A stretch of DNA of 64,000 nt, taken from positions 18,624 through 82,623 of the forward strand of contig CAWDXL010000021.1 of assembly GCA_963806325.1 (NCBI GenBank), written 5' to 3'. Both the position numbers and the translations under genes were made by a program. This document shows positions 1 to 64,000 of this stretch, one piece after another (the stretch's first letter is position 1; the number at the start of each line of letters is the position of its first letter). The notes under the pieces are model-generated. The model did no database searches and had not been told where the DNA came from. It was given only the letters and a program-made list of their open reading frames with translations. This DNA comes from Candidatus Parcubacteria bacterium. GTDB lineage: Bacteria > Patescibacteriota > Minisyncoccia > Phycocordibacterales > JAKAEA01.

Positions 1-1304
1 GCGCTCTCTGATCTTGAAACGGAGCTCGAACCGGATGTTCAAGCTGCACTCGGCGATGATAAAGATACGGGCGAGGAGACTCCTGTTAAGCTTAATATAA
101 AAGATAAAACTGAAGCAAAATTGTCGAGGATGCTCCGGTTACAAAAATTGTCGCTACTATTTTGCGGTACGCTACGGAGGGAAAGGCATCCGATGTTCAT
201 ATCGAGCCGATGCGCGATAATGTCCGTGTCCGCTTTCGTGTTGACGGTATCATGAACACGAGCCTCGTGTTGCCGATCAAAGTGCACTCTGCGCTTTCAG
301 CTCGCATTAAAATTTTGTCAAATATGCGTCTTGATGAAAAACGCAAGCCGCAGGACGGACGTTTTTCGGCAAAAATCGACGGCCGAAAAATTGACTTTCG
401 TGTTTCTACATTTCCTACCTACTACGGCGAGAAAATTGTTATGCGTATTCTCGATCAAGAGCGTGCAGTTAAAAACTTTGAGGAAATGGGCTTGTCTAGG
501 CGGAATATAGATTTTATTCACAAAGCTATTGCAAAGCCCTATGGCCTCATTCTTATTTCCGGCCCGACCGGTTCCGGAAAAACCACAACACTATACTCAA
601 TGCTGAATCTCTTGGATCGCGAAAAAATGAATGTTCTCTCGCTTGAAGATCCGGTCGAATACAATATTGAAGGCGTCAGCCAATCGCAGGTGCGTCCGGA
701 AATTGGCTACACGTTTGCGACAGGACTGCGCACGACTCTCCGCCAAGATCCAAACGTCATCATGGTCGGCGAGATTCGTGATAAAGAAACAGCTCAGCTT
801 GCTATCCAAGCAGCGCTCACCGGACACCTTGTATTGTCAACTATCCATACCAACAACGCTGTCGGCATTATCCCGCGTCTTGTGGATATGGGCGTTGATC
901 CATATCTTATTGCGCCGACGCTGATTCTCGGCATGGCTCAGCGCCTCGCCGCGACGCTTTGTGAGGGGGGAGGAAAAGATATCCCGATCGAAGGCAGTAT
1001 TAAAGCGATGCTCGATAAGCAGTTCGAGGATTTGCCTCCGCAGTATCTGAGCGAGATTCATATGCCGGCCACCATCAAAGAGGTGATACCGATGCCTGAC
1101 TGTCCAACAGGCACCCGTGGCCGTATGGCGGTCTTCGAAATGTTTGAAATTGATAAGGATCTTGAGCGTGTCATTTTGTCGACGCCGTCGGAGCTTGAAA
1201 TTTACAAGGCTGTACGAGCAAAGGGAATGCTTACGATGCGCGAGGATGCCATTCTTAAGGCATTTGCCGGACTTATCCCATTTGAAGAAGTGAATAAACT
1301 CTAA
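1..1304 (+). CDS. pilB: Type IV pilus assembly ATPase, PilB/GspE family (5' end outside window; apparent frame break near 117-120)
   Basis: ORF 162-1304 has Walker A GPTGSGKTTT, IMVGEIRD and the His box TGHLVLSTIHTNNA. The same frame upstream of 162 reads VEDAPVTKIVATILRYATEGKASDVHIEP back to a stop at 111-113. Frame 1 (1-120) reads an acidic linker, ALSDLETELEPDV...KTEAK. The two frames meet at the A-run 117-120. Confidence 0.9.
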
Positions 1305-1361
1305 ACCACGCTCGCGTGGCTGTGATATACTACTACCACGTGAATATATAACCCCACTATT

Positions 1362-1769
1362 ATGGCAGAACGACCACTCTATAAAATAATGCTTGTCGAT
1401 GATGATTCATTTCTTTTGAATATGTATTCGCTCAAGTTTTCAAAGAGCGGTTTTGAAGTTGAAGCTATTCAAAGCTCGGAGCAGGCTTTAAAAAGATTAA
1501 AGGAGGGTTTTGTACCTGACATTATTCTCCTCGATATTATTATGCCGGGCATGGACGGACTCGAACTTTTGTCCCATATTCGAGAAGAAAAGCTTGCCGA
1601 ATCAGCCACTATTATCATGCTTAGTAATCAGAGCGATACCAATGACGTAGACCGGGCAAAGTCGCTCCGCATCGACGGCTACATTGTTAAGGCAACAACA
1701 ATACCGTCGGAAGTGATATCCCAAGTATTGTCTATTAACGAAGCTAAACATCATACACCACACGCATGA
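1362..1769 (+). CDS. Single-domain response regulator (CheY-like receiver)
   Basis: 135 aa. It has the N-terminal acidic pocket MLVDDD, a phospho-acceptor context ILLDIIMPGMDG and a conserved Lys in DGYIVKA. No output domain. It sits between pilB and pilT, and its stop overlaps the pilT start (ATGA). Confidence 0.85.
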   Translation: MAERPLYKIMLVDDDSFLLNMYSLKFSKSGFEVEAIQSSEQALKRLKEGFVPDIILLDIIMPGMDGLELLSHIREEKLAESATIIMLSNQSDTNDVDRAKSLRIDGYIVKATTIPSEVISQVLSINEAKHHTPHA

Positions 1770-2830
1770 GCGAAGCACATAAAAAATTTATAGACGATCT
1801 CGTGAGTGTTGTTGGCAAGGAGAATGCCTCCGACCTTCATCTTACGGAGGGGCGCGTGCCGATCATCCGTACCTCAGGGTTTCTCATTCCGCTGCTTAAA
1901 ATGCAGCCGCTGACAACCGACGACATGCACGGTGTGTTGGATGAAATTTTGACGCCTGAGAATAAACAGATTTTTTTGCGCGACAAAGAAATCGATTTTT
2001 CGTACAATCACAGCGAATCCCGTTTTCGCGGCAACGGATTTTTCCAGCAGGGGAAAATTGCCATTGCGCTGCGTCTTATTCCGCACACGATTAAAAGCAT
2101 AAAAGAGCTCAATCTGCCGGAAATTCTTGAAACATTCACCAGAAAAAATCAGGGTTTCTTTTTGGTTGTCGGTCCGGTTGGACAAGGAAAGTCTACGACG
2201 CTTGCTTCCATGGTTGATCTCATCAATCAAGAGCGGCTTGAGCATATTTTAACAATAGAAGACCCTATTGAATACATTTATACGCCGAAAAAATCGATCA
2301 TTGATCAGCGTGAAGTAAAAATAGACACAAAAGATTTTCATACAGCGCTCAATTCTATGTTCCGCGAAGACATCAATGTGGTATTGATCGGGGAAATGCG
2401 AGGTCTCGAAACTATCTCAACTGCTGTCACAGCTGCTGAAACGGGACATCTTGTTTTTTCAACACTTCACACAAACAATGCTGCCCAGACAATTGAGCGT
2501 ATCATCGACTCGTTTCCTGCTGATCAGCAAAGCCAAATCCGCATGCAGCTCGCTGGCTCGCTTACAGGTATTTTCTCTCAGCGACTCATTCCGCGTATTT
2601 CAGGCGGTCTCATTCCGGCGTTTGAACTTCTTATTAATAATAGCGCGGTGGCAAATCTTATTCGTGAGAGCCGTACGCATGAGATAAGTACGGTCATTGA
2701 AACAGGTTCACAGCTCGGTATGATTGATCTCAATCGTTCAATTGCCGAGCTGGTGCGGGCGGGAGAGATATCAATTGAAAATGCTACCCACTACTCGCTC
2801 AACCCGAAAATTCTTGAGAAGATGCTTTAA
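1766..2830 (+). CDS. pilT: Twitching-motility/retraction ATPase, PilT family
   Basis: 354 aa with Walker A GPVGQGKSTT, VLIGEMRG and TGHLVFSTLHTNNA. The length and the missing N-terminal GspE domains fit PilT rather than PilB. Confidence 0.88.
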   Translation: MSEAHKKFIDDLVSVVGKENASDLHLTEGRVPIIRTSGFLIPLLKMQPLTTDDMHGVLDEILTPENKQIFLRDKEIDFSYNHSESRFRGNGFFQQGKIAIALRLIPHTIKSIKELNLPEILETFTRKNQGFFLVVGPVGQGKSTTLASMVDLINQERLEHILTIEDPIEYIYTPKKSIIDQREVKIDTKDFHTALNSMFREDINVVLIGEMRGLETISTAVTAAETGHLVFSTLHTNNAAQTIERIIDSFPADQQSQIRMQLAGSLTGIFSQRLIPRISGGLIPAFELLINNSAVANLIRESRTHEISTVIETGSQLGMIDLNRSIAELVRAGEISIENATHYSLNPKILEKML

Positions 2831-2855
2831 TAGCCGGTTATTTATTTTTTAGCTC

Positions 2856-4058
2856 ATGCTTTTTTCTTACAAAGCCATTGATACCGGAGGAGCATCGCGC
2901 ACAGGGAGTATAGAAGCTCTCAATGTAGATGTTGCCATTGCATCGCTCCAGCGGCGCGGGCTTGTGGTACAGACAATAAAGTCGGATGATGCAAAGCCGG
3001 GGATCATGAATGCGGCAATATTCCAGCATGTATCTATTAAAGAGATTGTTATTTTGTCTCGTCAACTCGCCATTCTTTTTCAGGCCCAGGTCTCGGCGCT
3101 GCGCGTGTTTAGGCTTATTGCCGCCGAGTCGGAGAATATGCTTCTGCGCACGAGTCTTATTGAGATTGCCGACGATATTCAGGGCGGCAGCGCCATTTCA
3201 AAAGCGCTTGAAAAACACCCTAAAGTATTTTCAGGCTTTTATGTCAACATGGTTCGTTCCGGCGAAGAATCGGGAAAGCTCAATGATATTTTCATGTACC
3301 TAGCCGATTATCTTGAGCGAAATTACGAAGTGACGTCTAAAGCCCGCAATGCTCTCATTTATCCAGCATTCGTCATCGCTATGTTTTTTGCCGTCATGCT
3401 TCTCATGTTTACGATTGTCATTCCAAAAATCAGCTCCGTTTTAACATCAGGCGGCCAAGCGTTGCCGATATACACTACTATCATTCTTGGTCTTTCAAAT
3501 GCGATTATCGCATACGGTCTTTATATTCTGATTGCTCTCGTTGTTGTTGGCTTCTTCCTAATTCGTTTTATTCTGACTCCTTCGGGCTCTGAAGTGTTTG
3601 ATCGTTTTAAGCTTGAAGTGCCATATGTTGGCATGCTCTATCACAAGCTTTATTTGTCGCGCATTACCGACAACATGGATACGATGCTTACGTCCGGAAT
3701 TCCGATGGTCAAAGCTCTTGAGATCACTCAAACAATTGTTGGCAATAAAGTGTATGTTAATCTTCTTGCTACTGCTACCGAGTCTGTCCGCGGCGGCCGT
3801 CCGCTCTCCGACGCACTTTCCGAATTTCCTGAAATTCCAGGCATTATGATTCAGATGATAAAAGTAGGAGAGGAGACCGGAGAGCTCGGAACAATTCTGA
3901 AAACTATGTCGCACTTCTATCAAGGTGAAGTAATGAATGCGGTCGACACGCTGGTGAGCCTCATTGAGCCGGTCATGATCGTAGTGCTCGGCGTGGGCGT
4001 CGGATTCCTTTTGGCAGCCGTTATCGTGCCGATCTACAATATGGCGGGGAGTTTCTAA
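2856..4058 (+). CDS. pilC: Type IV pilus platform protein, PilC/GspF family
   Basis: 400 aa with two GspF-like halves and hydrophobic segments in the expected pattern. Its operon position follows pilB and pilT. Confidence 0.85.
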   Translation: MLFSYKAIDTGGASRTGSIEALNVDVAIASLQRRGLVVQTIKSDDAKPGIMNAAIFQHVSIKEIVILSRQLAILFQAQVSALRVFRLIAAESENMLLRTSLIEIADDIQGGSAISKALEKHPKVFSGFYVNMVRSGEESGKLNDIFMYLADYLERNYEVTSKARNALIYPAFVIAMFFAVMLLMFTIVIPKISSVLTSGGQALPIYTTIILGLSNAIIAYGLYILIALVVVGFFLIRFILTPSGSEVFDRFKLEVPYVGMLYHKLYLSRITDNMDTMLTSGIPMVKALEITQTIVGNKVYVNLLATATESVRGGRPLSDALSEFPEIPGIMIQMIKVGEETGELGTILKTMSHFYQGEVMNAVDTLVSLIEPVMIVVLGVGVGFLLAAVIVPIYNMAGSF

Positions 4059-4074
4059 ATAAATATTAAAAAAT

Positions 4075-4112
4075 AAAACACGCTGTTTTTAAAAGCAGCG
4101 TGTTTTATTTTT
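4075..4112 (+). terminator. Rho-independent terminator after pilC
   Basis: The arms aaaacacgctgttt and aaagcagcgtgtttt form a roughly 14-bp stem (one G-U pair) with a ttaa loop, followed by a T-rich tract. Confidence 0.8.
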
Positions 4113-4246
4113 ACTTATCCACACCCACCCCTACACGTATTTGCGAATACTGAACTATAATAGACACATTAGCAACAAACGACGTGCGGCCCGAAGTTAT
4201 AATCAAACTAAAGGCTAGTGTCGGAATTATTAATTAGTTATTCATA

Positions 4247-4681
4247 ATGAAGAATACAAAAAAAGGTTTCACGTTGATTGAACTCTTGGTGGTTATCGCT
4301 ATCATCGGTATCTTGTCTGCTATCGTTTTGGCTTCGCTCTCAACAGCACGGAGCAAGGCAAACGATGCTAAAATTCAGGGCCAGCTTTCAAGCATGAGAG
4401 CTGCAGCTGAAATCTACTATTCAAACAATAGTAGTTATGGTCCAATAGAAAGTGTATGTACTGCAGGTCTCTTTGCTGACCCTACTTCAGGCATGGCAGC
4501 TCTCGCAAGTTCAACTGCAGGCATGGCAGGAGCAAACATGACCTGTGGTGTCACAACTTCTCCGGCAGCATGGGCAGCCGGCGCAACTCTTTCAACAGGC
4601 AAGTTCTGGTGTGTTGACAGCTCCGGTAAATCAGTCAGCGAAAACTCAGCTCTCGCTGCTGGAACAGCCGCCTGCTCATAA
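4247..4681 (+). CDS. Type IV major pilin candidate (class III signal peptide)
   Basis: 144 aa. The N-terminus MKNTKKGFTLIELLVVIAIIGILSAIVLASL carries the prepilin cleavage/methylation motif G/FTLIE. It is a stand-alone gene with its own terminator and has C-terminal Cys residues. Confidence 0.85.
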   Translation: MKNTKKGFTLIELLVVIAIIGILSAIVLASLSTARSKANDAKIQGQLSSMRAAAEIYYSNNSSYGPIESVCTAGLFADPTSGMAALASSTAGMAGANMTCGVTTSPAAWAAGATLSTGKFWCVDSSGKSVSENSALAAGTAACS

Positions 4682-4702
4682 TTTCAATCGTATAGAAATT
4701 TC

Positions 4703-4733
4703 AAAACCCCGCTTTGGCGGGGTTTTGTTTTGT
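4703..4733 (+). terminator. Rho-independent terminator after the pilin gene
   Basis: aaaaccccgc / tttg / gcggggtttt hairpin followed by gttttgtg. Confidence 0.85.
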
Positions 4734-4746
4734 GTGAAGATCGGTA

Positions 4747-4755
4747 TGGTATAAT
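4747..4755 (+). promoter_or_regulatory. Extended -10 box (TGGTATAAT) 6 nt upstream of the pilD ATG; possible leaderless transcript
   Basis: tggtataat lies at 4747-4755 and the ATG at 4762. No Shine-Dalgarno sequence fits in between. Confidence 0.35.
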
Positions 4756-4761
4756 CTTTTG

Positions 4762-5654
4762 ATGGGTTCGCTCAATTTTTCTTTGCTTCTCTCGCTATTC
4801 TTTTTTCTTTTTGGCTGCATTATCGGCAGTTTTTTGAATGTTGTTATTTTAAGGTTTAACACGGGTCTCAGTATTGCTAATGGCCGGTCGCGCTGCTTTT
4901 CCTGCAATAAAGATTTGCGCTGGTATGAGCTTGTGCCGGTACTGAGCTATCTCGCAGTGCGGGGGAAATGCGCGCGCTGCAAGAGTAAAATTTCTATTCA
5001 GTATATCTTGGTTGAGCTTGCAACGGGAGTTACGTTTGTGCTTATCTATTTAAAATTTCAGTATCTGGCATTTTTTCCTGCAACTCATTCTATTTCCTCG
5101 GGTTTAATTTCCTCATCCCTGTCTGTATTTTTTATTGCACTTGCGTATTACTTTTTTATTGCAGCGCTGCTCATTGTGATTTTTGTGTACGATCTCAGGC
5201 ATAAAATTATTCCCGACACGCTTGTTGCTATATTCATCGTTCTTACATTTCTCCGGCTATTCACCGCTGTGCCGCAGCTTTGGGCGCATGGTACGCTCAG
5301 TGATTTTTGGGCCGGCCCAGTGATAGCACTCCCATTCTTTTTATTATGGCTTGCTTCCCGCGGTCGATGGATGGGCCTCGGTGATGCCAAGCTCGCGCTG
5401 CCGATCGGCTGGATGCTTGGCATGCAACGGGGCGTTTCAGCTGTTGTTTTTGCGTTTTGATCGGCGCTCTTGTAAGTCTTGCGGTGATCGCTGCACAAAA
5501 GCTGCGATTGCCGAAGAGCGCGCACGGGCTTACAATGAAGTCTGAGATCCCGTTCGCTCCGTTTCTCATTCTCGGCATTGCTGTTGTGTTTTTTACCGGC
5601 GTTACCATTATGAGTCTTTCGTTTTCACTTGCCGGAATGTCGGGCGGTTTCTAA
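4762..5654 (+). CDS. pilD: Prepilin peptidase (A24 family), split by one frame break near 5447-5457
   Basis: It has a CxxC...CxxC cluster (CFSCNKD..., CARCKS) and the Asp motifs VYDLRHKIIPD and GLGDAKL. The C-terminal piece (ORF 5457-5654) contains EIPFAPFLILG. The frames rejoin if the T-run in gcgttttga is one T longer. Confidence 0.85.
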
Positions 5655-5664
5655 CTATTACACC

Positions 5665-6324
5665 GTGATTTTTTTAAAAAATTTTCAACATACAGTGCAG
5701 CGAGGCTTCACCCTGATAGAGCTTATGGTGGTCATAGGCATCATTGCTGTTGTCACGGCTATCGTTATTCCAAGTTTCAAATCGTATGACTCTAATGTGC
5801 TGCTGACCAATGCCGCGTATACGCTGGCGCTCACTATTCGGCAGACTCAGTTTTATGGTATTTCCGTGAAACAGGGAAGCGACAGTTCATCAGGCAGCTA
5901 TTCCGATGCATACGGTATTCATTTTGACAGCCAAAAAAATTCCTATGTGGTCTATCAGGATATACCCAATAATGGTGTGCTCAGCTATTCGTATGACAGC
6001 ACCAATCCCGATGAATTTGTCAGCAGTACCGATCTTGACTCAGGCTACTCAATTCAAAAAATCTGTTTTGTCCAGCCGCCCGGAGATCCAGCATGTGCCG
6101 ACAGCGGAAGCAGCGCGTTTATCGATGTTGAATTTGATCGGCCTAATCCTGATGCTATTATCAATACGGCAAACATACCGGGCGCAGATGGGCCGTATCT
6201 GCCAAGTACCGCGGGACCATACGGCGCCTGCATTTACCTTATGTCAACTACAAATACCAGTACGGTCTATGTCGATAAAACAGGACAGATATCGGTAAAT
6301 TCGCCTTCGTGCCCAAGCTCATAA
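5665..6324 (+). CDS. Minor pilin / pseudopilin-like protein
   Basis: Prepilin motif QRGFTLIELMVVIGIIAVV. The ORF track starts at ATG 5629, which overlaps pilD. The in-frame GTG at 5665, just after the pilD stop, gives a typical short leader, so the start is uncertain. Confidence 0.75.
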   Translation: MIFLKNFQHTVQRGFTLIELMVVIGIIAVVTAIVIPSFKSYDSNVLLTNAAYTLALTIRQTQFYGISVKQGSDSSSGSYSDAYGIHFDSQKNSYVVYQDIPNNGVLSYSYDSTNPDEFVSSTDLDSGYSIQKICFVQPPGDPACADSGSSAFIDVEFDRPNPDAIINTANIPGADGPYLPSTAGPYGACIYLMSTTNTSTVYVDKTGQISVNSPSCPSS

Positions 6325-6334
6325 GTTTATTATT

Positions 6335-6937
6335 GTGAACTATTCTTCAAAAAATTCCGGTTTTACACTGATTGAGCTCATGGTATCGCTCGGCCTGTTT
6401 ACGGTTGTAAGTCTTATGGGTATTTCTGCAGTCCTTATCGTTATTGCTTCAAACAAAACGACCCTCTCATCAAATTCTGTTATTTCCAATCTTGATCTTG
6501 CCGTTGAGGATATGTCCCGAAGCATTCGCGTGGGCAGCAATTATCATTGCGGTGATTACAATTATGCTTCACCTGATTTATCGGTGGTATCTAACCCCCA
6601 TGATTGTCCGCCGCAGACAATCACTGCCGGCCAAAATGATAATTTTACCTTTGAGCCGAGCGCAGAAACAAACGATACCAATCGTGACACCTATTATCTG
6701 AGCGGTACAAAAATAGTGAAGGCGATCAACGGTGTTGATGAAGGAGTGATCACGCCGCCTGAAGTGACTATCGATTCATTAACGTTCTTTGTGAGCGGGT
6801 CGGCACAGCAAAGCGATCCTCCTCCAAATAGGACGCAGCCCAAGGTCATCATTATTATTGTCGGGTATGTTACAAACGGCGGCACAAAAACTTCGTTTAA
6901 TATTCAAACTACTGTTTCTCAGCGGGTCGTACTATAG
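6335..6937 (+). CDS. Minor pilin / pseudopilin-like protein
   Basis: The N-terminus MNYSSKNSGFTLIELMVSLGLFTVV has the G/FTLIE motif. 200 aa. Confidence 0.75.
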   Translation: MNYSSKNSGFTLIELMVSLGLFTVVSLMGISAVLIVIASNKTTLSSNSVISNLDLAVEDMSRSIRVGSNYHCGDYNYASPDLSVVSNPHDCPPQTITAGQNDNFTFEPSAETNDTNRDTYYLSGTKIVKAINGVDEGVITPPEVTIDSLTFFVSGSAQQSDPPPNRTQPKVIIIIVGYVTNGGTKTSFNIQTTVSQRVVL

Positions 6938-6947
6938 TTCATATATA

Positions 6948-7613
6948 ATGAATACTTCTATGCCTCAGCATTTTTTTAGAAAAAATAGTAAAACAAATTT
7001 CAGCGGCTTCACCCTGATTGAAACACTCGTGGCAATCAGCATTCTTGCTATTGTTATTGCGGGCTCGATGGCAGCTATTCAAGTGACCTTGAAATCGACT
7101 GTGTATGCCAAAGATGCCGTAACAGCAAAATTTTTAGCCGAAGAGGGCATAGAGTCAATTAGAAATATGCGCGATACAAATATTATCAATGGACTTCCAT
7201 GGATGAGCGGTATTGCCGACCCTGATGTTAGTGACGGCAGTGCCGGCAGTCCATGCGGAGATATTAGTGCCGAGACATCATCGAGCTATTGCTACATTGA
7301 TTCTATAAATAACACTGTTCCTATGGTATGCACCGGACAGGATGGTACATGTACAACGCCGTTAAATTTTGATAATGATACGAAAGATTATTTGTACAGT
7401 GATGACTCGGGCAATCCTACTCCTTCAAAATTTATCCGTTCAATACAAGTTGTCGGTGTTGATGGTATCAACGGATCTCCCGATGGTACGGCGGCGGATA
7501 CTTTTTCTGCTCGTGTTACTGTTACTATTACATGGGACGAAAATGGTGATCCCCAAACCTATTCCGTGATCGACTATCTGTATCCATGGTACGTCAGCAA
7601 CGATCAGGGTTAA
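6948..7613 (+). CDS. Minor pilin / pseudopilin-like protein
   Basis: The internal ATG at 6948 gives MNTSMPQHFFRKNSKTNFSGFTLIETLVAISILAIV. The longer ORF from 6858 would overlap the previous gene. Confidence 0.75.
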   Translation: MNTSMPQHFFRKNSKTNFSGFTLIETLVAISILAIVIAGSMAAIQVTLKSTVYAKDAVTAKFLAEEGIESIRNMRDTNIINGLPWMSGIADPDVSDGSAGSPCGDISAETSSSYCYIDSINNTVPMVCTGQDGTCTTPLNFDNDTKDYLYSDDSGNPTPSKFIRSIQVVGVDGINGSPDGTAADTFSARVTVTITWDENGDPQTYSVIDYLYPWYVSNDQG

Positions 7614-7634
7614 CTTTTTATACACGACAATATA

Positions 7635-8132
7635 ATGTCACACACACCACTAACATTGCAGCACAAGAGGGGATTTACGCTTTTCTTCGCGATACTTATT
7701 GTTGCGCTGCTGCTTGCCGTCTCTACATCCATTTCCTTCCTCGCTTCAAAGCAGCTGCAGCTGCTGACGCTTGGCAATCAGTCAGAGCTCGCGTTTTATG
7801 CCGCGGATTCAGGTATGGAATGTGCTCTTTATTGGGACAAGATCAATACTGCGTTTGACGTTGATAATCCATCCGACGCAAGTCTTCATTGTGGTGGAGG
7901 AAATCCGATCACCGCAACATATACTCCTACTACTGCCAATGGAGAGATGTGGTCATTCACTGTTAGTCCCGACAATACTGCTTGTGCTGCGGTGACTGTT
8001 ACTAAATTTGATTATATTGATCCAAACACCCTTCAGCCGACTGGTGTGTGGGCTACTGATGTGGTGTCACGAGGCTATGACGGACCATGTAAAGGCTCAG
8101 AGCTCGAACGCGCCATCGAGACCGTCTATTAA
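7635..8132 (+). CDS. Atypical minor pilin-like protein lacking Glu5 (GspK/PilX-like position)
   Basis: The N-terminus ...KRGFTLFFAILIVALLLAV has the G/F cleavage context but no Glu at +5. It is the last gene of the pilin block. Confidence 0.6.
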   Translation: MSHTPLTLQHKRGFTLFFAILIVALLLAVSTSISFLASKQLQLLTLGNQSELAFYAADSGMECALYWDKINTAFDVDNPSDASLHCGGGNPITATYTPTTANGEMWSFTVSPDNTACAAVTVTKFDYIDPNTLQPTGVWATDVVSRGYDGPCKGSELERAIETVY

Positions 8133-8245
8133 AATAAAGATATACACATCAGCCACACCTCTCTGTTTTCTGATGGGGTATAATAGCTCTATAGTATGTA
8201 ATTGCTACAACCAAAATTTATTTATAAGCCTTCAGAAAAAATATA

Positions 8246-11200
8246 ATGATGAAGAAATTATTTGTATGTGTTGTTGGCGCTGCGGCACTTTTGTGCGCTT
8301 CTGCGGTGCATGCTCAGGATGTGCAGAATATAGCTCCTGATGTATATGTGCGAAATATAACTATTCCGGAAACCTCATATAAAGCCGGAGATACGGTTGC
8401 CGGAACTGTCGATCTCATTAATGGGGACGCTACAGGTATTCCAGATATTGTATACCAGATTTCTCTTGGAACTGATTATCAAAAAAATGGCCTTATCGGC
8501 GCTTTGTACGATACAATAACTTCATCGCCAATATTTTTAAGTCCGCAGGCGGACCAAACTGTTTCATTTTCATACAAACTTCCTGTTGTTTTTGATACAA
8601 CAACCAATCTTACGCTTCACATTCAGGCCTTTTTAAAGAGCGGAGTACCGCTTGGCTGGACTGATATGCCTATCACTGTTTCGGGTGGAATTCCCGCACT
8701 CAAGATTGGTACCGTATCTCTCATGGTTGGAGGCACAACATATAATGCTGGTGTTGGTCCGACCATCTATCAAGACGGCACAAGCACGCTCAGTGTCTCG
8801 CTTACAAACCCGGCTACCTCAACACTCACCGTCACTCCTCATGTTGTAATCTATGATCATTCAACGACTGGTAAAATGATTGAACAGTATTCCGAAGCTG
8901 CTTTCTCAATGAAGGCAGGCGGTTCAGCTGTTGTAAATTATACAGTACCGGTGTTCAATTACACGCCGGGCGTGTATGTAGGTGAAATAACATTCACGGA
9001 TTCAAACAATCTCACGCGCTCCGTGCCTATTGATTTTCGCTATATCGTTGCTGGTAATATAGTGACTCTCCACTCGATTACCACACAAAAAACGACAGCG
9101 GCCGTTGGGGACAGTATTCCAATTACCATAAATTACAGCGGTACCCCCTATGATATTTCTACAGGCACTACTCAGGGAAATAACAACGCTCTGCTTGATG
9201 TACAGCTCTATAACGAAAAGGACCAGCTGGTGGGAGAATATCAAGATACAACAGATTTTAACAGCGGCAATTCAAAAACCGTTCCCATTGCGGCTGCTGT
9301 TGAAGCCCAGGCGTTACGCATCAATGTGTCCGTAACGAGTGCCGGCAAAATTTTGGCCTCATATGCAGCACCACTTACGGGTAATTATGACCAGGCGCAC
9401 CAGCAAGCTCTTGATGAACAGGCCGCGCATGCTGCTCGCATTCAGCTTGCGATCGAAAGTATTGTCGCACTTCTCATTGCGTGTATTGTTGTTGCTATAT
9501 TGTTTAAACTGCTCAATCCAAAACACAGAACAACCCTTGTTCTTATTTTTGCTCTGACCGCCGCCGGCGCGTATTTTGGCATTCACACTGTGTCTGCATA
9601 CACCACTATAAGTCATCAGAGTATCAATGGGGTGTGGGATTATACCGGCTATAATTTCAATAATGGCAGCTATCCAACATCGCTCGATAGCCAGGGATAC
9701 AAGCCTCAGGGATACCAAAATCCGGATGGTGATGGATCAAAATGGCATGTTGTTGGTGATTGCAAAACGGACGATCTTTCCTCGCCATCTTCCGGGTGCG
9801 ATGATCTTTCACCTCAGGTGACAATTAATACGCCCGGCACGACCGACACGTTTACTCCTGGTCAGACATTTTATCTCACCGGAAGCGCTTTTGCACTGGC
9901 GTGTATGAATAATCCGCTCGATATCATCGTAAGCGGTACATTTAATGGGGGAAGTACACTCACGACAACAAAAAATAATATAAATAATTATAACGGGAAA
10001 GAAGGAGATCTCAGTAGTTTTAATACCACATTTTCTGTAGGTCCTTTTACTGCTCCAACGACTCCGGGCACCTACACACTCAATTTTAGAGTAGACAGCT
10101 ATACAAATATTCCGGGTCGGACGACAAATATGAGCGATTACAATAAGGACTCAAAGGCTCCTGGCGGCACGCTTGATCCTGCTACAACAGGAGGTTATCT
10201 TACCGGTTCTGTAATAGTTACTGTTGTGCCGCCTGTTCCCGTTGTTGCATTAGTAGCTACTCCAACAAGTATTTTGAGCGGAAATACTTCCACATTGAAA
10301 TGGTCAGCCACAAATTCGCCGACATCATGTACCGCTTCAGCTTCGCCTTCAGATTCATCATGGAGCGGTTCAGTTACAGCTACATCAGCAACTTCCACTC
10401 AATCAACGAGTGCACTTACTCAAACCACGACCTACACGCTTGTATGTAAAAATTCCGGAGGCACATCAAATACGGCGACAGCGACAGTAACTGTCACCGA
10501 ACCAAATGTTCCTGTTGTCACACTGACTGCAACCTCGCCGATAACCAGCGGAGCAACAGCGACACTGAGTTTCTCAGCCACAAATTCGCCGACATCATGT
10601 ACCGCTTCAGCTTCGCCTTCTGATTCATCATGGAACGGTTCGAAAACAGTGACATCATCGACCAAAACCCAGTCAACGAGCGCTCTCACGCAGACGACGA
10701 CCTACACGCTTACCTGTACAAATGCCGGTGGAACATCTGCACCTGCCAGCGCAACAGTTACGGTTACATCTCCTCAAACTACTGCGCCAAAGGTGTCTCT
10801 TACAGCGAGTCCAACTTCCGTATATTCCGGTTCGCCGTCGACTCTTATCTGGTCTGTCGATAATGGCGGAGATTCAGGGACGTCGTGTGATGATGGTGGT
10901 GATGGATGGTACACAGGAGGTATGAGCGGATCTGTTTCAACGGGCGCGCTCTATGCTGCTACTTCATACACGCTTAACTGTAAAAATAATGCCGGTTCTG
11001 ACAGTGATACTGCAACAGTTGCCATCGAGGCTCCTCAAGCTAGCATACCGGTAGTCTCTCTTTCTGCGGTCGAGGATTCCAATTTTTCTGGCACGAACGG
11101 AGGCAATATATATTTAAATTGGCAAACTCAAAATGTTCCTACGACATGTCTTGCCTCGGGTTATGGCTGGAATGGTGACGTGGATCCGACAGGAGGCACT

Positions 11201-12328
11201 TCACAGCCTATTTATGTCAGCAGTTCTGAAACGTATACAATCACATGTTCAAATTCTGCCGGTTCAAGCAGTGACACTGCTACAGTTACTGTTACTCCGA
11301 CTGTCTACACGACACCGGTCGTAACTCTCTCTGCTGTTCCGACCTCTGATTTTTCAACTACTCAGGGAGGGGATATAAATCTTGTGTGGACGGTAAATGA
11401 TTATGGCGATTCAGGAACAATATGTCTTGCGTCTGGATACAACTGGAATGGTGACGTGGATCCGACAGGAGGCACTTCACAGCCTATTTATGTCAGCAGT
11501 TCTGAAACGTATACGCTTACGTGTACAAACTCTGCCGGTCTCTCGGGTAACGCTGTTGCTCAGGTAAGTGTTATTCCTCAAAATACAGCGCCTACTGTAA
11601 GTCTGAATGCTCAGCCGTCAAGCATTGTAAACGGCAATTCTTCAGTGTTAACATGGTCATCTTCATCAAACGCGGTTTCGTGCTCAAGCAATAGCTTCTC
11701 AACGGGCGGTCTGACTAATAGTTCATCCGGTGTCATAGTTTATCCAACTGTTACTACAGTCTATAGCATTACGTGTACCGATTCTGCGGGCGACGTTTCA
11801 TCTCCGGCCACTGCTACTGTTACGGTCAGCGCATTGTCTGCACCGACAGCAAATCTGTATGCGAATGGCACGACACTGACATGGAATTCAACTAATGCAG
11901 ACTCATGTGTTGGTTCTGGGTTTTCAACCTCAGGCCTTACCAGCAGTTCTGTGGGGGTAACGGTAAGCCCGGGTAATTACAGCATTACCTGTACAAATTC
12001 AACGACAGGAGCATCGGCCGCGGCGTCTATCACGGTCAACAATCCTACTACGGGTCCAGCGTGTTATCCTACACAGAGCAATCTGCGTGTAACATCAGCT
12101 ATCGTAAAAACTCAAATTGTTTGGCAAAATTCCGCTGCTTCTCCTGTGGGCTGGTATCAAAATAATGTTTGGCTCGCCACAAGCACTGAATTTACAACAT
12201 CCTATAGCACGGTCGGTTTGGTTTCTATGAAGATGCTCTATCCGCTTGGCGGAGGAAGCTACCAATTAATTCCATGCCAGCCTGTGCCGCTCAATATCAA
12301 ACCAGTGCCTACCGTCGGTGAAATCTAA
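8246..12328 (+). CDS. Giant surface protein, paralog 1 (signal peptide, beta-sandwich N-region, two TM helices, 7 Ig-like repeats, conserved C-terminal module)
   Basis: An uninterrupted 1360-aa ORF. Signal peptide MMKKLFVCVVGAAALLCASAVHA. Hydrophobic helices IESIVALLIACIVVAILFKLL and TLVLIFALTAAGAYFGI. It has repeated two-Cys Thr/Ser-rich modules and the C-terminal motif CYPTQ...CQPVPLNIKPVP. Confidence 0.85.
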   Translation: MMKKLFVCVVGAAALLCASAVHAQDVQNIAPDVYVRNITIPETSYKAGDTVAGTVDLINGDATGIPDIVYQISLGTDYQKNGLIGALYDTITSSPIFLSPQADQTVSFSYKLPVVFDTTTNLTLHIQAFLKSGVPLGWTDMPITVSGGIPALKIGTVSLMVGGTTYNAGVGPTIYQDGTSTLSVSLTNPATSTLTVTPHVVIYDHSTTGKMIEQYSEAAFSMKAGGSAVVNYTVPVFNYTPGVYVGEITFTDSNNLTRSVPIDFRYIVAGNIVTLHSITTQKTTAAVGDSIPITINYSGTPYDISTGTTQGNNNALLDVQLYNEKDQLVGEYQDTTDFNSGNSKTVPIAAAVEAQALRINVSVTSAGKILASYAAPLTGNYDQAHQQALDEQAAHAARIQLAIESIVALLIACIVVAILFKLLNPKHRTTLVLIFALTAAGAYFGIHTVSAYTTISHQSINGVWDYTGYNFNNGSYPTSLDSQGYKPQGYQNPDGDGSKWHVVGDCKTDDLSSPSSGCDDLSPQVTINTPGTTDTFTPGQTFYLTGSAFALACMNNPLDIIVSGTFNGGSTLTTTKNNINNYNGKEGDLSSFNTTFSVGPFTAPTTPGTYTLNFRVDSYTNIPGRTTNMSDYNKDSKAPGGTLDPATTGGYLTGSVIVTVVPPVPVVALVATPTSILSGNTSTLKWSATNSPTSCTASASPSDSSWSGSVTATSATSTQSTSALTQTTTYTLVCKNSGGTSNTATATVTVTEPNVPVVTLTATSPITSGATATLSFSATNSPTSCTASASPSDSSWNGSKTVTSSTKTQSTSALTQTTTYTLTCTNAGGTSAPASATVTVTSPQTTAPKVSLTASPTSVYSGSPSTLIWSVDNGGDSGTSCDDGGDGWYTGGMSGSVSTGALYAATSYTLNCKNNAGSDSDTATVAIEAPQASIPVVSLSAVEDSNFSGTNGGNIYLNWQTQNVPTTCLASGYGWNGDVDPTGGTSQPIYVSSSETYTITCSNSAGSSSDTATVTVTPTVYTTPVVTLSAVPTSDFSTTQGGDINLVWTVNDYGDSGTICLASGYNWNGDVDPTGGTSQPIYVSSSETYTLTCTNSAGLSGNAVAQVSVIPQNTAPTVSLNAQPSSIVNGNSSVLTWSSSSNAVSCSSNSFSTGGLTNSSSGVIVYPTVTTVYSITCTDSAGDVSSPATATVTVSALSAPTANLYANGTTLTWNSTNADSCVGSGFSTSGLTSSSVGVTVSPGNYSITCTNSTTGASAAASITVNNPTTGPACYPTQSNLRVTSAIVKTQIVWQNSAASPVGWYQNNVWLATSTEFTTSYSTVGLVSMKMLYPLGGGSYQLIPCQPVPLNIKPVPTVGEI
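10236..12050 (+). repeat. Intragenic tandem array of ~270-280-nt (85-95-aa) Ig-like module repeats, about 7 copies
   Basis: Recurring ...TL.WS..N.PTSCTASA...W.GS......T.Q.T..L...TTYTLTC.N.GG.S...ATVTV. It includes perfect DNA repeats (47 nt at 10304/10574 and 72 nt at 11167/11443). Array edges are approximate. Confidence 0.8.
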
Positions 12329-12346
12329 TTTCTTAGAAAACATATC

Positions 12347-15300
12347 ATGATGATGAAAAAGTTGTTTTTGTGTATCTTTGCTGGAATTGTGGCACTAACA
12401 GGTTTTGCCGCCATTGCCCAAGCAGACACACTGCCTGTACCGCCGCAGGTCTTCGTCAAGGATATTACGCTCGATAAAACTACATACAGTGCGGGAAGCA
12501 TTGTTACTGGATCATTTGCTCTTGAAAATGGCACATTAGGAACCAATATCTCCGGCATTATGTATCATGTGTCACTTACGGGTGATTACAATTCCAATGG
12601 ATTGGCTGGCTTGTATTACGATACAAAAATTTATGGACCGGTATTTTTAACGGGTTCAGATACGCATAAAATTATACATTTCAGCTATGTTCTTCCGAAA
12701 ACGTTCGGTGGTACGGGGCTTGGTATTCAGGTGAGAGCCTATCTCGCAACAGGAGACCCTCTTGGCTGGTCAGATGCATTTATTACCGTGACTGGTGCAT
12801 TGAGCCATGCCTCTATCACGGACGAATCATTGATTGTTGATACTGCGCAGACATCGATACCTCAGCGTTTTACCGTTTTGTCTGGGCCAACAATCTATAA
12901 AAATGCGCACGGTGCTCTTGCGGTGGCGATTTCAAATACATCTAAAGATTCCCTGTCCCTGGTACCGCATATTGTCATATACGACAGATCCGTTTCGGGA
13001 AAAATTCTTGATGTATATAATGCTACATCATCCGTAATTCTTGCATCGGGCGGCAGCCGGAACCTGTCATTTTCGTTGCCGACATTTGATTATCAGGCAG
13101 GTGTGTATTTTGGTGAGCTTAATTTTCTTGATGCGCAAGGAATGGCTCGGACAGTACCTGTGCAGTTTCGATACATTATCGCTGGTGATATTTTGAGCAT
13201 CTCATCCATTACATCTCCGGTTTCAGCAGTGACAAAAGGAGACATTCTTAATCTTACAGTTACGTATGCCGGTGCACCGTACGATATTTTTACGGGCGAA
13301 ACACCCGGTACTACTACGGCTGATCTCGCAGTAAATGTTTACAATGAGAAAGATCAGCTTGTCGGCACATATACCGAGCGCTCGATGGATTTTAATTCAG
13401 GTGCGTCAAAAATACTGCCCGTTCCTATATATAAAAATGCTCAGGCATTGCGCGTGGTTGCTACTGTGACGAGCGGCAGCAAGATGATTACCTCATATAC
13501 AGCCGATCTCTCGGCAAATTATGAGGAAATGCATAGTCAGCCGGGTATCAGCGAGAATTTGTTTGGTCTCATTGCTATTGTTGTGGCAGCCCTGATAATA
13601 ATCGGTCTCACCATATTCTTCTTCATGAAGAAAAAAGGGAAGTACATGCTTATGACCCTTTTGATTATGGTTGGTGTAGGATGCATTGGGTATAGACCTG
13701 CCACCGCTTTTACCGTTACAGGTACTCATTTTATTAATGTAGTGTGGGATTACGTTACGACCGGTATATGGCAGCCTGCCAATTCAACTGATCCTTATGC
13801 CGACGGATATGAACCTTTTGCCAACAATAATCCATCCTATACTCTCCCGTGGCTTCACTACGCAAGTTCGGGTACAGGTGATCCGAGTGAAGTGCCGACT
13901 GTTCTTATTAACTATCCCACAGACTCTGACACACTTCAGCCAAACCAATCATTTTATATTACGGGCAGTACGTATGCTGCGGCGTGTGAAAATAATCCTC
14001 AAGATATTCTCGTTACTATTACGTTCAACGGCGAGACTCGTACTGAAAGCTTTGGAGATGTAAACAGTTACAACGGCGATCATGATGTTGTCAACAGTCC
14101 TGTAACTGATTTTTCAGTTGGACCTTTTACTGCGCCTGCATCAGGTACATCACAAGCTGTCATAAGAGTCGATAATTATACCAATGTTCCCGGCCAGTCG
14201 AGCAATGAAAAAGCGCGTATTGCATTTGAAAAAAATACAGGTCTCAAACCTCCCACTACATCCGGAGCGACGGAAGGTATAGATACTACAGGAGGTGATA
14301 CGGAAGGGGTGCAAAATATTGTTGTTGCTTCGTCTGTTCCGACTGTGTCTCTCACTGCCAGTCCATCAAGTGTTACAAGCGGCGGCAGTTCAATCTTGAC
14401 ATGGACGACAACAAATTCGCCGACATCATGTACTGCTTCAGGTGACTGGACTGGCTCAAAAACAGCTACGGGCGGCACGCAGTCGATGAGTAATCTCACC
14501 ACAACAAAAAATTACACAATCACATGCACAAATTCTGCGGGTTCAGGTAATGATACTGCGACCGTGACAGTGACTTCACCAAATATTCCTGTCGTCTCAT
14601 TTTCTTCGAATGTAACGAGCTATACCACAGGTGGCGGCAATCCTTTGTTTACATGGTCAGCCACAAACTCCCCAACGTCGTGTACTGCGACCGGCGGCAC
14701 GAGTTCGTGGGATGCGGTCACAGCCACATCGGGCACTAGTCAGCAATTTGGTCCCATTTCTCAGACAACCACATATACACTTGCATGTACAAATGCGGGA
14801 GGGGTTTCAGCGCCTGTGTCGATAACAATTAACGTCTCGGATGCATCACAATATTGGCTTGCTACATGGATTAATTGCAATGGTCCTAATTCCGGAAATC
14901 CGAATGATACCGGCCAATGCTACATAAAACAAACAGGTTCTAGTGCGCCGAGTGCTGTTCCAAATTATGACTACGTGCTTCAGTGTCAAGCAGGCAACGA
15001 TTTTATCTGGGATATCAACGGGGCTTATTCCTGTGTTTCCGATACTCGAGAATACTCGATATCATTTTCACAAATCTCAAGCCAGCAAGCCAGCCAATAT
15101 GTGGAATGTGCTCCTGATATGTGTTCTGTTGCATCCGGACCAGCAGTCCCTCCTACAGTGACTCTTGCTTCGCAAGATCCAAATTTACTGCCAATTGATG
15201 ATGGTTCGGTCGACAGTATTCATTTTACCCTTGATAATGGGGGAGACCCGAATACTACATGTGTCATGAATAATAGTGGCGGTGATCGATATTGGGATAA

Positions 15301-17773
15301 TTGGTCAGGTGTATACTCCAATAATGTAGATCAGTACATTTCAACTGATACTCTCTATACTACAACCACGTATACGGTGACATGCTGGAACTCAGTTGGC
15401 TCTGATAGCGCGAGCACTGTTGTTACCGTTAAACCTCCTACAGTGCCATATACTCCTCCTACGGCAACTATCACTGCAAATCCGCAAAATGTTGCCTACA
15501 ACGGAACAGTTACATTGAGTGGAACAGTAAATGCTGGAGGTGATCCCGATTTATATTGTGAAATAATTGATGCTAATTATATGTGGCGCGCGTATGGATA
15601 TGGAATGGATGATTATTTAAGTACGTATGACAATCCTCCCGACCTTATTGGTCCTGACGCTAATGGTGCATATACTTATTCCCAGACAATAACACCATAT
15701 GATGATTGGGGAAATTCACGATCCTCAATTCAATATGAAATAACATGTACAAACTCAGTAGGGAGGATAAGTGCTACAACCACAGTAACTACATATATTC
15801 CTCCTGTTGTGACTCTTTCCGCAAATCCGACAAACTTTGTTGGTAGCGGCAATCCGACGCTGACATGGACGGTTGACGATGGCGGAGATCCAAATACAAC
15901 GTGTGCCGGCAGTGGCGGCTGGCAAGGTTCAGTCAACGCAGCGGGAGGTACATGGACATTGCCAAATACAATCACGCAAGCTACCACCTATACACTTATA
16001 TGTACAAATGGAGCCGGTGACTCAAATACTGCGACTGCCACGGTCACTATTGGTAATCCTCCAAATATTTCTCTTGCCGCCAATCCTTCTTCGGCAGAGG
16101 TCGGTTCATACTCGCAGTTAAACTGGACGCTCAATGATCAGGATGAATCAATCAGTGATTGCATTTTGAGCAATGACGCCAATGACTATACAACTGATTT
16201 TGCCTATTATCCTTACGAATACGGAAGTTATGACGATACTACTGGAAACTGGGTGTACTATGACGGCAGCCAAGAATCATATCTCCTCACCTCAACCGTT
16301 ACATACACTCTTACATGTATTAATCCGTATGGTTCTGATAGTGCCACTGCGACAATTACTGTTGCTCCGCCAACACTTCCTTCTGTTAGTTTAAGCGCGG
16401 ATCCGGCATTGATTTATTCCAATGATACATCTGATTTATCGTGGAACATCGACAATGGAAATGATTCAGCAACATACTGCTATCTGACTGATGATCAGGA
16501 TAATTTCTATACCACTATCGAATATTACGGTTACCAATATACAACATCTCCATATACCACGCCTCCACTTTCAGCAACGACAGAGTATACAATTACATGT
16601 ACAAACTCTGTTGGTACCGTGAGCGGCTCTGCAACGGTTACCGTTAATCCTCAGACTGATCCTCCATACGTCACACTAACCGCTGATCCAAATCCCGTAA
16701 GTGCTGGAGACACATCAACAATCTCATGGTCGGCAACGAATGAGCCGACGTCATGTACAGCCTGGGGTGATTGGCAGGGACAGGGAATGCCTGCAGCTGG
16801 ATCGTGGACGACTGGCCCGCTTACAACAACCACAACGTATAGTCTTTCATGCAGCAACGGTGCGGGTATCTCAAATACCGCGACTGTACAAGTTCCTCTT
16901 TTAAGCAATCAGCCAGCAGTCACACTTGTTTCAGATGAAGATCCAAACAATCCTATTTCGAGCGGCCAATCTGCAAACCTGAGCTGGACGATAGACAATA
17001 AAGGCGATCCAGATACCTCATGCAATTTAATTGACGACTATAATAGTTTTAATCAGCAAATTGAACCGCCAGCAACGCCGACCGGCACTATGTCTACCGG
17101 CTATCTGACGGCTGATACCACATTTACGCTCACCTGTACAAATAAATATGGCACAGCAAGTGCCGACACAACAGTGACAGTCAATCAGACATGTGTTCCT
17201 GCAGTCGGGGTGACCGCAGACAACTCCGTCACCGTTTTGGCTCCTCCACAGCGAATACTGACATGGTCTTCAAATTGTATGAATTCATGCTCGAGTGCTG
17301 ATTTCACGGTGCCTATTGATTTGACTACCGGCCTTGGTCAAACTTCCGGCTCTACATTTGTACCGGTGCCATCAATATCCGAAAGTCCAAAGAAATACAC
17401 CGTTATGTGCACCCCTCTCACAGGATCATCAGAATCTGGTTTTGCGTATGTTTATCACAACAACGATACTCTTCCAACCTGTTATCCTAAACAATATGGT
17501 TTGGCGGTCACGTCCGCTATTATAAAAACACCGATTACGTGGATATCGGCGAATATTGATTCTTCGGATACTGTGACTGGCTGGCAAGGAGATAATGGCT
17601 GCAACAGCGATACCTGCACATATTCTCAGGTTGGCTTGGTGCATATGTCTATGATCGTTTCATCATCGACTCCGACCGTGGTTAATGGTGTATCTACAGA
17701 TCCGAGTATGACGATTGAATGCCAGCCTACGCCGCTCAATATAAAACCAATCCCCGTTATTAAAGAATTTTAG
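12347..17773 (+). CDS. Giant surface protein, paralog 2 (same architecture, about 12 Ig-like repeats)
   Basis: An uninterrupted 1808-aa ORF. Signal peptide MMMKKLFLCIFAGIVALTGFAAIAQA. Its N-region is collinear with paralog 1 (e.g. FRYI(V/I)AGxI, YNEKDQLVG). It has a central hydrophobic pair and the C-terminal motif CYPKQ...CQPTPLNIKPIP. Confidence 0.85.
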   Translation: MMMKKLFLCIFAGIVALTGFAAIAQADTLPVPPQVFVKDITLDKTTYSAGSIVTGSFALENGTLGTNISGIMYHVSLTGDYNSNGLAGLYYDTKIYGPVFLTGSDTHKIIHFSYVLPKTFGGTGLGIQVRAYLATGDPLGWSDAFITVTGALSHASITDESLIVDTAQTSIPQRFTVLSGPTIYKNAHGALAVAISNTSKDSLSLVPHIVIYDRSVSGKILDVYNATSSVILASGGSRNLSFSLPTFDYQAGVYFGELNFLDAQGMARTVPVQFRYIIAGDILSISSITSPVSAVTKGDILNLTVTYAGAPYDIFTGETPGTTTADLAVNVYNEKDQLVGTYTERSMDFNSGASKILPVPIYKNAQALRVVATVTSGSKMITSYTADLSANYEEMHSQPGISENLFGLIAIVVAALIIIGLTIFFFMKKKGKYMLMTLLIMVGVGCIGYRPATAFTVTGTHFINVVWDYVTTGIWQPANSTDPYADGYEPFANNNPSYTLPWLHYASSGTGDPSEVPTVLINYPTDSDTLQPNQSFYITGSTYAAACENNPQDILVTITFNGETRTESFGDVNSYNGDHDVVNSPVTDFSVGPFTAPASGTSQAVIRVDNYTNVPGQSSNEKARIAFEKNTGLKPPTTSGATEGIDTTGGDTEGVQNIVVASSVPTVSLTASPSSVTSGGSSILTWTTTNSPTSCTASGDWTGSKTATGGTQSMSNLTTTKNYTITCTNSAGSGNDTATVTVTSPNIPVVSFSSNVTSYTTGGGNPLFTWSATNSPTSCTATGGTSSWDAVTATSGTSQQFGPISQTTTYTLACTNAGGVSAPVSITINVSDASQYWLATWINCNGPNSGNPNDTGQCYIKQTGSSAPSAVPNYDYVLQCQAGNDFIWDINGAYSCVSDTREYSISFSQISSQQASQYVECAPDMCSVASGPAVPPTVTLASQDPNLLPIDDGSVDSIHFTLDNGGDPNTTCVMNNSGGDRYWDNWSGVYSNNVDQYISTDTLYTTTTYTVTCWNSVGSDSASTVVTVKPPTVPYTPPTATITANPQNVAYNGTVTLSGTVNAGGDPDLYCEIIDANYMWRAYGYGMDDYLSTYDNPPDLIGPDANGAYTYSQTITPYDDWGNSRSSIQYEITCTNSVGRISATTTVTTYIPPVVTLSANPTNFVGSGNPTLTWTVDDGGDPNTTCAGSGGWQGSVNAAGGTWTLPNTITQATTYTLICTNGAGDSNTATATVTIGNPPNISLAANPSSAEVGSYSQLNWTLNDQDESISDCILSNDANDYTTDFAYYPYEYGSYDDTTGNWVYYDGSQESYLLTSTVTYTLTCINPYGSDSATATITVAPPTLPSVSLSADPALIYSNDTSDLSWNIDNGNDSATYCYLTDDQDNFYTTIEYYGYQYTTSPYTTPPLSATTEYTITCTNSVGTVSGSATVTVNPQTDPPYVTLTADPNPVSAGDTSTISWSATNEPTSCTAWGDWQGQGMPAAGSWTTGPLTTTTTYSLSCSNGAGISNTATVQVPLLSNQPAVTLVSDEDPNNPISSGQSANLSWTIDNKGDPDTSCNLIDDYNSFNQQIEPPATPTGTMSTGYLTADTTFTLTCTNKYGTASADTTVTVNQTCVPAVGVTADNSVTVLAPPQRILTWSSNCMNSCSSADFTVPIDLTTGLGQTSGSTFVPVPSISESPKKYTVMCTPLTGSSESGFAYVYHNNDTLPTCYPKQYGLAVTSAIIKTPITWISANIDSSDTVTGWQGDNGCNSDTCTYSQVGLVHMSMIVSSSTPTVVNGVSTDPSMTIECQPTPLNIKPIPVIKEF
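14335..17470 (+). repeat. Intragenic array of diverged Ig-like module repeats (about 12), interrupted by a Cys-rich non-repeat insert near 14830-15140
   Basis: It has the same two-Cys module consensus as paralog 1 and shares a 22-nt string with it (acaaattcgccgacatcatgta at 14411). Array edges are approximate. Confidence 0.7.
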
Positions 17774-17796
17774 GTTCTTCTCATTCTCTGATTTTC

Positions 17797-17805
17797 TGGC
17801 ATACT
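17797..17805 (+). promoter_or_regulatory. Extended -10-like box (TGGCATACT) abutting the ligA start codons
   Basis: tggcatact lies at 17797-17805, ATG at 17806 and a second ATG at 17812 (7 nt after the box). No Shine-Dalgarno sequence is present. Confidence 0.3.
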
Positions 17806-19865
<2,060 letters not shown>

Positions 19866-19882
19866 TGCTACTATATATTCAT

Positions 19883-20177
19883 ATGATTTCTACGAATGAT
19901 GTAAAAAAATTGGCGGCGTTGGCCCGTATAAAGCTGACGGCTGAGGAAGAAGAAAAGTTGGCCAAAGATATGGAAAGTATTCTAGGCTATGTTAAGCAAA
20001 TTAAAGAAGTTGCGGCTTCTTTAACGACGCCGGAAAAAACTGGAGACAGAAGAAAGAACGCGGAATGTGCTTCGGGAAGATTCCAATCCTCATGAGTCAG
20101 GTATCCATACTGAGGCAATTTTAGCTGAGGCGCCTCAGCGGGAAGGTGCGTATTTAAAGGTAAAAAAAATACTGTAA
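19883..20177 (+). CDS. gatC: Asp/Glu-tRNA amidotransferase subunit C, with one frame break at A6 (20034-20039)
   Basis: MISTNDVKKLAALARIKLTAEEEEKLAKDMESILGYVKQIKEV, then, after removing one A, ...PEKLETEERTRNVLREDSNPHESG...AYLKVKKIL. Its stop overlaps the gatA start (TAATG). Confidence 0.8.
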
Positions 20178-21616
20178 TGATAAACCTCAAAGAATTAACG
20201 ATACAAAAAGCTCGCATCGCTTTAGACAAGAAAGATTTTTCTGCTGTCGAACTTGCGCTGGCATATAAAGCAGAAATAGAAAAGAAAAATCCGGAGCTTC
20301 ATGTCTACCTCGAAGTTTTTCCCGATATTGAAGAGCAGGCGAAAAAAGCTGATGAGATGATACGGGCAGGGAAGTCACAGGCACTTACCGGCATTCCTTT
20401 TTCAATAAAGGATAATATTTTAATCAAAGGCCGAAAAGCCTCATCAGCATCAAAAATGCTTGAAAATTATACCGCCACCTACGATGCAACTGTTATCACA
20501 AAACTCAAAGCTCAAGGCGCAGTATTTTTAGGCAGAACAAATATGGATGAGTTTGCCATGGGAAGTTCAACCGAAAATTCAGCGTACGGAGCGACCAAAA
20601 ATCCGTGGGATACGTCGCGTGTGCCCGGCGGATCTTCGGGTGGTGCTGCAGCAGCACTCGCGGCCAATCTTTGTTTGGCGTCACTTGGTTCTGATACCGG
20701 CGGTTCTATCCGCCAGCCGGCAAGCTTTTGCGGACTGGTAGGCTTGAAGCCAACATACGGTGCTGTCTCGCGTCACGGCGTCATGGCCATGGCCTCATCT
20801 CTCGATCAAATCGGACCACTCGCAAAAAATGTTGAGGATGCTCAAATTATTTTTGATGCTATACGAGGCAAAGACCGATATGATTCAACCTCTATAGATA
20901 TTCCGGCTACTCCAAGTACTCCAGTTCCAACAAAGAAATTCAGAATCGGCGTGCCGTTTGATTTTGTCGGTCAGGGCGTGGATGAAGACGTTATGAAAAA
21001 TTTCAACGACTCGCTTGAAAAACTCAAGAAAGCGGGCTGCGAAATTGTTGATGTAAAATTGCCATACTTAAAATATTCTCTCGCGGTTTATTATATTTTG
21101 CAGCCGGCAGAAGTGTCTTCAAATCTTGCGCGGTTTGATGGAGTGAAATATGGCCTTCATAGAGACGGCAAAGATTTATTAGAAGATTATCTGCTCACGC
21201 GCCAAGACGGTTTTGGTCCTGAGAGCCGCCGCCGTATCATGCTCGGTACGTATGTACTCTCTTCAGGATATTATGATGCGTACTACTATAAGGCACACGC
21301 TGTACGCTCGCTTATCATTAAAGATTTCGAAAAAACATTTGAACATGTTGATGTTATTTTAACGCCTACATCTCCGGTGCCGGCATTTAAAGCGGGGGAA
21401 AAATCAAACGACCCGTTGGCAATGTACCTAGCCGATATTTTTACGGTCTCGGCAAACATCGTGACACTGCCCGCAATTTCCGTTCCATCTGGTTTTGCGG
21501 AAAGAGATGGAAAACAGCTGCCGCTCGGCATTCAATTTACCGCTCCTTACGGATGCGAGCATGTTTTGTTTGCTATCGGCAAGAAAATGGAAGCTGCAGT
21601 AATACCAAAAAAATAA
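20177..21616 (+). CDS. gatA: Glutamyl-tRNA(Gln) amidotransferase subunit A (amidase signature family)
   Basis: 479 aa with the amidase signature GGSSGGAAAALAA...GSDTGGSIRQPASFCG. It follows gatC directly. Confidence 0.92.
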   Translation: MINLKELTIQKARIALDKKDFSAVELALAYKAEIEKKNPELHVYLEVFPDIEEQAKKADEMIRAGKSQALTGIPFSIKDNILIKGRKASSASKMLENYTATYDATVITKLKAQGAVFLGRTNMDEFAMGSSTENSAYGATKNPWDTSRVPGGSSGGAAAALAANLCLASLGSDTGGSIRQPASFCGLVGLKPTYGAVSRHGVMAMASSLDQIGPLAKNVEDAQIIFDAIRGKDRYDSTSIDIPATPSTPVPTKKFRIGVPFDFVGQGVDEDVMKNFNDSLEKLKKAGCEIVDVKLPYLKYSLAVYYILQPAEVSSNLARFDGVKYGLHRDGKDLLEDYLLTRQDGFGPESRRRIMLGTYVLSSGYYDAYYYKAHAVRSLIIKDFEKTFEHVDVILTPTSPVPAFKAGEKSNDPLAMYLADIFTVSANIVTLPAISVPSGFAERDGKQLPLGIQFTAPYGCEHVLFAIGKKMEAAVIPKK

Positions 21617-21685
21617 TATGGCTGAAGCAGGAGCCCCCAAGGGCGATGCAAAAGTAGAAAAAAAAGCCAGACATTTACTGAGTAC

Positions 21686-22306
21686 ATGATCGAGCTCTTA
21701 GGCTTTATTATTCTCATCGTCCTCATATCAAATGCAATCGGAAGGGTTTCGCAAAAATACGGCTCGCTGACGTGGCAAACAATTGCCGCTGCAATCGGCA
21801 ACTGGATTATTTCTTCGCCAATCGGCCCCTTTGTTCAGTATTTTGCTGTTGCGTTTGTGACGGTCATTAACATTGTATGCCTTGTGCTCGTTTTCGGTAT
21901 CGTCTACAGTCTTATTATGCTTGGACGTGCCGACAGGCTGCTTGAAGAGACTATCATCCCAGAGGCTAAAGATGAGGAAGTTATAGAAAACAAAAATCCG
22001 CGCTGGCAACGTGTCGTGGAACATCTCGGATCAAAAAATCCCGGTGACTGGCGTCTTGCGGTACTTGAAGCTGATATTGTTCTTGATGAATTGCTTGATA
22101 CGCTTGGATACACCGGCGATACAATCGGTGACAAACTTAAGAAAGTGGCCAGAGGAGATTTTATTCCTCTCGATCAAGCTTGGGAAGCCCACCGGATCCG
22201 TAATGCAATTGCTCATGAAGGCCACGAATTCATGCTTTCAGAGCGCGAAGCTCGCCGCATTATCGGGCTCTACGAACAGGTATTTCGGTCATTTAACTTT
22301 ATTTAG
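21686..22306 (+). CDS. Hypothetical membrane protein (3 N-terminal TM helices, conserved soluble C-terminal domain)
   Basis: 206 aa with hydrophobic N-terminal helices and the C-terminal motif WEAHRIRNAIAHEG. No family name recognised. Confidence 0.6.
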   Translation: MIELLGFIILIVLISNAIGRVSQKYGSLTWQTIAAAIGNWIISSPIGPFVQYFAVAFVTVINIVCLVLVFGIVYSLIMLGRADRLLEETIIPEAKDEEVIENKNPRWQRVVEHLGSKNPGDWRLAVLEADIVLDELLDTLGYTGDTIGDKLKKVARGDFIPLDQAWEAHRIRNAIAHEGHEFMLSEREARRIIGLYEQVFRSFNFI

Positions 22307-22360
22307 CTTTGCTGGTGCTTGCAATAAGTACTTATTTAAGGTATATTTTGTATCCCCAAT

Positions 22361-22431
22361 AGGGGAGTAGTGGAACGGCACCACGGGAGGCTCATAACCT
22401 CTAAAAGCAGGTTCGACTCCTGCCTCCCCAA
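22361..22431 (+). tRNA. tRNA with CAU anticodon, possibly the initiator tRNA-fMet
   Basis: Hand-folded cloverleaf: acceptor aggggag/ctcccca (A1xA72 mismatch), D arm gtgg-aacggca-ccac, anticodon arm ggagg-ctcataa-cctct, T arm gcagg-ttcgact-cctgc. The 1:72 mismatch and two G-C pairs next to the anticodon loop are initiator-like. Confidence 0.75.
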
Positions 22432-22499
22432 CACGTCGCCGGTTTTCCTGTAATATGAGCATTGAATGAATACGCATTGCGTGGTATGTTTATTTTGCT

Positions 22500-22572
22500 G
22501 TCAGCGTAGCTCAGTTGGTAGAGCACAGGACTCATAAGCCTGGGGTCGTGGGTTCGATCCCCACCGCTGACA
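22500..22572 (+). tRNA. tRNA with CAU anticodon (elongator Met or lysidine-dependent Ile2)
   Basis: Acceptor gtcagcg/cgctgac, D arm gctc-agttggta-gagc, anticodon loop ctcataa, T arm gtggg-ttcgatc-cccac. There is one A-G mismatch at 31:39. Confidence 0.8.
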
Positions 22573-22595
22573 CATTTTTTAACCTTGGCATTTGT

Positions 22596-22623
22596 TTGAC
22601 AAAGCTTTTTATGAGTGTACGAT
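22596..22623 (+). promoter_or_regulatory. Sigma70-like promoter candidate (TTGACA, 16 nt, TACGAT) for the downstream noncoding transcript
   Basis: ttgaca at 22596-22601 and tacgat at 22618-22623. Confidence 0.4.
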
Positions 22624-22629
22624 TAACAA

Positions 22630-23024
22630 ACGGAACGACCGAATAGCTATTGGATGGCTGTCGGGCGACGTTCTATTTTAGATACGTCCTGTTATTTGGG
22701 AGGTTCGACATGCCGTCGAACAATATTGTGGGTAGTGGCATACGGGTGGTTTTTGGCGAAGTTGTTGGAGAGCCGAGTACTCCTGGTGCTCAGCGACTTC
22801 AACTTTCTCGGTGTGTCTGAGAGAGACGCCGAGGATGCCAAGCCGGCTGGAAATAGGATCAGAGAGAGGGTGGTTCTCCTTTCTCAGGAAGTCTGCTTTA
22901 CAGACGTCCCCAGAGGTGCACGTTTCCGACGGCGGTTCTGAAAATGGGTTTGGGCGCAGTTAATTATTTTGCTTGATCGGGAGGTCACATCTATGAGGGG
23001 GCAATCAACGCCCCCTTTTTTTTT
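22630..23024 (+). ncRNA. Candidate structured ncRNA of ~400 nt, identity unresolved
   Basis: This is a 525-bp gene-free gap between tRNA genes with a promoter-like element upstream. A strong terminator sits at 22997-23024 (gggggc/aatcaac/gccccc plus T9). It contains local hairpins such as gttcgac-atgcc-gtcgaac and gtctg-cttta-cagac. The only long ORF (22654-22941) has an Arg/Cys/Trp-rich, non-protein-like composition. Confidence 0.45.
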
Positions 23025-23098
23025 ATTGCTTCAAAAGCAAAAATCTGTTACATTCTAGGGTATCTTCTAAAGTCTTCTGTGGCTTTCCAAGAAAAATT

Positions 23099-23172
23099 GC
23101 GGTCGTAGCTCAACTGGTTAGAGCACTCGCCTGTCACGTGAGAGGTTGTGGGTTCAAGTCCCATCGGCCGCG
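23099..23172 (+). tRNA. tRNA-Asp (GUC)
   Basis: Acceptor gcggtcg/cggccgc (one G-U pair), D arm gctc-aactggtta-gagc, anticodon arm ctcgc-ctgtcac-gtgag, T arm gtggg-ttcaagt-cccat. Confidence 0.9.
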
Positions 23173-23203
23173 CAAAAGTTTCGATTTCTATTATGGTAGT
23201 ATT

Positions 23204-23584
23204 ATGCTCATGGATAAAAATACCGCCATTATCTTGCAGGTAGGAGTCAAGGCTTTTCTTAAAAATAAGGAGGGGAAATATTTGCTGGTGCATCGATCAT
23301 CCGAAAAATATAAGGGTACCAAGGGCTCATGGGATATTGTTGGCGGCCGGATTAATCCCGGCACGAAGCTTGTTGAAAATCTCAAGCGTGAAATAGCAGA
23401 AGAAACACAGCTTGAAATGTTGTCTGAACCGACTCTTATATATGCTCAGGATATTATTCCAAATGCCGAACGGCATATTGTCCGTCTTACATATCTCGCG
23501 GCGACAGACGGTGAACCAGTCCTAGACTTGTCTGAAAATGTTGAATATAAATGGCTGACGCTCGCGGAGCTCGCAAATCATTGA
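23204..23584 (+). CDS. NUDIX hydrolase
   Basis: Nudix box GGRINPGTKLVENLKREIAEETQL. The start is taken at ATG 23204 to clear tRNA-Asp. A +1 frame continues as DDLDIYVREILDKGLIS to 23636, so the C-terminus may be cut short by another indel. Confidence 0.8.
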   Translation: MLMDKNTAIILQVGVKAFLKNKEGKYLLVHRSSEKYKGTKGSWDIVGGRINPGTKLVENLKREIAEETQLEMLSEPTLIYAQDIIPNAERHIVRLTYLAATDGEPVLDLSENVEYKWLTLAELANH

Positions 23585-23665
23585 CGATCTTGATATATAT
23601 GTGCGGGAGATTTTGGATAAAGGGCTTATCTCATAATGATTCGATAAGATTTTAGTCACACCATT

Positions 23666-24402
23666 ATGCTTTCAAATTCATCCGACCCACGCGCAAAAGC
23701 AGAGGAACAGCGAAGAATTAATGAAGAACAGAAAGTGGAAGAAAAAAAGCGCCGTGACCATGAGGAGCGTCTGCGCGCCATTGAAGCCAAGAAACGGGAG
23801 TATGAAAATAAAAAGAAGGAGCTTATAGCTGCACAAAACGAGCGCCGCCGTTTTGGAGAAGATCTTGAACATGCAAAACGGGCACTTGCTATGGGAGGCA
23901 AGATTTTGATATTACCAGTAGTCGGCATGTTCATGATGAAGAAATGTTGGCACAGCAGCAAGCTCATGCGTTGCAGGAAAAGACCCAGGAACAGTCAAGA
24001 ATTGACCGCGAGATCAGGGAGCTTGAATTACAGCTTGCCGACAAAAGAAAACAGCATGAGGCGTTAAGAGCTGAATTGGAACATGTTGGCCACGAGCCTG
24101 TGCACAAAAAAACTGGATTTGCAGCATTTACTCCCGAGCAGGTGGAAAAGAGAAAATATTTTGACACTACCAAACGGCAATTCTCTGAAAAAGAATCTAA
24201 ACTCAAAGATATGGATCAGCATATTCGCCAGCTTGCTTCCGACACCGAAAAAGATGAGCGTGATATTAGTCAACTCTTGAACGGGCGCGCTAGCTCAGGG
24301 CAAATATTATTTATACATATATATCGTAAAGTCCTGCGGAAGATAATCCGTGACAATTTCTACGCGGTCACAGAATGTTTTACAAAAGCCAGCGACAGAT
24401 GA
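23666..24402 (+). CDS. Hypothetical coiled-coil protein (Lys/Glu/Arg-rich), with a frame break near 23930
   Basis: ORFs 23666-24067 and 23944-24402 are both strongly charged heptad-like sequence (EEQRRINEEQKVEEKKRRDHEE..., REIRELELQLADKRKQHEALRAELE). The last ~95 nt overlap the convergent methyltransferase, so the true 3' end is uncertain. Confidence 0.5.
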
Positions 24403-24942
24403 CGGATCATAGGCAGCAAAATCAGCATCGTCAATATGGGTAGCACGGTTTAGCATATTAAATGCGACGCCGATAGTAGCGAGATCAAACATTTTTTTAA
24501 TGCAGGAAAAATAATATGCCTGGTGATTTTGTATCTTGAAACTCAATGCACCGGAGGCGAGAACATAGTCAAAAATTTTGTTATTGTCAAAATTATGTTC
24601 GAGAATATTGCCCGTCAAAAATTTTCCTTCTGGGTAGCGGGCAGCTGCATGTGCTGTAAATTCCGGCATGATATCAATGCCTGTATAATCGACTTCAATG
24701 CATCTTTTCAGAAGATATTTATACAGATCGCCCAAGCCGCAACCCACGTCAAGAATACTTTTGTTATGTATGTCGCCGATGCCGAGCAATACGTCAAATC
24801 GTATGCGCTGATTGCGCGCGTCGCTCCAGTGCAGGCTGCGCGCGTCGGCGTCGCCAAATTCCGTCAAAGCTGTTTCGTAAAAATCATGAAGCCGTTTCTT
24901 GTCGTTTTCTTCAATGTGAGGAAGGGGAGTGATGTTTGCCAT
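24307..24942 (-). CDS. Class I SAM-dependent methyltransferase
   Basis: Motif I ILDVGCGLGDL. The start is taken at MANITPLPH (24942), because the longer ORF to 25080 reads antisense through the tRNA-Thr 5' exon. Confidence 0.8.
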   Translation of the reverse strand: MANITPLPHIEENDKKRLHDFYETALTEFGDADARSLHWSDARNQRIRFDVLLGIGDIHNKSILDVGCGLGDLYKYLLKRCIEVDYTGIDIMPEFTAHAAARYPEGKFLTGNILEHNFDNNKIFDYVLASGALSFKIQNHQAYYFSCIKKMFDLATIGVAFNMLNRATHIDDADFAAYDPSSVAGFCKTFCDRVEIVTDYLPQDFTIYMYK

Positions 24943-25038
24943 AGGGCTTATGATATGCGCGAACCATATTTTTTGCAAAAATACTGAAAATACCCTAATA
25001 TGAGGCGTACCCAGGTTTTTCAGTTCATTACAATATAT

Positions 25039-25313
25039 GCCGATGTAGCTCAGTTGGTAGAGCACGTCATTGGTAAACAAAATTGCCCTTCATCTTGGAA
25101 ACGAGATGCTGAAGCCCGAATAACGGTTAACGTCCATGTGTGTGGATAAGACCGTGGCGACAATCGCCCGAACGACTGACAAGGGGTGCTTCACTCATGA
25201 AAGCATGGGTATGCGCAAGATACAGTCTAACCCTCCTATAATCCGCCACGGCGGAGAAATGGAGGTAGATGTGAATGACGAGGTCAACGGTTCAATCCCG
25301 TTCATCGGCTCCA
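25039..25313 (+). tRNA. tRNA-Thr (GGU) interrupted after anticodon position 36 by a ~199-nt intron; encoded CCA
   Basis: The 5' exon is gccgatg-ta-gctc-agttggta-gagc-a-cgtca-ttggt (25039-25074). The 3' exon is aa-tgacg-aggtc-aacgg-ttcaatc-ccgtt-catcggc-t-cca (25274-25313). Joined, they give a perfect 73-nt cloverleaf with loop ttGGTaa. Confidence 0.85.
25075..25273 (+). ncRNA. Group I-like self-splicing intron in the tRNA-Thr anticodon loop (no ORF)
   Basis: The 5' exon ends in U and the insert ends in G. The insertion site between nt 36 and 37 matches known bacterial tRNA group I introns. The internal gcaagatacagtctaac resembles the conserved AAGAUAUAGUC core element (from memory). Several stem-loops are present (ggcga-caa-tcgcc, tccgc-cacg-gcgga, cctcc...ggagg). 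Confidence 0.65.
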
Positions 25314-25358
25314 ACATAAATAAAAGCACTGCATTTGATATGAGGTGCTTTTATTTAT

Positions 25359-25646
25359 ATGGATATACGTATATTGGGACAGAGGTTTGATGATTACTCG
25401 AAATATATTCGCGGACTTTCAAAGCACACGATTGCAAGAAATAGGCTAGTGCTCAGGCTTTACTGCAATTACAGCAAGGTTGCAAACATAGAGGAGGTGA
25501 CAGAAGAAAGCGTACAAGGTTTCTTTGTATACGGTAGAACGCAGCGTCAGTGGAAAGCAAATACTTTTATTGTATTCAGCTTGTCGCTCCGAGTGTTTTT
25601 TAGATGGGATTGGTTAGAAAATTTGGTAGAGAATACAAACATTTAA
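25359..25646 (+). pseudogene. Tyrosine integrase remnant (N-terminal SAM-like core-binding domain only)
   Basis: 95 aa with the pattern ...YIRGLSKHTIARNRLVLRLY...VTEESVQGFF...ANTFIVFSLSLRVFFRW. It is typical of phage-integrase N domains but has no catalytic domain. It lies directly 3' of the tRNA. Confidence 0.55.
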
Positions 25647-25836
25647 TTCATTAAGATAAGTTCGAACGCTGTCCTAGAGGATTAGAGAGATAGACCTCAT
25701 TACTCATACTAACATGATTTATAAATGACACATCTATTTTACTTTGTCAAAATAGTATGTTAAACTACCCGGTAGGTAGTTGTTTGAAATAAACCATAAA
25801 CCGAGCTTTTGGCTTACTCACGAAAGGATGTGTCTC

Positions 25837-27752
25837 ATGCAGGTTACACCTCGCATCTACCAAAACGTGGCTGTGGAAGTTGCACTCAAGGGTCTGCGAG
25901 GCAGCCTCAGGCGCGCTCTCGTAGTCCTCGCGACAGGTCTTGGCAAAACCTTGACCGTCGCGTTCATCACCAAGAAATTCCGTCCCAAAAAGACGTTGTT
26001 TCTGGTTCACAACAACTTCATCCTCAAGCATGCCTTGGATGAGTTTCGCCTGGTTTTCGATGAGAAGACAACGATGGCGACATACAATGGCATGTCGAGA
26101 GATGGAGCAAAGGAAGCCGACATGGTTTTTGCTACCTGGCAGACCATGAGTAAAAACCTCAAGCGCTGGGCACGAAACCACTTTTGATCTCATTATTGTG
26201 GATGAAGCTCATCACTCGGAGGCTGATACCTATCGACCGGTGACTGCGTATTTCACTGGAGCGAAGCTTGGTATCACTGCTACGCCTGATCGACAAGACG
26301 ATGCGGACATCCGTGACGTCTTTGGTCCGGAAGTGATCAATATCACGCTCGAAGAAGCTATTGCCCGCGGGTGGCTGCCTCGAATCGAGTATCACGTCAT
26401 CACTGACGAGAGTCTCGACGAGAACATGCTTCAGAAAATCGTTGGAGAGATCCGCGAAGGTAAGAAGCGTTTTACGATGGCAGAAGTCAACCGTCGTATC
26501 TTCATCAAGAAGCGTGATGTTGAGATCACTCGGATCATCAACGGCTACGCCGAGAAGGCTGTCGTGTTCTGCAGCTCGATCACTCATGCTGAGCGACTGA
26601 GCCAGACGCTTGACCTTGCCGCAACCTTTCATTGCAAGAAGGGTAGCGGACAGAAAGAGACCTACAATCAAAATCGTGATACTCTCGAAGATTTGAAGAA
26701 TGGGAAAGTTCGTCGGGTGTGCGCAGTCAATGCCTTCAATGAAGGTGTGAATGTGCCAACCGTCGGACTCGTCAGCCTTCTGTCGGGTCACTGGAGTCCT
26801 GACGATTTTCCGGCAACAGTTGGGTCGCGGGCTTCGTCCTGGAAAGGACAAGCTCATCGTTCTCGACTTTGTCGGGAATCTCGAGCGCATTCAATTGGTG
26901 CTTGAGATGATGAACAAGGTTTCTGATCTTCATGAACAATATACTCCTAGGGATGAAATTGAACGTGAAGGTTATGTCCGGCAGAAGTTTGAAGTATCCG
27001 GAAAAGGATTTGAGTTTACCTTCTCTGACAAGGTAGTGGACTTAATGAAAGTTTTGCAGCATTGCGAACGGCAATTTTACCCGACATGGCAGGAAGCCAG
27101 TGGAGTAGCTGCAAAATTGGGGATTAGAACCAAGGAGGAATACTACAGGCGTTATATGGAAGATGAACGTCTCCCAAGTAGTCCTTCGAGCATGTATTCT
27201 GATTTCCCCGATTGGTCGATGTTTCTGCGAGGAGAAATGCGCAAAAATTATTACCCAACTCTGGATCAGGCAAGGAAGTCTGTACAGAAGTTGGGTATTG
27301 TATCTTATCCGGAATACAAGAGGCGTTTTAAGGAGGACTCGCGTCTTCCAAGTAATCCGAACAGAGAATACCGCAATTTTCCAGGCTATCGAATCTTCTT
27401 GGGGGTGAGCAAGAAAAAGTACAGGACATGGCAGGAAGCCAGTCGTGCTGCTTTAAAGCTTGGAATAGACTCTCTTTCTGAATATCGTAAGCGTCGTAAG
27501 GAAGATCTTGCTCTTCCAGGTGATCCCAATTTCACCTACTCTGATTTTCCAGGCTATCGAGTATTCTTCGGTAGAAATTTTCAGTCAAAATATCAGTCCT
27601 GCATTTTGGCTGCAAAAGCTGCAAGAAAATTGGGTATTCACTCGGCGAGTGATTACAAGCAGCGTTATAAGCAGGACCCACTCCTTCCTGGCAACCCTTA
27701 CGGGATGTATGAGGATTTTCCGGGCTGGCCCCAATTCCTTGGCAAGAAGTGA
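25837..27752 (+). pseudogene. SF2 DEAH-box helicase (type III restriction res-subunit-like) with a C-terminal 4x ~57-aa repeat; two frame breaks
   Basis: Motif I LATGLGKT, motif II IIVDEAHH (restored by shortening T4 at 26182-26185), motif VI QQLGRGLRPGK in the third ORF. The C-terminal repeats follow the pattern W/LxxA...KLGI.S..EY..R.KED.RLP..P...Y.DFPGW..FLG. Confidence 0.75.
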
Positions 27753-27765
27753 AAGGACTTACTTT

Positions 27766-27803
27766 AGCCCCGCACATCAGAAATGGTGGAGCGGGGCTTT
27801 TCA
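27766..27803 (+). terminator. Hairpin terminator candidate after the helicase gene
   Basis: agccccgc...gcggggct (8 bp, 17-nt loop) followed by ttttcatt. Confidence 0.45.
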
Positions 27804-28102
27804 TTGTTAATAAAGATGAAACAGAAACCCCGAACCGAAAGGAATGGGATTTAATTATTATATAAAAAAGGCACCGGAGAATCTCATGGATTCAAGAACG
27901 GTGCCGTATCTAATCATTACTTAAATGAAGTGAAAGAAGACATGATTTCTCAAAATTATGCTGTTGTTCTTTCTATAAAAGACAAATCAAAAAGCGGTCA
28001 ACTTAGAAGTCAGTTACTTCAAAAAAATCAACTTGTTGAGTTAGTAGAGAATGCTATAAAAGTTAAAGCATAGTAGTTTTTAGAGTTACTTTTTATTAAA
28101 GA

Positions 28103-28140
28103 AAAAGAGCCGCCCAACCTGATGTTGAAACGGCTCTTGA
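28103..28140 (-). terminator. Terminator candidate for the minus-strand gene 28164-28565
   Basis: On the minus strand aagagccg...cggctctt (8 bp, 18-nt loop) is followed by ttttcttt. Confidence 0.45.
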
Positions 28141-28163
28141 ATTGCCCGAAGCATGGTGTGAGT

Positions 28164-28565
28164 TCACGCAGCCTCGCGAGTCTCCAGATAGTCCTGCACA
28201 GTGTAGACCATACCCTTGAGCTCTCCCTCAAGGACGGACATCGCTGAGATGCAGCGGGGTCGATCGATCTTGCCGCCACCTTCGGCTTGCTTGAGCGAAC
28301 GATCCAGATGATGGATCTGCTGAAGGCAGAAGTGAATGCGGAGTGCATAGGTACGAAGGTCTTCACCTTTGAGTGCCTTTGAAAGGGTTTGATCAACCCA
28401 TGCCGCATTGCGCTTCATTGTGTCGCGGAACTGGCGCACCAGCTCCACAGCGTTGGGCTGCATGAGAGCTTCAGCAAAGACAAGCGGATACGCCGCCTGT
28501 CGGAACGCGATCTGTTGATCGGTATCAAGGGGACTATTTGGAATAGCCTTAAATGGGCCGAGCAT
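28164..28565 (-). CDS. Hypothetical protein (island cargo)
   Basis: About 133 aa starting at MLGPFKAIPN, preceded by gaggtg 5-6 nt upstream. GC-rich. No recognisable motif. Confidence 0.5.
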   Translation of the reverse strand: MLGPFKAIPNSPLDTDQQIAFRQAAYPLVFAEALMQPNAVELVRQFRDTMKRNAAWVDQTLSKALKGEDLRTYALRIHFCLQQIHHLDRSLKQAEGGGKIDRPRCISAMSVLEGELKGMVYTVQDYLETREAA

Positions 28566-28959
28566 TAGGCACCTCACTTTCTTGTGGTTAAGGTTCTAGC
28601 GCTAATACTACGCAAAAAGCGAAGAAAGGCAAGAATACAGATAGGCTCAGAACGTGTCAGCCCCCGTGTCCCTTAAAATCGAGGCGTGTGCGATTGTGTC
28701 CCCGCTGTTCGACGAAGTGCCACTCCTGGAAGAGTGTTCGCAACGTGGGGCAACGTGACAAGCGTGTGAGGAAAACTAGGCACGATCATTGCGCAAAGCA
28801 GCGACCTTTTGATATAATTAGTTGGGTCTTTTTGGAGACTTTTATTGGGAGCAAAAACGGGTGATAAACTGGCCCCCACAACGACATACATTTAATGAAC
28901 TGAAACACGATTATAGCCAGTAAAATAAAGCCTTGTAATGGTTTAGACCTCGGGAGAAT

Positions 28960-29006
28960 ATTTGGTAATGACGAGGTCAACGGTTCAATCCCGTTCATCG
29001 GCTCCA
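28960..29006 (+). repeat. Direct repeat: intron-less copy of the tRNA-Thr(GGU) 3' half (att-like island boundary)
   Basis: ttggtaatgacgaggtcaacggttcaatcccgttcatcggctcca is identical to exon 1 nt 25070-25074 joined directly to exon 2 (25274-25313), with no intron. Confidence 0.85.
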
Positions 29007-29099
29007 ATTACTCATACTAAACAGATTTTTGTTGTAAATATTGATGTGTTATTGTGACGGGAGGTTGTTTTTATGTAAAAATTTTCTCAGATTTTGAAT

Positions 29100-29384
29100 T
29101 TAAATTATGTTAGGATTCCGAGTGCGCAGCTGAAGATAAATATTCCGACCGTAAATAAAAAAGCTCAGTACCTGGGCGGTTGAGAAGACAACGTCCTTAA
29201 TGTGAATCGAATAAATCAGAATAATAATCGTGCCAAGGACGCTCAGATACCAGAAGCCCATCGGTATGGTGACCGCTTTATTTTTTTCAGAAGCGATCCA
29301 TTGCACGATGAATCGCAAAAAGAAAATGAATTGGCCAAAAAAGCCAAAGACGATCCAGGGATTAAAAAGATCTGCGATACTCAT
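29100..29384 (-). CDS. Small membrane protein, lipid-A-biosynthesis N-terminal (LAB_N) domain-like
   Basis: 94 aa with three TM helices and the pattern GFFGQFIFFLRFIVQW...EKNK. It overlaps the upstream GT2 gene by 4 nt, which is a common pairing. Confidence 0.6.
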   Translation of the reverse strand: MSIADLFNPWIVFGFFGQFIFFLRFIVQWIASEKNKAVTIPMGFWYLSVLGTIIILIYSIHIKDVVFSTAQVLSFFIYGRNIYLQLRTRNPNII

Positions 29385-30136
29385 AATAAAATGCTTTTAA
29401 AAGAAAAATGTATCGGATGCAGAGAATCGGCGTCCTTGTGTTTGATGTGGTAGCTTATCCGCAGTGCCGTGACCAATCCTGTAATTCCATATATGAAGCG
29501 GGACATGCTATATTTGCTTGCCCCATGAATTCGCCGGCGGTGATGGACTTTTATTTCTGTTATTGAAGTATAGCCATGTGCTTTGGCAAGCATGGGTATA
29601 AAACGATGGAGACTGCCGTATAAAGGCAGGCTTTGTGCCGTTTCTCGGCGGTATGCCTTGAAACCGCAATTGTGATCATGAAGGTATATGCCGCTTGCGA
29701 TTGACGTGACAAAATTATAAATTTTTGAGGTTTGATTTTTTACCAGAGAATCAAGCCGCCTGTATTTCCAGCCCGACACAAGATCATATCCATCATCAAT
29801 TTTTTTGATAAATCTCGGAATTTCAGAAGGATCATCTTGTCCGTCTCCATCCATTGTAATGAGTATGCTGCCGCGGGCAAGATCAAAACCTGCGCGCAGC
29901 GCCGTGGCCTTGCCATAATTTTTATCAAAATTGATAGCTTTGATATGTTCTCGGTCGCGCAGATAGAGTTCTGTAATTTTTGATTCAGTACCGTCGGTGC
30001 TGCCGTCATTGACGAAGATTATTTCGTACGTGCGCATTCCAGCATCCATAATGCGTTTGATTTGTGCATAAAGAATGGGAAAATTATCTTCCTCATTAAA
30101 TACTGGAATAACTATTGATACATCAAAAGAATGCAT
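29381..30136 (-). CDS. Family 2 glycosyltransferase (polyprenyl-phosphate sugar transferase-like)
   Basis: VSIVIPVFNEEDNFP...IIFVNDGSTDGT...ITMDGDGQDDP, the GT-A DxD signature. Confidence 0.85.
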   Translation of the reverse strand: MHSFDVSIVIPVFNEEDNFPILYAQIKRIMDAGMRTYEIIFVNDGSTDGTESKITELYLRDREHIKAINFDKNYGKATALRAGFDLARGSILITMDGDGQDDPSEIPRFIKKIDDGYDLVSGWKYRRLDSLVKNQTSKIYNFVTSIASGIYLHDHNCGFKAYRRETAQSLPLYGSLHRFIPMLAKAHGYTSITEIKVHHRRRIHGASKYSMSRFIYGITGLVTALRISYHIKHKDADSLHPIHFSFKSILL

Positions 30137-30190
30137 GATATTGAAATATATTTCCTGCGTAGTATGTAACGTACAGACGAGAAATATATT

Positions 30191-31055
30191 TCAATACGCC
30201 AAAAAGGATGCATAAAAAAAGCCCGGGAATATTTTCCCGGGCCGGCTAAAGATAAAATATCCGCATGAAAATGTTATCCTGCTGCGAAAGCCCCTATCGT
30301 GCCGCCACTGTTTCCAGCAGCAGGAATATAGAGCGGAGCTTGAGTGCATGTAGGATGCAATCTTGCGCCGCACAGACCGGCTTGACAAGCTTCTCCCGAA
30401 TTTATTCACGAATAGTTCGACAGTGTGGGACTCGCAAAAAGCCGCATCTCGCATTTTGAGATAAGTGAGGAGTGCGGCGTGTGCGGTATCATTCAAAGAA
30501 ATTATCCTCGGTCTTGCGTTGATGCCCATGAGACGGAGAGTGCGTCCGTCCGCTTCGCTGTTGATCGCGCTTCGGGGAATCTCTATGAGCTCACTGATCT
30601 TTGCGCCGGTGGTATACATTATATGCATGATCGCCAGATCACGAGCGCCAGATAGGGTGGTTGCGTCGGGTATAGCGAGCACTTTTGCCATCTCTTCGGA
30701 CGTGATCGGTTTTACAGCCTGTCGCACACACTTGGGTGCGTACAGATGTATCGTCGGGTTAGCCGCTACCATCTTTTCGCCTGCCAGCCATTTGTACAGG
30801 GTCCTGAGGCTGGAACATTTTCTAGCAATCGTATTTGGGGAATATTGTTCATGCAGGCTGGAGGTATAGCGCCGTGGTCTGCTCGTTGGCCGACAGCATG
30901 AGTTGACACATGTTTGCACTGCAGTTTCCTTGCCTGAGATAAGCTTCATATTGCGCCACGTCGACACCGTAGCATGCGATCGTCTGATCGCTCATACGGC
31001 ACTCATGTCTGAGGTAGCTGAGAAACTGACCGACAAGCGTAAGCTGCGCTTCCAT
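30191..31055 (-). pseudogene. Decayed Xer-like tyrosine recombinase (multiple frame breaks, degenerate catalytic C-terminus)
   Basis: N-terminal piece 30849-31055 (LVGQFLSYLRHECRMSDQTIACYGVDVAQYEAYL). Middle piece with TIARKCSSLRTLYKWL, ARDLAIMHIMYTTGAKISELIEI. I could not recover the expected HxLRH...LLGH...Y box cleanly in any frame. Confidence 0.6.
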
Positions 31056-31292
31056 AAAAGGCTCCTTGCGGTAAAAGGTACGAAGTCATGTGTTCATCTG
31101 CGGAGATTTTTACCACTATCTTTTGCCTGAGTCAAATGATTGTTTATACGAATCGGACCTGTTTTTTTAGACAACAATTACAATATTTCGCGTCTACACT
31201 ATCTGTCGGTGATGCTGGTGCAAAATGTTGCATTGATGGGACGGTACAACTCTGATACTATGACTACGACAACAATGTAGGTTTTACCGCTT

Positions 31293-32124
31293 ATGAATCC
31301 AGACACAAACGCCACACCCGCTATTTCGGGGCTCCCCGGTCCTATTGTACTTTTGCGCGCTGCGCTCATTTTGTATGGTTCGCGGATACGAGTCGTACTC
31401 TCTATGACGTGTCTCGCATTTGTCGCAGTCTTGCTTGCAGGAGTAGTGCCGGCAGATCATGTGACGATTTCATTTTTTGCCGGTCTCCTGAGTCTTATCG
31501 TAGTCTACCTTACATCTGTCGGTCTTATTTATGCATGTGCGGATCCTGGCGCAAAAAATAAATCTTATATAATTTACTATCAGCAGGCATGGTTCTGCAT
31601 CGGTATGTATATATGGGTCTGGTTCCTTATTTTGTTTACGGTTGCAGGCGCTGCAATTTTTCTCGTTGTTCCTGCAGTCATCGCTTTTGTATATTTTTCT
31701 CTTGCCGGGTTTACTGTCGTCTTGGAAGGAAAGCAGGGCTTTGATGCACTTATCCAAAGTGCCCGATATGTGCGCCGGTCATGGTGGGCAGTGTTTGGCC
31801 GGATTTTTTTCCTCGGTTTTATGCTTGCACTCCTCGCTCTTTTTTTGAATACACTTTTTCTCGGTCAGAGCAGTTCATGGTGGGCGCAAACTGTAACACC
31901 AGGCAATCAGTATGCTGTGTGTGGTACCTATTTCTACCGCATACATATATCTTATGTATGCCGATCTCAAGCAGCGCGCTGCTCTTAATCCGGAAACGCC
32001 TGAGCCGCAGACGTGGGATTCGAAAAGAATATATCGGCTGGTGGTTATTCTTTCTGCATTGGGTTTTGCTGCGCTTTGCTTGCTTGCACTCAACGGTACA
32101 CTGAGCGCATTCTTTGCAAAATGA
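31293..32124 (+). CDS. Hypothetical polytopic membrane protein, with a frame break near 31900
   Basis: ORFs 31293-31988 and 31912-32124 are both hydrophobic and collinear. The second frame holds the plausible C-terminus ...YLMYADLKQRAALNPE. Confidence 0.5.
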
Positions 32125-32214
32125 CGCAAAATCGCATACGATAGCGAAGAGTACACATGCCACCTTAGCTGTTTTGACTGATATCACACAAAACATTTAA
32201 GATAGGGCATACGC

Positions 32215-32287
32215 GCCACCTTAGCTCAGTTGGTAGAGCACCACTTTCGTAAAGTGGGGGTCCGCAGTTCGATCCTGCGAGGTGGCT
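32215..32287 (+). tRNA. tRNA-Thr (CGU)
   Basis: Acceptor gccacct/aggtggc, D arm gctc-agttggta-gagc, anticodon arm ccact-ttcgtaa-agtgg, T arm cgcag-ttcgatc-ctgcg. Confidence 0.9.
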
Positions 32288-32290
32288 CAC

Positions 32291-33175
32291 ATGAACAAAG
32301 AGGAACTTGATAAGAAAATAGCGGAGCTCGAAGCCCGCATGGCCGCACCTGATTTTTGGGCAGACAAGGTGAAAGCGCAGGCTGTCATCAAAGAAATCCA
32401 AGATCTGAAAGCTGAAAAAGAATCGGGCGGCATGAGCGGAAAGTATGATCGCGGCGGAGCAATCCTCACTATCTTTTCCGGAGCTGGCGGTGATGATGCC
32501 GAGGATTTTTCCGGCATGCTTCTTTCGATGTATCGCAAATATATTGAAAAAAAAGGCTGGGGCATTGAGCTTATTCACGAGCATACAAATGATCATGGCG
32601 GCTATCGCAATGTGGCGATTGAAATCAGCGGCAAAAATGTCTACGGCACATTGAAAAATGAATCAGGTGTCCATCGGCTCGTGCGCATCTCGCCGTTCAA
32701 TTCAAAAGCTCAGCGCCACACATCGTTTTCTCTTGTTGAAGTCGTGCCAAGATTTGATAAAGCCGAAGATCTCCCCTTGAAGCCTGATGAAATACGCGTA
32801 GAGCTTTCAAAAGCCGGCGGTCCTGGCGGACAAAATGTAAATAAGCGCGAGACGGCGGTGCGGGTGGTACATATTCCGACAAATATTTCAGTGCACGTCA
32901 CATCCGAGCGGTCGCAGGCGCAGAATAAGGAAAAGGCGCTCCAGATGCTCCGCGGCAAACTCTACAAGCGGGCAGAAGAAGAGCGTGTTGCCGAAGAACA
33001 TGGCATGTCAATTTCAAAAACAGCGGATATCGAATGGGGAAGCCAGATCCGCTCATATGTCATTCATCCTTATAAAATGGTGAAGGATCACCGCACAAAT
33101 GTGGAGACAGGCAATGTCGATAAAGTACTCAATGGTGATATTCAGGAATTTATTGATGCGGAGAGGGAGATATAA
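32291..33175 (+). CDS. prfB: Peptide chain release factor 2, short form (~294 aa), with no programmed-frameshift site
   Basis: SPF tripeptide (RISPFNS), GGQ motif (GPGGQNVNK) and the conserved RHTSF, SQAQNKEKA, WGSQIRSY. ATG 32291 lies 4 nt after the tRNA-Thr end. The GTG at 32282 in the ORF track lies inside the tRNA. Confidence 0.9.
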   Translation: MNKEELDKKIAELEARMAAPDFWADKVKAQAVIKEIQDLKAEKESGGMSGKYDRGGAILTIFSGAGGDDAEDFSGMLLSMYRKYIEKKGWGIELIHEHTNDHGGYRNVAIEISGKNVYGTLKNESGVHRLVRISPFNSKAQRHTSFSLVEVVPRFDKAEDLPLKPDEIRVELSKAGGPGGQNVNKRETAVRVVHIPTNISVHVTSERSQAQNKEKALQMLRGKLYKRAEEERVAEEHGMSISKTADIEWGSQIRSYVIHPYKMVKDHRTNVETGNVDKVLNGDIQEFIDAEREI

Positions 33176-33221
33176 ACACAAATACCCTGCCTCGAATATG
33201 TAGAGTCTTTCTTTGTACAAT

Positions 33222-33270
33222 ACAACACCCCGCCTCGAAGACTCGGCACCCCTCTTTAACAAAAGAGGGG
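33222..33270 (-). repeat. Repeat copy C (inverted) of the hairpin-plus-GC-tail element flanking the DUF559 gene
   Basis: A 33-nt stretch, aacaccccgcctcgaagactcggcacccctctt, is identical to the reverse complement of copy B. It is followed by the hairpin cccctctt-taacaaa-agagggg. Confidence 0.8.
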
Positions 33271-33303
33271 ATGTACTTGCACTAAAGCTAGACATGTCAG
33301 CAG

Positions 33304-33354
33304 TTTTCCCCTCTTGAGTTCAAGAGGGGTGGCCGGAGGCCGGGGTGTTGTGTC
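33304..33354 (+). repeat. Repeat copy A of the DUF559-flanking element
   Basis: ttttcccctcttgagttcaagaggggtg...ggtgttgtgtc. The hairpin cccctcttgag/ctcaagagggg matches copy B except for one base. The internal GC segment differs. Confidence 0.8.
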
Positions 33355-33382
33355 TTTGGGTATAAGTCGGGGTGCTATATTC

Positions 33383-33733
33383 TTAAAGAGCTTGTTTGAT
33401 TTTCTGCAGCACTCCGTCTAAATTGGTATTAATTTCACTATTCCAAAATCGCAAAACTGTATTGCCAAGTTCCTCTAAAAAATCCGTACGCTCTTTATCA
33501 TATTCTTTTGCATTATCATGCTGTGAGCCGTCAATTTCGATAATCAATTTCTTCTCTGCACAATAAAAATCAGTTATATAAGGCCCGATACTATGCTGGC
33601 GTTGAAACTTATAGCCAAGACCTCTGCTTTTCAAATGTTTCCATAAAATTATTTCCTGAATCGTTAGATTATTTCTCAACTCTCTCCTCCTTTCCTCTAG
33701 TATTTTAGAGGTATGTATATATTTTTTATCCAT
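33383..33733 (-). CDS. DUF559 / Vsr-like endonuclease-domain protein
   Basis: 116 aa with E(I/L)LW..L......KF.RQ..IG.YI.DFYC....L(I)IE(I)DG..H...........D..L...G..VLRF.N.E(I), the characteristic DUF559 pattern. Confidence 0.85.
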   Translation of the reverse strand: MDKKYIHTSKILEERRRELRNNLTIQEIILWKHLKSRGLGYKFQRQHSIGPYITDFYCAEKKLIIEIDGSQHDNAKEYDKERTDFLEELGNTVLRFWNSEINTNLDGVLQKIKQAL

Positions 33734-33774
33734 GCCTAGGATTTTATAAAATACCAGATGAAAATAAGCTGAAT

Positions 33775-33830
33775 TTTTCCCCTCTTGAGCTCAAGAGGGG
33801 TGCCGAGTCTTCGAGGCGGGGTGTTATGTC
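33775..33830 (+). repeat. Repeat copy B of the DUF559-flanking element
   Basis: tttttcccctcttgagctcaagaggggtgccgagtcttcgaggcggggtgttatgtc. Confidence 0.8.
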
Positions 33831-33884
33831 TTGTTTAGCAGAGGTTGAACTATATTTTCTTTGCGATACAATGGAGAGGTCTAT

Positions 33885-34565
33885 ATGATTTACTTCGAAA
33901 ACGTCTCAAAGATTTATCCTGATGAATCGATAGCTCTTGATAACATAAGCCTTAGCATCGAGCCCAACGAATTTGTATCCGTTGTCGGGCATTCCGGAGC
34001 CGGCAAAACAACTCTGCTTAAGATGCTGCTCGCGGAAGAGAGTCCCACAGAAGGAAAAGTCTATTTTCAATCGACCGATATTCATCGCCTCCGCCGCAAC
34101 GAAATGAATAAGTTTCGCCGCCGTATCGGTACTATTTTCCAGGATTTTAGATTGCTGCCAAATAAAACGGCGTACGAAAACGTGTCATTTGCTATGGAAG
34201 TAGCTGGTCGGAGCGACGAAGAGATCGCTTCCGATGTGCCACATGTTCTTGAGCTCGTCGATCTCGGCAAAAAAATGTGGAGTTTCCCTCATCAGCTCTC
34301 CGGCGGAGAAAAACAGCGCGTGGCTATTGCGCGCGCAATTGTCAACAATCCCGATATTATTATTGCCGACGAGCCGACCGGAAATCTCGATCCGATCAAT
34401 ACTTACGAAATCATCCAGATTTTGAAGAAAATCAACGATCTCGGCACTACTATTATTCTCACGACTCACAACAAAGGGGTAATTGATAATTTAGGGGGAA
34501 GGGTAATCACCATTGAAAACGGCAAGGTCAGCCGCGACGATAAAAATGGCAGATATATTTTGTAA
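33885..34565 (+). CDS. ftsE: Cell-division ABC ATPase FtsE
   Basis: Walker [10 protein letters not shown], signature LSGGEKQR, Walker [13 protein letters not shown]. It is followed by ftsX. ATG 33885 ([11 protein letters not shown]) is preferred over the upstream alternative start. Confidence 0.9.
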
Positions 34566-34572
34566 ATTAAGG

Positions 34573-34578
34573 TATACT
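34573..34578 (+). promoter_or_regulatory. -10 box (TATACT) 7 nt upstream of the ftsX ATG; possible leaderless start
   Basis: tatact at 34573-34578 and ATG at 34586. The ftsE-ftsX gap is only 20 nt and has no Shine-Dalgarno sequence. Confidence 0.3.
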
Positions 34579-34585
34579 AATTTCC

Positions 34586-35509
34586 ATGTGGACAAATTTC
34601 AAGCGAGTCGTTAAAGCCGGTTTCATCAATTTCTGGAGGAACGGCTTTGTGTCGCTGGCTTCGCTTCTCGTCATGACAATCACGCTTCTCGTGCTCGGCT
34701 CGATTATTTTTGTCGGAGTACTTTCAAATAATGCGCTTGAACAGATCAAAGACAAGGTGGATATCAATGTCTATTTTGTTACGGCCGCGCAGGAGAGCGA
34801 TATTCTTCTCATCAAAAACTCGCTTCAGACGCTGCCGGAAGTAGCAAGTGTCACCTACGAATCAAGCGATCAGGTGCTTGCCGATTTCAAAGAGCGCCAT
34901 GCTGACGACCAGTACACGCTTCAGGCACTCGATGAACTTTCGAGCAATCCTCTCGGCGCCATGCTCAACATTAAAGCTCAGGATCCTTCACAATACGGCG
35001 GCATTGTTGATTTTCTCCAGTCGAAGAGCGTGTCGGCGAGTGATGGTCTGCCGATTATCGACAAGATCAACTACAATCAAAATAAAATTGCTATTGATAA
35101 GCTGACGGCTATTATTAATGCGATGCACCGCATGGGGCTCGTGCTCATGATTATTCTTGTTTTGATTTCAGTTATTATCACGTTCAATACGATACGTCTT
35201 GCGATCTATGTCTCTCGCGATGAAATCGCCGTCATGCGCCTCGTGGGTGCGAGCTCAAAATTTGTGCGCGGGCCATTCGTCATTGTCGGCATTATGTACG
35301 GCATTGTTTCGAGTATTATTGCCGCACTCATCTTTCTTCCTGCTACCTACTATCTTGGAAAATATACCGCCAGCTTTTTCAATGATTTGAATATCTATTC
35401 CTACTATATCCATAATTTCGGACAAATCTTTCTCATGCTTCTCGGTGCCGGTGTAGTGGTGGGTGCAGTTTCGAGTTATTTAGCAGTCCAACGGTATTTA
35501 AAAGTTTGA
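34586..35509 (+). CDS. ftsX: Cell-division permease-like protein FtsX
   Basis: 307 aa with the topology TM1, a large extracytoplasmic domain, then 3 C-terminal TM helices. It is adjacent to ftsE. Confidence 0.85.
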   Translation: MWTNFKRVVKAGFINFWRNGFVSLASLLVMTITLLVLGSIIFVGVLSNNALEQIKDKVDINVYFVTAAQESDILLIKNSLQTLPEVASVTYESSDQVLADFKERHADDQYTLQALDELSSNPLGAMLNIKAQDPSQYGGIVDFLQSKSVSASDGLPIIDKINYNQNKIAIDKLTAIINAMHRMGLVLMIILVLISVIITFNTIRLAIYVSRDEIAVMRLVGASSKFVRGPFVIVGIMYGIVSSIIAALIFLPATYYLGKYTASFFNDLNIYSYYIHNFGQIFLMLLGAGVVVGAVSSYLAVQRYLKV

Positions 35510-35518
35510 TGTAAATAT

Positions 35519-37243
35519 ATGAACAAAGCGAAAAAACGAAGCTACATATTCGTGGTGGGAGGAGTAATGTCCGGAGTTGGCAAAGGAATCGCCTCCTCAT
35601 CAATAGGAACAATCATGAAAGCGCGGGGACTTAACGTCACCGCGCTAAAAATTGATCCGTATATAAATATTGATGCCGGCACGATGAATCCGACCGAGCA
35701 CGGCGAAGTGTATGTACTTGAAGACGGCGATGAGACTGATCAGGACATGGGCAATTATGAGCGTTTTTTCGATATTACGCTGTCGCGCGCCAATTATATG
35801 ACGACCGGCCGCGTCTATCTTGATGTTATCAAAAAAGAGCGCAATTTGGAGTATAAAGGCAAAAATGTGGAAGTGGTGCCTGATATCCCGCTCGAAGTGA
35901 TTCGCCGGATTGAAACCGCCACGGAAAAAGCTGATTCAGATGTGACGATTATTGAAATCGGCGGCACGATCGGCGAATATCAAAATATTATTTTCCTCGA
36001 AGCGGCCCGCATGATGAAGACGAAGTATCCGAAGTCAGTTGCGTTTGTTATGGTGAGCTATCTGCCGATTCCGTCAAAAATAGGGGAGATGAAAACCAAG
36101 CCGACGCAGTATGCCGCGCGAAGCTTAAACAGTGTCGGTATTCAGACCGATATCATCATTGCCCGCAGCCAGGTGCCCGTCGACAAGAAGCGCAAAGAAA
36201 AAATCGCGCTCTTTTGCAACGTTCCTGCCGAGCACGTCATTTCTGCGCCTGATGCCGATTCTATTTACGACGTGCCGGTCAATTTTGAACGCGACAATCT
36301 CGGCAATATTCTCTGCGATATTCTCGGCATCCACAATGGCCATACAAATTTGCGGCCATGGAAAGCGTTTGTCTCAAAAACAAAAAATCCAAAAGGCGAC
36401 GTCAATATTGCCGTTGTCGGAAAATACTTCGACTCCGGCGATTTTGTTCTTTCTGATGTGTATATATCAGTGCTTGAAGCCATAAAAATTTCCGCCTACA
36501 GCCTCGGCCTCAAGCCGCACATTTCCTATGTAAACTCAAAAGATTTTGAAGGGCCGAAAGGCAAGAAATCCGTCACCATGCTTTCAAATTATGACGGCGT
36601 GCTGGTGCCTGGCGGCTTCGGCTCGACCGGTATCGAAGGAAAAATAAATGCTATTCAATACTGCCGTGAACACAAAATTCCGTACTTCGGCCTCTGCTAC
36701 GGCATGCAGCTCATGGTCATTGAATATGCCCGCAACGTCGCCAAGCTTAAAGGTGCTCACACCACGGAGGTAAATCCGACGACCGCCTTTCCCGTTATCG
36801 ACATCATGGAGCATCAGAAGAAAAATATTGAGTCAGGCATGTACGGAGGCACGATGCGCCTCGGCGCCTATCCGGCCTTTCTTCAGAAAAATACCATCGC
36901 CCGCGCGGCATACAATAAAGAAATGGTTTCCGAGCGCCATCGACATCGCTATGAAGTCAATCCAAAATACATCGCTCCGCTCGCCGACGCCGGCCTCGTC
37001 TTTTCCGGTACATCACCCGACGGCAAGCTCATGGAAATCGCCGAATTGCCGCAAAACAAGCATCCGTTTTTCCTTGGTACGCAGTTTCATCCGGAATTTA
37101 CTGCCCGCCCATTGCACCCTCAGCCATTGTTTACGGCATTCATAAAAGCCGCGGCGAGAAATATAAAACTAAGCGACAAAAAACCAGAGCCGGCAGAAAT
37201 AAAAACTACGCTGGCGGTGCCGGAAGAGGTGGGGAGGGAGTAG
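35519..37243 (+). CDS. pyrG: CTP synthase
   Basis: N-terminus YIFVVGGVMSGVGKGI, the glutamine amidotransferase domain with GLCYGMQ, and HRHRYEVN. 574 aa with a short Lys/Glu-rich C-terminal tail. Confidence 0.95.
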   Translation: MNKAKKRSYIFVVGGVMSGVGKGIASSSIGTIMKARGLNVTALKIDPYINIDAGTMNPTEHGEVYVLEDGDETDQDMGNYERFFDITLSRANYMTTGRVYLDVIKKERNLEYKGKNVEVVPDIPLEVIRRIETATEKADSDVTIIEIGGTIGEYQNIIFLEAARMMKTKYPKSVAFVMVSYLPIPSKIGEMKTKPTQYAARSLNSVGIQTDIIIARSQVPVDKKRKEKIALFCNVPAEHVISAPDADSIYDVPVNFERDNLGNILCDILGIHNGHTNLRPWKAFVSKTKNPKGDVNIAVVGKYFDSGDFVLSDVYISVLEAIKISAYSLGLKPHISYVNSKDFEGPKGKKSVTMLSNYDGVLVPGGFGSTGIEGKINAIQYCREHKIPYFGLCYGMQLMVIEYARNVAKLKGAHTTEVNPTTAFPVIDIMEHQKKNIESGMYGGTMRLGAYPAFLQKNTIARAAYNKEMVSERHRHRYEVNPKYIAPLADAGLVFSGTSPDGKLMEIAELPQNKHPFFLGTQFHPEFTARPLHPQPLFTAFIKAAARNIKLSDKKPEPAEIKTTLAVPEEVGRE

Positions 37244-37262
37244 GAAAAAATTACATCGCTGC

Positions 37263-37790
37263 ATGAAAGAAACTGAAAATAACTTTGCTTATATCGATGG
37301 AGCCAACCTTTATGCTGGAATGGAAGCTTTGGGTTGGAAACTGGACTATAAGCGATTTCGTGTATGGTTGAGCGATAAATACGGTATCAAAAAGGCATAC
37401 CTATTTCTAGGCATGATGCCTAAATTCAAAGATCTATACACCAACTTGCAAGAACAAGGGTACACCTTGGTTTTCAAAGAAGTGATCTACCAGAATGGTA
37501 AACCTAAAGGGAATTGCGATGCGGATCTTGTTGTTAAGGCTATGGAAGATACCTATGAAAATTCTCTGGATAGAGCAATCTTCGTGACCAGTGATGGCGA
37601 TTATAGTAGTCTTGTTAAATTTCTACAATCAAAACAAAAGTTTGATACCCTCCTATCTCCGGCAACAGTGGAAAAATGCTCTATTTTGTTAAAACGTACC
37701 AATGCGCCAATTGTGTATATAAACGATAAACGTTCAACTCTTGAATATACTCATGTAGCCAAAAAAGAAAAAGCCCCCGATGCCGACTAG
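37263..37790 (+). CDS. NYN-domain (LabA/DUF88-like) protein
   Basis: N-terminus AYIDGANLY, then ...DADLVV.AMED......D.AIFVTSDGDYSSLV, typical of the NYN/LabA nuclease fold. Confidence 0.7.
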   Translation: MKETENNFAYIDGANLYAGMEALGWKLDYKRFRVWLSDKYGIKKAYLFLGMMPKFKDLYTNLQEQGYTLVFKEVIYQNGKPKGNCDADLVVKAMEDTYENSLDRAIFVTSDGDYSSLVKFLQSKQKFDTLLSPATVEKCSILLKRTNAPIVYINDKRSTLEYTHVAKKEKAPDAD

Positions 37791-37929
37791 CAGCATAAGG
37801 GTCTTTCTCGTGGTGATACGCATATAGTGACGCATAACTCGTAAAAAAGCAACATATTCATGTTGATAATCATAAAAAATGGCCTTAAATAAGGCATTTT
37901 TAAAATATACTCCAATCGTACTAGAGTTG

Positions 37930-38078
37930 TGTGCAGGAGTTTGGTGAATATTTATAGAAATAGATTGTCATCCCCGTGAAAACGGGGATCTAGGCTCCAT
38001 ACGACCTAGATTCCCGCCTGCGCGGGAATGACATCTTATATGCATTTCTCAATTACTCACCAGACTCTGTGCAGGAGT
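37930..38078. repeat. MITE/REP-like unit: a 68-nt nested-palindrome core (37966-38033) flanked by an 11-nt direct repeat, tgtgcaggagt
   Basis: The core is tgtcat-[ccccg tgaaaa cgggg]-atctagg-ctccatacga-cctagat-[tcccgc ctgc gcggga]-atgaca. The direct repeats lie at 37930-37940 and 38068-38078. Imperfect inverted ttggtgaata / attactcaccag sequences sit inside the direct repeats. Confidence 0.6.
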
Positions 38079-38148
38079 AGTTGACTATATATAAAACATG
38101 TGTTAGTTTAAAATAAGAGTAGTTTTCACCCCAACCAAGGAGTTGCAG

Positions 38149-38553
38149 ATGCCAACCATCGTCGTAGTCGAGAAGCCGATTCCGGCCGAATATCTTCGGC
38201 CGGACGGCGGATTCACGTTCAATGCCCATTCGAACGTTCAGGATGAGTATGATTTTTGCGGAATTCTCTCGGACAGGATTCTGGCCGTTGAAAAGATGGG
38301 AGCAATCAAGCATCTTTTCAACTTTCTCTCCAGCTTTCCCGTCGAAGGTGAGATGAGAATTGAAGTCGTTGTCCCTAACAGGACAATACAGATTGCCGGC
38401 AGCCTCAGAGTCTGGGGACCGAAAGCCTACCACGAGTTCAAACAGGTCTCGTCGGCTATTGAAGGGCTTCTCGAGGAACTTGCCGGAAGCATTCTCGAGA
38501 CTCTTACGTTCACCCTCGAGTTCGGCCAGTCTGTGACGTTTGAGAATGCATAG
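38149..38553 (+). CDS. Hypothetical protein (small GC-rich islet next to tRNA-Gln)
   Basis: aaggag lies 6 nt upstream of ATG 38149 and the amino-acid composition is balanced. The fully overlapping antisense ORF 38053-38574 is judged spurious. Confidence 0.5.
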   Translation: MPTIVVVEKPIPAEYLRPDGGFTFNAHSNVQDEYDFCGILSDRILAVEKMGAIKHLFNFLSSFPVEGEMRIEVVVPNRTIQIAGSLRVWGPKAYHEFKQVSSAIEGLLEELAGSILETLTFTLEFGQSVTFENA

Positions 38554-38637
38554 CCTTGGCTGTGCTGAACACAAGCCTCGGATACCACTACGGCGCCCTT
38601 GTAAAAAAGGTAATTTTACGGTATTTTAGGGAGACAT

Positions 38638-38708
38638 TGCGGGATCGTCTAATGGTAGGACATTTGCCTCTGGAGCAAAGTATCTTGGTTCGAGTCCAAG
38701 TCCCGCAG
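38638..38708 (+). tRNA. tRNA-Gln (CUG)
   Basis: Acceptor tgcggga/tcccgca (U1-A72, as in bacterial tRNA-Gln), D arm gtct-aatggta-ggac, anticodon arm tttgc-ctctgga-gcaaa, T arm cttgg-ttcgagt-ccaag. Confidence 0.88.
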
Positions 38709-40289
38709 CAAGCTTGGATTTTGTAAGCACAAAGCTTCAAAATCCTTTTGTTTTTCAACAGTATCTAGAGGTTCTAACCGTTCTTTTATCTGCTTAACAT
38801 ATTTTGCACACTCGGGCATTGGCAAAAGTGTTTCTGCCAAGTTAACTATAAGTTTTTTGTCTTTTATCAATAGGTTCGAACCTAGAGTCGAAAGTATCCG
38901 TCTTCTTGTCTCCATTGAGCCGTTTTTGAACTTATCTCGGGCATGAGTGATAAATAACAACATATCGTCAGCCGCTTCAAGCCATTTCTCAACTCTTTGG
39001 TCGGTATTGCCTAATGCCTTCTTGAAATTATCTTTTTCCTCTTGAGCTCTTGTCTTTCTTTCAAGAAATTCTTGCTCTGTAAGCTCACCATTGGCTCTCA
39101 TGTCGATTAAGTTATCAATTTTGCGTACAGCGGCGTTATAGCCCTTCTGCTGGCTTTCCAACACTGAAGTTCTGCTTGTTGATTCTTTCTCGTGTTCTGC
39201 CTTAAACCACTTCATCGCAAAAGTATGAAACTCTGGCGGGATTTCAAGTGAATCAATCGTTAGGTCAATTTGCTTTTCAAGCTCATCTTGCTCTATAGAC
39301 CCCTGAGTACACTGTGGGTTTTTTCTTTTGGTACAGTGATAATAAATGTAGATATGAACATTACCATTTTTCTGTTTCTTCATTTTTGTTTCGGCAGTAA
39401 TCATACAACCGCATTCAGCACATTTCATCATACCGATAAAATCAAAAATATGTTTTTTCGGTCTAGGTCTACCTTCTCTTCCAAGTAGAAACTGAATTTT
39501 GTCGAACTCTTCCTCCGTCATCAAGGGTTCGTGAGTGCCTTTATGCCATTTGCCACTACCAACTGGATATTCAAAAATTCCATATCCAAACGGACGAGTA
39601 AGAATATTGTATATTGTGCTTCTACTCATCGGTTTACCTTGAGGTGTTTTAAATCCCCATTCTTTATTTACAATGTTTAATATTTTTGGGGGAGTGTATG
39701 TTCCTGTAAGCATGAGGTCTATCATTCTACGAAGGAGTGGAAATCTTTCTGTGTCTGTTTTAATACCCTTAATACCTTTTTCATCGGTAAAATTTAAATG
39801 ACCTAAAGGTGCAGGACCAGGGAATACTCCTAGACCAGCTTTTTGTCCTAAACCTCTTTTTACATCTCGTCCTTTTTTAGCAGAGTCATACTGAGATTGA
39901 GAAAGAGCCATCTGTAACATCCAAATACCTTCAGGTGTATTGTCGAAATGATAGGCAACAAATTTTAAATCCTGAATTTGATTTGTGCGAACCATGTAAG
40001 TTAATGATGCTGCGTCAATTTCATTTCGAGAAAGTCGGTCAGGATGCCAGACAATTAATCCTCGTCTATCTCCTGAACCAATTTTTTCAAGCATACCTGA
40101 AAAGAGTGGACGGTTGTAGGGTATGAAAGCACTTTTACTTTCCTCTATAAATTCAATATCAAGGTCGGGAAATGTTTCAAGAATTTTCGTCTTTTGAGCT
40201 GGAATTGACAATGCTTGTCGTTCTTTATCTTCACTAGATTTGCGAAGATATGCATAGTATTTAATTTTATTTTTGTGTTCAGATTTCAT
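38649..40289 (-). CDS. Large serine recombinase (phage-type integrase)
   Basis: 546 aa. N-terminal resolvase domain with YAYLRKSSEDKE (catalytic Ser) and LIVWHPDRLSRN. It also has a recombinase domain, a Zn ribbon (CAECGC...YYHCTKRKNPQC) and a long coiled-coil C-terminus. The last ~20 codons read antisense through tRNA-Gln. Confidence 0.9.
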   Translation of the reverse strand: MKSEHKNKIKYYAYLRKSSEDKERQALSIPAQKTKILETFPDLDIEFIEESKSAFIPYNRPLFSGMLEKIGSGDRRGLIVWHPDRLSRNEIDAASLTYMVRTNQIQDLKFVAYHFDNTPEGIWMLQMALSQSQYDSAKKGRDVKRGLGQKAGLGVFPGPAPLGHLNFTDEKGIKGIKTDTERFPLLRRMIDLMLTGTYTPPKILNIVNKEWGFKTPQGKPMSRSTIYNILTRPFGYGIFEYPVGSGKWHKGTHEPLMTEEEFDKIQFLLGREGRPRPKKHIFDFIGMMKCAECGCMITAETKMKKQKNGNVHIYIYYHCTKRKNPQCTQGSIEQDELEKQIDLTIDSLEIPPEFHTFAMKWFKAEHEKESTSRTSVLESQQKGYNAAVRKIDNLIDMRANGELTEQEFLERKTRAQEEKDNFKKALGNTDQRVEKWLEAADDMLLFITHARDKFKNGSMETRRRILSTLGSNLLIKDKKLIVNLAETLLPMPECAKYVKQIKERLEPLDTVEKQKDFEALCLQNPSLLRDLDSNQDTLLQRQMSYH

Positions 40290-40473
40290 ATTTTTGTTGG
40301 GTCAGAAACGCCAAACGGACGATTCTGGTTGACCCAATACACTTGCCCCCGAAGGAGTAGTTTTATCGGCAGAATCGCCCGTTTGGCACGACAAAGCAAC
40401 AAAAAACCTTCAGGTATGCAATCTGTATTGGGTCAACAAGTTAATTATACTCTAATAATTTTTACAGCCAAGC

Positions 40474-40920
40474 TTACATTGTGAGCGGTTTTCCCTCGCC
40501 AATAATCTCGACATCAGACTCTCCATGCTCGTTTACGATAGTAATCTTCCATTGGTCGAATTCATCCATGAAGTTCCAGTTAAGCTCTCGATATCGCTTA
40601 GCTTCCTTGAGAGTTTCAAATATGCCGCATGGCTCAAATTCTGGTTGAAAAGCATTTGCATTTTTGTGGTAAAGCTTGAAATGCGGAGATGATTTATATG
40701 CATTGAAGCCTTTCTCTTCAAGTTCGTTAAGTTCAATAGTTTTATTAATACTTTCACGAATCAGTACAGAAATTACGTCCTCGCCCTCATCATAGAGGCA
40801 GTCAACCACTTGCTCCAATTCTGCTTCACTCAATTCTCGGTCAATTTCTTGTTCAGCTTCGCACTGAATCATTTCTTCGGTAATTGGATACACTACTTTT
40901 TCTTTGTTTTGATTTTGCAT
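40474..40920 (-). CDS. Hypothetical acidic protein (element cargo)
   Basis: 148 aa with a strongly Glu/Asp-rich N-terminal half. No motif recognised. Confidence 0.5.
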   Translation of the reverse strand: MQNQNKEKVVYPITEEMIQCEAEQEIDRELSEAELEQVVDCLYDEGEDVISVLIRESINKTIELNELEEKGFNAYKSSPHFKLYHKNANAFQPEFEPCGIFETLKEAKRYRELNWNFMDEFDQWKITIVNEHGESDVEIIGEGKPLTM

Positions 40921-40935
40921 GTTTTAATTATTGTT

Positions 40936-42147
40936 TTAACCTAAGTCATATCTTTTAAATTCTTGTAATTTTTCCTCAACAACTGCAATTCCACGAGTAT
41001 AAGGAATATCTTTCAGGAGAATTGCAGAGTCTCTAATTTTTTCATCAAGACGCAGTCCACAACTTTTATCACTCCATAATGCATTCAGCTTATTTTTAAC
41101 TCTTCGTACACCAAATTCGTTTACAAGAAAATACAAGCCAAAATTGATTAGAGTTTTATTAAGAGTATGAGCATTTCTTTTGCCAGTTCTTTCTCTCTGA
41201 ATAAGAGTATTTAGGACATCCTCAGAAGAAATATCTATTTTGAATGCTAATTGATTAGCAGGTTTATCGGTAATGTCAGTCCAAGTTTTTAGGATTGCCT
41301 TTTTCCACAATACTTCACTAAAGATTGACTCGAATGTAATTACTTCAGGTTTATTAGGCAGAAGCTTTGAGACAAAACTGTATACACTTTTTTGACTATT
41401 GAATCTAATCTCAAGCCTCAATACTTGTTCGGTCTTACGCAATTTATCTTGAAGCAGACCGTACTCACTCTTCGTTTTATCTTTATCAACAGAGATATTT
41501 CTTGTTTTCTCAATGTCCTTCATTTTGTCATAGAAGATGATGTTATGAGAGCTTGTATAGAAATAAAGGCTCTCGCCATCATTTCTGTACTCTCGTGTGT
41601 TTACTTCCATTCGTCTTCCTAAATCCGCCTTTTTAAGTTCAGCCAATACATCTCTTACTGTCATTGGATAAGGTAGCAAAATGTTTTTGCCAAAATGAAC
41701 CTTTGTAGCAATTGAGTTTTTGATGGCTTTTTCGCTTGCGTTTATCCCCATTGTTGCGAGCTTCCGTTGCAGTAAGACAATAAGAGACTTAAAACAATTC
41801 TCTGAGTCTATAATTTCCTGGAGGTTGTTTCCGTAGAGTATTTTCGGAATAGAAAACTCTATATGAAGATAATAATTTAGTTCACCATCCTCAAATCGTC
41901 GGTATGCAGTAAGGCGGGGTTTATAGATGTCTTCCTGCCTGTCTTCAAAAGTTGAATTTTGAACATACTTCTTGAATGATTTTTGATAATTGAATGTACT
42001 AGGAATTTCTTTTCCTTGCTTGATAACTAACTCGGGATAAAACAACTCAGGTTTTACGACCTGAAACTCTGGGTATTTTATCTTTAGACTAACGGTATCA
42101 AGCATAAGCGTTAGCCTATTTGCGTTGCTTTTTATGTTCATATCCAT
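40936..42147 (-). CDS. Putative replication initiation protein (resembles the phage/plasmid gene II/X Rep family)
   Basis: 403 aa. The spaced pattern LDTVSLKI..., LHIEFSIPKILYGNNL, VHFGKN, ESLYFYTSSHNIIFYDK, VLRLEIRFN matches my recollection of that family (SLPK..G.N / YDK / LR.E). This is not verified by search. Confidence 0.4.
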   Translation of the reverse strand: MDMNIKSNANRLTLMLDTVSLKIKYPEFQVVKPELFYPELVIKQGKEIPSTFNYQKSFKKYVQNSTFEDRQEDIYKPRLTAYRRFEDGELNYYLHIEFSIPKILYGNNLQEIIDSENCFKSLIVLLQRKLATMGINASEKAIKNSIATKVHFGKNILLPYPMTVRDVLAELKKADLGRRMEVNTREYRNDGESLYFYTSSHNIIFYDKMKDIEKTRNISVDKDKTKSEYGLLQDKLRKTEQVLRLEIRFNSQKSVYSFVSKLLPNKPEVITFESIFSEVLWKKAILKTWTDITDKPANQLAFKIDISSEDVLNTLIQRERTGKRNAHTLNKTLINFGLYFLVNEFGVRRVKNKLNALWSDKSCGLRLDEKIRDSAILLKDIPYTRGIAVVEEKLQEFKRYDLG

Positions 42148-42213
42148 TTGTTATCTCATAACTTGTTGTCCCGAATATTCGTGGAATACTCCTGATGAGA
42201 TGCAAAATGAGTT

Positions 42214-42384
42214 TTATTGGTCTTCTTTTTTGTCTTGACCAATGTCCAAAGAGTCTTGTTCATAGACAGCTTTATAGAGATTTACAAAATTATTAGCTCG
42301 AAAAGACGCCTCTTCGTCAGAGAGTTCTATTCCAAAGCGTGCTTTGTAAATCTGCTTGTATTCTTCTATGGCTTCTTTGGGTAA
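42214..42384 (-). CDS. Small hypothetical protein
   Basis: About 56 aa starting at MLPKEAIEEYKQIY. Start uncertain. Confidence 0.35.
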   Translation of the reverse strand, partial: LPKEAIEEYKQIYKARFGIELSDEEASFRANNFVNLYKAVYEQDSLDIGQDKKEDQ

Positions 42385-42613
42385 CATAAGAAGCCCGCTC
42401 TTTACCTGACAGGTTCTTGAACGCTTAATAGCGACCTGCCAAGTAAGCAACGGGCTTACTCATGGCGTTCAAGATTTACGCAGCCAAAATAAAAAATAGG
42501 CTTACTTTGTAGGGTAATAAAAAAGCGTCTTTTTGACGCAATTTGTGAGACTTTTGTGAGAAATACTTCTAATTTCTTTTTTACTGAGTAATTTTTGAAC
42601 AAAATTCACAAAC

Positions 42614-43534
42614 TCAAAGTGATTTTTGTGAATGCTTCTTTGCTCGTTTTCTATTACGTTCACGTACACAATCTTTATTTTCTAAAGTATCAGGACAATA
42701 TTTTTTAGAGTGACCAAAAGGCAGTGCCTTACCACAATTATTACAAAAGGCTGAAACTCTGTATAAAGCGAGCATCTCTTCATGAAACAATGCTGCTAAG
42801 CTTCTGGCTACAACAACCGATATTTTCTTAGGTCGATTTTTTAGACCTGATTTTTTAATTTGTGTTTCATCAATCTCGTATTCTTCTGCACCAGTTGGGA
42901 TGAAACCATCGTTTTGATGTTGGTCTAAGGCTGTCCAGAGATTTGAGTTTGGGATTGTTAAGTTAAAAACATCTGAGTTAGATGAGGTTCTTAATTTCTC
43001 GTAAATATTAATATTACCTTTCATTATTTGTTCGTATTGCCTGTATATTTCCTCACCGAATTTCTTGTGATTATATAAGCCTCCCCAGAAATACAATCCT
43101 AATTTTTCGCCCATTACTTTGTCGTCCTCACGATTTATATACATCTGCCAAAACAATGGAGTATTGTAAGTACCTTGATAACTATATAAACCCAACTCAA
43201 ATCCTACGCCATTTCTTATAGTAAATTCACCTTCTTTTATAGATTCCATCAATTTCTTTTCAAGGTTTTCAGCCCAATCTTTTGCAGGCTTTAATTCTGA
43301 AATCTGTGAAAGCTGATTTTTCTTAAAGTTGTAAATTACAGATTGATATGGAAGAAACAGATTATCTAACGTAAGAGGCTCATTTTGTAATAGGGTTACA
43401 AATTTATCCCAGAGAATATTATAGGTGACCTCATCAAAATAATTCTCTGTTTCAGAATCCTTGCGGTGGTCGTTTACTATAATGGCATAGCGAATAGGAA
43501 ATCTGTCGGGTAAATTCTTCATATTATGCTTCAC
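42614..43534 (-). CDS. Hypothetical protein with a C-terminal Cys-cluster and basic tail (possible DNA binding)
   Basis: 306 aa. C-terminus CNNCGKALPFGHSKKYCPDTLENKDCVRERNRKRAKKH. Confidence 0.5.
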   Translation of the reverse strand: MKHNMKNLPDRFPIRYAIIVNDHRKDSETENYFDEVTYNILWDKFVTLLQNEPLTLDNLFLPYQSVIYNFKKNQLSQISELKPAKDWAENLEKKLMESIKEGEFTIRNGVGFELGLYSYQGTYNTPLFWQMYINREDDKVMGEKLGLYFWGGLYNHKKFGEEIYRQYEQIMKGNINIYEKLRTSSNSDVFNLTIPNSNLWTALDQHQNDGFIPTGAEEYEIDETQIKKSGLKNRPKKISVVVARSLAALFHEEMLALYRVSAFCNNCGKALPFGHSKKYCPDTLENKDCVRERNRKRAKKHSQKSL

Positions 43535-43636
43535 ATTACTTCACTTTTATATTTTATTCAAATTACAAAGCGGACTTCTCTTTACCCTCAAAATATGTTT
43601 AAATTGAACCACAACTAAATACGGTATAAGCCTAAA

Positions 43637-43774
43637 CCAGTGAGAAATCACTGGCATGGCATAAAATCCGCACGACACAAGAAAACCCGTTATCAGGGCG
43701 TGTCGTGCGTTGCTGGGAGAAATCCCAGCATGACCTTCGGGTCACCTGGTAGCGGGCTTTGTTGTATCCGCTAC
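43637..43774 (+). ncRNA. Cluster of five consecutive stable hairpins (candidate structured RNA or single-strand replication origin)
   Basis: The five hairpins are ccagtga-GAAA-tcactgg, cgcacgacac...gtgtcgtgcg (10 bp), gctggga-GAAA-tcccagc, tgacc-TTCG-ggtca and gtagcgg...ccgctac. The GNRA and UUCG tetraloops appear only when read on the plus strand. Confidence 0.5.
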
Positions 43775-43799
43775 TAAATTATTAGCTAGTCATAAAAAC

Positions 43800-44369
43800 A
43801 TGGACACGACACATGTCGGTAAGAAGAGATTTTATAAACGATGGTGGTTCTGGGTCTTAGTGATTATAGTACTTTTTATAATTATAGGCTCAAGTGGTAG
43901 TTCAACTACTCCAACTAAAGTTGCGAGCACTGATGCTACTACTACCTCTCAGCCCGCTCAACAGCAACAACAGGTCTATAAAGTTGGAGACAGTATAAAA
44001 CTCGGTGATTCAATTTTAACGGTTAATAAAATCTCAACATCATTTGGGGGACAATATACAAAGCCTTCTGAAGGTAATGAGTGGATAGATTTGAATATTA
44101 CTATTCAAAATACAAGTTCATCCCAGCAGTATGTAACAACAATGGGTCAAATGTTTGTTCGAGATGGTCAAGGTAATAGCTATCAAGTTGCTGTTACGGA
44201 CAAGCAACTAGAAAATCCGAGTGCTGGTTTAGATGGAGCAATTATTGCTAACAGTAAACGGACGGGCTGGGTCGGCTTTGAGGTTCCTAAGGGTGCTACA
44301 GGGCTTCAATTCCAATACAATGGCAGTTTGTGGGGTGGTGGCACAGTTCTTGTGAATCTGACTCAATAA
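43800..44369 (+). CDS. Membrane-anchored DUF4352-like protein
   Basis: N-terminal TM helix (WWFWVLVIIVLFIIIG), a Thr/Ser/Gln linker, then a beta-rich domain (GDS..L.......V..................G..W(I)...(I)T(I)QN.....................G..Y......GW(V)GFEVP) as I recall for DUF4352. Confidence 0.5.
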   Translation: MDTTHVGKKRFYKRWWFWVLVIIVLFIIIGSSGSSTTPTKVASTDATTTSQPAQQQQQVYKVGDSIKLGDSILTVNKISTSFGGQYTKPSEGNEWIDLNITIQNTSSSQQYVTTMGQMFVRDGQGNSYQVAVTDKQLENPSAGLDGAIIANSKRTGWVGFEVPKGATGLQFQYNGSLWGGGTVLVNLTQ

Positions 44370-44378
44370 TCTCAATAG

Positions 44379-44403
44379 AACCGCTGAAAAGCGGTTTTAT
44401 TTA
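44379..44403. terminator. Bidirectional hairpin terminator between convergent genes
   Basis: aaccgc-tgaaaa-gcggtt, flanked by T-rich sequence when read on either strand. Confidence 0.6.
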
Positions 44404-45296
44404 TTCCTTGGGGGATATTTGGTCTTTATTATTTCAAGCTGTTCTTTACTTGATGCAACGATTCTTTCGCCAGAATGCAAAGCTGTACGTTGATTTATAG
44501 GCTCAACATTTTCAGCTGGGATATCAATGTAGCAGTCTTCATTGATTGTCCAACCTGCCAATAAGGCAAGGTCTTTAGAAAGAGGAAGACTTACTTCGGC
44601 ATCTTTATAAATTAAACCAGGCTGACTTCCAATTGCTTTTGCTCCATACTTTTTTATTGATTCTGGACGTACCACGACAAAGGGGTCATCTGATGTAATA
44701 AAGTCGATGTCGCCATTCTTACGCTTTAAGATAGCCCACTTCATATCAAAAATAATTTGTGCAGTAGAAACAATTTGAGGTATTAAATCTGCGGCATGTT
44801 GCTCATCAAAATCTTTAAGACCTTCATCGAGTTCTTCAAGTGTTATCGATTTATCGTCGCCTGAAGATGGCATTATACTCGCAAGTTCACGAGCTTCAGG
44901 ATTACGGCGATATTCTTCCTGCCATTCTTGCATAGTTTCTTTTAACCTCTCAAACATATTTCTCATGGATTCTCGGTGCGGTCTTGTGCGGTGCAGCATC
45001 GCAGCAGTGAAGATTGCAATCTTTGCTCGCTCGTCAACAGTAAGAGGTATTCCCTTGGAAATCTTATTGGCAAATATGTCAGCAAATGCTCCTTCCATAT
45101 TAGCCAAAGTATCTTCTACGACAACGCTTTTCTCACCATTTTTCAAAGTAAGGCGGTAAAAGTGTGTTTCGACAAGAATATTTTCAGGTCTAATATTGAA
45201 TATTTTATCGCTGGTATCTAATACCCAAACGTATCCGTTTTTGTCGGTAAAATTCTCAAGATAACAGCGTGGTACTGTGTGATGTCGTTTCTGCAT
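44397..45296 (-). CDS. DUF4238-family protein
   Basis: 299 aa. The N-terminus MQKRHHTVPRCYLENFTD matches the characteristic HH.(V/I)P..YL..F opening of DUF4238. Confidence 0.6.
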   Translation of the reverse strand: MQKRHHTVPRCYLENFTDKNGYVWVLDTSDKIFNIRPENILVETHFYRLTLKNGEKSVVVEDTLANMEGAFADIFANKISKGIPLTVDERAKIAIFTAAMLHRTRPHRESMRNMFERLKETMQEWQEEYRRNPEARELASIMPSSGDDKSITLEELDEGLKDFDEQHAADLIPQIVSTAQIIFDMKWAILKRKNGDIDFITSDDPFVVVRPESIKKYGAKAIGSQPGLIYKDAEVSLPLSKDLALLAGWTINEDCYIDIPAENVEPINQRTALHSGERIVASSKEQLEIIKTKYPPRNK

Positions 45297-45447
45297 GACT
45301 TAATTATAACACCTTAACAAATACTGGTTTTTATGGCAAAATGAGCCTTAACAAAAGATTGGACGATATAGATAAAAATTTCTACTAAATGACTGATACA
45401 TCTCTTTTATTCTTCTTTTCCTAGCTAATTTCCTTTCGGGGTTACTT

Positions 45448-45941
45448 TTGTTTGCTATCGCCTCAATTATCTTGCCTTTTTATGCCAGATTGTGGAAAAA
45501 GCCCCACATGAGAATTATTCCTTTTGATAGAAGAAAGAAGTACTTTGAATTAACTCAATCCGAAGATAAACAATGGGAAGCAACCTTAAAATTATTGATT
45601 CAAAATAGAGGAAATAACACAATAGATAGGTTTTACTGGGAAATATTTATTGAGAAAGATATTTTTAGTAATGCTCAACCTATTGTTTCAAATATTCAAG
45701 AGTTTTCAATCGAAAAGAAGATTTATCAAAGTATGTGCGGCTATACGGTTTCATACAAAAACCAATCTTTGCTCTCGAGGGTATTGATTTTCCTTATGAG
45801 ATAAAAATAAAGATGAAAGATAGAAAAGAAACCAAACTAATGTACTATTTTAAAACTGACCAAGGTCAAATACCATTTTATTCATGGCTTGCAGTGTCAT
45901 ATGATAAGTTTCAATTTCTGAAATCAATTTTAATAAAATGA
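45448..45941 (+). CDS. Hypothetical protein, with a frame break near 45740
   Basis: ORFs 45448-45804 and 45735-45941 overlap and are collinear. Very AT-rich. No motif recognised. Confidence 0.4.
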
Positions 45942-46159
45942 AAAAAATAAAAGAAATTATCAAGTATGGAATCATTAACTGGCGGAATTTCTGGTTTCTG
46001 CTAAGTATTTTTGTGACTTCTTATTTTGCCTTTCATTTAGAAAAAGTTATTTTTGATATATATCCAAATCTAATAATAAAAGTTTCTAGCCATAATTTAA
46101 TTCTTCTAGCTACCTTTTTATTTGTCTTATTTTATTTATTTTCTTTATTCATCCAATAA
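45938..46159 (+). CDS. Small two-TM membrane protein
   Basis: 73 aa with two hydrophobic helices. It overlaps the previous gene by 4 nt. Confidence 0.45.
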   Translation: MKKIKEIIKYGIINWRNFWFLLSIFVTSYFAFHLEKVIFDIYPNLIIKVSSHNLILLATFLFVLFYLFSLFIQ

Positions 46160-46179
46160 AACAACTCAGAAAACAAAAA

Positions 46180-48526
46180 TTGCGTAGGCAACCATCCTGG
46201 GTATTTTATTCTTATTGGAGTTTAGTTGTAGCACCAATTTTGGGGTCAATTTACTTTTTTTATTTTTATCACAAATTATTACATATAACACTATCTCAGC
46301 CATGGTGGTTCGGTATTATTCTAGGTATTGCAACATTTTTTACGGGTTATTTTTCTAATGAAAATAAAATTGATTTAGCTTTTACAAAATTTGCCGCTGG
46401 TTCTGTTGGAATTGCCGATGATAAATTAAATTTTAAGAAAACAGCAGAACATACAGCAAAGGGTATATCGGGATTAAAAAATTATATAAATGTTGCCCGA
46501 ATATATGGGATTTTGGGTTCGGGGAAATCCTCATATATAAGAATGGTGATTGAGTATCTAGACAATAACAGCACTTTATATACCTATATCTCTTTAACAG
46601 AGACAAATGAAGCTAAGGATTTTTCCAGTCTCTTTGCAGAAAGATGGCTTGAAACCTTGCGGAAATGTATCCTAAGATTGATATTACTTCCTATCTACCT
46701 TTATGTATTCAATTCTGTAGAGAATGGGGGTCATGGAATATATTCTGAAATCTTAAATTTTGAGCTTTTATTGAAAAAGGACTCATTAAACAGAAGCCTT
46801 TTTTCATGACCAATTTACTCGAAAGAAGTAAACCAAAATTTGTTTCTAAGAATGTCGCTCAGTTGTTTGGGAATATTCCCAAAATCAAAGAAAATCTGTG
46901 GGTAATTGTAATTGATGAAATTGAACGTGCACAATTGGATGAAATATATAGAGTAGTTGAAATTATTGAACGATTTAAAAATGAAGGTAGGTTGGGTTTT
47001 TCCTATAAAACTATGTTTATTCTTTGTATATCTGAACCAGATTTTGAAAACTTATTAAAAACGTATTCTGAAAAAGATAATCTTGCCTGGTCTATCAGAA
47101 CTTTTTTTATGACCCAAAAAGTATTACTCTGCCCATTTTTCTTCCACCTATTGAGCCACAATTTAAATTTAACTATATTTTAAATCTATTAAAACAGGTT
47201 AAGGATTCTGAGGGTATTGATAATCTAAATCTAAGCGATATTTCTTTTGTTGTTGGGATTAATCCATCTCGACATTTCCTAGACAATCCAAAAGAGGCTT
47301 TAAGTTTTATTGTCAGTAGATTAATGGATGAGACTCCAAGAGTAATCGATAGAACAATTCAAACCCTATACTTCTTTTATGCTGCTTTCCGAGACCAGAC
47401 TGGTATTCCGCAAAAAAGCTCTATAAGATTTAGCGATATCTTAGCAATTGAGTATATAAAAATAAAATTTCCATTTCTCATTGATTTTTTTGCTAAAACT
47501 ATTCACAAGCTTGTTGCTCAGACACAATCTGATGAATTAGCCTCGTGGATTTTTAAAAATGAACTCAAGGATAAAAAGATGGGTCTTATGGAGTGGATTA
47601 AGAATGAGACAGGCACTGAATTGACTCCAAGTGAGCAGGAAGATGTTAAAAAATTTGTAAGTTTAGTAATGAACTATTACTTTGATTTTCTAAAGAATGA
47701 TGTGAATTTTAAAGTTAAATATGATTACATAGGTACAACGTCTTATCCTGAAACAATGTATGACCTTCTAACCCTAGTTGCTGATAACATTGATACACCT
47801 TATAAAAGAAACAGTAGAGTTTATTCTCAACATAAAAGCAATCCAGATTATAATATTAAGTCACTAACCGATATTGATTTATTAGGGTATTCAAGATTCT
47901 TGAATGATTTAAATGATACAACTATTCAACTACACTTTGATATAGTTGAAGCCATTTCTGAAAGAATTCTTAGTGGAATAATAAAATCAGAACCGTTAAA
48001 TACAGGAGACACATTATTTGATGAGGCTGTTTTTCAATTTTCATATCAACTTTTAGTGATTATTGAAAATGATAAAAGCGAGGCGGTTTCTTCCCCAGAC
48101 TTAAATAAAGTTTTTGAATATTTTAAAAATTTACTTTCATCGAATAAAGTTACAATTGGTGCAAAATATATTATTTTAAATTCATTTGCTAATAATCATA
48201 GGGGTGGGGGTTCTTCCATTCATTTACGATATGATAGTGCATTTCAGAAACTCCTAAAGTATTTCCGTAATGATATTTTGGATTTGATAGAACTTGTTTT
48301 TGCTGAAGCTAACCATAGATATTTATCTGAGAGAGAAGAAATTTATAAACATGAAGAAAACTTCTTCTATCTTTTGTATCAGGGCTGGTCTGGCTACAAA
48401 GATGCACATGATGAAATTGATAATATTCGCTCTATCGCAGCACATGGACTAGAGAAGTATCCAGGAGCAATAAAATTATATTGGAATGTATATCCTTTTA
48501 AAAATGGCTGGGAAAGTTGGGAATGA
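46180..48526 (+). pseudogene. Transmembrane KAP-family P-loop NTPase, fragmented by at least 3 frame breaks
   Basis: It has two N-terminal TM helices, Walker A GILGSGKSSYI and Walker B-like WVIVIDEIERAQLDEIYRVVEIIERFKN. An alternative frame at 47110-47320 reads KSITLPIFLPPIEPQFKFNYIL...LMDETPRVIDR, which links the pieces. The helical C-terminal region runs 47324-48526. Confidence 0.65.
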
Positions 48527-48540
48527 TTTAATAGAGGGGG

Positions 48541-48795
48541 ATGTATTTTTTTGGAACAAATATTAATGGAGCACTTCTCTATATGCCATTGGATACTTTG
48601 ATAGATATTACTAATAAGTCAGTATTAAAAGATGATGAGGAAATGCAGAGAAGAATTACTTATTGGAAGAAAATGTCTACGAAACAACAATTCAAAGATT
48701 TACAGCTCAAGGATGACAAAACAACCTTGAAGGCAGTTTTAATAGCGAGAGGGTATCTAAAAGCTCCTGAAGAGATAGAGAATTTAAATAAATAA
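48541..48795 (+). CDS. Small hypothetical protein
   Basis: An 84-aa ORF directly after the KAP NTPase. No motif recognised. Confidence 0.4.
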   Translation: MYFFGTNINGALLYMPLDTLIDITNKSVLKDDEEMQRRITYWKKMSTKQQFKDLQLKDDKTTLKAVLIARGYLKAPEEIENLNK

Positions 48796-48864
48796 TTTGA
48801 TTACGGATATCAAATTTTACCTTGGAATTTTAGCAGGGTATGTTTCACTTGTGGAGATAATAAT

Positions 48865-50300
48865 TTATAAATTATATCTTTGAATACAAACTTCAGCTCT
48901 TACTCTTGGTAAATTGAGCCTACTCCATTCAGTCATTCCGCCTTTAAGGCTGTATGCTTCTATGCCCGCCTCACGAGCTTTAAATGTGGCAATCTTGCTA
49001 CTATTCCCACGGCGACATACAAAGATAACCTTCTTGTTTTTATATTTTGAATCTTTAAGTTGCTTGTCATTTAAACCATCTTCAATATGTTCTGAAGCAG
49101 GAGCATGAAAGTCTTCATATTCTTCAGGTCTACGAGTGTCTATGAGAATTATATCTTCATTCGCTTCGACAGTATTCTTCTCCTTAATATTTTTCCAAAG
49201 TTTAGAAGGCTCATCTCTAAATAAAAGTTTATATGTTTCTTCCGCAGTAATTTCAGGAATCTCAGATTTAATTGTTTTAACTGAGTTGATTGATTTATTT
49301 TCTAATAACTCCTCATTAAAAATCTGTGGAAATTCAGATTTATCTAGGTACTCAAAGTACTCATCAATGTAAGGTAGTGGGCTGTCAGGACAAATAAAGA
49401 CGGCAATTTTCTCTTGGTTAGTATTTAAATTTTCCTCAGATAAATATTTAAGTAGACCTGCTAATGCGAAACCTGAACTGGGTCCAGCCATAATGCCAGC
49501 TCTGCATAATTCCAAGCTTTTCTTAAATGATTCTACTGTTCCAATTTCCTCAACCGTATCTGTATATTTCTTCCAATCAAAAGCTATCTCTTGTAAAAGG
49601 TTTTGTGTTCGTACACCTGGTACAGGATTATTAGGCTTTCTGGTAACTCCAACAATTTTAATATCTTTATTTTTATCTTTTAGATATTTAGCAGTACCGA
49701 CTATCGTTCCTGTTGTTCCAAGACCTACACATAAAATATCAATCTTGCCCTGAGTTTGTTCCCAGATTTGTGGGGCAGTCCATTTTTCATGAGCTTGTGG
49801 GTTTGCTTCATTATCATATTGCCCAGGATTAAACCACTTATTTTCTTTAGCCAAACTTTTGCTTTATAGATGCCGCTAGTCGGGTCATGTGGGTCAGGAC
49901 AAATCGGCTCATGATTTACTATTACTTCTGTGCCAAGGATTCTTAATAATTTTAATTTTCCTTCGCTTACTTCATGAGAAACAATTGCCTTAGTTTGAGG
50001 AATACCAAACGCTCTACCAATAACAGCGAGGGAAAACACAGTATTGCCAGAAGAGTTTTCAATAATAGTATTTATTCCTGACAAATCCTTTTCTAAAAGC
50101 ATGTTATATGCCGGTAAAGACTTAACATTTCCAAGAGGTAAAAAGTTCATGAGCTTAGCAAAAATCCGAATACCTTTCTCTCTAAATGGATTCAGACTAT
50201 CAGGTAATTCAACCAATGGTAAAGGTGGATTATTATCGGGATTTAGAAAATCTCGAATTGCATTCTTGCCTGCAAAAACATTTAACTGGTTAGAGTTCAT
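48865..50300 (-). CDS. PLP-dependent cysteine-synthase-fold enzyme fused to a C-terminal rhodanese domain; frame break near 49860
   Basis: The N-terminal piece has the PLP-lysine context (LPLGNVKSLPAYNML) and SSGNT. The second piece has GLGTTGTIVG and a PSSG loop. The C-terminal rhodanese domain has the active-site loop CRRGNSS. Confidence 0.7.
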
Positions 50301-50332
50301 AGGTGAAAGAAGTATCTATTTGATTTGTGAGG

Positions 50333-51247
50333 TCACCAAATCGTTCGGTAATCAGAAGCTTGTGCAACGTACACTTTATGAAGTTGCCAAAGCTTTTCCA
50401 AACGCTTTTGAGAGTCTTTAGGAGTATCAATAAGCTTTTGATGTATGTCTTCAAATAACTGGATATTCTGAGATTCTAGTTTTGTAATATCCAACGCTCC
50501 GCCCTGTCTATCAATTTCAGCTAGGTATGGAGAGTCTTCCAAAAATCCAATGAGCTTTTCAGTTGGTATATTCTGTCTAATAAAATCTTTATCTGATTCT
50601 GACCTTACTTTATTTCCAACAACAAACAGACTGTTTTGCTGTTCCAGCTTCTTCAGCAAGTTCTAGGTAGTGCCTAAATACCTCTAGACTACGTTTTGTT
50701 GGCTCAACAACAAGACAGATCAAATCAAATTGAGCGTGAAGTGTATTTGCAAATGCATCGACACCTGCAACCATGTCGGCTATGACATAGCATCCTTATC
50801 AATTAAATGGCTAAGGATATTTTCAAATATAGCGAGATTGTTGTGGTAACAGCTCGCACCAATTTCTTCTTCGTCATATGTGCCTACTGCAAAGAGATAT
50901 AAATTATTATCTTTAACGAAATAATCCTTAATCGGGCTATTTTCAATATTTTTTAGGATAATAAGATTGGACTTTGAAGAGGGAGGAGTAGTTTTTCTAA
51001 ATGCGCCCAGCTTGGCTATATCAGTTCTTTTGCCAAGCAATTGCTTTTTAATATTTTTTACTACGTCAGGATGTGATAAATGTTTCGAGACTGGTATCAC
51101 ATCAAAACCTAATAACTCAGGCATATGGATATTTAAATCCGCATCAAAAACAGCAACCACTTTATTCTGTTGTTTAACATACTCAGCAAATAAAGCTGAT
51201 AATGTTGTTTTACCTGAGCCTCCTTTTCCTACAAATGCAATTTTCAT
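50333..51247 (-). CDS. CooC/MinD-superfamily P-loop ATPase (metallochaperone-like), with two frame breaks
   Basis: N-terminus MKIAFVGKGGSGKTT (deviant Walker A). The middle frame reads YVIADMVAGVDAFANTL...LICLVVEPTKRSLEVF. The C-terminal piece reads LFVVGNKVRSESD. Confidence 0.65.
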
Positions 51248-51254
51248 AAATGTT

Positions 51255-51314
51255 AATGACTTACATCTAGCAATATACTTGATATTAAATCTAATTGCAA
51301 ATGATTTACATTTA
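51255..51314. promoter_or_regulatory. Divergent promoter region with two copies of AATGAYTTACATYTA (candidate Fur-family operator)
   Basis: Copies at 51255-51269 and 51300-51314 share 13 of 15 positions. A 9-bp inverted repeat, cataaatgt (51245-51253) / acatttatg (51308-51316), brackets the region. Confidence 0.4.
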
Positions 51315-51329
51315 TGGTAAGTTGTATAT

Positions 51330-51746
51330 ATGAAATTGGACTACCAACACATGCTTAAAGAGGCGAGATTAAAAGTAACTCCAGCCCGCTTAGCCATTCT
51401 TAACCTATTTACAGAAGGTTGTAAGCCTTTGAATGCCGAAGATATATTTTCTAAACTCAAAAGCAAAGATATTAATCTCGTGACTATTTATCGAACTCTT
51501 GGGTCATTAGAACAAGCAGGAATCTTAAAAAGAATAGACTTGCACACTGAATCAATACACTACGAACTAGCTTCTCATCATCACCATCATATTGTATGTA
51601 CAAAGTGCGGAGATATTGAGGGTTTTGATATTTGTGAGGTTGAGAATATTTCAAAGAAGGTCTTAATAAAATCTTCGAGATTTAATTCTATTAATCAACA
51701 CTCACTTGAATTTTTTGGTATGTGTAAGTCTTGTGCAAAAAACTAA
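51330..51746 (+). CDS. Fur-family metalloregulator (Fur/Zur/PerR type)
   Basis: 138 aa. It has a winged-helix N-domain (RLAILNLF..., TIYRTL..LEQAGIL), a His cluster HHHHHIVCTKCG and a C-terminal CxxC (CKSC). Confidence 0.85.
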   Translation: MKLDYQHMLKEARLKVTPARLAILNLFTEGCKPLNAEDIFSKLKSKDINLVTIYRTLGSLEQAGILKRIDLHTESIHYELASHHHHHIVCTKCGDIEGFDICEVENISKKVLIKSSRFNSINQHSLEFFGMCKSCAKN

Positions 51747-51763
51747 GGCTTAAGTTTACTTCT

Positions 51764-52459
51764 ATGAAACGAACACGCTATCTACTTGTTGGTCTCGCTT
51801 TAGTATTAGCTCTTGGTTTTTCGATTCATCATTTTTATTTTAGGAAACAAATAAAGCTTGTGGCTTTAACCTTTGATAATGGTCCATATGGAACCACAAC
51901 TGACGCTATCTTAAATATTCTCGAACACAAGAAAGTTCCAGCTACATTTTTTATTATTGGTAAGAATGCAGAGCTTCATCCTGAACAAATAAAAAGAGAA
52001 GTTGCAGATGGTGATATTGTTGGGAATCATAGCTACAGTCATTCTCGTGACTTACCGATTATGGCATCAAGTACCTTGCGAGCTGATATTTCTCATGCTC
52101 AAAATATTATTTCAAATATATCGGGTCTTAGTCCGCATTTTTTCAGAGCACCCTATGGTTCAACAACTCAACAAATGATTCAAGAAATTCAAAATGAAGG
52201 ATATGTTTTTGTAGGTTGGGATGTTGACCCTAATGATTGGAACAACGCTAACTCATCGCTTTCAGTTATTTCTAGTGTGGAGAGTAAGGTCAAACCAAAT
52301 GATATTTTACTTTTTCATGATGGACACAAAGATGGTACAACATATTCCCGAGACAATACTATTCAAGCTCTGCCCATTATTATTGATGACCTACAAAAGC
52401 AGGGTTACACGTTTGTGACTATAGATAAAATACTCAATACTCCAGCTTATAGAGATTAA
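51764..52459 (+). CDS. Polysaccharide deacetylase (NodB homology domain) with an N-terminal anchor
   Basis: TFDNGP, ATFFIIG and VGNHSYSH motifs. ATG 51764 follows the fur stop. Confidence 0.85.
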   Translation: MKRTRYLLVGLALVLALGFSIHHFYFRKQIKLVALTFDNGPYGTTTDAILNILEHKKVPATFFIIGKNAELHPEQIKREVADGDIVGNHSYSHSRDLPIMASSTLRADISHAQNIISNISGLSPHFFRAPYGSTTQQMIQEIQNEGYVFVGWDVDPNDWNNANSSLSVISSVESKVKPNDILLFHDGHKDGTTYSRDNTIQALPIIIDDLQKQGYTFVTIDKILNTPAYRD

Positions 52460-52481
52460 GTTTTAGATATATAATACCTCT

Positions 52482-53640
52482 ATGAGAAAAGCCTTCAGCA
52501 TTTTATTGATATTTCTTACATTAACGACACCTGTTTTCGCTCAACAAGGACAGCTTCTTCAAGATAAGGTTACTACCGTAAAAGCTAAAGTTCTTGATAT
52601 AACTGCTGAGCAAGTTAAACAAGTTCCTGGCACTGATGTAAGTGACAACTATCAAACATTGCAGGTTCAAATTCTTGAAGGAGACCAGAAAGGACAAATT
52701 GTAACCGTAAACAATGACTACCTAAGTCTCAAAAAAGGAGAAACATTCTATATGTTGGTTACCGTGAGGGCAGATGGTAGTGGAACCTTGTACGGCGTCT
52801 CTGAACCATACCGCTTACCAGCCGTGCTTTTCTTTGTCGGTCTGTTTGTTGTATTAGTGATTGCGTTCGGTGGCATTCAAGGTATCAGAGGGACTGGTAA
52901 GTCTTATCGGCAGTTTTGTTTTAATATTGTATGTTTTGTTGCCTGGCATTTTGCATGGGTATTCGCCGATTTTAATGAGTCTAGGTGTTGCCTCACTTAT
53001 CATCATTGTCGGGTCTTACGTTACTCATGGATTTAATATGACGACTACCTCTGCTGTTATAGGAATGATTTTTACGATTATTATTACAGGATTTCTAGCT
53101 TACATAGCCGTGCACTGGGCACGATTGAGTGGTTTTAGTAATGAAGAAGCGGTATACCTCAATCTTGATACGCGAGGCTCAATAGATTTTGTTGGCTTAC
53201 TTCTCGGAGGAATACTCATTGGTCTTCTCGGTGTGCTCTATGATGTTGCAATTGGTCAGGCAATTTCAGTCGAGGAGCTTCATCACATTGCTCCGCACAT
53301 TCCTCGAAGAAAAATTTTTACTCGAGCGATTCGGATTGGTAGAGAGCATATTGGTGCACTCGTGAATACACTCGCAATTGCATATGTAGGTGTGTCGTTA
53401 CCGCTATTACTCTTGTATGTCCATTCTTCGAGTGGACCGATATCTCAAACTATCAACCGAGAAATATTTGCTACAGAAATTGTGCGAACAATGATTGGAA
53501 GCATCGGACTCGTAATTGCAGTACCAATTACAACTATTATTGCGATATTTATTCTTATGAAAAAACCGAAGGGTGCTGTATCGAAAGAGAAACTTGCTGA
53601 AGAAAAACATGCTCTTGAACATGCAGAGCATCATCATTAA
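52482..53640 (+). CDS. YibE/F-family membrane protein, with a frame break near 52880-52920
   Basis: It has a signal/anchor plus a soluble N-domain, followed by a polytopic region (GLLLGGILIGLLGVLYDVAIGQAISVEEL...REHIGALVNTLAIAYVG) typical of YibE/F. The C-terminal His tail reads HAEHHH. Confidence 0.7.
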
Positions 53641-53699
53641 AATCGCTACCAACTTCTTACTACTGCGAAGTAATTTAGGTCTGATATACTCATTAATGA

Positions 53700-53728
53700 G
53701 GTTCTAACATCGTCCAGTCCCCGCAGCA
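53700..53728 (+). repeat. Degenerate tRNA-Gln 3'-end-like sequence (candidate attR of the serine-integrase element)
   Basis: tccagtccccgcagca (53713-53728) against the tRNA sequence tccaagtcccgcagca (38695-38710). They differ only by two single-base run-length changes. The upstream ggttc is also shared. Confidence 0.4.
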
Positions 53729-53964
53729 TTGTATTCAAATCACCATTTTTCGGTGCATTTGCAAGTAGTTGATAGGGGTTTTTAAACTGAAATTGAGCCA
53801 CCTTTTTGTTTTTGATAGAAGCGTTCAAGAGTAACTTTTTTAGCATGTTTCGCGGGTGGGGTGTAGGATAAATTGACAAAAAAATATCGGTTTTTATATA
53901 ATCTTTTTAGGACCTTCATATTAAAGTGTCCATAATTATAAGCTGTAATTATTCGCAATTTACT

Positions 53965-54303
53965 ATGAAAAAAATAATTGTATCGTTATTTATTACGTTA
54001 TCAGTCTTTGTTGCATCTAAAGCCTATGCCCAGTCCTCGGATGTTCCAGTAGTAAACACATACAAAGATGCTACGAGTACATCAGTGACTATCAATCTCC
54101 CAGATGGTTTCAATGGTTCCGTGATGACTACCTATGATGGCAATCAATTCAAAACCACTTACTCTACCAGCACAGCACTAACAAACGAGCAGTTTAATAA
54201 AATAGAAGCTGACATCCAGGCTCAAGAAAAATCTATGGACGACTTGTTTCAACAACAGCAAAAAATGTTCCAGCAAATGTGGAGCGATTTAGGCTGGAAC
54301 TGA
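53965..54303 (+). CDS. Small secreted hypothetical protein
   Basis: Signal peptide MKKIIVSLFITLSVFVASKAYA and a Gln-rich C-terminus. Confidence 0.55.
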   Translation: MKKIIVSLFITLSVFVASKAYAQSSDVPVVNTYKDATSTSVTINLPDGFNGSVMTTYDGNQFKTTYSTSTALTNEQFNKIEADIQAQEKSMDDLFQQQQKMFQQMWSDLGWN

Positions 54304-54324
54304 TAGATGTTTTGACGAGATTCG

Positions 54325-54357
54325 AAAACCACCCTATTTAATAGGTGGTTTTTGTTT
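54325..54357 (+). terminator. Rho-independent terminator
   Basis: aaaaccaccctat-tta-ataggtggtttt hairpin (one bulge) followed by tgttt. Confidence 0.75.
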
Positions 54358-54612
54358 ATATGGGCATCGCAAACGCAGGACAGCGATGGAAAAACACACT
54401 ATCTCCTTGCAGTAAAACGGTTCTAACTTCGCTCAAGAAGGCTAGTCAATAATGTAGAATAAATGTTATAAATACAATGCAATTATTCTCAAAAAGAAAT
54501 GGAATCGGTGTCCTGGGGAATCATAATAGAAATATAATAAAAAACCTCTATGCTATTAATAAACTCATCCGTGATATACTAAGTGTCCACTATTCTTATT
54601 AGTACATTATCT

Positions 54613-55248
54613 ATGAAAATATCTCTTATTGTTCTTTTGATAATTGTGCTCTTGCTCATTATCTGGTCACTCGTCGGATATTTCACTTCAAATGCCGAAC
54701 AGGCAAAATATTCGGTAATTAAAAAAGCTGATGGTTATGAGATTCGGAATTATCCGGCTCACATTGTTGCTCAAACTGTTGTTGAAGGAGCACGTGTAAA
54801 TGGGGATGTTTTTAATAAAGGTTTTAAGATCATCGCTGGCTACATATTTGGCGGGAATATTAAAAAAGAGAGTATTGCTATGACTGCTCCTGTCGCCGCC
54901 CAAGGAATGTCAGAAAAGATAGCAATGACTGTGCCGGTGACGGGAACACCCGAAGGGAATTCTCATGTTATCTCCTTTGTCATGCCAAGCGGATATACAC
55001 TTGCTACATTGCCCACTCCGAATGACTCGAGAATAAAGCTTGTTCCCGTACCTGAGCAAAAAATAGCGGCGATTACATTTTTAGGATATAGGACTGATCC
55101 TCTTTTTGAGAGGATGAAGAAAGAATTATTTGCAGATCTTGCTCGTGACAATATTACGATGATAGGCACTCCTATATACGCAGGCTACAATCCGCCATGG
55201 ACTCCTCCGTGGATGAACCGAAACGAAATAATGGTGCAGGTCCAATGA
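54613..55248 (+). CDS. SOUL heme-binding-family protein with an N-terminal anchor
   Basis: YE(I)R.YP......T, F..(I)AGYIFG.N and two (I)AMT.PV motifs typical of SOUL/HBP. The start is taken at MKISLIVLL. Confidence 0.75.
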   Translation: MKISLIVLLIIVLLLIIWSLVGYFTSNAEQAKYSVIKKADGYEIRNYPAHIVAQTVVEGARVNGDVFNKGFKIIAGYIFGGNIKKESIAMTAPVAAQGMSEKIAMTVPVTGTPEGNSHVISFVMPSGYTLATLPTPNDSRIKLVPVPEQKIAAITFLGYRTDPLFERMKKELFADLARDNITMIGTPIYAGYNPPWTPPWMNRNEIMVQVQ

Positions 55249-55757
55249 AGCATATTGTAGTTAACGACAAAATGCAGAGAGGCTATTCCTATGAACTCTC
55301 TGAGCTTGTCGGTAAAAATTTCGATCCAGAATTCAAACCCCAACTTACACCGAAGCAAATGCTTGAGCTCGGTGTATTTGGCGGTGTGTATATGCGCGAT
55401 TCCATTCATGAATTTCCAAAGGACTGGTTTGTGAATGCAAGATTTCAAAAAAGTGGAAACTATGATCATGACCCAAAGCTTAATTACTTTGGCGTTAATG
55501 CTTCACAACCGCTATCAGTTTGGAAAAAGAAAGGCTGGATTTATAAAGATGATCCTCGAGGCTGGTTTCAGTGGTATTGTCGGTACCATATGGGTAGGAG
55601 AATTCCTGATGAAGACAAAAGACAGATAAAGCGATGGAAAGCTATGCAGAGACATAGTGCTCAAGTAAAGAAAAATTGTAGCGCGGGTGATAAAGATTGC
55701 CGTCCAAAGCAAAGGCAGGCACTTTTACACTGGGCGTATGATAGCAGGACTTTTTAA
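55245..55757 (+). CDS. Conserved-looking hypothetical cytoplasmic protein
   Basis: About 170 aa starting at MKHIVVNDK, with a start that overlaps the previous stop (ATGA). Trp/Arg-rich (GWFQWYCRYHMGRR). No family name recalled. Confidence 0.5.
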   Translation: MKHIVVNDKMQRGYSYELSELVGKNFDPEFKPQLTPKQMLELGVFGGVYMRDSIHEFPKDWFVNARFQKSGNYDHDPKLNYFGVNASQPLSVWKKKGWIYKDDPRGWFQWYCRYHMGRRIPDEDKRQIKRWKAMQRHSAQVKKNCSAGDKDCRPKQRQALLHWAYDSRTF

Positions 55758-55796
55758 AAGGTGTTAAAAATAAACACTATCGTATACTAAAAATCT

Positions 55797-56678
55797 CTAA
55801 TCAAATATCGTTCCTAAATATGTATCAATAGTGCGCTGGTCCATATCGTAGAAATTTTTTCCTTCGTTGTGCAAATCGGTCGCGAGTTTTATGCCCACAA
55901 ATCTCCAGTGCCACGGCTCAAATTCGTAGTAGCTATTGCCTTGCGGATAGGAAAGGATGAAGCCGTATTGGTACGCATTTTGGAGCATCCACTGATATGC
56001 CGGAGTTTTATCGAAACCGTCGATAGCGCCATTGAGGCTTGTTGTCGTAAGGTCGACGGCGGTGCCGAGCTGGTGCTCCGAGTAGCCTTGGTCGGCTGAA
56101 AATGAATTTGCCGTGCCGGCTCCGTAGGTCACGACGTATTCGCCTTTGAGCGCGCCTTGCTGGCCAAACGATCGGTATGCCGATGCAACGTAAATTTTTA
56201 TATTTGATTCTGATGCTGCTCCGATCATTGTGATAAGGTGGGGCAGGACATCGCTTTCAATTTGGAGTGTTGCGGTGCTCGAGTACACATCTTCGGCAGG
56301 AATAGGCGACAAGTGGGCCGGTACATAATTTTCACTCAAGAAAAAGACTTTTGAATATTTGTCGAGAAGCTGGGGATCGGTCTGTGAAAGCTTTTGGAGC
56401 GAGGAAAGCGTACCGGTGAGGCTGCCGACCTGGCTTTGGAAACCGCCAATTTGCTGCTGCTCGGTCGTTAAAGCATTTGAAAGCGCAGCGCGTGTTTCAT
56501 TGATCGCGGTTGTTGTTGAAGCCAGTGCGGCGGAAAGCGAAGCTACGTCTGTATTTGTGGCAGCAAGGCGCGACGAAAGGGAACTTGTGCGAATAAAGAG
56601 ATATATAACTATACACACCACGACTGCGCATAGTACAAGTGCGCCGACAGCCCACGGCATTATATTTTTTTGTTTCAT
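55797..56678 (-). CDS. D-alanyl-D-alanine carboxypeptidase, VanY/M15B family, membrane-anchored
   Basis: N-terminal TM helix, then SAYRS...Q, SEHQLGTAVDL and EPWHWRFVG (Zn ligands). Confidence 0.85.
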   Translation of the reverse strand: MKQKNIMPWAVGALVLCAVVVCIVIYLFIRTSSLSSRLAATNTDVASLSAALASTTTAINETRAALSNALTTEQQQIGGFQSQVGSLTGTLSSLQKLSQTDPQLLDKYSKVFFLSENYVPAHLSPIPAEDVYSSTATLQIESDVLPHLITMIGAASESNIKIYVASAYRSFGQQGALKGEYVVTYGAGTANSFSADQGYSEHQLGTAVDLTTTSLNGAIDGFDKTPAYQWMLQNAYQYGFILSYPQGNSYYEFEPWHWRFVGIKLATDLHNEGKNFYDMDQRTIDTYLGTIFD

Positions 56679-56750
56679 ACATGTATTATTATATAGTATC
56701 TCGGCACTATGCTAAAATCCCGATCTACGGCAAAATAATTTAAAAAACAT

Positions 56751-57329
56751 ATGTCTTATTGTGACGCCATCAAACATATGCCGGAAGATAGAAAGGCTTT
56801 GCATAAGGCATATCACGATTTTCAATATGGCTTTCCGATCAGTGATGACGATGAGCTATTTGGTCGGCTGATGCTGGAAATTAACCAGGCAGGATTGAGC
56901 TGGGAAACGATTCTTAAAAAGCAGGATTCATTTAGAAAAGCGTATAATAATTTTAATATAAAGAAAGTGGCAAAGTATACTGATGCAGATCGGGCACGGC
57001 TGATGAGTGATTCAGGTATTATTCGCAACAGGCTCAAGATCAATGCTGCTATCGAAAATGCAAATAGTATAGTAGCTCTGCAAAAAGAGTATGGATCATT
57101 TCAGAAATGGCTCAAAGTCAACTATATGCTGTCGGAGAAAGAATGGATGAATCTTTTCAAGAAAACATTTCGATTTACCGGTGGGGAAATCGTTCGGGAA
57201 TTTTTAATGAGTATCGGATATTTACCCGGTGCCCATGTGCCGAGCTGTTCAGTGTACGCGAAAATCCTAAAAAGAAAGCCGATGTGGACGAAACTTCACA
57301 GTAGATCGGCTACATGTGGAGGAATTTGA
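56751..57329 (+). CDS. tag: DNA-3-methyladenine glycosylase I
   Basis: YHD.(E/Q)(W/Y)G.P..DD..LF..L.LE..QAGLSW..IL.K, followed by IIRNR.KI.A. The N-terminal Cys and C-terminal H...C fit the Tag Zn site. Confidence 0.85.
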   Translation: MSYCDAIKHMPEDRKALHKAYHDFQYGFPISDDDELFGRLMLEINQAGLSWETILKKQDSFRKAYNNFNIKKVAKYTDADRARLMSDSGIIRNRLKINAAIENANSIVALQKEYGSFQKWLKVNYMLSEKEWMNLFKKTFRFTGGEIVREFLMSIGYLPGAHVPSCSVYAKILKRKPMWTKLHSRSATCGGI

Positions 57330-57410
57330 CAAAATGTAATAATTTTGTTATTGTAAAGCCAGAAATATCGTTGTTGCCAAACACACATTCATAAATGAAA
57401 GGCAGGATGT

Positions 57411-58691
57411 ATGAATATTTTTCGCACTGCGTGGCTCGGAGTATTTCCAGCCATGCATGAACGAAACTACCGGCTGTTTTTTTACGGCCAGCTTATTTCC
57501 TGGAGCGGCAACTGGCTTCAAATCGCGACGCTCGGCTGGCTTGTAAAGACAGTCTTGCATGCGCCGGCAAGCCAGGTAGCACTCGTCGCAGCATTGCCTC
57601 AGGTAGTCGCAGCGGCGGGTGCATTCTGGCTCGGATTTATAACCGACCGGTTTGATGAACGCCGGTTGCTGTACGTCACGCAGAGCATCCAGATGATCCA
57701 GGCATTCGTGCTTGGCTGGCTCACGCTGACGCATCGTATCACCTTTGCGTGGGTGGAAGTATTGGTTGTCGTCATGGGCGTGAGTAATGCGCTCGATCGG
57801 CCGACTACCCACACGTTTATCATGCGAATTGCCCGCAAACATCTTCGCTCGGCGGTGGCTATGAATGGTTCGCTGATCATGGCTGGCGCGTCGATTGGCG
57901 GATTGCTTGCAAGCATTCTTATCCCGCTCGTCGGGATTGGCGGCGCGTTTATCGCAAACGCCGTATCATTCATCGCCATCTTCTGGACGCTTGCGCTCAT
58001 GAAGCTCCCGCTGGTGAAAAAAGATGCGCCCCAGCATGCGGTCGCGGCAATTATTTCCGGTTGGCGGTATTTGTGGAACGAGAAGTCTCTTCTTTTCTAC
58101 ATTTTGCTCAACGGCATAGTTGTTGTGCTTGGCTTCTCATACCGGGCGATCTTCCCTGTGATAACGACGGAGATTTTCCACGCGGGATCGAGCGTCAATG
58201 GCAGTCTCTACGCTTGTGCAGGTATAGGCGCATTCGTCGGCACCTGCCTCGTCTCATCACTGCAGAAAGAGCTCGGAAAAGAAACCAAACTCTTTCAGTG
58301 GTTTGTGACCGGCGGCATGCTTGTGTCAGGCTTGAGCCTGGTGCTGTTTGCTGTCACCCGGTCGCTGTGGGCTGATCTGCTGTTTCTGGCCATCTCATCT
58401 ATGGGTGTGATTATGGCATCGTCAACCTTGCGGGGTTCGATTCAGCACCATATTCAGGAGGAAAAACGCGGCCGGGTGATGGGATTTGTGTTTGCTGTTT
58501 TCCTCGGCGGAGTGGCCTTAGGAAGCTGGCTTGCTGGCGTTGTTGCCACCCATGTAGGATCTTTAAAGACGATTGTGTTGGCAGGAGTAATTTCTACGCT
58601 GGTCGGGGTTCTCCTTTATTTCAAACGCAATGTCGTCTTTATCCGTCGTGATCACATGATTGCTGCGGCATCACCTATAGCGGTTGTCTGA
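57411..58691 (+). CDS. MFS transporter
   Basis: 426 aa with about 12 hydrophobic helices and a D-R-x-x-R-R-like loop (ITDRFDERRLL). Confidence 0.8.
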   Translation: MNIFRTAWLGVFPAMHERNYRLFFYGQLISWSGNWLQIATLGWLVKTVLHAPASQVALVAALPQVVAAAGAFWLGFITDRFDERRLLYVTQSIQMIQAFVLGWLTLTHRITFAWVEVLVVVMGVSNALDRPTTHTFIMRIARKHLRSAVAMNGSLIMAGASIGGLLASILIPLVGIGGAFIANAVSFIAIFWTLALMKLPLVKKDAPQHAVAAIISGWRYLWNEKSLLFYILLNGIVVVLGFSYRAIFPVITTEIFHAGSSVNGSLYACAGIGAFVGTCLVSSLQKELGKETKLFQWFVTGGMLVSGLSLVLFAVTRSLWADLLFLAISSMGVIMASSTLRGSIQHHIQEEKRGRVMGFVFAVFLGGVALGSWLAGVVATHVGSLKTIVLAGVISTLVGVLLYFKRNVVFIRRDHMIAAASPIAVV

Positions 58692-58801
58692 TCGACATCA
58701 TTTTTGTTCCTAACCCTTTACCTCCCGGCCTTATCCGCCGGGAGTTTTTTAATATGCTTTAGGTAAAAACTCCAATCAAACTTCCGTGATATAATTTTTT
58801 T

Positions 58802-59349
58802 ATGAAAGAAATAGAAGTTAAGGCACGCATAAAGAATGCAGAGCAGTTGTTCAAAAAGCTTGCATCTATTGGGTGCATATTGTCTGTACCGGTACGGCAG
58901 GCTGATACCGTCTACACAAGGATTCCCGCAAAGACCGTGGAAGACTATCTTAAAAATGATCATTTTGTGCGCATCCGAGAAAAAAGCGACGGAAGTTTTT
59001 TGTTTACGGTAAAGAAACCTATTTCCAGAGAATTTTTAACCAAAACTGAGCATGAGACTGAAGTAAAAGATATAAAAGAGCTTGAGGAGGCACTTTTTCT
59101 TATGGGATATCAGGTTTCAAATAAAGTTACCAAGCTTCGCCGCACCACGCATTTTAAAGATTTTGAAAATCTGTATTGATGAAGGTCGAAAAGATGGGTT
59201 CGTTTATTGAAATTGAAAAAATGTCGGAAGGAGATGCTGCTCTTGTGAGAAAAGAGCTGAATGAATTTCTCGTTGTGCTTGGCATTTCTCCCGATGATGA
59301 GGTGCATAAAGGCTACGATATTATGGCGATAGAGAACCAAACAGAATAA
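58802..59349 (+). CDS. CYTH-domain protein (CyaB-like/thiamine triphosphatase fold), with frame break(s) near 59165-59185
   Basis: N-terminus MKEIEVKARI (the ExExK motif). The downstream frame reads VEKMGSFIEIEKM...LGISPDDEVHKGY, which matches the CYTH C-terminal half. Confidence 0.7.
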
Positions 59350-59490
59350 TAATTATGAAAAAAGATGCACCATGGTGGCTATGGATCTGATACACAGGTA
59401 TGTCTTTATGTTGCAGTCATTGCTAATGATGAGCATGGTATACTGTACAGTACGGTCGTACATTATTATTTTTAATAAAAGATTATTTCT

Positions 59491-59700
59491 ATGAAACAAA
59501 TGAGTGTTCTCGGCTGGATCGCGTTTGTCCTCGTCGTCATTGGCGGACTAAACTGGGGTCTTGTCGGTGGATTCAATTTCGACTTGGTTGCTGCTATTTT
59601 TGGCGCAATGTCAGTTGTATCCCGTGTCGTATATGTGCTTGTCGGCCTCAGCGCTCTCTACATGATTGGCGTTGCATTTAGCAAGCCAAAGCAAATGTAG
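59491..59700 (+). CDS. DUF378-family small membrane protein
   Basis: 69 aa with the pattern (I)GG(L)NWGLVG.F.FDLV...FG. Confidence 0.75.
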   Translation: MKQMSVLGWIAFVLVVIGGLNWGLVGGFNFDLVAAIFGAMSVVSRVVYVLVGLSALYMIGVAFSKPKQM

Positions 59701-59734
59701 GATTGCTGTGCTCTCAATTCTTTGAGTTTCAAAA

Positions 59735-59766
59735 AACTTCCTGTGGTTGTCAGGGAAGTTTTTTGT
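59735..59766 (+). terminator. Rho-independent terminator candidate
   Basis: aacttcctg-tggttgt-cagggaagtt (one bulge) followed by ttttgtg. Confidence 0.6.
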
Positions 59767-59844
59767 GTCATGTGTTGACAGCCAGGAATGATTCAGATGA
59801 AAGATCACAAGTCTTACTTTTTTCTGGTATACTCCGCAGTATAA

Positions 59845-60459
59845 ATGGATCTTAAATCAACCTACAACAAAATAGCGGAAGACTGGTCTAAAGATCATGC
59901 CACGGATACATGGTGGCAGGAGGGAACGGATAAGTTTTTATCATTATTGCCAAAAGAATCAACGGTGCTCGATGTGGGCTGCGGAGGTGGAATTAAATCA
60001 AATTATATTGCTGGTAAAGGATATAGAGTGACCGGCATAGATTTTTCTGAAAAAATGATTGAAGTTGCACACAGGAAATTTCCCAAGATTGATTTTGATG
60101 TAGTTGATATTTATATGATAGATAAATATCAAAAGATGTTTGATGGTATTTTTGCTCAAGCAGTGTTGCTGCATATTCCGAAAAATAAAGTTATGGAAGT
60201 ATTGGAGAAAATAAAAGATAAACTGAAACCATGCGGTCTCTTATATATCGGTGTTAAAAAAATAAAAGATGGACAAATTGAAGACGAGAGTATAAAAAAG
60301 GAAAATGACTACGGATATGAATATGAAAGATTTTTCAGCTATTTTACTCCGGAAGAGTTAAAAAATTATATGAAACAGCTCGACATGGAAATAGTTTGGG
60401 AAGGGGTGACAACATCAGGCCGGGCCGACTGGATTCAAATAATTGGCAAAAAGAAATAA
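59845..60459 (+). CDS. Class I SAM-dependent methyltransferase
   Basis: Motif I VLDVGCGGG and motif II GIDFSEKMIEVA. Confidence 0.85.
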   Translation: MDLKSTYNKIAEDWSKDHATDTWWQEGTDKFLSLLPKESTVLDVGCGGGIKSNYIAGKGYRVTGIDFSEKMIEVAHRKFPKIDFDVVDIYMIDKYQKMFDGIFAQAVLLHIPKNKVMEVLEKIKDKLKPCGLLYIGVKKIKDGQIEDESIKKENDYGYEYERFFSYFTPEELKNYMKQLDMEIVWEGVTTSGRADWIQIIGKKK

Positions 60460-60462
60460 ACC

Positions 60463-60885
60463 ATGAAACCGATTGAACTGATTGCTCGGGGATTAATTGT
60501 GCGCAACGATAAGATATTGCTCTGCAAGAGTGTTGAGCATGATTATTATTTTTTGCCGGGCGGGCATATTGAATTCGGCGAAAGCACGGAAACAGCGTTG
60601 ATCCGCGAAATGCAGGAGGAGACCGGCACGGGCATTTCCAGTCTAAAATTTGTCGGAATATTCCAAAATATGTTTACGCAGGATGGAGAACTTCACCATG
60701 AGGTAAATATGCTCTACAGCGCAAAAATAAATACCGAACATATCGTGTCGCAGGAGAATCATATAGATTTTACATGGGCGAATGTGAATACGCTTTCAAG
60801 TATGAAATTTATTCCCAAAGAATTCGCGGAAAAAATAATGGCTTGGCATCAGGATAGGGAAGCACTATATTTTAGTACACTATAA
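60463..60885 (+). CDS. NUDIX hydrolase
   Basis: Nudix box GGHIEFGESTETALIREMQEETG. Confidence 0.85.
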   Translation: MKPIELIARGLIVRNDKILLCKSVEHDYYFLPGGHIEFGESTETALIREMQEETGTGISSLKFVGIFQNMFTQDGELHHEVNMLYSAKINTEHIVSQENHIDFTWANVNTLSSMKFIPKEFAEKIMAWHQDREALYFSTL

Positions 60886-60945
60886 AAAAGCCCGACCGCG
60901 CAGTGCGGAAGGGCTTTGTGTGTCGAATAGAACTGAATACGTCGT

Positions 60946-61746
60946 CTATTGCTTCTGCGGTGCCATCGCTGCCGCCAGCCGCTGCCATTCATTCTTTGGC
61001 TTCCAGACGACATTGCCGGCTCTGACATCTGTGGCAACTTCAGGATCGCCTTGTCGATACTGGGGGAAAGGTTTTTGGACTAAGCTGATCACCGGCAAGC
61101 TTATCGATTGTTCACCGCGAGACAGATGTAGAACCGTGCCTCGTTCTGCACCAGCAGATCGGTCCAAGAAACAAGCGATACCCGCGCACCGGGCACCATA
61201 TTTCTCAATAAGTGCCACAAGCGCACTGGTCGTCGAGAAGTTGTTGCAAACATCCTCGACAATAATCCAGTTTTCGTCGGCAGCCGGCTCATGACGACCG
61301 AAGACAAGTTCCGACTTTTCGCGCGAGCCTTCTGTGGCCACTGCCGCCACCTTTTTTTCGGGGAAGATGTACTGCATGTGGCCATACTGTGCAAGGATGA
61401 CAGCCAATGCCTTTCCTCCTTCTGGTGCGCCACAGAAACCATCAATCTCCCGCATGTCGAGAGAGTCTATAATCTGAGTTTGGAGCTTGCCGGCAAGCAT
61501 ACCGAGGACGATGCCGTATCGCTCTGCCATAGCGAAGTTAACGTAGACATCGCCAACGTACTGCTGGCCAAGTTCGTCCCGGCCAGCATAACCGACAAGA
61601 GGTCCGAGACGATTACCGCCGGTATCCCTCGGACATTCGTAGTAGCCACCGCATGCCCTCAGTAGATCTAAGGGTTTGCCTCTGTGATCATACTGAGCTG
61701 CTGTAGCGACTTGGTCTTTACGCCTTCTGATTTCTTTTCGCGACAT
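60946..61746 (-). CDS. Phosphoribosyltransferase, probably orotate PRTase-like
   Basis: PRPP-binding loop WIIVEDVCNNFSTTSA. It lies immediately downstream of pyrF on the same strand. At 266 aa it is longer than classic PyrE. Confidence 0.55.
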   Translation of the reverse strand: MSRKEIRRRKDQVATAAQYDHRGKPLDLLRACGGYYECPRDTGGNRLGPLVGYAGRDELGQQYVGDVYVNFAMAERYGIVLGMLAGKLQTQIIDSLDMREIDGFCGAPEGGKALAVILAQYGHMQYIFPEKKVAAVATEGSREKSELVFGRHEPAADENWIIVEDVCNNFSTTSALVALIEKYGARCAGIACFLDRSAGAERGTVLHLSRGEQSISLPVISLVQKPFPQYRQGDPEVATDVRAGNVVWKPKNEWQRLAAAMAPQKQ

Positions 61747-61757
61747 TTCGATCTCCC

Positions 61758-62735
61758 TTATCCGCCGCAGCGGATGGTTTGAATTTCCAAATTCATTCTG
61801 TCCACCTCGGCACGAGCAAAGGCAGGATATTCCATTTCGTCGACGCTCGGATCCCTCTTCTTTTGTTCGGCGAAGGCGAAAAGGATAGAGCGCGAAGCGT
61901 TGATGATAAGACCGTCTTGGTTGTTCGTGAGGCCAGCTTCAAGCACTGCTTTGAGTTCGCCACCCTGGGCTCCGATGCCCGGGACAAGAATCGGCATATC
62001 GCCTACAAGTTGACGTACTGTCGCTAGTTCTTGTGGGGCAGTTGCTCCAACGACGAGTGCACAGTTGCGGTTCTTGTTCCAGTGGCGTGCGACACGTAAT
62101 GCGACAAGCTGGTAGAGTGGAACAAGAAACATCCCACTTGAGTTGTTCGACCACTCGCCAACTGGTAGCGTACTCTCGGGTCCCTCCAGCGTGTCAGTAA
62201 GTTGGCCGATCGTTTCGAATGCTACTCTCTGATTTTGGAACTCCCTCGCGCCGGGGTTTGATGTCCGGCACAGGACGATGATACCCTTGTTTTCCTGATC
62301 AAGAAACGGTTTGAGCGCTTCTTCGCCGAGGTAAGGATTGACCGTAACAGCATCCGCATTGAACTCCTCAAATGCTTCTGCTGCGTAGCCAGCATTTGTG
62401 TTGCCGATGTCAGCACGTTTCGCGTCGAGAATGGTGGGAACACCCGGTACTCTGTGGTGCATGTAGGCGAATATCATTGCCAGGGTTCGTCGCAACCCCT
62501 TGTTTTTTCCTGAGAAAAAAGCGACGTTGGGTTTGAATGCACACACCGACATTCCCACTGCGTTAATGATTCCTGTGCTGAATTCGAGAATTGCCGTGTC
62601 GGCATGGTCTTCACCTCCAGCTTGCAAGGGAATGGGAAGCTTGGAGAATACGGGATCAAGTCCCGCACACACAAATTTGCCTTCCGCCCAGCGAGACGCG
62701 AGCATGGCCATGAAATTGGGCCCTACATTTGGCAT
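61758..62735 (-). CDS. pyrF: Orotidine-5'-phosphate decarboxylase (long, type 2)
   Basis: CAGLDP, FKPNVAFF and ILDAKRADIGNT motifs. The start is taken at MPNVGPNF (62735), with gaaagg upstream. The ORF track start at 62819 is an alternative. Confidence 0.85.
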   Translation of the reverse strand: MPNVGPNFMAMLASRWAEGKFVCAGLDPVFSKLPIPLQAGGEDHADTAILEFSTGIINAVGMSVCAFKPNVAFFSGKNKGLRRTLAMIFAYMHHRVPGVPTILDAKRADIGNTNAGYAAEAFEEFNADAVTVNPYLGEEALKPFLDQENKGIIVLCRTSNPGAREFQNQRVAFETIGQLTDTLEGPESTLPVGEWSNNSSGMFLVPLYQLVALRVARHWNKNRNCALVVGATAPQELATVRQLVGDMPILVPGIGAQGGELKAVLEAGLTNNQDGLIINASRSILFAFAEQKKRDPSVDEMEYPAFARAEVDRMNLEIQTIRCGG

Positions 62736-62854
62736 GATGACCAACCTTTCAATGTTCACGATACGGAAAAGCCGTATCAGCTTTCGGGAAATGTTTCCCT
62801 GTACGTCTCTAATACGCAATACTACCTACCCGAGCAATAAAGGCAAGTGAGGGA

Positions 62855-63184
62855 TCAAAGAAATTTCCTTCCATACGATTCCATAGTCTCAATAACACCG
62901 CGCAGAGCTTTACCATTTTTAGTGAGGGAGTATACGGCATGGGGCGGTTTGGCGGCTACTTCCTGGCGCTCTATCAATCCCTTTTCTTCAAGAAATTGGA
63001 GTTTTTTGGTAAGGGTGCGCGAGCTGACGCCTTTGAGTGATGTTTCGAAATCACCAAAACGTTTTGGTGCGGCCAAAAGGTCGCGGATAATGAGCAGTGT
63101 GCACGTGTCACCGATCAGATTGGCTGTCTTCGCGGTCGAGCAGCCGCCGCAAATACTTTTTTCTTGTTGTTTGGTGCGTAGCAT
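62855..63184 (-). CDS. HxlR-family transcriptional regulator
   Basis: 109 aa with C......(I)GD.W.LLI(I)R.L....RF..F......(I/V)S...L...L..LE..G(L)I.R, matching the HxlR winged-helix pattern. It is divergent from the nitroreductase gene. Confidence 0.85.
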   Translation of the reverse strand: MLRTKQQEKSICGGCSTAKTANLIGDTCTLLIIRDLLAAPKRFGDFETSLKGVSSRTLTKKLQFLEEKGLIERQEVAAKPPHAVYSLTKNGKALRGVIETMESYGRKFL

Positions 63185-63313
63185 ATATTTGTACTCAGGG
63201 TAGCATATATTTTGCTACTTTACAAAGTAAAGTGACAGGTCTATACTTAGCATTACTCATACGTAATTGTACGTATTTTATTAATATAATTATCCCGGAA
63301 GGGAATATACCTT

Positions 63314-63949
63314 ATGAAAAATCTTATTGATGGATTGAAATGGCGCTACTCGGTAAACAAATTTGATACAAATAAAAAATTAACCGACGAGCAGATTGCT
63401 GGGCTTGTGGATGCGGCAATCCTCGCCCCAACTTCATTTGGCCTTCAGCCATTTAAGATTATTGTTATTACCAATCCTGAGATTCGCGCCAAGCTTCAGG
63501 CTGCCGGCTATGGCCAGCCTAAGATCAGCGAAGCGTCACATCTTGTGCTTTTTGCGGTAAAGAAAAATATTGACAACAATCTCGTTGATGAATACATTAA
63601 GCTCGTTTCCGATATACGCGGCGTGCCAGTGGAAGGTCTCAAAGCATATGGAGATATGATCAAGAACTCTGCCGGATCAATGACAGAAGAAAAGAAAATA
63701 GAATGGGCAGGCCGCCAGGCATATATTGCACTCGGAGTATTAATTGCTGCCGCCTCGCTTCAGGGGATTGATTCAGCACCGATGGAAGGATTTGATCCAA
63801 AGAAATTCGATGAGATTTTAGGTCTTAATAAGCTTGGGCTTCAGTCACGCGTTGCAGTAGCTGTGGGTTTCCGTGATCCAAGCGATCCAAACGCCTCTTA
63901 CAAGAAAGTTAGACTCCCACACAAGGAAGCGGTTGTCGAAATTAAATAA
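63314..63949 (+). CDS. Nitroreductase-family NAD(P)H oxidoreductase
   Basis: RYSVNKF, APTSFGLQP and the C-terminal GFD pattern. 211 aa. Confidence 0.8.
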   Translation: MKNLIDGLKWRYSVNKFDTNKKLTDEQIAGLVDAAILAPTSFGLQPFKIIVITNPEIRAKLQAAGYGQPKISEASHLVLFAVKKNIDNNLVDEYIKLVSDIRGVPVEGLKAYGDMIKNSAGSMTEEKKIEWAGRQAYIALGVLIAAASLQGIDSAPMEGFDPKKFDEILGLNKLGLQSRVAVAVGFRDPSDPNASYKKVRLPHKEAVVEIK

Positions 63950-63960
63950 AATAAAAAGTA

Positions 63961-64000
63961 AAATCCCCCCGTATGTCATGTATGACATACGGGGGGATTT
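63961..64000 (+). terminator. Perfect 19-bp-arm palindrome after the nitroreductase gene (terminator candidate; window ends here)
   Basis: aaatccccccgtatgtcat-gt-atgacatacggggggattt. The downstream T-tract cannot be seen because the window ends. Confidence 0.6.

Follow-up and report, generated by a model that had tools for sequence, protein, structure and literature searches.

ROOL (RF03087) and GOLLD (RF01998) RNAs are non-coding, several hundred nucleotides long and GC-richer than their surroundings. They are neighbours of tRNA genes, and the DNA around them is frequently mobile or variable. Protein-coding cargo is found in similar positions: free-standing homing-endonuclease cassettes sit between tRNA genes, for example the GIY-YIG gene segB in the tRNA cluster of phage T4. 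Small RNAs of Patescibacteria are, to our knowledge, essentially uncharacterized.

The locus analyzed here lies in a 64-kb stretch of Patescibacteria DNA (‘the window’, which refers to the whole of this stretch). It occupies the spacer between the second of two tRNA-Met genes and a tRNA-Asp gene (22574-23098, 525 bp). The tRNA borders assigned by ARAGORN and Rfam are in agreement with the 525-bp gap between the second tRNA-CAU and tRNA-Asp reported in the preliminary description of this DNA. The second tRNA-Met gene is directly followed on its 3' side by ACA and T6. Gaps between genes are mostly below 300 nt in this compact genome, which makes an untranslated block of ~400 nt unusual there. 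The main features of the spacer (‘the unit’ denotes its promoter-to-terminator part) and of the flanking tRNA genes are as follows.

22361-22432, + strand: tRNA-Met (CAU), first of the cluster (ARAGORN; Rfam tRNA model, 56.5 bits)
22500-22573, + strand: tRNA-Met (CAU), second of the cluster and left edge of the slot (ARAGORN; Rfam tRNA model, 68.9 bits)
22596-22623, + strand: sigma-70-type promoter candidate; -35 box TTGACA at 22596-22601, 16-nt spacer, -10 box TACGAT at 22618-22623
22630-23024, + strand: predicted transcript of ~395 nt, bounded by the promoter and the terminator; G-rich body at 22625-22994
22698-22703, + strand: first GGGAGG motif, 6 nt 5' of the ATG at 22710; partly unpaired in the predicted ensemble
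22979-22984, + strand: second GGGAGG motif, mostly single-stranded by prediction (unpaired probability 0.7-0.85)
22995-23024, + strand: intrinsic terminator; stem 22995-23002 / 23010-23017, 7-nt loop, T9 at 23016-23024
23099-23173, + strand: tRNA-Asp (GTC), right edge of the slot (ARAGORN; Rfam tRNA model, 67.5 bits)

The promoter candidate TTGACA-16-TACGAT, pointed out previously, was recovered by our promoter scan with 10 of 12 consensus matches, the highest score among five promoter-like sites in the region 21500-24000. Such sites are not over-represented in this region (five observed vs 3.6 expected from shuffled sequences). Similar boxes occur at other RNA genes of the window, e.g. TTGACT-18-TAAGAT upstream of tRNA-Thr. 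Judging by the promoter position, we infer a transcript start near 22630. At the other end, the terminator scan identified GAGGGGGC-AATCAAC-GCCCCCTT at 22995-23017, a stem of 8 pairs (6/8 G-C) with a pair probability of 0.96 in ensemble folding. Together with the T9 run it corresponds to the strong terminator noted earlier. The higher GC content of the unit compared to its surroundings also holds: it is 0.53 in 22700-22999 and 0.51 over 22625-22994 vs 0.43 for the whole window. The body of the unit is G-skewed (G 0.31, C 0.20), and 2 of the 15 GGGAGG occurrences on the + strand of the 64 kb are located within it. Native genes of the window lack Shine-Dalgarno sequences, and thus the GGGAGG motifs are not needed as ribosome-binding sites.

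The unit resembles ROOL and GOLLD RNAs mainly in position and size: it is likewise adjacent to tRNA genes, non-coding by native tests and GC-richer than the surrounding DNA. In contrast to these RNAs, it is shorter, matches no covariance model, has no homologues that we could find and is predicted to form only local hairpins. With orphan bacterial sRNA genes the unit shares an independent promoter, a Rho-independent terminator, non-coding character and narrow phylogenetic range, but at ~395 nt it is longer than is usual for base-pairing sRNAs.

The tRNA cluster is part of a conserved block, LigA-GatC-GatA-membrane protein-tRNAMet-tRNAMet-slot-tRNAAsp. The spacers between the tRNAs of this block vary from genome to genome. 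Their contents in related loci (designated L with a number) are listed below.

L001: signal-peptide protein
L018: NlpC/P60-like protein
L005, L011: GIY-YIG endonuclease
L012: HNH endonuclease
L082, L083: LAGLIDADG endonuclease
L081: aminotransferase
L083, L099: small GC-rich proteins with a common N-terminal motif
L029, L098: nothing (3-54 nt)

L082 and L083, which originate from two samples, have identical neighbouring proteins, and a 790-bp slot cassette is present in L083 only. Thus, the differing slot contents, including this difference, identify the site as an insertion hot spot. All of the occupied slots in relatives are protein-coding, an observation that we counted against a non-coding RNA in the present slot. 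Each of these protein cassettes apparently has its own promoter and terminator; therefore, the promoter-to-terminator layout is not specific to RNA genes.

Two kinds of slot contents were compared with the unit. Like the homing-endonuclease cassettes (L005/L011, L012, L082/L083), the unit resides in a tRNA-cluster slot, carries its own signals and is variably present among relatives; unlike them, it has no endonuclease-like sequence in any frame and no intact ORF. The cargo of L083 and L099 is similar to the unit in slot position, in GC content (0.52-0.54 vs 0.40-0.45 in the host), in having its own promoter-like sequence and terminator, and in length (~400-600 nt). However, it has clear ORFs with strong 3-base periodicity and a mutual N-terminal motif (E=4e-4), and the unit has no DNA or protein similarity to it.

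Proteins of Patescibacteria metagenome-assembled genomes (MAGs) match GatA (20177-21616) with no more than 67% identity, LigA shows 58-81% identity across aligned pieces to the JGI contigs L082 and L083, and the 206-aa membrane protein 5' of the tRNAs (~50% identity in the nearest relatives) has no relative above ~50-60% identity, other than itself, among 5.8 billion proteins. Therefore, the lineage is represented only by the source MAG.

Conservation of the unit in relatives was one of the outcomes on which the preliminary description had made its proposal depend. An nhmmer search with the spacer against 101 loci (80 GatA-anchored, 14 metagenome and 7 further Patescibacteria loci) returned no match even at E<=100, and the syntenic slot is either empty or otherwise filled. 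A metagenome scan with GGGAGGTTCGAC-N5-GTCGAAC, the pattern of a predicted hairpin at 22703-22721, produced 14 matches, all of them chance occurrences in unrelated high-GC contexts with no flank homology. Five scans of viral collections with different segments of the unit gave 0 matches, and blastn against a phage collection gave no match. Nothing significant emerged from tblastx and blastp comparisons of the unit with the cargo of relatives, and nothing specific to the unit was found in the literature. The lack of homologues in the 101 loci and in the metagenome and viral scans was also counted against a non-coding RNA. By the measure that the preliminary description had set, the evidence leans against a conserved RNA class. 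We found no sign that the unit would belong to such a class, and it does not amount to a demonstrated new one.

We tentatively interpret the unit as a self-contained, lineage-specific cassette in a hypervariable tRNA-cluster slot, with a ~395-nt non-coding RNA as its likeliest product (probability of roughly 45%). The RNA product is favoured because folding is strand-asymmetric, similarity to proteins is totally lacking and native coding statistics are absent. It is also supported by the top promoter match of the neighbourhood, the strong terminator and the hairpins with pair probabilities above 0.9. Further points in its favour are the similar promoter boxes at other RNA genes, the compactness of the genome and the lack of Shine-Dalgarno sequences in native genes. 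According to this interpretation, transcription would begin near 22630 at TTGACA-16-TACGAT, as suggested by the consensus match, and would end at the putative terminator 22995-23024. Folding of the single sequence predicts that the 3' two-thirds of the RNA (22805-22940) form a series of stable, local hairpins. More speculatively, it might act in trans, plausibly via exposed G-rich segments, as the two GGGAGG motifs could pair with C/U-rich partners.

The predicted local hairpins are the following.

22703-22721, + strand: GUUCGAC-AUGCC-GUCGAAC, present in one minimum free energy fold and lost to alternative pairings when the 5' end is shifted
22805-22835, + strand: stable hairpin with a 10-bp helix (22805-22814 / 22826-22835), mean pair probability 0.97
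22862-22885, + strand: stable hairpin GAGAGAGGG / UCCUUUCUC, mean pair probability 0.95
22891-22905, + strand: GUCUG-CUUUA-CAGAC, mean pair probability 0.99
22911-22940, + strand: CAGAG...UUCUG with an inner helix at 22921-22931, mean pair probabilities 0.99 and 0.94

Several local hairpins had been noted before, and four of those listed (22805-22835, 22862-22885, 22891-22905 and 22911-22940) have pair probabilities exceeding 0.9. The predicted folds of the unit are multibranched, and inspection of their loops revealed neither GNRA nor UNCG tetraloops. With an ensemble diversity of 86 and a 5' third that varies with the chosen start, the overall fold is poorly defined. Both observations were counted against a non-coding RNA.

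To put these predictions on a common scale, folding z-scores against shuffled sequences are available for the region 22625-22994, which excludes the terminator. For the + strand they are -3.3 (40 shuffles) and -3.1 (150 shuffles), for the - strand -1.7 to -1.9; inclusion of the terminator brings the + strand value to -4.3. Background genomic windows have a mean z of -0.3 to -0.8 (SD 1.3-1.4), and ~5% of them reach -3.1. The protein-coding L099 cassette gives a comparable value (-3.2), and the positive control, a window containing LOOT RNA, gives -9.3. When folding was regressed on base composition, the unit ranked 237th of 1276. Placement in only the top ~5% of genomic windows, the L099 value and this rank were counted against a non-coding RNA. 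Overall, the predicted structural signal of the unit is real but moderate.

Both the native codon model and the absence of homologous proteins make the unit, as assembled, look non-coding. The sequences to be considered as potentially coding are these.

22654-22941, + strand: 95-aa ORF with an ATG start (ORF95), taken from the ORF listing; probably spurious as written
22710-22941, + strand: hypothetical 76-aa ORF, which exists only if the assembly has a one-base error in ~22740-22812, so that the frame of ATG 22710 would run on into that of ORF95
Candidate peptides of the unit, if translated: MPSNNIVGSGIR... and ...VVLLSQEVCFTDVPR

The codon score of ORF95 (-0.08, codon model trained on the window) is below those of all 137 real-gene chunks. 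It has no 3-base periodicity (p=0.66), while p<=0.015 was obtained for real genes as well as for the cargo genes found in relatives. No homologue of ORF95 was found in 5.8 billion proteins or, by a full HMMER search, in 1.84 billion representatives. The preliminary description had named conservation of this very frame (22654-22941) as a protein among the findings that would speak against its RNA; none was seen in either set. Similarly, at E<=10 the six-frame concatenate of the unit matched none of the 5.8 billion proteins, and Pfam searches were empty for all the ORFs of the unit and for its frameshift-repaired ORFs. AlphaFold2 models of ORF95 (pLDDT 55, uninformative) and of the repaired 76-aa ORF (pLDDT 44) have low confidence, as is expected for a single sequence, and are too poor for a fold search.

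The earlier statement that the spacer holds no credible ORF thus stands in part. ORF95 has neither a coding signal nor a homologue, but the lack of a good ORF is less certain than it seems. Within 2.4 kb of the contig (17.8-20.2 kb) there are four 1-nt frameshifts, three in LigA and one in GatC. Both genes are intact in relatives, and therefore assembly indels must be considered.

Accordingly, the strongest alternative is an orphan small-protein cassette whose frame is broken by a 1-nt assembly indel, or which is a very recent pseudogene. Its ORF would comprise 76-96 aa, starting at ATG 22710 (or TTG 22650), with a shift in 22740-22812 and the stop codon TGA at 22939-22941, 54 nt before the terminator. 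This alternative is favoured because of the base rate for the slot, in which every occupied case in relatives is protein-coding, the demonstrable assembly indels and the borderline coding signals obtained with a single shift. The sliding codon score is 0.34, the level of real genes, at 22710-22799, exactly from ATG 22710, and 0.09-0.18 thereafter in frame +1. Any single-base deletion in 22740-22812 opens a 76-codon frame ending at TGA 22941, with a score of up to 0.13. The best one-shift codon path scores 0.186 (p=0.047 vs shuffles, with selection corrected by shuffling), and by periodicity the best path shifts by +1 near 22768 (p ~0.03). In the repaired frame, the first codon position has a coding-like pattern (0.42 for G, 0.12 for T), and a GGGAGG motif lies 6 nt upstream of the ATG. 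These borderline signals with one frameshift, along with the nearby 1-nt assembly frameshifts, were counted against a non-coding RNA.

However, the one-shift score ranks low among real coding chunks (6th percentile), and 14% of antisense chunks score higher. Native genes have no Shine-Dalgarno sequences and therefore GGGAGG before ATG 22710 is weak coding evidence. Neither the protein collections nor Pfam provide a match, the AlphaFold2 models have low pLDDT, and an error invisible in the present data has to be postulated. We consider a broken protein gene somewhat unlikely but a live rival; its product, nevertheless, would be a complete orphan.

A less probable alternative, and in our view an unlikely one, is that the unit is an inert remnant: foreign DNA, or a cassette that decayed long ago, would have stayed behind in an insertion hot spot, with a promoter-like sequence and a terminator sequence but no function. 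The slot is variable among relatives, even within one population, as the cassette present in L083 and absent from L082 illustrates. Integrase fragments are located at 25359-25646 and 30191-30967, 2-8 kb downstream of the unit. Like the foreign cargo of L083 and L099, the unit is GC-richer than the host. Searches with it returned no homologue of any kind, and its folding signal is unexceptional. On the other hand, Patescibacteria genomes are small and the window is tightly packed, so one would expect DNA without a use to have been lost. The unit also has a perfect -35 box and an undamaged terminator, and there is no residual protein similarity, which a recent pseudogene would keep. In addition, no direct repeats or terminal inverted repeats flank the unit, and a search of the window allowing up to 3 mismatches found no duplicate of the 3' end of either tRNA-Met 2 or tRNA-Asp.

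Some particular kinds of mobile or repetitive elements were considered separately. A genomic island integrated at a tRNA gene was rejected, as there is no att-like duplication of a tRNA 3' end and no repeat flanks the unit; integrase fragments are nonetheless present downstream. A TIGR- or CRISPR-like array was rejected, there being no tandem repeats in the unit. Internal duplication of the unit is not significant.

Known RNA families were addressed with Rfam 15 (4227 models), applied at the gathering threshold to the whole window and at E<=10 to the region 22400-23250 (851-nt search space). The gathering-threshold matches in the window consist of five tRNAs and a LOOT RNA (43629-43744). The permissive search yielded tRNA-derived matches plus noise of at most 19 bits, and the unit was matched by no family. 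ARAGORN found no tmRNA and no intron-containing tRNA, even in the intron mode and with relaxed tmRNA settings. The earlier impression that the unit has no recognizable identity is therefore borne out by both programs.

The individual candidates fared as follows. RNase P RNA (RF00010/RF00011) has no Rfam match at the gathering threshold or at E<=10 on 22400-23250; by inspection, its motifs GGAAAGUCC..., ACAGAA... and GGCUUA are absent from the unit. For tmRNA (RF00023 and permuted forms), ARAGORN reported none, and the sole Rfam match has 7 bits and falls on the T-arm of the first tRNA-Met. SRP RNA and 6S RNA have no Rfam match, and the predicted folds of the unit are not rod-like. These results agree with the preliminary reading, in which the RNase P core, the tmRNA ends and SRP domain IV were not convincingly present. 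ROOL, GOLLD, raiA, OLE and HEARO were rejected for lack of a covariance-model match at E<=10. A riboswitch, T-box or attenuator leader is not indicated either: there is no Rfam cis-regulatory match and no known aptamer, and the next gene is a tRNA. Group I and group II introns have no Intron_gpI or Intron_gpII match in 22400-23250; both flanking tRNAs are complete and therefore there is no host gene for an intron. The identical Rfam procedure recovered group I introns in two related loci (L004 and L008), which indicates that it works on such DNA.

It is extremely improbable that the unit represents a strongly diverged housekeeping RNA, one of the known large non-coding RNA classes or a group I/II intron: its ~400-nt length, place beside tRNA genes and raised GC content are circumstantial, whereas none of the 4227 Rfam models and none of the relaxed ARAGORN runs recognized it, no covariance model of RNase P, tmRNA, SRP or 6S matched even weakly (contrary to the ‘divergent housekeeping RNA’ suggested originally), the intact tRNAs offer an intron no host, and a slot that is empty or otherwise filled in relatives is ill-suited to an essential RNA.

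Returning to the non-coding RNA as the preferred product, the unit, if real, would be a new orphan among independently transcribed bacterial non-coding RNAs. A bolder version is a long shot: the unit might be the first member of a new class of ~400-nt structured Patescibacteria RNAs, carried from promoter to terminator as cargo of tRNA-cluster slots in the manner of homing-endonuclease genes. Such RNAs might act in trans, e.g. via the exposed, Shine-Dalgarno-like GGGAGG, in a bacterium that does without Shine-Dalgarno sequences in its own genes.

If the unit is a true RNA, the reduced Patescibacteria genomes would gain one of their very few candidates for a non-housekeeping RNA, and tRNA-cluster slots would carry RNA cargo besides endonuclease and small-protein genes. 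On the practical side, calls of ‘no ORF’ in this contig are unsafe because essential adjoining genes carry 1-nt frameshifts. The sturdier and more useful result is the slot itself: the tRNAMet-tRNAMet-tRNAAsp cluster 3' of ligA-gatCA is a conserved hot spot, the contents of which are genome-specific.

The slot within the tRNA cluster differs between two JGI contigs of related Patescibacteria, L082 (5982-5984) and L083 (5982-6771), by a cassette of 790 bp that contains a GC-rich ORF together with promoter-like and terminator sequences. The neighbouring proteins are identical in the two assemblies, which come from two samples; the presence or absence of the cassette is polymorphic within a single population. 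Small-protein cargo occupies the slot in two different Patescibacteria (L083 6150-6611 and L099 1422-1850, the latter another related locus). Both proteins share the N-terminal motif GRVR..R..RS..KAA.GV...L.AQ(Q)DL (pairwise E=4e-4), have no Pfam match, and are encoded by DNA with a GC content of 0.52-0.54 versus 0.40-0.45 in the hosts. They may represent a family of mobile small proteins.

The other features of the window are as follows (z, folding-energy z-score against shuffled sequence).

Additional features of the window
17806-20170 (+), LigA and GatC region with frameshifts
23666-24402 (+), two overlapping ORFs on the same strand (133 aa and 152 aa)
25359-25646, truncated or split phage-integrase N-terminal domain (within the region 25136-25646)
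26751-27752, protein with four INT_rpt repeats
30191-30967 (-), integrase-family gene (258 aa)
37935-38070, long near-perfect hairpin made of the palindromic units GTCATCCCCGTGAAAACGGGGATCTAGG / CCTAGATTCCCGCCTGCGCGGGAATGAC (z=-6.4)
42140-42640 (-), strongly structured stretch spanning a 78-aa ORF (42214-42450) and adjoining intergenic DNA (z=-6.9)
43629-43744 (+), full-length LOOT RNA, RF03000 (Rfam 78 bits, gathering score 46.4)

Taken together, the integrase domain, the INT_rpt protein and the integrase-family gene suggest that the region downstream of the tRNA cluster contains mobile DNA. Farther along, the long hairpin resembles palindromic elements of the MITE or REP type; its Rfam matches, WsnRNA46 (38 bits, E=1.8e-6) and FtrB, are below threshold. 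For the structured stretch on the reverse strand no Rfam family reached the gathering threshold. The fold of a 370-nt window around the LOOT RNA (z=-9.3) is much stronger than that of the predicted transcript in the tRNA cluster (about -3.1 to -3.3). A promoter-like TTGAAC...TATAAG lies upstream of the LOOT RNA. Two further related Patescibacteria loci have group I intron matches near their LigA-GatC-GatA-tRNA gene block, both on the reverse strand: L004 at 6302-6502 (62 bits) and L008 at 4523-4715 (70 bits).

LigA falls into four frame segments, separated by 1-nt frameshifts at three places (near 18150, 19150 and 19550), and GatC has one such frameshift (near 20040). As both genes are intact in relatives, these frameshifts point to indel errors in the assembly, or else to pseudogenes; they undermine ORF-based calls in the contig. 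The overlapping 133-aa and 152-aa ORFs, neither of which has a Pfam match, may be another frameshift-split gene.

Among the starts of about 45 genes in the window, native genes show no Shine-Dalgarno sequence, and in many of them a TATAAT or TATACT box resembling a -10 element precedes the start codon by a few bases. Such close spacing between box and start codon suggests that mRNAs in this lineage are leaderless or have very short leaders.

Follow-up and report, generated by a model that had tools for sequence, protein, structure and literature searches.

Two halves of a tRNA-Thr gene, separated by some 200 nucleotides, lie on one strand of a Parcubacteria contig, and the locus raises the question of what the insert is and how a functional tRNA could come from such a gene. 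The window, to which all coordinates refer, is the whole stretch of 64,000 nucleotides that was analysed. Our reading, to which we give a probability of about 0.9, is that a compact, ORF-less group I ribozyme intron interrupts the sole tRNA-Thr(GGU) gene found in the window and would be spliced out by the route proposed below.

In intron mode, ARAGORN called a split tRNA-Thr(ggt) at 25039-25313 with the intron after position 36, which places an insert of 199 nt at 25075-25273, between nucleotides 36 and 37. The gene is composed as follows:

25039..25074, plus strand: 5' exon of tRNA-Thr(GGU), with the acceptor 5' strand, the D arm and the anticodon stem 5' strand (ARAGORN).
25075..25273, plus strand: ORF-less intron of predicted group I architecture, 199 nt (ARAGORN, alignments and R1, the family model introduced below).
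25274..25313, plus strand: 3' exon, with A37 and A38, the anticodon stem 3' strand, the variable loop, the T arm and the acceptor 3' strand (ARAGORN).

The 5' exon ends in ...TTGGT and supplies the anticodon-loop nucleotides U32, U33, G34, G35 and U36, the insert ends in ...GATGTG, and the 3' exon also carries the discriminator U and an encoded CCA at 25311-25313. When the insert was removed in silico, ARAGORN called the spliced sequence as a tRNA-Thr(GGU) of 76 nt, with acceptor, D, anticodon and T stems all perfect. No endonuclease-sized ORF lies inside the insert, the sole wholly internal ORF being an antisense GTG ORF of 40 codons. The first-pass annotation had described just such a gene, a perfect tRNA-Thr cloverleaf in two halves with an ORF-less insert of ~199 nt after position 36, the 5' exon ending in U and the insert in G, and each of these points is borne out.

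Neither default ARAGORN nor the Rfam tRNA model reported the split gene when the window was scanned; elsewhere in the window they found two tRNA-Met genes, tRNA-Asp, tRNA-Thr(CGU) and tRNA-Gln. Within the window there is no second tRNA-Thr(GGU), intron-less or otherwise, and no intron-less second copy was found in any family locus examined. We infer that the genome holds no further copy elsewhere. Published complete genomes with Thr introns have two Thr tRNAs according to tRNAscan-SE, and most Patescibacteria have three (PMC13011429); the split gene as the only GGU copy fits the two Thr tRNAs counted in three complete genomes. A terminator scan 3' of the gene returned nothing. By eye, a hairpin with a long loop, and a T run behind it, can be seen after the gene, at about 25322-25357.

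Homologues were sought in two independent scans. The first applied a gapped pattern, in which the tRNA-Thr 5' half is joined to AGATANAGTC, to GTDB species genomes and returned 114 loci, of which about 106 are true members. Removal of a 36/37 intron with U-1 and a terminal G left a clean tRNA-Thr(GGU) at 100 loci (intron lengths 158-266 nt); of the remaining members, five are truncated at locus ends and one is a variant. Eight of the 114 genome loci were set aside as chance matches, as was L001, the first viral scan match. Record labels are mostly those of Saccharibacteria, Paceibacteria/Parcubacteria, Kaiser-, Taylor-, Nomura- and Vogelbacteria MAGs. In many homologues ARAGORN shifts the intron boundary, which results in Arg(GCG), His or Pro calls.

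The second scan, of JGI metagenomes, was exon-independent and used intron core blocks only (GAATNACGGTYAA...AGACCGT...GAACGACTGACA). It returned at least 120 loci, and in the resolvable cellular contigs among the matches listed the family sits only in tRNA-Thr(GGU), at 36/37 in 113 of 113. The anticodon loop is AUGGU in 95 of these 113 loci, and the family must be much larger than either scan shows because the first pattern would miss such loops. The two homologue sets share one identical intron and together hold at least 205 distinct homologous introns, so that the split-gene arrangement recurs far beyond chance. The window intron can be aligned from end to end with 97 others in one alignment (A1) and 108 in a second (A2); the closest intron retrieved, at locus L095, is 87% identical, and no identical copy was retrieved. 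R1, a covariance model built from the Thr-intron family, scores the window copy, itself a seed member, at 174 bits over 25063-25280, and family members from outside the seed at 139-190 bits. With R1, no further intron copies were found in the window.

A model of the fold from P1 to P9 was drawn by hand on A1, a structure-blind MAFFT alignment of 98 sequences, and compared with A2, an independent set of 109. Transferred to window coordinates, the predicted elements are:

25072-25076 with 25083-25087, plus strand: P1, pairing exon G34 G35 U36 and intron A A with U U G C C (MFE fold and homologues).
25088-25097 with 25102-25111, plus strand: P2 hairpin, in which 8-10 of 10 pairs change on both sides.
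25098-25101, plus strand: L2, a GAAA tetraloop, GNRA in nearly all homologues.
25115-25117 (CCC) with 25183-25185 (GGG), plus strand: P3, with 99-100% of cells paired.
25124-25128 with 25150-25154, plus strand: P4, invariant except for the fifth pair, where U.G changes to C-G.
25132-25135 with 25144-25147, plus strand: P5, enclosed by P4 and covarying.
25156-25160 with 25164-25168, plus strand: P6 hairpin, in which 4 of 5 pairs change on both sides (A1).
25169-25173, plus strand: J6/7, CGAAC, directly before the P7 5' strand.
25174-25178 (GACUG) with 25223-25227 (CAGUC), plus strand: P7, the presumed guanosine-binding helix, with invariant strands.
25186..25216, plus strand: P8 hairpin, with outer pairs 25186-25189 with 25213-25216, all four covarying, plus an inner stem.
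25217-25222, plus strand: J8/7, AAGAUA, with AAGAUA, AAUAUA, GAUAUA or GACAUA as the only variants.
25230-25231 (AC) with 25271-25272 (GU), plus strand: P9.0, 2 bp, enclosing P9 and covarying.
25232-25236 with 25261-25265, plus strand: P9 hairpin; pairs with both partners changed number 4 of 5 in A1 and 5 of 5 in A2.
25273, plus strand: omega G, the guanosine that ends the intron at the 3' splice site; it never changes in A1 and is kept in at least 90% of A2.

Compared with shuffled sequence the precursor has a more stable fold (z = -3.8), and in its MFE structure exon G34 G35 U36 pairs with intron G-C-C, which includes the U.G wobble U25074.G25085 at the splice site. A U.G pair at the 5' splice site is present in all 98 homologues of A1 and in 108 of the 109 of A2, and the intron-side pairs of P1 covary (GU/AU/UA/GC and GC/AU). 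P3 is only 3 bp long, but all three of its C-G pairs are replaced by U-A in set A2, and together with P7 it forms the P3/P7 pseudoknot. The P7 strands are perfectly complementary; GACUG is invariant in the 98 sequences of A1, which were selected without constraining it, and CAGUC in the 109 of A2, whose pattern left CAGUC unconstrained. The P9.0 pairs alternate between GC (75) and AU (17) and between UA (53) and CG (44) in A1, and in A2 between GC (56) and AU (44) for the first pair and CG (52) and UA (45) for the second. L9 is a GYAA tetraloop in the short-P9 class, and J3/4, J4/5 and J5/4 are A-rich. A1 has 64 invariant columns, which include all junctions known to be catalytic.

The element gcaagatacagtctaac is located at 25215-25231. 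Within it, J8/7 and the P7 3' strand (25217..25227) make up AAGAUACAGUC, which had been picked out earlier as resembling the catalytic core of group I introns, and its place in the model agrees with that resemblance. The arrangement GACU...AAGAUA(C/U)AGUC resembles what we take to be the core motif of the Tetrahymena intron, GACU...AAGAUAUAGUC. The first-pass annotation had also made its reading depend on whether a P3-P7 core could be drawn; a full P1-P9 fold with the pseudoknot can be, and covariation bears it out in both homologue sets.

The pairing scheme was compared with controls in which the partner strands were slid by 1-3 columns. In A1, 95.3% of cells fall in standard pairs, compared with 35-41% in the slid controls, and both partners change in 33 of 53 pairs; in A2 the values are 95.0% and 33-44%, with 39 of 53 pairs changing on both sides. 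None of 500 shuffles reached the observed pairing values. As covariation counts and shuffle statistics ignore phylogenetic kinship, the slid controls and the replication in A2 are stronger arguments than the shuffles. Every helix that varies does so compensatorily. P4, outside its fifth pair, and P7 never vary, and covariation is therefore silent for or against them.

The alignments also point to a tertiary contact. A GAAA loop in L2 and a CUAA...UAUG internal loop in P8, which resembles the 11-nt tetraloop receptor, occur together in 72 of 99 sequences, and L2 loops of the GYRA type (GUAA, GCAA, GCGA, GUGA) occur with the CUAA...UAUG P8 in 0 of 100 (Fisher p = 6.5e-32 for L2 type against P8 motif, uncorrected for kinship). 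The window copy combines L2 GAAA with a variant internal loop in P8, GCUUCA...UAUGC, and its L2 loop probably docks into P8.

These data bear on two readings in which the insert is not a working group I intron. According to the first, the gene is simply disrupted, by a non-intron element or a dead intron, and is a pseudogene, with ACC and ACU read by tRNA-Thr(UGU). Decayed genes do occur in the same window (ligA, at 17806-19865, is broken into four frames, and a helicase at 25780-27752 is also broken), and the insert has no match to the Rfam group I model RF00028. However, both exons are perfect, the insert has been kept at the same site with compensatory changes in 205 distinct sequences, it is without terminal repeats or target duplication, and the anticodon-stem pairs of the exons themselves covary and are 100% paired across homologues. 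Perfect exons, a conserved insert and a covarying anticodon stem are not expected of a pseudogene, and we rejected this reading as very improbable.

The second reading would make the insert a protein-spliced bulge-helix-bulge (BHB) intron of the archaeal and eukaryal kind, or else a group II intron. An anticodon-loop location is common to BHB introns, but the site here is 36/37 and not the canonical 37/38, and the junctions pair in P1 and P9.0 and not in a bulge-helix-bulge. To our knowledge, bacteria are without the splicing endonuclease. A group II intron would have to be larger than 199 nt, and Rfam scans gave no match to a group II model. On the grounds of site, junction pairing, size and the lack of a group II match, both forms of this reading were rejected, and we regard them as extremely improbable.

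The preferred reading, a group I intron, had been expected to bring a covariance match to RF00028 (Intron_gpI), and none was obtained: there was no match in the window at the gathering score, and none at E<=10 either on 24950-25400 (451 nt) or on 14 other family members. This check is not diagnostic, however. At the gathering score RF00028 also misses both group IA introns of the T4 nrdB-td region (td and nrdB), which served as a control, and the published Thr introns likewise escape it, having been found by the tFind bacterial tRNA-intron model of Williams 2020 (PMC13011429); the silence of RF00028 is discounted for these two reasons. The tFind preprint states that no RF00028 seed is bacterial (bioRxiv 10.1101/2020.01.27.920355). 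R1 in turn gave no match on the T4 td/nrdB region, so that no computed score ties the family to canonical group I introns. The tie rests on architecture, on the motif resemblance that we presume and on the published detection by tFind. As to the architecture, the intron has the U.G pair in P1, the omega G, helices P3-P9 in canonical order and a covarying P9.0; P7 (GACUG/CAGUC) and J8/7 (AAGAUA) are conserved, an invariance that gives no covariation signal. The group I reading is well supported, by comparative structure and not by Rfam.

The subgroup was considered on the same alignments. In the Michel and Westhof classification, subgroup IA has extra helices, P7.1/P7.2, between P7 and P8. These helices are absent from the Thr-intron alignments, and there is no room for them because J7/3 has only 4 nt (ACAA) and P3' abuts P8 directly. 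Subgroup IC3, to which the Azoarcus type belongs, has a minimal P1-P9 with P2 and the tetraloop contacts L2-P8 and L9-P5. The layout and the L2/P8 covariation of the Thr introns fit it, L9 is GYAA in the short-P9 class, and there is no match to IC3 at the level of sequence or model. In the published tree, the Thr introns fall on a long branch within the IA clade and outside IC (PMC13011429).

For the splicing of this intron we propose the following course. Transcription of the gene would yield a 275-nt precursor, in which the internal guide UUGCC (25083-25087) would pair with the last three exon and first two intron nucleotides to form P1, where U36 would be presented as part of a U.G wobble. 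The domains P4-P6 and P3-P7-P8-P9 would fold around the P3/P7 pseudoknot, both probably braced by the docking of the L2 GAAA loop into P8. Exogenous guanosine, bound in P7, would attack after U36; P9.0 would set the terminal G (25273) in the same guanosine pocket, and the freed 3'-OH of U36 would attack after G25273, so that U36 would be ligated to A37 and the intron released. The product would be a normal tRNA-Thr(GGU) with its encoded CCA, which is needed if ACC and ACU are to be read by a cognate tRNA. This chemistry, including self-splicing, is proposed by analogy with characterised group I introns, and presumably no protein would be required.

It might be argued that the group I fold has been kept while self-splicing has given way to dependence on a protein cofactor or chaperone, or has become very inefficient, so that the supply of tRNA-Thr(GGU) is limited or regulated by the intron. 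In favour are the short P3, of 3 bp, and the minimal form of the intron; the in vitro tests that showed self-splicing of Patescibacteria Asn and Asp introns do not extend to the Thr type, and their authors speculate on regulatory roles (PMC13011429). On the other hand, the 64 invariant columns take in all the catalytic junctions, P1 and P9.0 are maintained, and the tetraloop-receptor covariation is typical of small group I introns that fold autonomously. Moreover, efficient splicing is to be expected because the gene appears to be the sole GGU copy in the three complete genomes. We therefore hold a loss of self-splicing to be improbable and retain the self-splicing intron as the preferred reading.

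The surroundings of the gene are conserved as well. Many Patescibacteria loci share the order GatA, a 206-aa protein, tRNA-Met/Asp, tRNA-Thr(GGU) with its intron, tRNA-Thr(CGU) and PrfB, and the window proteins are 60-70% identical to those of the best homologous loci, which belong to Paceibacterota MAGs. A Mantel test of intron against PrfB distances gave rho = 0.17 (p = 0.002), a correlation too weak to choose between vertical and horizontal inheritance. Vertical descent of the intron is tentatively favoured because site and synteny are conserved and an endonuclease gene is absent. A few family members come from contigs that bear the label Gammaproteobacteria or Bdellovibrionales, with tRNA-Thr(UGU) upstream and a different gene context, and for this reason the family is not confined to Patescibacteria.

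The core pattern also matches four IMG/VR contigs, which score 104-111 bits with R1 and in which the intron interrupts a protein-coding gene and not a tRNA. In one of these (L238), the removal of 190 nt, between GCAUGGGU and the end of ...ACAACG, restores an ORF of 352 aa; the spliced protein matched no family in PHROGs or Pfam, and an SU10 adaptor gene lies downstream. In another (L237), the interrupted ORF has a weak match to Phage_capsid_4 and adjoins an SU10-type portal gene (E = 3e-33). Assignment to a capsid gene is based on gene order together with this weak match of the L237 homologue. From this gene content, the family appears to live also in major-capsid-type genes of uncultivated SU10-like phages.

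A partial copy of the tRNA gene lies further along the window:

28962..29007, plus strand: intron-less half-tRNA, in which TTGGT precedes a perfect 41-nt copy of the 3' exon (sequence repeat).

The exon copy itself spans 28967-29007 and is preceded by TTGGT, so that the intron-less junction TTGGT/AATGACG is present as DNA at 28962-28973. The segment does not belong to the intron, but it documents the junction that ligated exons would have. The 3.7 kb between the two 3' exon copies hold an N-terminal integrase fragment and broken helicase ORFs, and homologues of the integrase fragment are found directly 3' of the tRNA in four other loci. The locus L229 has a parallel arrangement, with the 3' exon copy preceded by CATGGT. 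The segment at 28962..29007 is probably the attR of a decayed integrated element of 3.7 kb (25314-29006), and its attachment site looks like a mimic of the intron-less anticodon loop and 3' half. Because the attachment sites, here (28962-29007) and at L229, carry the intron-less anticodon-loop junction, the intron splits what seems to be an integration site of the anticodon-loop type. That the ribozyme family moves between hosts and phages, and that its place in the anticodon loop matters for mobile DNA, is a tentative and rather doubtful idea; if true, the intron could influence where, or whether, elements that target tRNA-Thr integrate.

For annotation the consequence is more immediate. Default tRNA finders and Rfam do not see the gene, so that tRNA-Thr(GGU) would seem to be absent from the genome, and any claim of a 'missing tRNA' in reduced genomes of this kind would be artefactual. 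For RNA biology, the family would represent a small, well-conserved natural group I ribozyme with hundreds of natural variants and a covariation-backed model.

Several known introns invite comparison. Those of Azoarcus tRNA-Ile and Agrobacterium tRNA-Arg (subgroup IC3; Reinhold-Hurek and Shub 1992) are like the window intron in their 36/37 insertion, their size of about 200 nt, the absence of an ORF, the 3-bp exon part of P1 and a minimal P1-P9 with GNRA-capped P2 and P9. The L2-P8 tetraloop-receptor contact predicted for the window intron is a further likeness, as the Azoarcus intron has such a contact. They differ in that they interrupt other tRNAs, in that the window P3 has only 3 bp, and in their P3-P6 sequences, which neither RF00028 nor R1 bridges. 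The shared insertion site had been remarked on in the first-pass annotation, and rightly so, as Arg and Ile2 introns at 36/37 are written 'Arg.5Ug' and 'Ile2.5Ug' by Williams, whose preprint raises the number of tRNA intron settings from the classical four to 21 (bioRxiv 10.1101/2020.01.27.920355). The T4 td and nrdB introns are, like the phage relatives of the family, group I introns in phage genes, but they are not detected by R1.

The introns of Patescibacteria tRNA-Asn and tRNA-Asp (IA) share with the Thr family the phylum, the anticodon loop and a mostly ORF-less state, and are grouped with it in the published tree. They differ in their site, 35/36, which is one nucleotide upstream, in being detected by RF00028, and in their core, which reads 'agagacuag...gagauaguCC' compared with 'CGACUGACAAGGG...AAGAUACAGUCUA' in the Thr family.

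The closest counterparts are the tRNA-Thr(GGU) introns at 36/37 that Nakagawa et al. 2026 (mSystems) reported from three complete Patescibacteria genomes, GCA_001029635.1, GCA_016700375.1 and GCA_030583745.1 (PMC13011429, Table 1), where the term 'divergent group I introns' is cited from Castelle et al. 2018. An anticodon-loop intron in CPR-type bacteria is thus not the less familiar case that the initial reading of this locus took it for. By their published description, these introns agree with the window copy in host gene, insertion site and size class; they are also missed by RF00028 and by default tRNA finders, and the boundary confusion of ARAGORN reported for them (PMC13011429), with mis-calls as Arg(GCG) at 34/35, is seen in the present homologue set too. 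The window copy comes from the same host group, judging by synteny and by its nearest relatives, which are found in Paceibacterota MAGs. As the literature already describes the host gene, the insertion site, the group of hosts and the failure of RF00028, the window copy adds an instance and not a concept. PMC13011429 gives no secondary structure for the Thr introns, and what is added here is a P1-P9 model of the Thr family that is backed by covariation, together with evidence for a large family that, in the resolvable cellular contigs among the matches listed, is specific to tRNA-Thr(GGU); the phage relatives and the intron-less copy at the attachment site are the parts that may be new.

The entire 3' exon of tRNA-Thr(GGU) is duplicated in the window as a perfect 41-nt direct repeat, with one copy at 25274-25314 and the other lying within 28962-29007. 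TTGGT stands directly before the distal copy, so that 28962-29007 contains an anticodon-loop junction without the intron. The DNA between the two copies includes remnants of an integrase and a helicase, and is probably a decayed integrated element:

25314-29006, segment between the repeat copies (3.7 kb)
25359-25646, N-terminal fragment of an integrase (95 aa), within this segment
25780-27752, helicase ORFs broken over three frames, within this segment

The probable attachment site of this element agrees with the spliced form of the tRNA rather than with its genomic form. A second instance of the arrangement is found in L229, a metagenome contig of the Ga0172380-type set, where the tRNA 3' exon is again copied, about 7 kb downstream. 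The L229 repeat measures 41 nt and has the 3' splice site as its precise starting point. Its distal copy is preceded by CATGGT, the last bases of the 5' exon, with the intron missing.

Many Patescibacteria loci conserve one and the same arrangement of tRNA genes: Met, Met, Asp, Thr(GGU), Thr(CGU), with prfB after them. In the window, 6.9 kb separate the two Thr genes, and between them lie the inserted element, other genes and a XerC-like integrase:

22361-23173, stretch of conserved tRNA order
25039-25313, stretch of conserved tRNA order
30191-30967, minus strand, XerC-like integrase, in the gap between the two Thr tRNA genes
32215-32288, stretch of conserved tRNA order

Elsewhere in the window, a NAD-dependent DNA ligase gene (17806-19865) is apparently split into four overlapping ORFs in different frames, reflecting either gene decay or indel errors in the assembly. 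A LOOT RNA (RF03000, 78 bits) at 43629-43744 lies within a low-GC block at 40-54 kb (GC 0.30-0.38, versus ~0.45 elsewhere), which may be a foreign island.

At its gathering score, the Rfam model RF00028 (Intron_gpI) missed both the td and the nrdB group IA introns of phage T4 (L240, record positions 134000-150000), so the lack of a hit with this model counts only weakly against a group I intron. The intron family is not restricted to Patescibacteria, since members occur in five contigs (L011, L012, L014, L075 and L113) labelled as Gammaproteobacteria, Bdellovibrionales or unclassified, whose gene context differs: tRNA-Thr(UGU) lies upstream, and synteny of the Patescibacteria type is absent. 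In all five, P3 is UCC/GGA; the introns of L011 and L113 lack P9.

The same ribozyme family is also present inside protein-coding genes of four IMG/VR phage contigs, with scores of 104-111 bits against R1, the covariance model of the family:

L236, 5991-6187, plus strand, family intron
L237, 8330-8536, minus strand, family intron
L238, 3921-4129, plus strand, family intron
L239, 1046-1248, minus strand, family intron

Removal of the intron from L238 regains a 352-aa ORF. The interrupted ORF of L237, which adjoins an SU10-type portal gene, gives a weak match to Phage_capsid_4. L236 and L238 carry their introns in homologous genes, but at different sites.

Follow-up and report, generated by a model that had tools for sequence, protein, structure and literature searches.

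Islands that occupy tRNA genes through an attachment site centred on the anticodon are reportedly treated in Williams's work of 2002. About half of tRNA islands are classed as anticodon-centred by Islander (Hudson et al. 2015, PMC4383910), and the tRNA islands of Islander/TIGER have an intact tRNA gene at one end, recombinase material adjoining the tRNA, and no counterpart in syntenic relatives; their other end is marked by a fragment in the same orientation that covers the tRNA from its anticodon loop to its 3' end. These features are also found at the locus described here, although the lack of a counterpart is seen at the level of gene order in distant relatives; the locus lies in a 64,000-nucleotide window (the whole stretch of DNA that was analysed). 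On the other hand, and unlike those islands, a putative group I intron is present in the regenerated tRNA gene but missing from the fragment, approximately 100 codons are left of the integrase, a second flank repeat reveals a composite structure, and the cargo consists only of a helicase pseudogene and one orphan open reading frame (ORF).

Another comparable system is the tRNA-Thr(GGU) locus of Caldiarchaeum subterraneum, where, according to Sugahara et al. (2012, PMC3293823), intron state, a displaced fragment and a recombinase-bearing insertion co-vary, as in the window; in that work, as summarized in a review (PMC8371274), integration of a mobile element is proposed as a route of intron gain. 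The archaeal case reportedly concerns protein-spliced (BHB) introns and a 5' fragment, whereas in the window, which is bacterial, the fragment is a 3' one and the group I intron is putatively self-splicing. In Patescibacteria, divergent tRNA-Thr(GGU) introns at position 36/37 that are missed by RF00028 have been described (Nakagawa et al. 2026, PMC13011429), and at least three complete Paceibacteria genomes carry them. The tRNA and the insertion site (PMC13011429; tFind, Williams 2020, bioRxiv 10.1101/2020.01.27.920355) are those of the window, and, compared by description, size class, absence of an ORF and invisibility to RF00028 are shared as well (PMC13011429). Little horizontal transfer is seen by the authors of PMC13011429, and integrases, integration and attachment sites are not mentioned there.

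Half copies of tRNA-Thr(GGU) in the (pro)phage-like contigs L024 and L027-L029 begin with TTGGTAA, run to CCA and lie 130-190 nt from tyrosine integrases, and the half copy in the window likewise extends from TTGGTAA to CCA. In L015, a fifth (pro)phage-like contig, a half tRNA-Thr copy with a CGT-type loop (TTCGTAA) is located approximately 250 nt from an integrase. In contrast to the window, the integrases of the contigs are intact, belong to other subfamilies and lie on the half-site side; their hosts are of other lineages, and introns play no part, all of the half-sites found in (pro)phage contigs being intron-less.

The window locus is probably a dead composite islet that occupies tRNA-Thr(GGU) at an attachment site in the anticodon loop; the chromosome belongs to an uncultured, ultra-small bacterium of the Parcubacteria/Paceibacteria (CPR), and the islet would have its origin in a crossover within the loop (Table 1). 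As a decayed tRNA island it is ordinary, and a function is not evident; its historical record is unusual, since one chromosome holds both the gene with the intron and a copy, free of the intron, of the segment that the intron now splits.

Table 1. Features of the tRNA-Thr(GGU) locus and its surroundings (window coordinates)
Feature	Position	Strand	Basis or remark
tRNA-Thr(GGU), putative regenerated target gene (attL side)	25039-25313	+	ARAGORN in intron mode
tRNA-Thr(GGU) exon 1	25039-25074	+	last base U36
Putative group I-type intron, 199 nt, position 36/37, without ORF	25075-25273	+	final base G
tRNA-Thr(GGU) exon 2	25274-25313	+	
AT-rich hairpin directly 3' of tRNA, possibly a terminator	25316-25358	+	inverted repeat I3, 19-nt arms, 89% complementary
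Tyrosine recombinase remnant, N-terminal SAM-like domain only	25359-25661	+	Pfam PF02899/PF13495
D3L, left copy of second direct repeat: CATTACTCATACT-AACATGATTT	25698-25720	+	repeat search
SF2 helicase pseudogene, four C-terminal INT_rpt repeats	25837-27752	+	Pfam ResIII, Helicase_C, INT_rpt
Hypothetical ORF, 137 aa, 55% GC	28164-28577	-	no family match
Non-coding arm adjoining half-tRNA (putative P arm)	28578-28961	.	no ORF of note
Intron-less half tRNA-Thr(GGU), attR-type displaced fragment	28962-29006	+	exact copy, anticodon-loop position 32 to CCA
D3R, right copy of second direct repeat: CATTACTCATACTAAACA-GATTT	29006-29028	+	overlaps half-tRNA by 2 nt
Context block	29100-31055	-	Pfam + NCBIfam
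LAB_N	29100-29384	-	Pfam/NCBIfam
GT2	29381-30136	-	Pfam/NCBIfam
XerC/D-like recombinase, frameshifted	30191-31055	-	Pfam/NCBIfam

The intron-split tRNA gene and its intron-less half copy

By ARAGORN, the tRNA-Thr(GGU) gene forms a valid cloverleaf only once the 199-nt insert is removed; the program placed the intron at position 37, and the boundaries in Table 1 are corrected coordinates. The insert splits the 7-nt anticodon loop as TTGGT/AA. After splicing, the tRNA is identical at 76 of 76 positions to the intron-less tRNA-Thr(GGU) of the relatives L016/L017, and removal of the intron is predicted to yield a functional tRNA. The helices expected of a group I intron were located in canonical order, with their complementarity checked by script: in P1, GGU/AA pairs with UUGCC (25072-76/25083-87), with a U.G pair at the splice site; in P10, which involves the 3' exon, AAU pairs with AUU; P3 (25114-17/25184-87) and P7 (25174-78/25223-27) form a pseudoknot; and P4-P6, P8 and P9 were found too, all in a single sequence. 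[quoted passage not shown]

No match to the Rfam family Intron_gpI was returned at gathering or permissive thresholds, and the intron searched by itself gave none at E ≤ 10 either. The idea that the insert is not an intron, based on this miss, was rejected on two grounds: manual and scripted checks both fit the helices, and the same blind spot has been published; since the published Patescibacteria introns escape RF00028 too, the miss was not taken against the group I type. Judged from its sequence, the 199-nt insert is a divergent group I intron, putatively self-splicing, of a type already described in Patescibacteria.

The repeat search found an exact 41-nt repeat (25274-25314 and 28967-29007). 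Directly upstream of its right copy, TTGGT at 28962-28966 equals the last five bases of exon 1 (25070-25074), and identity ends there, with T28961 facing A25069. Compared with spliced positions 32-76, this segment is identical at 45 of 45 bases, free of mutations and in the same orientation as the full tRNA. The sequence-only reading had described the copy as the spliced sequence from the anticodon loop to CCA, which is borne out, and had given its span as 28960-29006, which had to be trimmed to 28962-29006. A 25-mer of the repeat occurs twice in the window and in none of 100 shuffles, even with up to three mismatches, and by our own arithmetic chance would give the 5-nt extension, at a single fixed position, approximately once in 1000 cases. 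The half-tRNA boundary, with identity from position 32, appears to coincide with the recognized crossover subsite in the anticodon loop, and the half copies in L009, L015, L024 and L027-L029 begin at the same base. With an intact target tRNA at one island boundary and a displaced same-orientation fragment reaching the tRNA 3' end at the other, the tRNA-anchored, island-like layout proposed earlier is upheld; a displaced fragment of this kind usually marks an island of a tyrosine integrase whose crossover lay in the anticodon loop.

Integrase remnant, second repeat and cargo

The terminator scan made no call at the hairpin behind the tRNA. The integrase N-terminal fragment noticed earlier in this place is confirmed, in that the ORF at 25359-25646 matches the SAM-like N-terminal domain only; it is closed by an in-frame stop at 25644-25646, and homology fades after approximately 25661. 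The remnant, approximately 100 codons and the N-terminal third, aligns with residues 1-95 of tyrosine recombinases of approximately 300 aa. HMMER returned 70 relatives, of which the full-length ones have 295-325 aa with PF00589 at residues ~110-280; by tblastn, no catalytic-domain remnant of that integrase family exists in 24000-32300, and a word-indexed homologue search returned only the fragment itself. The integrase gene inside the island is represented by this N-terminal remnant only. With a few query integrases, tblastn gave weak matches to a separate Xer-like pseudogene at 30443-30988. In L018, one family member follows a tRNA-Val at a distance of 122 nt and is oriented as in the window, and the context of another, in L019, resembles a mobile element.

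The second direct repeat, CATTACTCATACTAA, is approximately 23 nt long, with two indels between its copies. The right copy is contiguous with the half-tRNA, whereas between the full tRNA and the left copy stands a 384-nt module that holds the integrase remnant. Exact 14-mer copies of this repeat are absent elsewhere in the window, and outside the 23-nt flank repeat no homology was found, nor do the arms share any; in the non-coding arm, tblastn found no integrase remnant, and no similarity to other junctions was seen. The 384-nt module meets the second repeat with a 2-nt (CA) overlap only, and this junction requires an extra assumption in every model that was tried. Because the module splits the second repeat from the full tRNA, the integrase remnant may not belong to the cargo. 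The island is composite, and the simple single element of 'attL-int...attR' type proposed earlier is doubtful. A tandem model, with a second element entering through the loop, was set aside because a deletion would have to stop precisely where the tRNA ends; it is also disfavoured by the approximately 33 nt before the left flank repeat, which are not tRNA-like.

As the sequence-only reading had stated, the cargo is a broken SF2 helicase and a hypothetical gene. The helicase is spread over three frames, with two frameshifts (in the T-run at 26181-26184 and near 26770), and after frame repair it is 60-70% identical to Parcubacteria proteins of 580-760 aa. These relatives are ordinary stand-alone chromosomal genes, and the use of the helicase as a marker of a mobile-element family was dropped, three relative loci having neither att-like repeats nor an integrase. 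The hypothetical ORF has no match in Pfam, PHROG, NCBIfam or PADLOC. Viral scans, run for the tRNA half, integrase fragment and hypothetical ORF, were empty, and the only PHROGs match in the island is the helicase. The phage or plasmid source that had been thought worth looking for did not emerge: the island is not recognizable as a prophage or plasmid from its predicted genes, among which no structural, packaging, replication or transfer genes were found, nor any viral relatives of the integrase fragment and the hypothetical ORF. The island is dead, because its integrase is an N-terminal third with a nonsense codon and its helicase has two frameshifts.

The GC content of the island is 45.8%, compared to 42.8% in the whole window, and among sliding 3.7-kb windows (mean 42.5%) it stands at the 85th percentile; its tetranucleotide usage is not deviant. 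GC3 is 0.46-0.64 in the helicase and 0.59 in the hypothetical ORF, compared to 0.37-0.38 in the two longest ORFs of the window (8246-12328 and 12347-17773), which are presumed to be housekeeping genes. The earlier description of the cargo as visibly richer in GC holds for GC3, which is clearly raised, but overstates the modest overall contrast.

Syntenic relatives and the order of events

In the syntenic Parcubacteria relatives L016/L017 and L009, tRNA-Thr(GGU) is intron-less and no such island exists. The gene order tRNA-Thr(GGU) ... tRNA-Thr(CGU)-prfB is kept, and the spacing between the two tRNA genes is 0.5 kb in L016/L017, 1.85 kb in L009 and 6.9 kb in the window. The downstream prfB-like gene of L016/L017 is 66% identical in DNA and approximately 68% by tblastx, and the methyltransferase of L009 is 58% identical to that of the window; the absence of the island is seen at the level of gene order, in relatives that are distant (58-68% protein identity). 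L009 also has a 24-nt tRNA-Thr scar 31 nt behind the tRNA, with the same 5' boundary as the half-tRNA of the window. In the collections searched, the window organism has no close relative (the best non-self methyltransferase match is 60%), and species-representative genomes scanned with the neighbouring methyltransferase gave distant relatives only, without synteny. The suggested comparison with related genomes supplied an intron-less gene without an island, but no nucleotide-level empty site, intact version of the element or attP-bearing relative in these collections.

In the preferred reading, the target was an uninterrupted tRNA-Thr(GGU), and a tyrosine-integrase element would have recombined within its 7-nt anticodon loop. 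The gene would have received a new 3' half from the element, and the previous one, together with the flank native to it (CATTACTCATACT...), would have been moved 3.7 kb downstream (28962-29028). The attachment region of the element would have resembled the target for approximately 67 nt, so that the flank motif would also appear near the left end. The 384-nt remnant of a separate integrase-bearing insertion (hairpin and recombinase N-terminus) would lie between the tRNA end and this motif. The intron, which has no homing-endonuclease ORF, would occupy the former crossover segment, most likely since a post-integration homologous replacement with an intron-bearing allele. As the loop is split, no integrase is intact and the helicase is frameshifted, the islet is predicted to be unable to excise. 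Against this reading, the cargo has no integrase of its own, the helicase relatives are chromosomal and without flanking repeats, and the GC and tetranucleotide contrasts are weak.

The displaced half-tRNA lacks the intron now present in the working gene, which suggests that intron and island arrived independently. The scar proves that an intron-free allele existed, and it leaves the order of events unfixed among later gain of the intron, integration beside an older intron, and an intron carried in by the element. The relative timing handle offered by the sequence-only reading, in which the last scenario was not considered, is weaker than claimed.

In our view it is unlikely that the intron is older than the island and that an element with the attachment site of an intron-free host entered via exon 2 (41 bp) or the 15-bp flank motif. 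Such an element would be circular, with an attachment site made of the half-tRNA and the CATTACTCATACT flank, the split loop being unusable, and 28962-29006 would be element DNA, a fossil attP that was never part of the host gene. If the crossover fell within the flank repeat of 15 nt, the order seen today (tRNA, 384-nt module, repeat, cargo, half-tRNA, repeat) follows with no need for a precise deletion, the half-tRNA has no mutations, and the intron may be old, given the 36/37 introns of at least three complete Paceibacteria genomes and the little horizontal transfer seen by the authors of PMC13011429. However, this route depends on recombination of the RecA type across 15-41 bp, or else on an integrase acting off-site, and the flank of the element must match the intergenic flank of the host at 15 of 15 positions, so that the element must come from a very close relative without the 384-nt module; moreover, both syntenic relatives examined are intron-less. 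We give only a slight chance to delivery of the intron by the element, in which an attachment region of TTGGT, intron and exon 2 would have crossed over in the 5' part of an intron-free loop, installing the intron with a new 3' half and displacing the intron-free 3' half of the host. The polarity predicted in this way is observed, the regenerated gene having the intron and the displaced fragment being free of it; as AA are the first bases of the intron, TTGGTAA is preserved at the exon 1-intron junction; an intron without a homing endonuclease needs a vehicle; and the same mechanism has been put forward for archaeal tRNA introns (Sugahara 2012, PMC3293823, as summarized in the review PMC8371274). 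These points are opposed by the intron-less state of every half-site found in (pro)phage contigs, by the right-hand core-binding arm of such an attP, which would be intron sequence and unlike the target, and by the lack of any element with the window intron in the viral scan and the (pro)phage-like contigs.

An origin without integration, with the half-tRNA and flank as the remnant of a local segmental duplication or as an assembly chimera at the 41-nt repeat, seems highly improbable. The duplicated block (half-tRNA and flank motif) is the expected leftover of a tandem duplication of tRNA and flank, an intact integrase is absent, and the window has other broken genes, namely the Xer-like recombinase and a PALP enzyme gene; yet the copy starts exactly at loop position 32, like integrase-made fragments, and a recombinase remnant is present. 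The 41-nt repeat is also much shorter than typical short reads. Positions 28978-30751 are matched at 100% identity by Logan unitig L001, which is independent and starts where 31-mers become unique to the right-hand context; a break at this point is predicted if the reads contain the repeat in both contexts. Exact look-ups with proteins of the window yielded nothing beyond a short unitig. Assembly duplication, named earlier as a possible refutation, is countered over this span, but no independent assembly support was found for the junction 28961/28962.

The tRNA group I introns of Patescibacteria lack homing endonucleases, and the locus bears on their gain and loss, the intron state at tRNA-Thr(GGU) having changed on the timescale of island decay. 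It is a speculative and quite unlikely proposal that the element delivered a group I intron via the tRNA 3' part of its attachment site, or that the intron is an attachment-site lock. If it were a lock, the intron would block excision of the islet and further integrations by destroying the anticodon-loop attachment site, and either version, if true, would link the traffic of integrative elements to the fact that tRNA introns without endonucleases are unusually abundant in CPR bacteria. A survey of intron state and island occupancy across Paceibacteria could tell whether elements carry introns, precede them or are blocked by them.

To the right of the islet lies the context block, which may be an older island; in L009 and L017 the interval that separates the two tRNA-Thr genes lacks it. 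A third, decayed half-tRNA marking the end of such an island was sought to the right of 29030, and the search did not rise above the shuffled background. Farther to the right, the PALP enzyme gene at 48865-50300 is also broken.

Split tRNA-Thr(GGU) gene and its uninterrupted half copy

In default mode, ARAGORN called no tRNA near 25 kb; when introns were allowed, a tRNA-Thr(GGU) gene was placed at 25039-25313, interrupted behind anticodon base 36 by a 199-nt insert. A repeat search returned an exact 41-nt direct repeat (25274-25314 = 28967-29007), and the right copy is preceded by TTGGT, matching the last 5 bases of exon 1, with a mismatch at the base further upstream. Positions 28962-29006 therefore correspond to the spliced tRNA, starting at position 32, where the anticodon loop begins, and running through to CCA. 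Shuffled sequence never yields a 25-mer taken from the repeat, even when three mismatches are permitted, against two occurrences in the window, which confirms the intron-less 3' half that the sequence-only reading had described; its end at 29006 stands, while its start had been set two bases too early and is corrected to 28962. A 41-nt repeat is far below typical short-read length. In addition, run ERR10755936 yields a Logan unitig that matches 28978-30751 at every base and starts to the right of the arm/half-tRNA junction; its start is the first 31-mer found only in the right-hand context, which is what reads holding both repeat contexts would give.

The 199-nt insert has no ORF and is not recognized by Rfam at any threshold. 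Checking its helices by script showed the full group I layout. In P1, GGU|AA pairs with UUGCC, so that the 5' splice site falls at a U.G pair; in P10, the first three bases of exon 2 are paired to the guide sequence; and P2 forms a hairpin capped by a GAAA loop. Next come the core helices in canonical order, with P3 (25114/25184), P4 to P6, P7 (GACUG/CAGUC, 25174/25223), P8 and P9, and the 3'-terminal base is G. The precursor fold beats 200/200 shuffles (z = -3.8). Nakagawa et al. 2026 (PMC13011429) described, from three complete Patescibacteria genomes, divergent group I introns at tRNA-Thr(GGU) 36/37 that RF00028 misses; by description, the window intron is of the same class and therefore of a known kind.

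Features of the tRNA-Thr(GGU) islet and the adjoining block (strand in the last column where recorded)
Feature	Coordinates	Remarks
Exon 1	25039-25074	ends ...CGTCA-TTGGT
Intron	25075-25273	199 nt
Exon 2	25274-25313	AATGACG...GGCTCCA
AT-rich hairpin	25316-25358	immediately 3' of tRNA-Thr(GGU); inverted-repeat search
Tyrosine recombinase remnant ORF	25359-25646	after hairpin; only SAM-like N-terminal domain matched
Second repeat, left copy	25698-25720	384 nt past full tRNA, behind hairpin and integrase remnant
Helicase pseudogene	25837-27752	ResIII, Helicase_C, four INT_rpt repeats
Second repeat, right copy	29006-29028	continues half-tRNA directly, 2-base overlap with half-tRNA end
LAB_N and GT2	29100-30136	same block as Xer-like gene
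XerC/D-like tyrosine recombinase	30191-31055	split into at least two frames; (-)

Composite structure and content of the islet

The second direct repeat, CATTACTCATACTAA, is exact over 15 nt and reaches about 23 nt with two single-base indels; no further exact copy was found in the window, and no similarity was found outside the two copies. From the positions of this repeat relative to the half-tRNA and the full tRNA, the right-hand block of half-tRNA plus flank (67 nt) is unbroken, whereas its left counterpart is split by the integrase-remnant module, which meets the left repeat with a CA overlap only. The simplest reading is a two-step origin, although the junction between module and repeat needs an extra assumption: an element whose attachment region was like the target over ~67 nt would have integrated, and a later insertion at the tRNA end would have decayed to a 384-nt remnant. 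On this reading the integrase fragment may be foreign to the helicase cargo. The single attL-int...attR element previously proposed is thus doubtful, since that module separates the second repeat from the full tRNA, and so is the link between integrase and cargo.

An exhaustive HMMER search returned 70 relatives of the integrase fragment. Full-length relatives measure 295-325 aa and carry the catalytic domain at residues ~110-280; the alignment with the window ORF covers their residues 1-95. By tblastn, the homology continues past the in-frame stop and ends at ~25661, and no catalytic-domain remnant of this family was found in 24000-32300. As no integrase is left, we infer that the islet is fixed in place. 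The closest longer relative (contig L018, 72-1181; 43% identity) lies 122 nt downstream of tRNA-Val(GAC), oriented as in the window; Pfam finds N-terminal SAM-like domains and no catalytic domain in it, so that, judged from its sequence, it may likewise be the degenerate form of a tRNA-adjacent integrase. Short proteins (62-200 aa) are common among the family members that HMMER listed. Another relative, on contig L019, adjoins a second integrase, a methylase and a TrwB-like ATPase.

The reading frame of the helicase gene breaks twice, first in a T-run (26181-26184; +1 shift) and again near 26770. Once repaired in frame, its product matches Parcubacteria proteins in their hundreds at 60-70% identity. 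At three inspected loci these relatives are stand-alone chromosomal genes amid housekeeping genes, and neither integrase nor flanking repeats were found there. In one relative (contig L013, 6811-7001), the intact homologue begins 118 nt after tRNA-Gln, a layout resembling the inferred original arrangement in the window (tRNA, ~138 nt, helicase); no flanking repeat was found at that locus. The ORF at 28164-28577 (-) matched no family. Viral scans with the tRNA half, the integrase fragment and this hypothetical ORF gave no match, and no phage or plasmid source was found.

The islet had also been described as GC-richer than its flanks. Its GC content is indeed raised (45.8%), as is GC3 (helicase, 0.46-0.64; orphan ORF, 0.59) relative to the 0.37-0.38 of the two longest window ORFs (8246-12328 and 12347-17773, unannotated and presumed housekeeping); the contrast is modest, however, at the 85th percentile among 3.7-kb windows and with an average tetranucleotide distance. 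The most deviant composition in the window is that of 44000-51500 (~30-35% GC, highest tetranucleotide distance); several orphan ORFs lie there together with a DUF4238 protein (44397-45296, -), and this stretch, too, may be of foreign origin.

The locus in relatives and the attachment-site class

The host is a Parcubacteria/Paceibacteria-type CPR bacterium whose close relatives are absent from the collections searched (best non-self methyltransferase match, 60% identity). A metagenome scan with the tRNA 3' 25-mer found two syntenic contigs, L016 and L017, with the order tRNA-Met, tRNA-Met, (tRNA-Asp in L017), tRNA-Thr(GGU), tRNA-Thr(CGU), prfB; prfB is also the window gene downstream of tRNA-Thr(CGU) (NCBIfam). 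The region from tRNA-Thr(CGU) into this gene shares 66% DNA identity with the window (~68% by tblastx). Their tRNA-Thr(GGU) has no intron and is identical to the spliced window tRNA (76/76), and the two tRNA-Thr genes are ~510 nt apart, versus 6.9 kb in the window. The methyltransferase led to another relative, the 1-Mb contig L009, with the order methyltransferase, intron-less tRNA-Thr(GGU), DUF7847 (homologue in the window, ORF 31293-31988), LysE, tRNA-Thr(CGU), prfB. In L009 (6990-7125, -), a 24-nt scar, TTGGTAATGACGAGGTCTCCGGTT, equals tRNA-Thr(GGU) positions 32-55 and lies 31 nt after the intact tRNA; from its sequence, it looks like the trace of a nearly wholly deleted island at the same loop site. 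As well as the islet itself (3.7 kb), the block at 29100-31055 is extra between the two tRNA-Thr genes of the window and, being absent between those of L009 and L017, may be an older island; no third, decayed half-tRNA marking its end was found.

At anticodon-centred attachment sites, crossover takes place within the 7-nt loop; the regenerated gene receives everything to the right of the crossover from the element, and the old 3' half is displaced. Islander assigns about half of its islands to this class (PMC4383910). A boundary at position 32 is its mark. The window half-tRNA and the L009 scar both start there, and four viral contigs (L024, L027-L029) carry half tRNA-Thr(GGU) copies from TTGGTAA to CCA, 130-190 nt from intact tyrosine integrases. 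The tRNA-anchored island reading was largely right. A further, phage-like contig, L015, has a half copy with a CGT-type loop (TTCGTAA) ~250 nt from an integrase; within 340-500, this half copy is preceded by a second tRNA-like T-arm fragment (~350-385), which hints at stacked attachment-site remnants.

Possible order of integration and intron gain

The intron lies inside the crossover segment, between TTGGT and AA, and is present in the regenerated gene and absent from the displaced fragment; under every explanation, the attL core is now split by it. The scar had been proposed as a timing handle on intron mobility, but by itself it does not time it, since three explanations fit this polarity. 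We favour integration into an uninterrupted loop, with the intron state of the live gene changing afterwards, on the basis of the position-32 boundary and of intron-less alleles in two syntenic relatives, one with identical exons. The element would have crossed over in the loop and displaced the old 3' half, and the intron would have been gained later, likeliest by homologous replacement with an intron-bearing allele, as it carries no endonuclease. An intron-free allele would read exon 1-TTGGTAATGACG, and an empty site would show the full tRNA joined directly to CATTACTCATACTAAACAG.

It is also possible that the intron is older and that homologous or off-site recombination brought the element in, either through exon 2 or through the 15-bp flank motif. 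No precise deletion is needed to reach the present order in this way, but the recombination would have to act on very short homology. That the element's attachment region already bore the intron is rated lowest, because every half-site found in phage contigs is intron-less. Such a mechanism has been put forward for archaeal tRNA introns by Sugahara et al. 2012 (PMC3293823), as summed up in a review (PMC8371274).

Each part of the locus is of a known kind: one is a tRNA island in decay, the other a group I intron of Patescibacteria tRNA-Thr. In the literature searched, no bacterial case was found in which the two adjoin and the split site also survives as an intron-free fossil; what the locus offers is the design of a concrete survey, not a new mechanism.

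Elsewhere in the window, a PALP-domain enzyme with a rhodanese domain (48865-50300, -) is split in overlapping ORFs (48865-49854 and 49725-50300) and is apparently another frameshifted gene. Two overlapping ORFs at 23666-24402 (+), 23666-24067 and 23944-24402, are charged, coiled-coil-like and without a Pfam match, and may be one frameshifted gene. At 43629-43744 (+), the Rfam LOOT RNA motif is matched over its full length with 78 bits (gathering score, 46.4).

Follow-up and report, generated by a model that had tools for sequence, protein, structure and literature searches.

The hairpins discussed here lie in a window of 64,000 nt (the whole stretch of DNA that was analysed), in the space between two divergently oriented genes. 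The genes and other features that form their setting are the following.

38638 to 38709, + strand: tRNA-Gln, overlapped by the 3' end of the serine recombinase gene.
38649 to 40289, - strand: large serine recombinase with Resolvase, Recombinase and Zn_ribbon_recom domains.
40936 to 42147: gene with a weak match to Rep_trans-like replication proteins.
42614 to 43534, - strand: divergent neighbour of 306 aa without a family match, the first gene of an operon that runs leftward and has the recombinase as its last gene.
43800 to 44369, + strand: cargo gene for a DUF4352 membrane-anchored protein of 189 aa (Pfam PF11611, E = 9e-24; phrog_806), which also has weak matches to superinfection-exclusion families.

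A preliminary description of this DNA had reported five hairpins upstream of the cargo gene, and all five are present at the place given, on the + strand, although the loop of the fifth comprises 12 nt (gctttgttgtat) and not 11, and a 3-bp outer stem enclosing the first hairpin had been overlooked. It had also proposed a scan with Rfam, in which hairpins 1 to 4 together with the short outer stem gave a full-length match, at 43629-43744 on the + strand, to the covariance model of LOOT RNA (RF03000). It scores 78.0 bits where the gathering threshold is 46.4, with E = 5e-15 and over model positions 1-121 of 121. Judged by this match, the five-hairpin region is a single LOOT copy, with a 5' leader and a 3' tail that extend beyond the Rfam model. 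The suggestion that the hairpins form a structured RNA is thus supported, and the locus is a rediscovery of a known family and not a new class. The elements of the RNA and its flanks are as follows.

43596 to 43604, + strand: predicted extended -10 promoter element TGtTTAAAT, deduced from an alignment of 93 relatives that is anchored at the leader.
43611 to 43621, + strand: 5' leader ACAACTAAATA, consensus ACAAYUNAAUA in 93 relatives, outside the Rfam model.
43629 to 43744, + strand: LOOT RNA (RF03000), helices P1-P6, from the full-length covariance-model match and covariation.
43630 to 43632 with 43658 to 43660, + strand: P1, 3 bp, enclosing P2.
43631 to 43637 with 43654 to 43659, + strand: receptor-like internal loop CCUAAAC / GCAUGG between P1 and P2, from the sequence and the Rfam consensus.
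43637 to 43654, + strand: P2, ccagtga-GAAA-tcactgg, with the GAAA loop at 43644-43647.
43661 to 43668, + strand: A-rich linker AUAAAAUC from P1 to P3 (Rfam consensus AAAAa; relatives).
43669 to 43678 with 43700 to 43709, + strand: P3, cgcacgacac/gtgtcgtgcg, all 10 pairs changed on both sides among relatives.
43686 to 43688 with 43696 to 43698, + strand: P4, ccc/ggg, inside P3.
43712 to 43729, + strand: P5, gctggga-GAAA-tcccagc, with the loop at 43719-43722; the helix as entered spans 43711-43730, and all 8 pairs covary.
43731 to 43744, + strand: P6, tgacc-TTCG-ggtca, with a UUCG loop; the helix covaries.
43745 to 43767, + strand: G-rich/U-rich 3' tail CCUGGUAGCGGGCUUUGUUGUAU, consensus CUGGYGGNGGGCUUUUUGU, present in nearly all relatives, outside the Rfam model.
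43749 to 43755 with 43768 to 43774, + strand: hairpin 5, gtagcgg...ccgctac, with its 5' arm in the conserved tail, a 12-nt U-rich loop and the 3' arm CCGCUAC.
43805 to 43813, + strand: CACGACACA, which repeats the P3 5' strand (43671-43679) in the same orientation, in cargo codons 2-5 and complementary to the P3 3' strand.

A 45-aa open reading frame at 43640-43777 was dismissed as an artefact of the RNA gene. As for the family itself, the source of the LOOT motif is the supplementary data of Weinberg et al. 2017 (PMC5737381), and the motif is not discussed in the main text of that paper. Rfam lists LOOT with the type 'sRNA', as a bacterial RNA without known function, and a literature search yielded no paper on its function, though its entry there goes back to the 2017 survey.

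The minimum-energy fold of 43625-43780 consists of exactly the helices listed above, at -71.1 kcal/mol, while shuffles of the same region average -40.6 kcal/mol (z = -8.3; 0 of 200 as stable). The opposite strand of the hairpin region is nearly as stable, with z = -7.3, and, because it folds almost as well, folding energy alone does not pick the strand. What does pick it is the excess of G-U/U-G over A-C/C-A combinations in the paired positions of the relatives, 276 versus 28, which argues that the + strand is the one that folds. The strand of the Rfam match and the conserved promoter upstream agree, and by all three lines the folded strand is the + strand.

Approximately 95 relatives of LOOT were retrieved, mostly from genome bins of Patescibacteria (CPR), using a search pattern that fixed GCCTAAACC, GGCATGG and AAAA and so confined the sample to members with these motifs. 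In 77 of these relatives, 96.9% of the cells in the alignment are paired and 949 cells are changed on both sides, with both-side changes at 31 of the 36 pairs; in the 95-sequence alignment, 95.0% of the cells are paired and 1234 are changed on both sides. Slid controls, on the other hand, give only 25-45% of cells paired. For P3, which will be of special importance below, pairing reaches 97-98%, with both-side changes at 10 of 10 pairs. The helices are, in short, kept with covariation across 77-95 homologous loci, and together with the Rfam E-value of 5e-15 this places the hairpin set far beyond chance. The two hairpins of 7 bp with a GAAA loop, which had been described as covariation-like, are not variants of one design; they are separate helices of the family, namely P2 and P5. 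Each locus surveyed carries one LOOT copy, and arrays are absent.

The loops of these helices behave differently among the relatives. The P5 loop, which lies outside the search pattern, is GAAA in 93 of 94 relatives, whereas the loop of P2 varies (GCAA, GAAA, GUAA and others) and that of P6 changes among UNCG and GNRA types. The internal loop CCUAAAC/GCAUGG and the A-rich linker are conserved as well, in part by construction since their bases belong to the search pattern; the internal-loop bases are also given in upper case in the Rfam consensus. The canonical 11-nt receptor of a GAAA tetraloop is CCUAAG/UAUGG (PMC2615604; bioRxiv 10.1101/2024.03.11.584472), and the contact between the two is found in the P4-P6 domain of the group I intron, in RNase P and in other RNAs (PMC2615604). 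The window sequence CCUAAA(C)/(G)CAUGG is identical to this receptor at 9 of 11 positions, with an A opposite C in place of the G.U pair. The cognate GAAA would then be that of P5, and most likely this loop docks into the receptor-like loop between P1 and P2, making the whole a compact domain.

When 93 relatives are aligned on the leader, a promoter profile emerges upstream, composed of a -35 TTG, a 17-nt spacing, TG and a -10 element, and ending 7 nt before the conserved ACAA. Of the 93 sequences, 63 have T at -35, 56 have G at -14, 53 have T at -12, 57 have A at -11 and 55 have T at -7, and the -10 hexamer of the window agrees with TATAAT at 4 of 6 positions. The predicted start of transcription lies at or near 43611, the first position of the leader, whose successive conserved bases are A in 84, C in 75, A in 87, A in 82, U in 79, A in 80, A in 75, U in 79 and A in 74 of the 93. 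Adding leader and tail to the Rfam model raises the score by 3-32 bits in the loci compared, for instance from 70.7 to 102.6 bits at L063 and from 91.5 to 117.2 bits at L053. A tail conserved in sequence is unusual for an expression platform.

Within the tail, hairpin 5 is 82-86% paired in the model-fitted alignment, and its 5' arm pairs better with the 3' flank of its own locus than with those of other loci (-12.1 versus -9.8 kcal/mol, p = 1.7e-6). Its 3' arm, which may be seen as an optional complement of the tail, is missing in about one third of the loci. Several other pairings of the tail were considered and set aside. Pairing of the ACAA in the leader with the UUGU of the tail loop amounts to at most 4-5 bp and, judged by reading the alignments, lacks covariation; competition of the P6 3' strand or of the P5 3' strand with the tail fits single sequences only, the window not being among them; and pairing between the A-rich linker and the U tract showed by eye no consistent pattern across relatives. 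Similarly, a short upstream open reading frame in the tail (GUG GGC UUU UUG) would be continuous with the cargo frame in about 13 of 95 loci by a rough count, which is about chance.

The tail also bears on the question of where the transcript ends. It closes with the conserved GGGCUUUUUGU, the first 9 nt of the U tract containing 7 U in the median, and one can argue that LOOT is a free-standing, trans-acting sRNA of the mobile element, a discrete RNA of approximately 155 nt that ends at GGGCUUUUU. The cargo would in that case simply have landed downstream of a strong promoter, with leaky read-through accounting for its expression, and the true target would lie elsewhere, for example in the recombinase operon or in a host function. 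The strong predicted promoter that LOOT has of its own, its recurrent position divergent from the serine-recombinase operon, its persistence whatever the cargo and its Rfam type all favour such an RNA. The stem that would have to precede the U tract is, however, too weak for an intrinsic terminator: its median stability is -1.7 kcal/mol, none reaches -8 kcal/mol or below, and shuffles do as well. In hairpin 5 the U tract lies in the loop and not 3' of the stem, and a terminator scan found no site on the + strand. A mini-hairpin of the type CCCA/UGGG or GCU/AGC followed by the U tract was rejected as a canonical terminator; its stem seems to covary by eye, and its stability equals that of shuffles. 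Apart from leader and tail, moreover, the RNA lacks a conserved single-stranded seed. Leaky termination at the U tract, with release of a free sRNA, is still conceivable, and we consider the free-standing sRNA a possible explanation, with a probability of around one in four.

Turning to the wider setting, LOOT resides in an integrative element of at most approximately 10 kb, adjoining the tRNA-Gln of a Patescibacteria-like genome. The housekeeping genes of this genome show 58-74% translated identity to those of a Saccharibacteria bin (L041), and the only record of the cargo protein is on a Logan contig of 1.4 kb. The ends of such elements seem to lie on the 3' side of the recombinase, by tRNA genes. 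Direct repeats marking the ends were sought between 38400 and 64000, and only short chance pairs were found; serine recombinases make no long repeats. A blastn search of 43540-43800 against a phage collection returned no match. Most LOOT loci are phage-like in their content, with a serine recombinase, a terminase or a ParB-methylase, and the same large serine recombinase family occurs near LOOT in 33 of the 67 loci with at least 2 kb visible upstream. In related elements the recombinase, LOOT and distal genes are kept and the cargo differs.

A nearby gene II/X-like Rep candidate had led the preliminary description to its second reading, in which the hairpins serve a rolling-circle replicon as its single-strand origin (sso). 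They would then fold as single-stranded DNA, prime the synthesis of the lagging strand and be served by the Rep_trans-like protein. The weak Rep_trans/replication-protein match at 40936-42147 and the strand specificity of the hairpins are in keeping with this, and the TAGCG of the window tail (43750-43754) resembles the CS-6 motif (TAGCGT) of ssoA origins. Yet a relative of the window Rep is found at only one other LOOT locus, L086, and outside the window TAGCG is seen in L068 alone, the remaining relatives having GGUGGCGGG, GUGGUGGG or GGCGGGGAG. What is more, LOOT is flanked by a conserved, sigma-70-type promoter, as expected of double-stranded DNA, and by a co-oriented gene, and the pairing of GAAA with an 11-nt receptor, a tertiary contact that needs 2'-OH groups, is a motif of RNA. 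An origin of this kind is accordingly the most improbable of the explanations treated here.

With genes and start codons of the relatives called by a simple script for open reading frames, the gene downstream of LOOT is co-oriented with it in 88 of 92 loci, and the cargo ATG lies a median of 53.5 nt past the end of the Rfam model, within 80 nt in 58 of 62 cases. The cargo families are highly diverse, including methylases, nucleases and surface and exclusion-like proteins, and they share no pathway. This almost constant presence of a co-oriented gene close downstream speaks against an RNA that acts purely in trans, and so does the following observation, which concerns the P3 3' strand. At 18 of 92 loci, compared with 0.8 expected, this strand has at least 8 contiguous Watson-Crick pairs with the 110 nt downstream in its own locus, and in the majority of these 18, 0-6 nt lie between the end of the partner and the cargo ATG. 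Duplexes of -14 kcal/mol or below occur at 17 loci, compared with 1.1 expected by permutation and 4 in the control with the own upstream region. Such locus-specific complementarity to the start of the own cargo gene would be hard to explain in trans. In about 20% of the loci, then, comparison shows the P3 3' strand to be complementary to the start region, and this three-way covariation suggests control of translation, with the P3 3' strand as a candidate sequestor of the start region.

Folding predictions are consistent with such a role. When the P3 5' strand is blocked, the 3' strand is predicted to pair with the start site in 14 of the 18 loci, the energy penalty having a median of 5.4 kcal/mol, and the predicted ground state is the sequestering fold at L056 and the native fold at L057. 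In the remaining approximately 80% of the loci the complementarity is absent or at background, and the median energy of the duplex between P3 and the start region is no different from that of the controls. In the window copy, 8 bp could form between 43700-43707 and 43805-43812, in cargo codons 2-4. The duplex of -14.2 kcal/mol is borderline there, since 4 of 91 downstream regions taken from other loci do equally well, and the folding program did not choose this pairing when the P3 5' strand was blocked. Across the family as a whole, the effect is strong.

Taken together, we regard LOOT as a cis-acting 5' leader that serves as a translational switch for the cargo gene that follows, and give this reading a probability of roughly 55%. 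Rightward transcription of LOOT would begin near 43611, within the divergent control region, driven by an extended -10 promoter of its own, and the RNA would fold into P1-P6, with the GAAA loop of P5 docked into the loop between P1 and P2. Because there is neither a canonical terminator nor room for a second promoter between the two, LOOT would form the 5' untranslated leader of the cargo gene, and transcription is predicted to read through from one into the other. In the native fold, the P3 5' strand would hold the P3 3' strand; upon a presumed trigger, P3 would open and its 3' strand, once freed, would pair with the start-codon region and close the start. In some relatives, the U-rich tail may replace the P3 3' strand as sequestor, and the window copy may use the same mechanism. 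The preliminary description had left the choice between an sRNA and a leader of the DUF4352 gene open, and of the two it is the leader that fits better, given the co-orientation, the short distance to the ATG, the lack of a canonical terminator and the complementarity of P3, whereas the free-standing sRNA fits less well.

It is also conceivable that LOOT protects the cargo transcript without any switching, namely as a passive 5' stabiliser or insulator against 5' end-dependent decay, or as a standardiser of expression. Its place at the extreme 5' end of the predicted transcript, its many stable tetraloops with a likely tertiary clamp, its association with unrelated genes and the absence of the switch signature in about 80% of the loci would all be accounted for in this way. 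For such a purpose, however, a simple 5' hairpin would suffice, and the family keeps six helices that covary, a GAAA that does not vary and a tail conserved in sequence; the 18 loci in which P3 shows three-way covariation with the start region would call for an additional explanation. We hold passive protection to be rather unlikely, more so than a free sRNA.

The same region can be looked at as DNA. The tail with hairpin 5 would then be a double-stranded inverted-repeat site of the serine recombinase, with the 3' edge of LOOT serving as an integron-like capture slot. The recombinase is indeed oriented away from a strong predicted promoter, downstream of which a variable, co-oriented gene would be read, the homology of L017 and L045 stops right at the U tract, the 5' arm of hairpin 5 is conserved with a 3' arm that is variable or absent, and the P3 5' strand is directly repeated at the cargo boundary. 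Instead of being a sequestor target, or in addition to it, this locus-specific repeat could even be the footprint of an RNA-guided or RNA-templated insertion of cargo beside the recombinase, which we think very doubtful, and which, if true, would amount to an integron-like platform made of a serine recombinase and a structured RNA in mobile elements of Patescibacteria. Against a capture site stand the single LOOT per locus without arrays, a search that found no repeat of the tail motif on the far side of the cargo (except for a 17/20 match in L100) and the homology of L067 and L065, which continues past the tail to the start codon. In addition, the element ends are apparently at the 3' side of the recombinase, near tRNA genes, and the repeat is more simply read as RNA pairing. 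We consider a capture site highly improbable.

What these results add is a setting for an orphan RNA. The window locus and its approximately 95 relatives, abundant in Patescibacteria (CPR) bins, place LOOT in serine-recombinase integrative elements, almost always ahead of a swappable accessory gene. If our reading of LOOT as a cis-acting leader is true, mobile elements of little-studied bacteria set a portable regulatory leader before their cargo, and the Rfam label 'sRNA' needs revision.

Finally, it is instructive to compare LOOT with known systems. It shares with translational riboswitches and regulatory mRNA leaders the predicted position in the 5' UTR before a co-oriented gene and, at a subset of loci, a P3 strand that is predicted to pair either within the domain or with the start region, in the manner of a sequestor and anti-sequestor, the two folds being close in predicted energy in several loci. 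It differs from them in that the downstream genes have no common pathway, in that the signature is present in about 20% of the loci and in that its tail keeps its sequence, which expression platforms usually do not; we know of no ligand or protein partner of LOOT. The nut sites of phage lambda and the put sites of HK022 are promoter-proximal, cis-acting RNAs of temperate phages, and LOOT is likewise a structured RNA directly behind a predicted early promoter, and the divergent control region that holds it belongs to an integrating element. It has no similarity to them in sequence or structure, however, and since its transcription unit seems to contain a single gene and to run towards convergent genes, processive antitermination would be without obvious use. 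With the ssoA-type origins, which are single-strand origins of rolling-circle plasmids, the window LOOT has in common the strand-specific hairpins near a Rep-like gene, but the family as a whole has no association with Rep and is flanked by promoter and gene. Integron attI/attC recombination requires the tyrosine recombinase IntI and arrays of cassettes with folded sites, while here the recombinase is a large serine enzyme, the loci are single-copy and the tail is not repeated after the cargo. The likeness to the GAAA/11-nt receptor consists in the invariant GAAA loop and the CCUAAA.../...CAUGG internal loop, with an A opposite C where the canonical receptor has a G.U wobble, docking being a prediction. 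The closest comparison is that with the LOOT family itself, of which the window copy has the six helices, the CCUAAAC/GCAUGG loop, the A-rich linker and the GAAA loop, its core being without any difference from the Rfam model. To that model the present analysis adds a predicted promoter with the leader and a 3' tail, both conserved and outside it, and to the Rfam entry it adds the context of serine-recombinase elements of Patescibacteria and a constant place before a variable gene, a context that suggests something other than the type 'sRNA' given there.

All five hairpins that the preliminary description had placed on the plus strand were confirmed in the sequence, and its reading of them as a structured RNA was upheld by the Infernal/Rfam scan it had proposed. 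Namely, across the whole window the single match other than tRNAs is LOOT (RF03000; the name is presumably short for 'lots of tetraloops'), at 43629-43744 on the plus strand, with 78 bits against a gathering score of 46.4 and model positions 1-121 of 121 covered. Since the match is full-length, the first four hairpins, together with a 3-bp outer stem (P1), make up a complete LOOT RNA; a permissive Rfam scan of the LOOT region returned no further family. The copy agrees with LOOT in every membership feature open to testing here, and is a new member of this known family. Its parts, as read from the sequence, are listed below, the loop of the fifth hairpin counting 12 nt rather than the 11 nt first claimed.

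43630-32 with 43658-60, plus strand: P1, 3-bp outer stem, overlooked in the preliminary description
43637-43654, plus strand: P2 hairpin, GAAA loop
43669-43678 with 43700-43709, plus strand: P3, enclosing the small stem P4
43712-43729, plus strand: P5 hairpin, GAAA loop
43731-43744, plus strand: P6 hairpin, UUCG loop
43749-43755 with 43768-43774, plus strand: fifth hairpin

The minimum free energy fold of 43625-43780 (-71.1 kcal/mol) consists of exactly P1-P6 and the fifth hairpin, with z = -8.3 against dinucleotide shuffles. The opposite strand folds nearly as well (z = -7.3), so that folding stability alone cannot pick the strand. This choice comes from the relatives, which we retrieved with a pattern of the most conserved LOOT bases. 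The pattern occurs at 6 places in viral contigs, 3 of them confirmed as LOOT by Rfam, and at 120 or more places in a species-representative genome collection; a covariance model with the window copy as its only input sequence, run on the retrieved loci, found at least 97 full-length copies and 1 incomplete one. In an alignment of 77 sequences, 96.9% of cells are standard pairs, and 31 of 36 pairs show changes on both sides (949 cells). Fitting to the structure biases this alignment towards pairing, yet the margin over a control with the 3' partners slid by 1-3 columns (25-45% paired) is very large. Covariation thus excludes a chance or coding origin of the hairpins. What is more, G-U/U-G cells number 276 in the LOOT helices against 28 for A-C/C-A, which makes the plus strand the folded one, as had been claimed at the outset.

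Taxonomically, about 70 of the 95 LOOT-positive genome loci among the matches listed carry Patescibacteria labels in their record titles (Saccharibacteria, Parcubacteria/Paceibacterota, Microgenomates and others), the remainder among these matches being mostly unclassified or doubtfully labelled bins; all such labels are those of the deposited bins. Other labels (Gammaproteobacteria, Bathyarchaeota, Bacilli, Sediminibacterium or Sulfotelmatobacter) stand on the bins of some LOOT-positive contigs (L011, L012, L032, L072, L086, L090, L114 and L117; also L013, L104, L119 and L122), some of which are short or from small assemblies; mislabelled or mis-binned Patescibacteria or mobile-element DNA seems more likely here than a wide host range. 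The Saccharibacteria locus L041 also resembles the window outside LOOT: two housekeeping genes, an amidase and the next gene (20177-22306 against L041 1-1643), share 58-74% translated identity, and the window's 78-aa gene has a relative upstream of the LOOT of L041 (42369-42479 against 6518-6633). Nothing else points as well to where the window comes from.

The fold itself carries a further hint at its nature. The loops of P2 and P6 vary among GNRA and UNCG types, while that of P5 is GAAA in 93 of 94 relatives. Between P1 and P2 lies an invariant internal loop in which CCUAAAC faces GCAUGG. Across the relatives, the positions fixed in the retrieval pattern (GCCTAAACC, GGCATGG and AAAA) are invariant by construction. 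The canonical 11-nt GAAA receptor is given as CCUAAG/UAUGG (PMC2615604; bioRxiv 10.1101/2024.03.11.584472). The LOOT loop shares 9 of its 11 positions; through the other two, the receptor's G.U wobble becomes an A opposite a C. It is likely, judging from this resemblance, that the P5 tetraloop docks in the P1/P2 loop and so holds the RNA in a compact shape. A GAAA/11-nt-receptor contact uses 2'-hydroxyl groups, and the putative docking would therefore argue for RNA and not single-stranded DNA.

The conserved LOOT unit is longer than the Rfam model. A leader, ACAAYUNAAUA, lies about 8-20 nt upstream of the model (43611-43621 in the window), and a sequence-conserved tail, CUGGYGGNGGGCUUUUUGU, follows P6 (43745-43767). 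A second model that includes both outscores the first in the loci compared (from 91.5 to 117.2 bits in L053, 70.7 to 102.6 in L063 and 84.8 to 107.3 in L054). Counted from the leader's first A, the upstream profile has T at -35, then T/G and G, a 17-nt spacer, G at -14 (56 of 93 relatives), and a -10 hexamer with T at -12 (53/93), A at -11 (57/93) and T at -7 (55/93). By its sequence, this is a predicted extended -10 sigma-70 promoter, with its start near the conserved ACAA; the window's -10 element, TGtTTAAAT (43596-43604), matches less well than most. One Saccharibacteria subfamily (L067, L076, L065 and L059) has an operator-like palindrome, AATAATAG(N11)CTATTATT, about 40-10 nt before the leader, in the gap that separates LOOT from the divergent recombinase gene. 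It extends over the LOOT -10 box and is a candidate repressor site.

In the fifth hairpin, the G-rich part of the tail pairs with a more distal complement, and the U tract forms part of the loop. Many loci do have a genuine 3' arm: a locus's own flank pairs better than those of other loci (-12.1 versus -9.8 kcal/mol, p = 1.7e-6). It is absent in roughly a third, however, and no more than 82-86% of the hairpin's cells are paired in the fitted alignment. Since no U tract stands behind its stem, the hairpin is ruled out as a canonical terminator. The small stem before the U tract is no stabler than shuffles (median -1.7 kcal/mol, none at or below -8), and a consensus terminator scan gave no plus-strand site. 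In L100, a 17/20 match to the locus's own tail motif recurs about 2.6 kb downstream on the same strand, the only second copy among the loci tested. Beyond the U tract, some 30-odd nt remain before the ATG of the cargo, as we call the co-oriented gene just 3' of LOOT, which leaves no room for a second promoter. With neither a canonical terminator nor promoter space, LOOT is very probably, as far as these signals can tell, the 5' UTR of the cargo mRNA. Of the other readings, the strongest, though we consider it rather unlikely, is a free-standing sRNA with its 3' end at the U tract, past which transcription would run into the cargo only by accident.

In the window, LOOT sits in the divergent intergenic region of an integrated element with the following genes.

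Minus strand, leftward operon, in order: 306-aa gene, 78-aa gene, weak Rep_trans/replication-protein match, 148-aa gene, 546-aa large serine recombinase
38649-40289, minus strand: the large serine recombinase, its 3' end overlapping tRNA-Gln (38638-38709, plus strand)
43800-44369, plus strand, right of LOOT: DUF4352 membrane protein (phrog_806; weak similarity to superinfection-exclusion families)
After the DUF4352 gene, opposite strand: DUF4238 gene

Host genes flank this element (CTP synthase/NYN at left, a PALP enzyme near 48.9 kb at right), which limits it to about 10 kb with LOOT inside. The PALP gene, with a rhodanese domain, consists of two overlapping minus-strand ORFs (48865-49854 and 49725-50300), a probable frameshift (pseudogene or sequencing error) at the likely right edge. 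Ordinary host features are a cluster of two tRNA-Met and one tRNA-Asp (22361-23173) and a separate tRNA-Thr (32215-32288). That LOOT works as DNA, as a recombination site or gene-capture slot of the serine recombinase, is very improbable. Of the 67 loci showing at least 2 kb upstream, 33 have the recombinase family within 4 kb on that side; it is the immediate upstream neighbour in 19 of 91, and is usually divergent, starting 100-170 nt from LOOT. Its 3' end abuts or overlaps an opposite-strand tRNA gene also in L021, L075, L123 (tRNA-Glu), L111 (tRNA-Ser) and L083 (tRNA-Val), which puts the element end on that side and LOOT in the interior, and suggests that tRNA genes serve these elements as insertion sites, as is more familiar from tyrosine integrases. 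Beyond the next gene, 16 loci have convergent ParB-methylase and small HTH genes; a large terminase occurs in 8. The rolling-circle single-strand origin offered as the second initial reading is the least credible of all: Rep-like neighbours occur in 2 loci only among the matches listed, the relatives do not conserve the window's CS-6-like TAGCG, and LOOT lies between a promoter and a co-oriented gene.

The next gene, called like all relatives' genes and start codons with our own ORF script on 8-kb tiles that cut off some flanks, lies on the LOOT strand in 88 of 92 loci, its ATG at a median distance of 53.5 nt from the end of the Rfam model. What it encodes varies extremely: DNA methylases, DUF2726, DUF4352, trypsin-like peptidases, restriction-nuclease-like proteins and many proteins without a family. 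By a crude count, 42 of 62 have a hydrophobic segment at the N terminus. L067, L065 and L059 keep the recombinase, LOOT and distal genes with a different gene in between, homology of L067 and L065 extending to the start codon. LOOT thus heads a variable cargo slot.

In a subset of loci, the start region of the cargo could pair with LOOT. In 18 of 92 loci, the 3' strand of P3 finds at least 8 contiguous Watson-Crick matches in the 110 nt downstream at its own locus, against 0.8 expected when downstream regions are exchanged between loci. For most of the 18, only 0-6 nt separate the partner from the ATG that follows it, the typical arrangement being 'AAAACC + copy of the P3 5' strand + ATG'. Duplexes of -14 kcal/mol or lower form in 17 loci, with 1.1 expected by permutation and 4 from the own upstream region; at -12 kcal/mol or lower, the P3 5' strand, a further control, gives 2 loci versus 21 for the 3' strand. 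Since the P3 sequence differs between loci, its two strands and the start region covary three ways, as is usual where two helices exclude each other. When the 5' strand is blocked in folding, the 3' strand turns to the start site in 14 of the 18, for which the median penalty is 5.4 kcal/mol; unconstrained, the predicted ground state is the sequestering fold in L056 and the native one in L057. By eye, the tail U tract CUUUUUGCGU of L014, L065, L067, L075 and L076 is complementary to ACGCAAAAG a few nt upstream of the ATG, which could be a second way for the 3' region to close the start region. In the window, CACGACACA (43805-43813, codons 2-5 of the DUF4352 gene) repeats the P3 5' strand (43671-43679) and is hence complementary to the 3' strand; this 8-bp match is borderline, equalled by 4 of 91 foreign regions, and the pairing is not the predicted alternative fold there. 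Overlapping it, the near-palindrome GACACGACACATGTC (43803-43817, around codons 2-6) scanned as a terminator-like hairpin on the minus strand.

We therefore favour, at a probability of roughly 0.55, LOOT as a cis-acting leader of the cargo gene whose translation is governed by the P3 3' strand or the tail. A strong promoter would drive LOOT, which would fold compactly under the tetraloop-receptor clamp while transcription runs through into the cargo; the P3 3' strand (in some lineages, the tail) would then be held inside LOOT or be free to close the start region, and so set translation. A protein, a metabolite, Mg2+ or folding kinetics are candidate triggers. In about 80% of loci the P3/start-region signal is not above background, and a passive stabilising leader is a further reading, less probable than the free-standing sRNA.

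LOOT comes from the 2017 survey of Weinberg et al. (PMC5737381), whose main text does not discuss it; a remark on its unusual covariation pattern (PMC7657543) is the only other mention found, and a literature search for its function returned no paper. Judged against the main text of that survey, the extended boundaries, the receptor-like loop, the setting in Patescibacteria mobile elements, the variable cargo slot and the P3/start-region complementarity may each be new. As for known systems, terminator, single-strand origin and integron site were each rejected, as defining features of each were looked for and not found. We do not file LOOT as a riboswitch because no effector is known; in a subset of the loci, it would nevertheless work like a translational leader or riboswitch.
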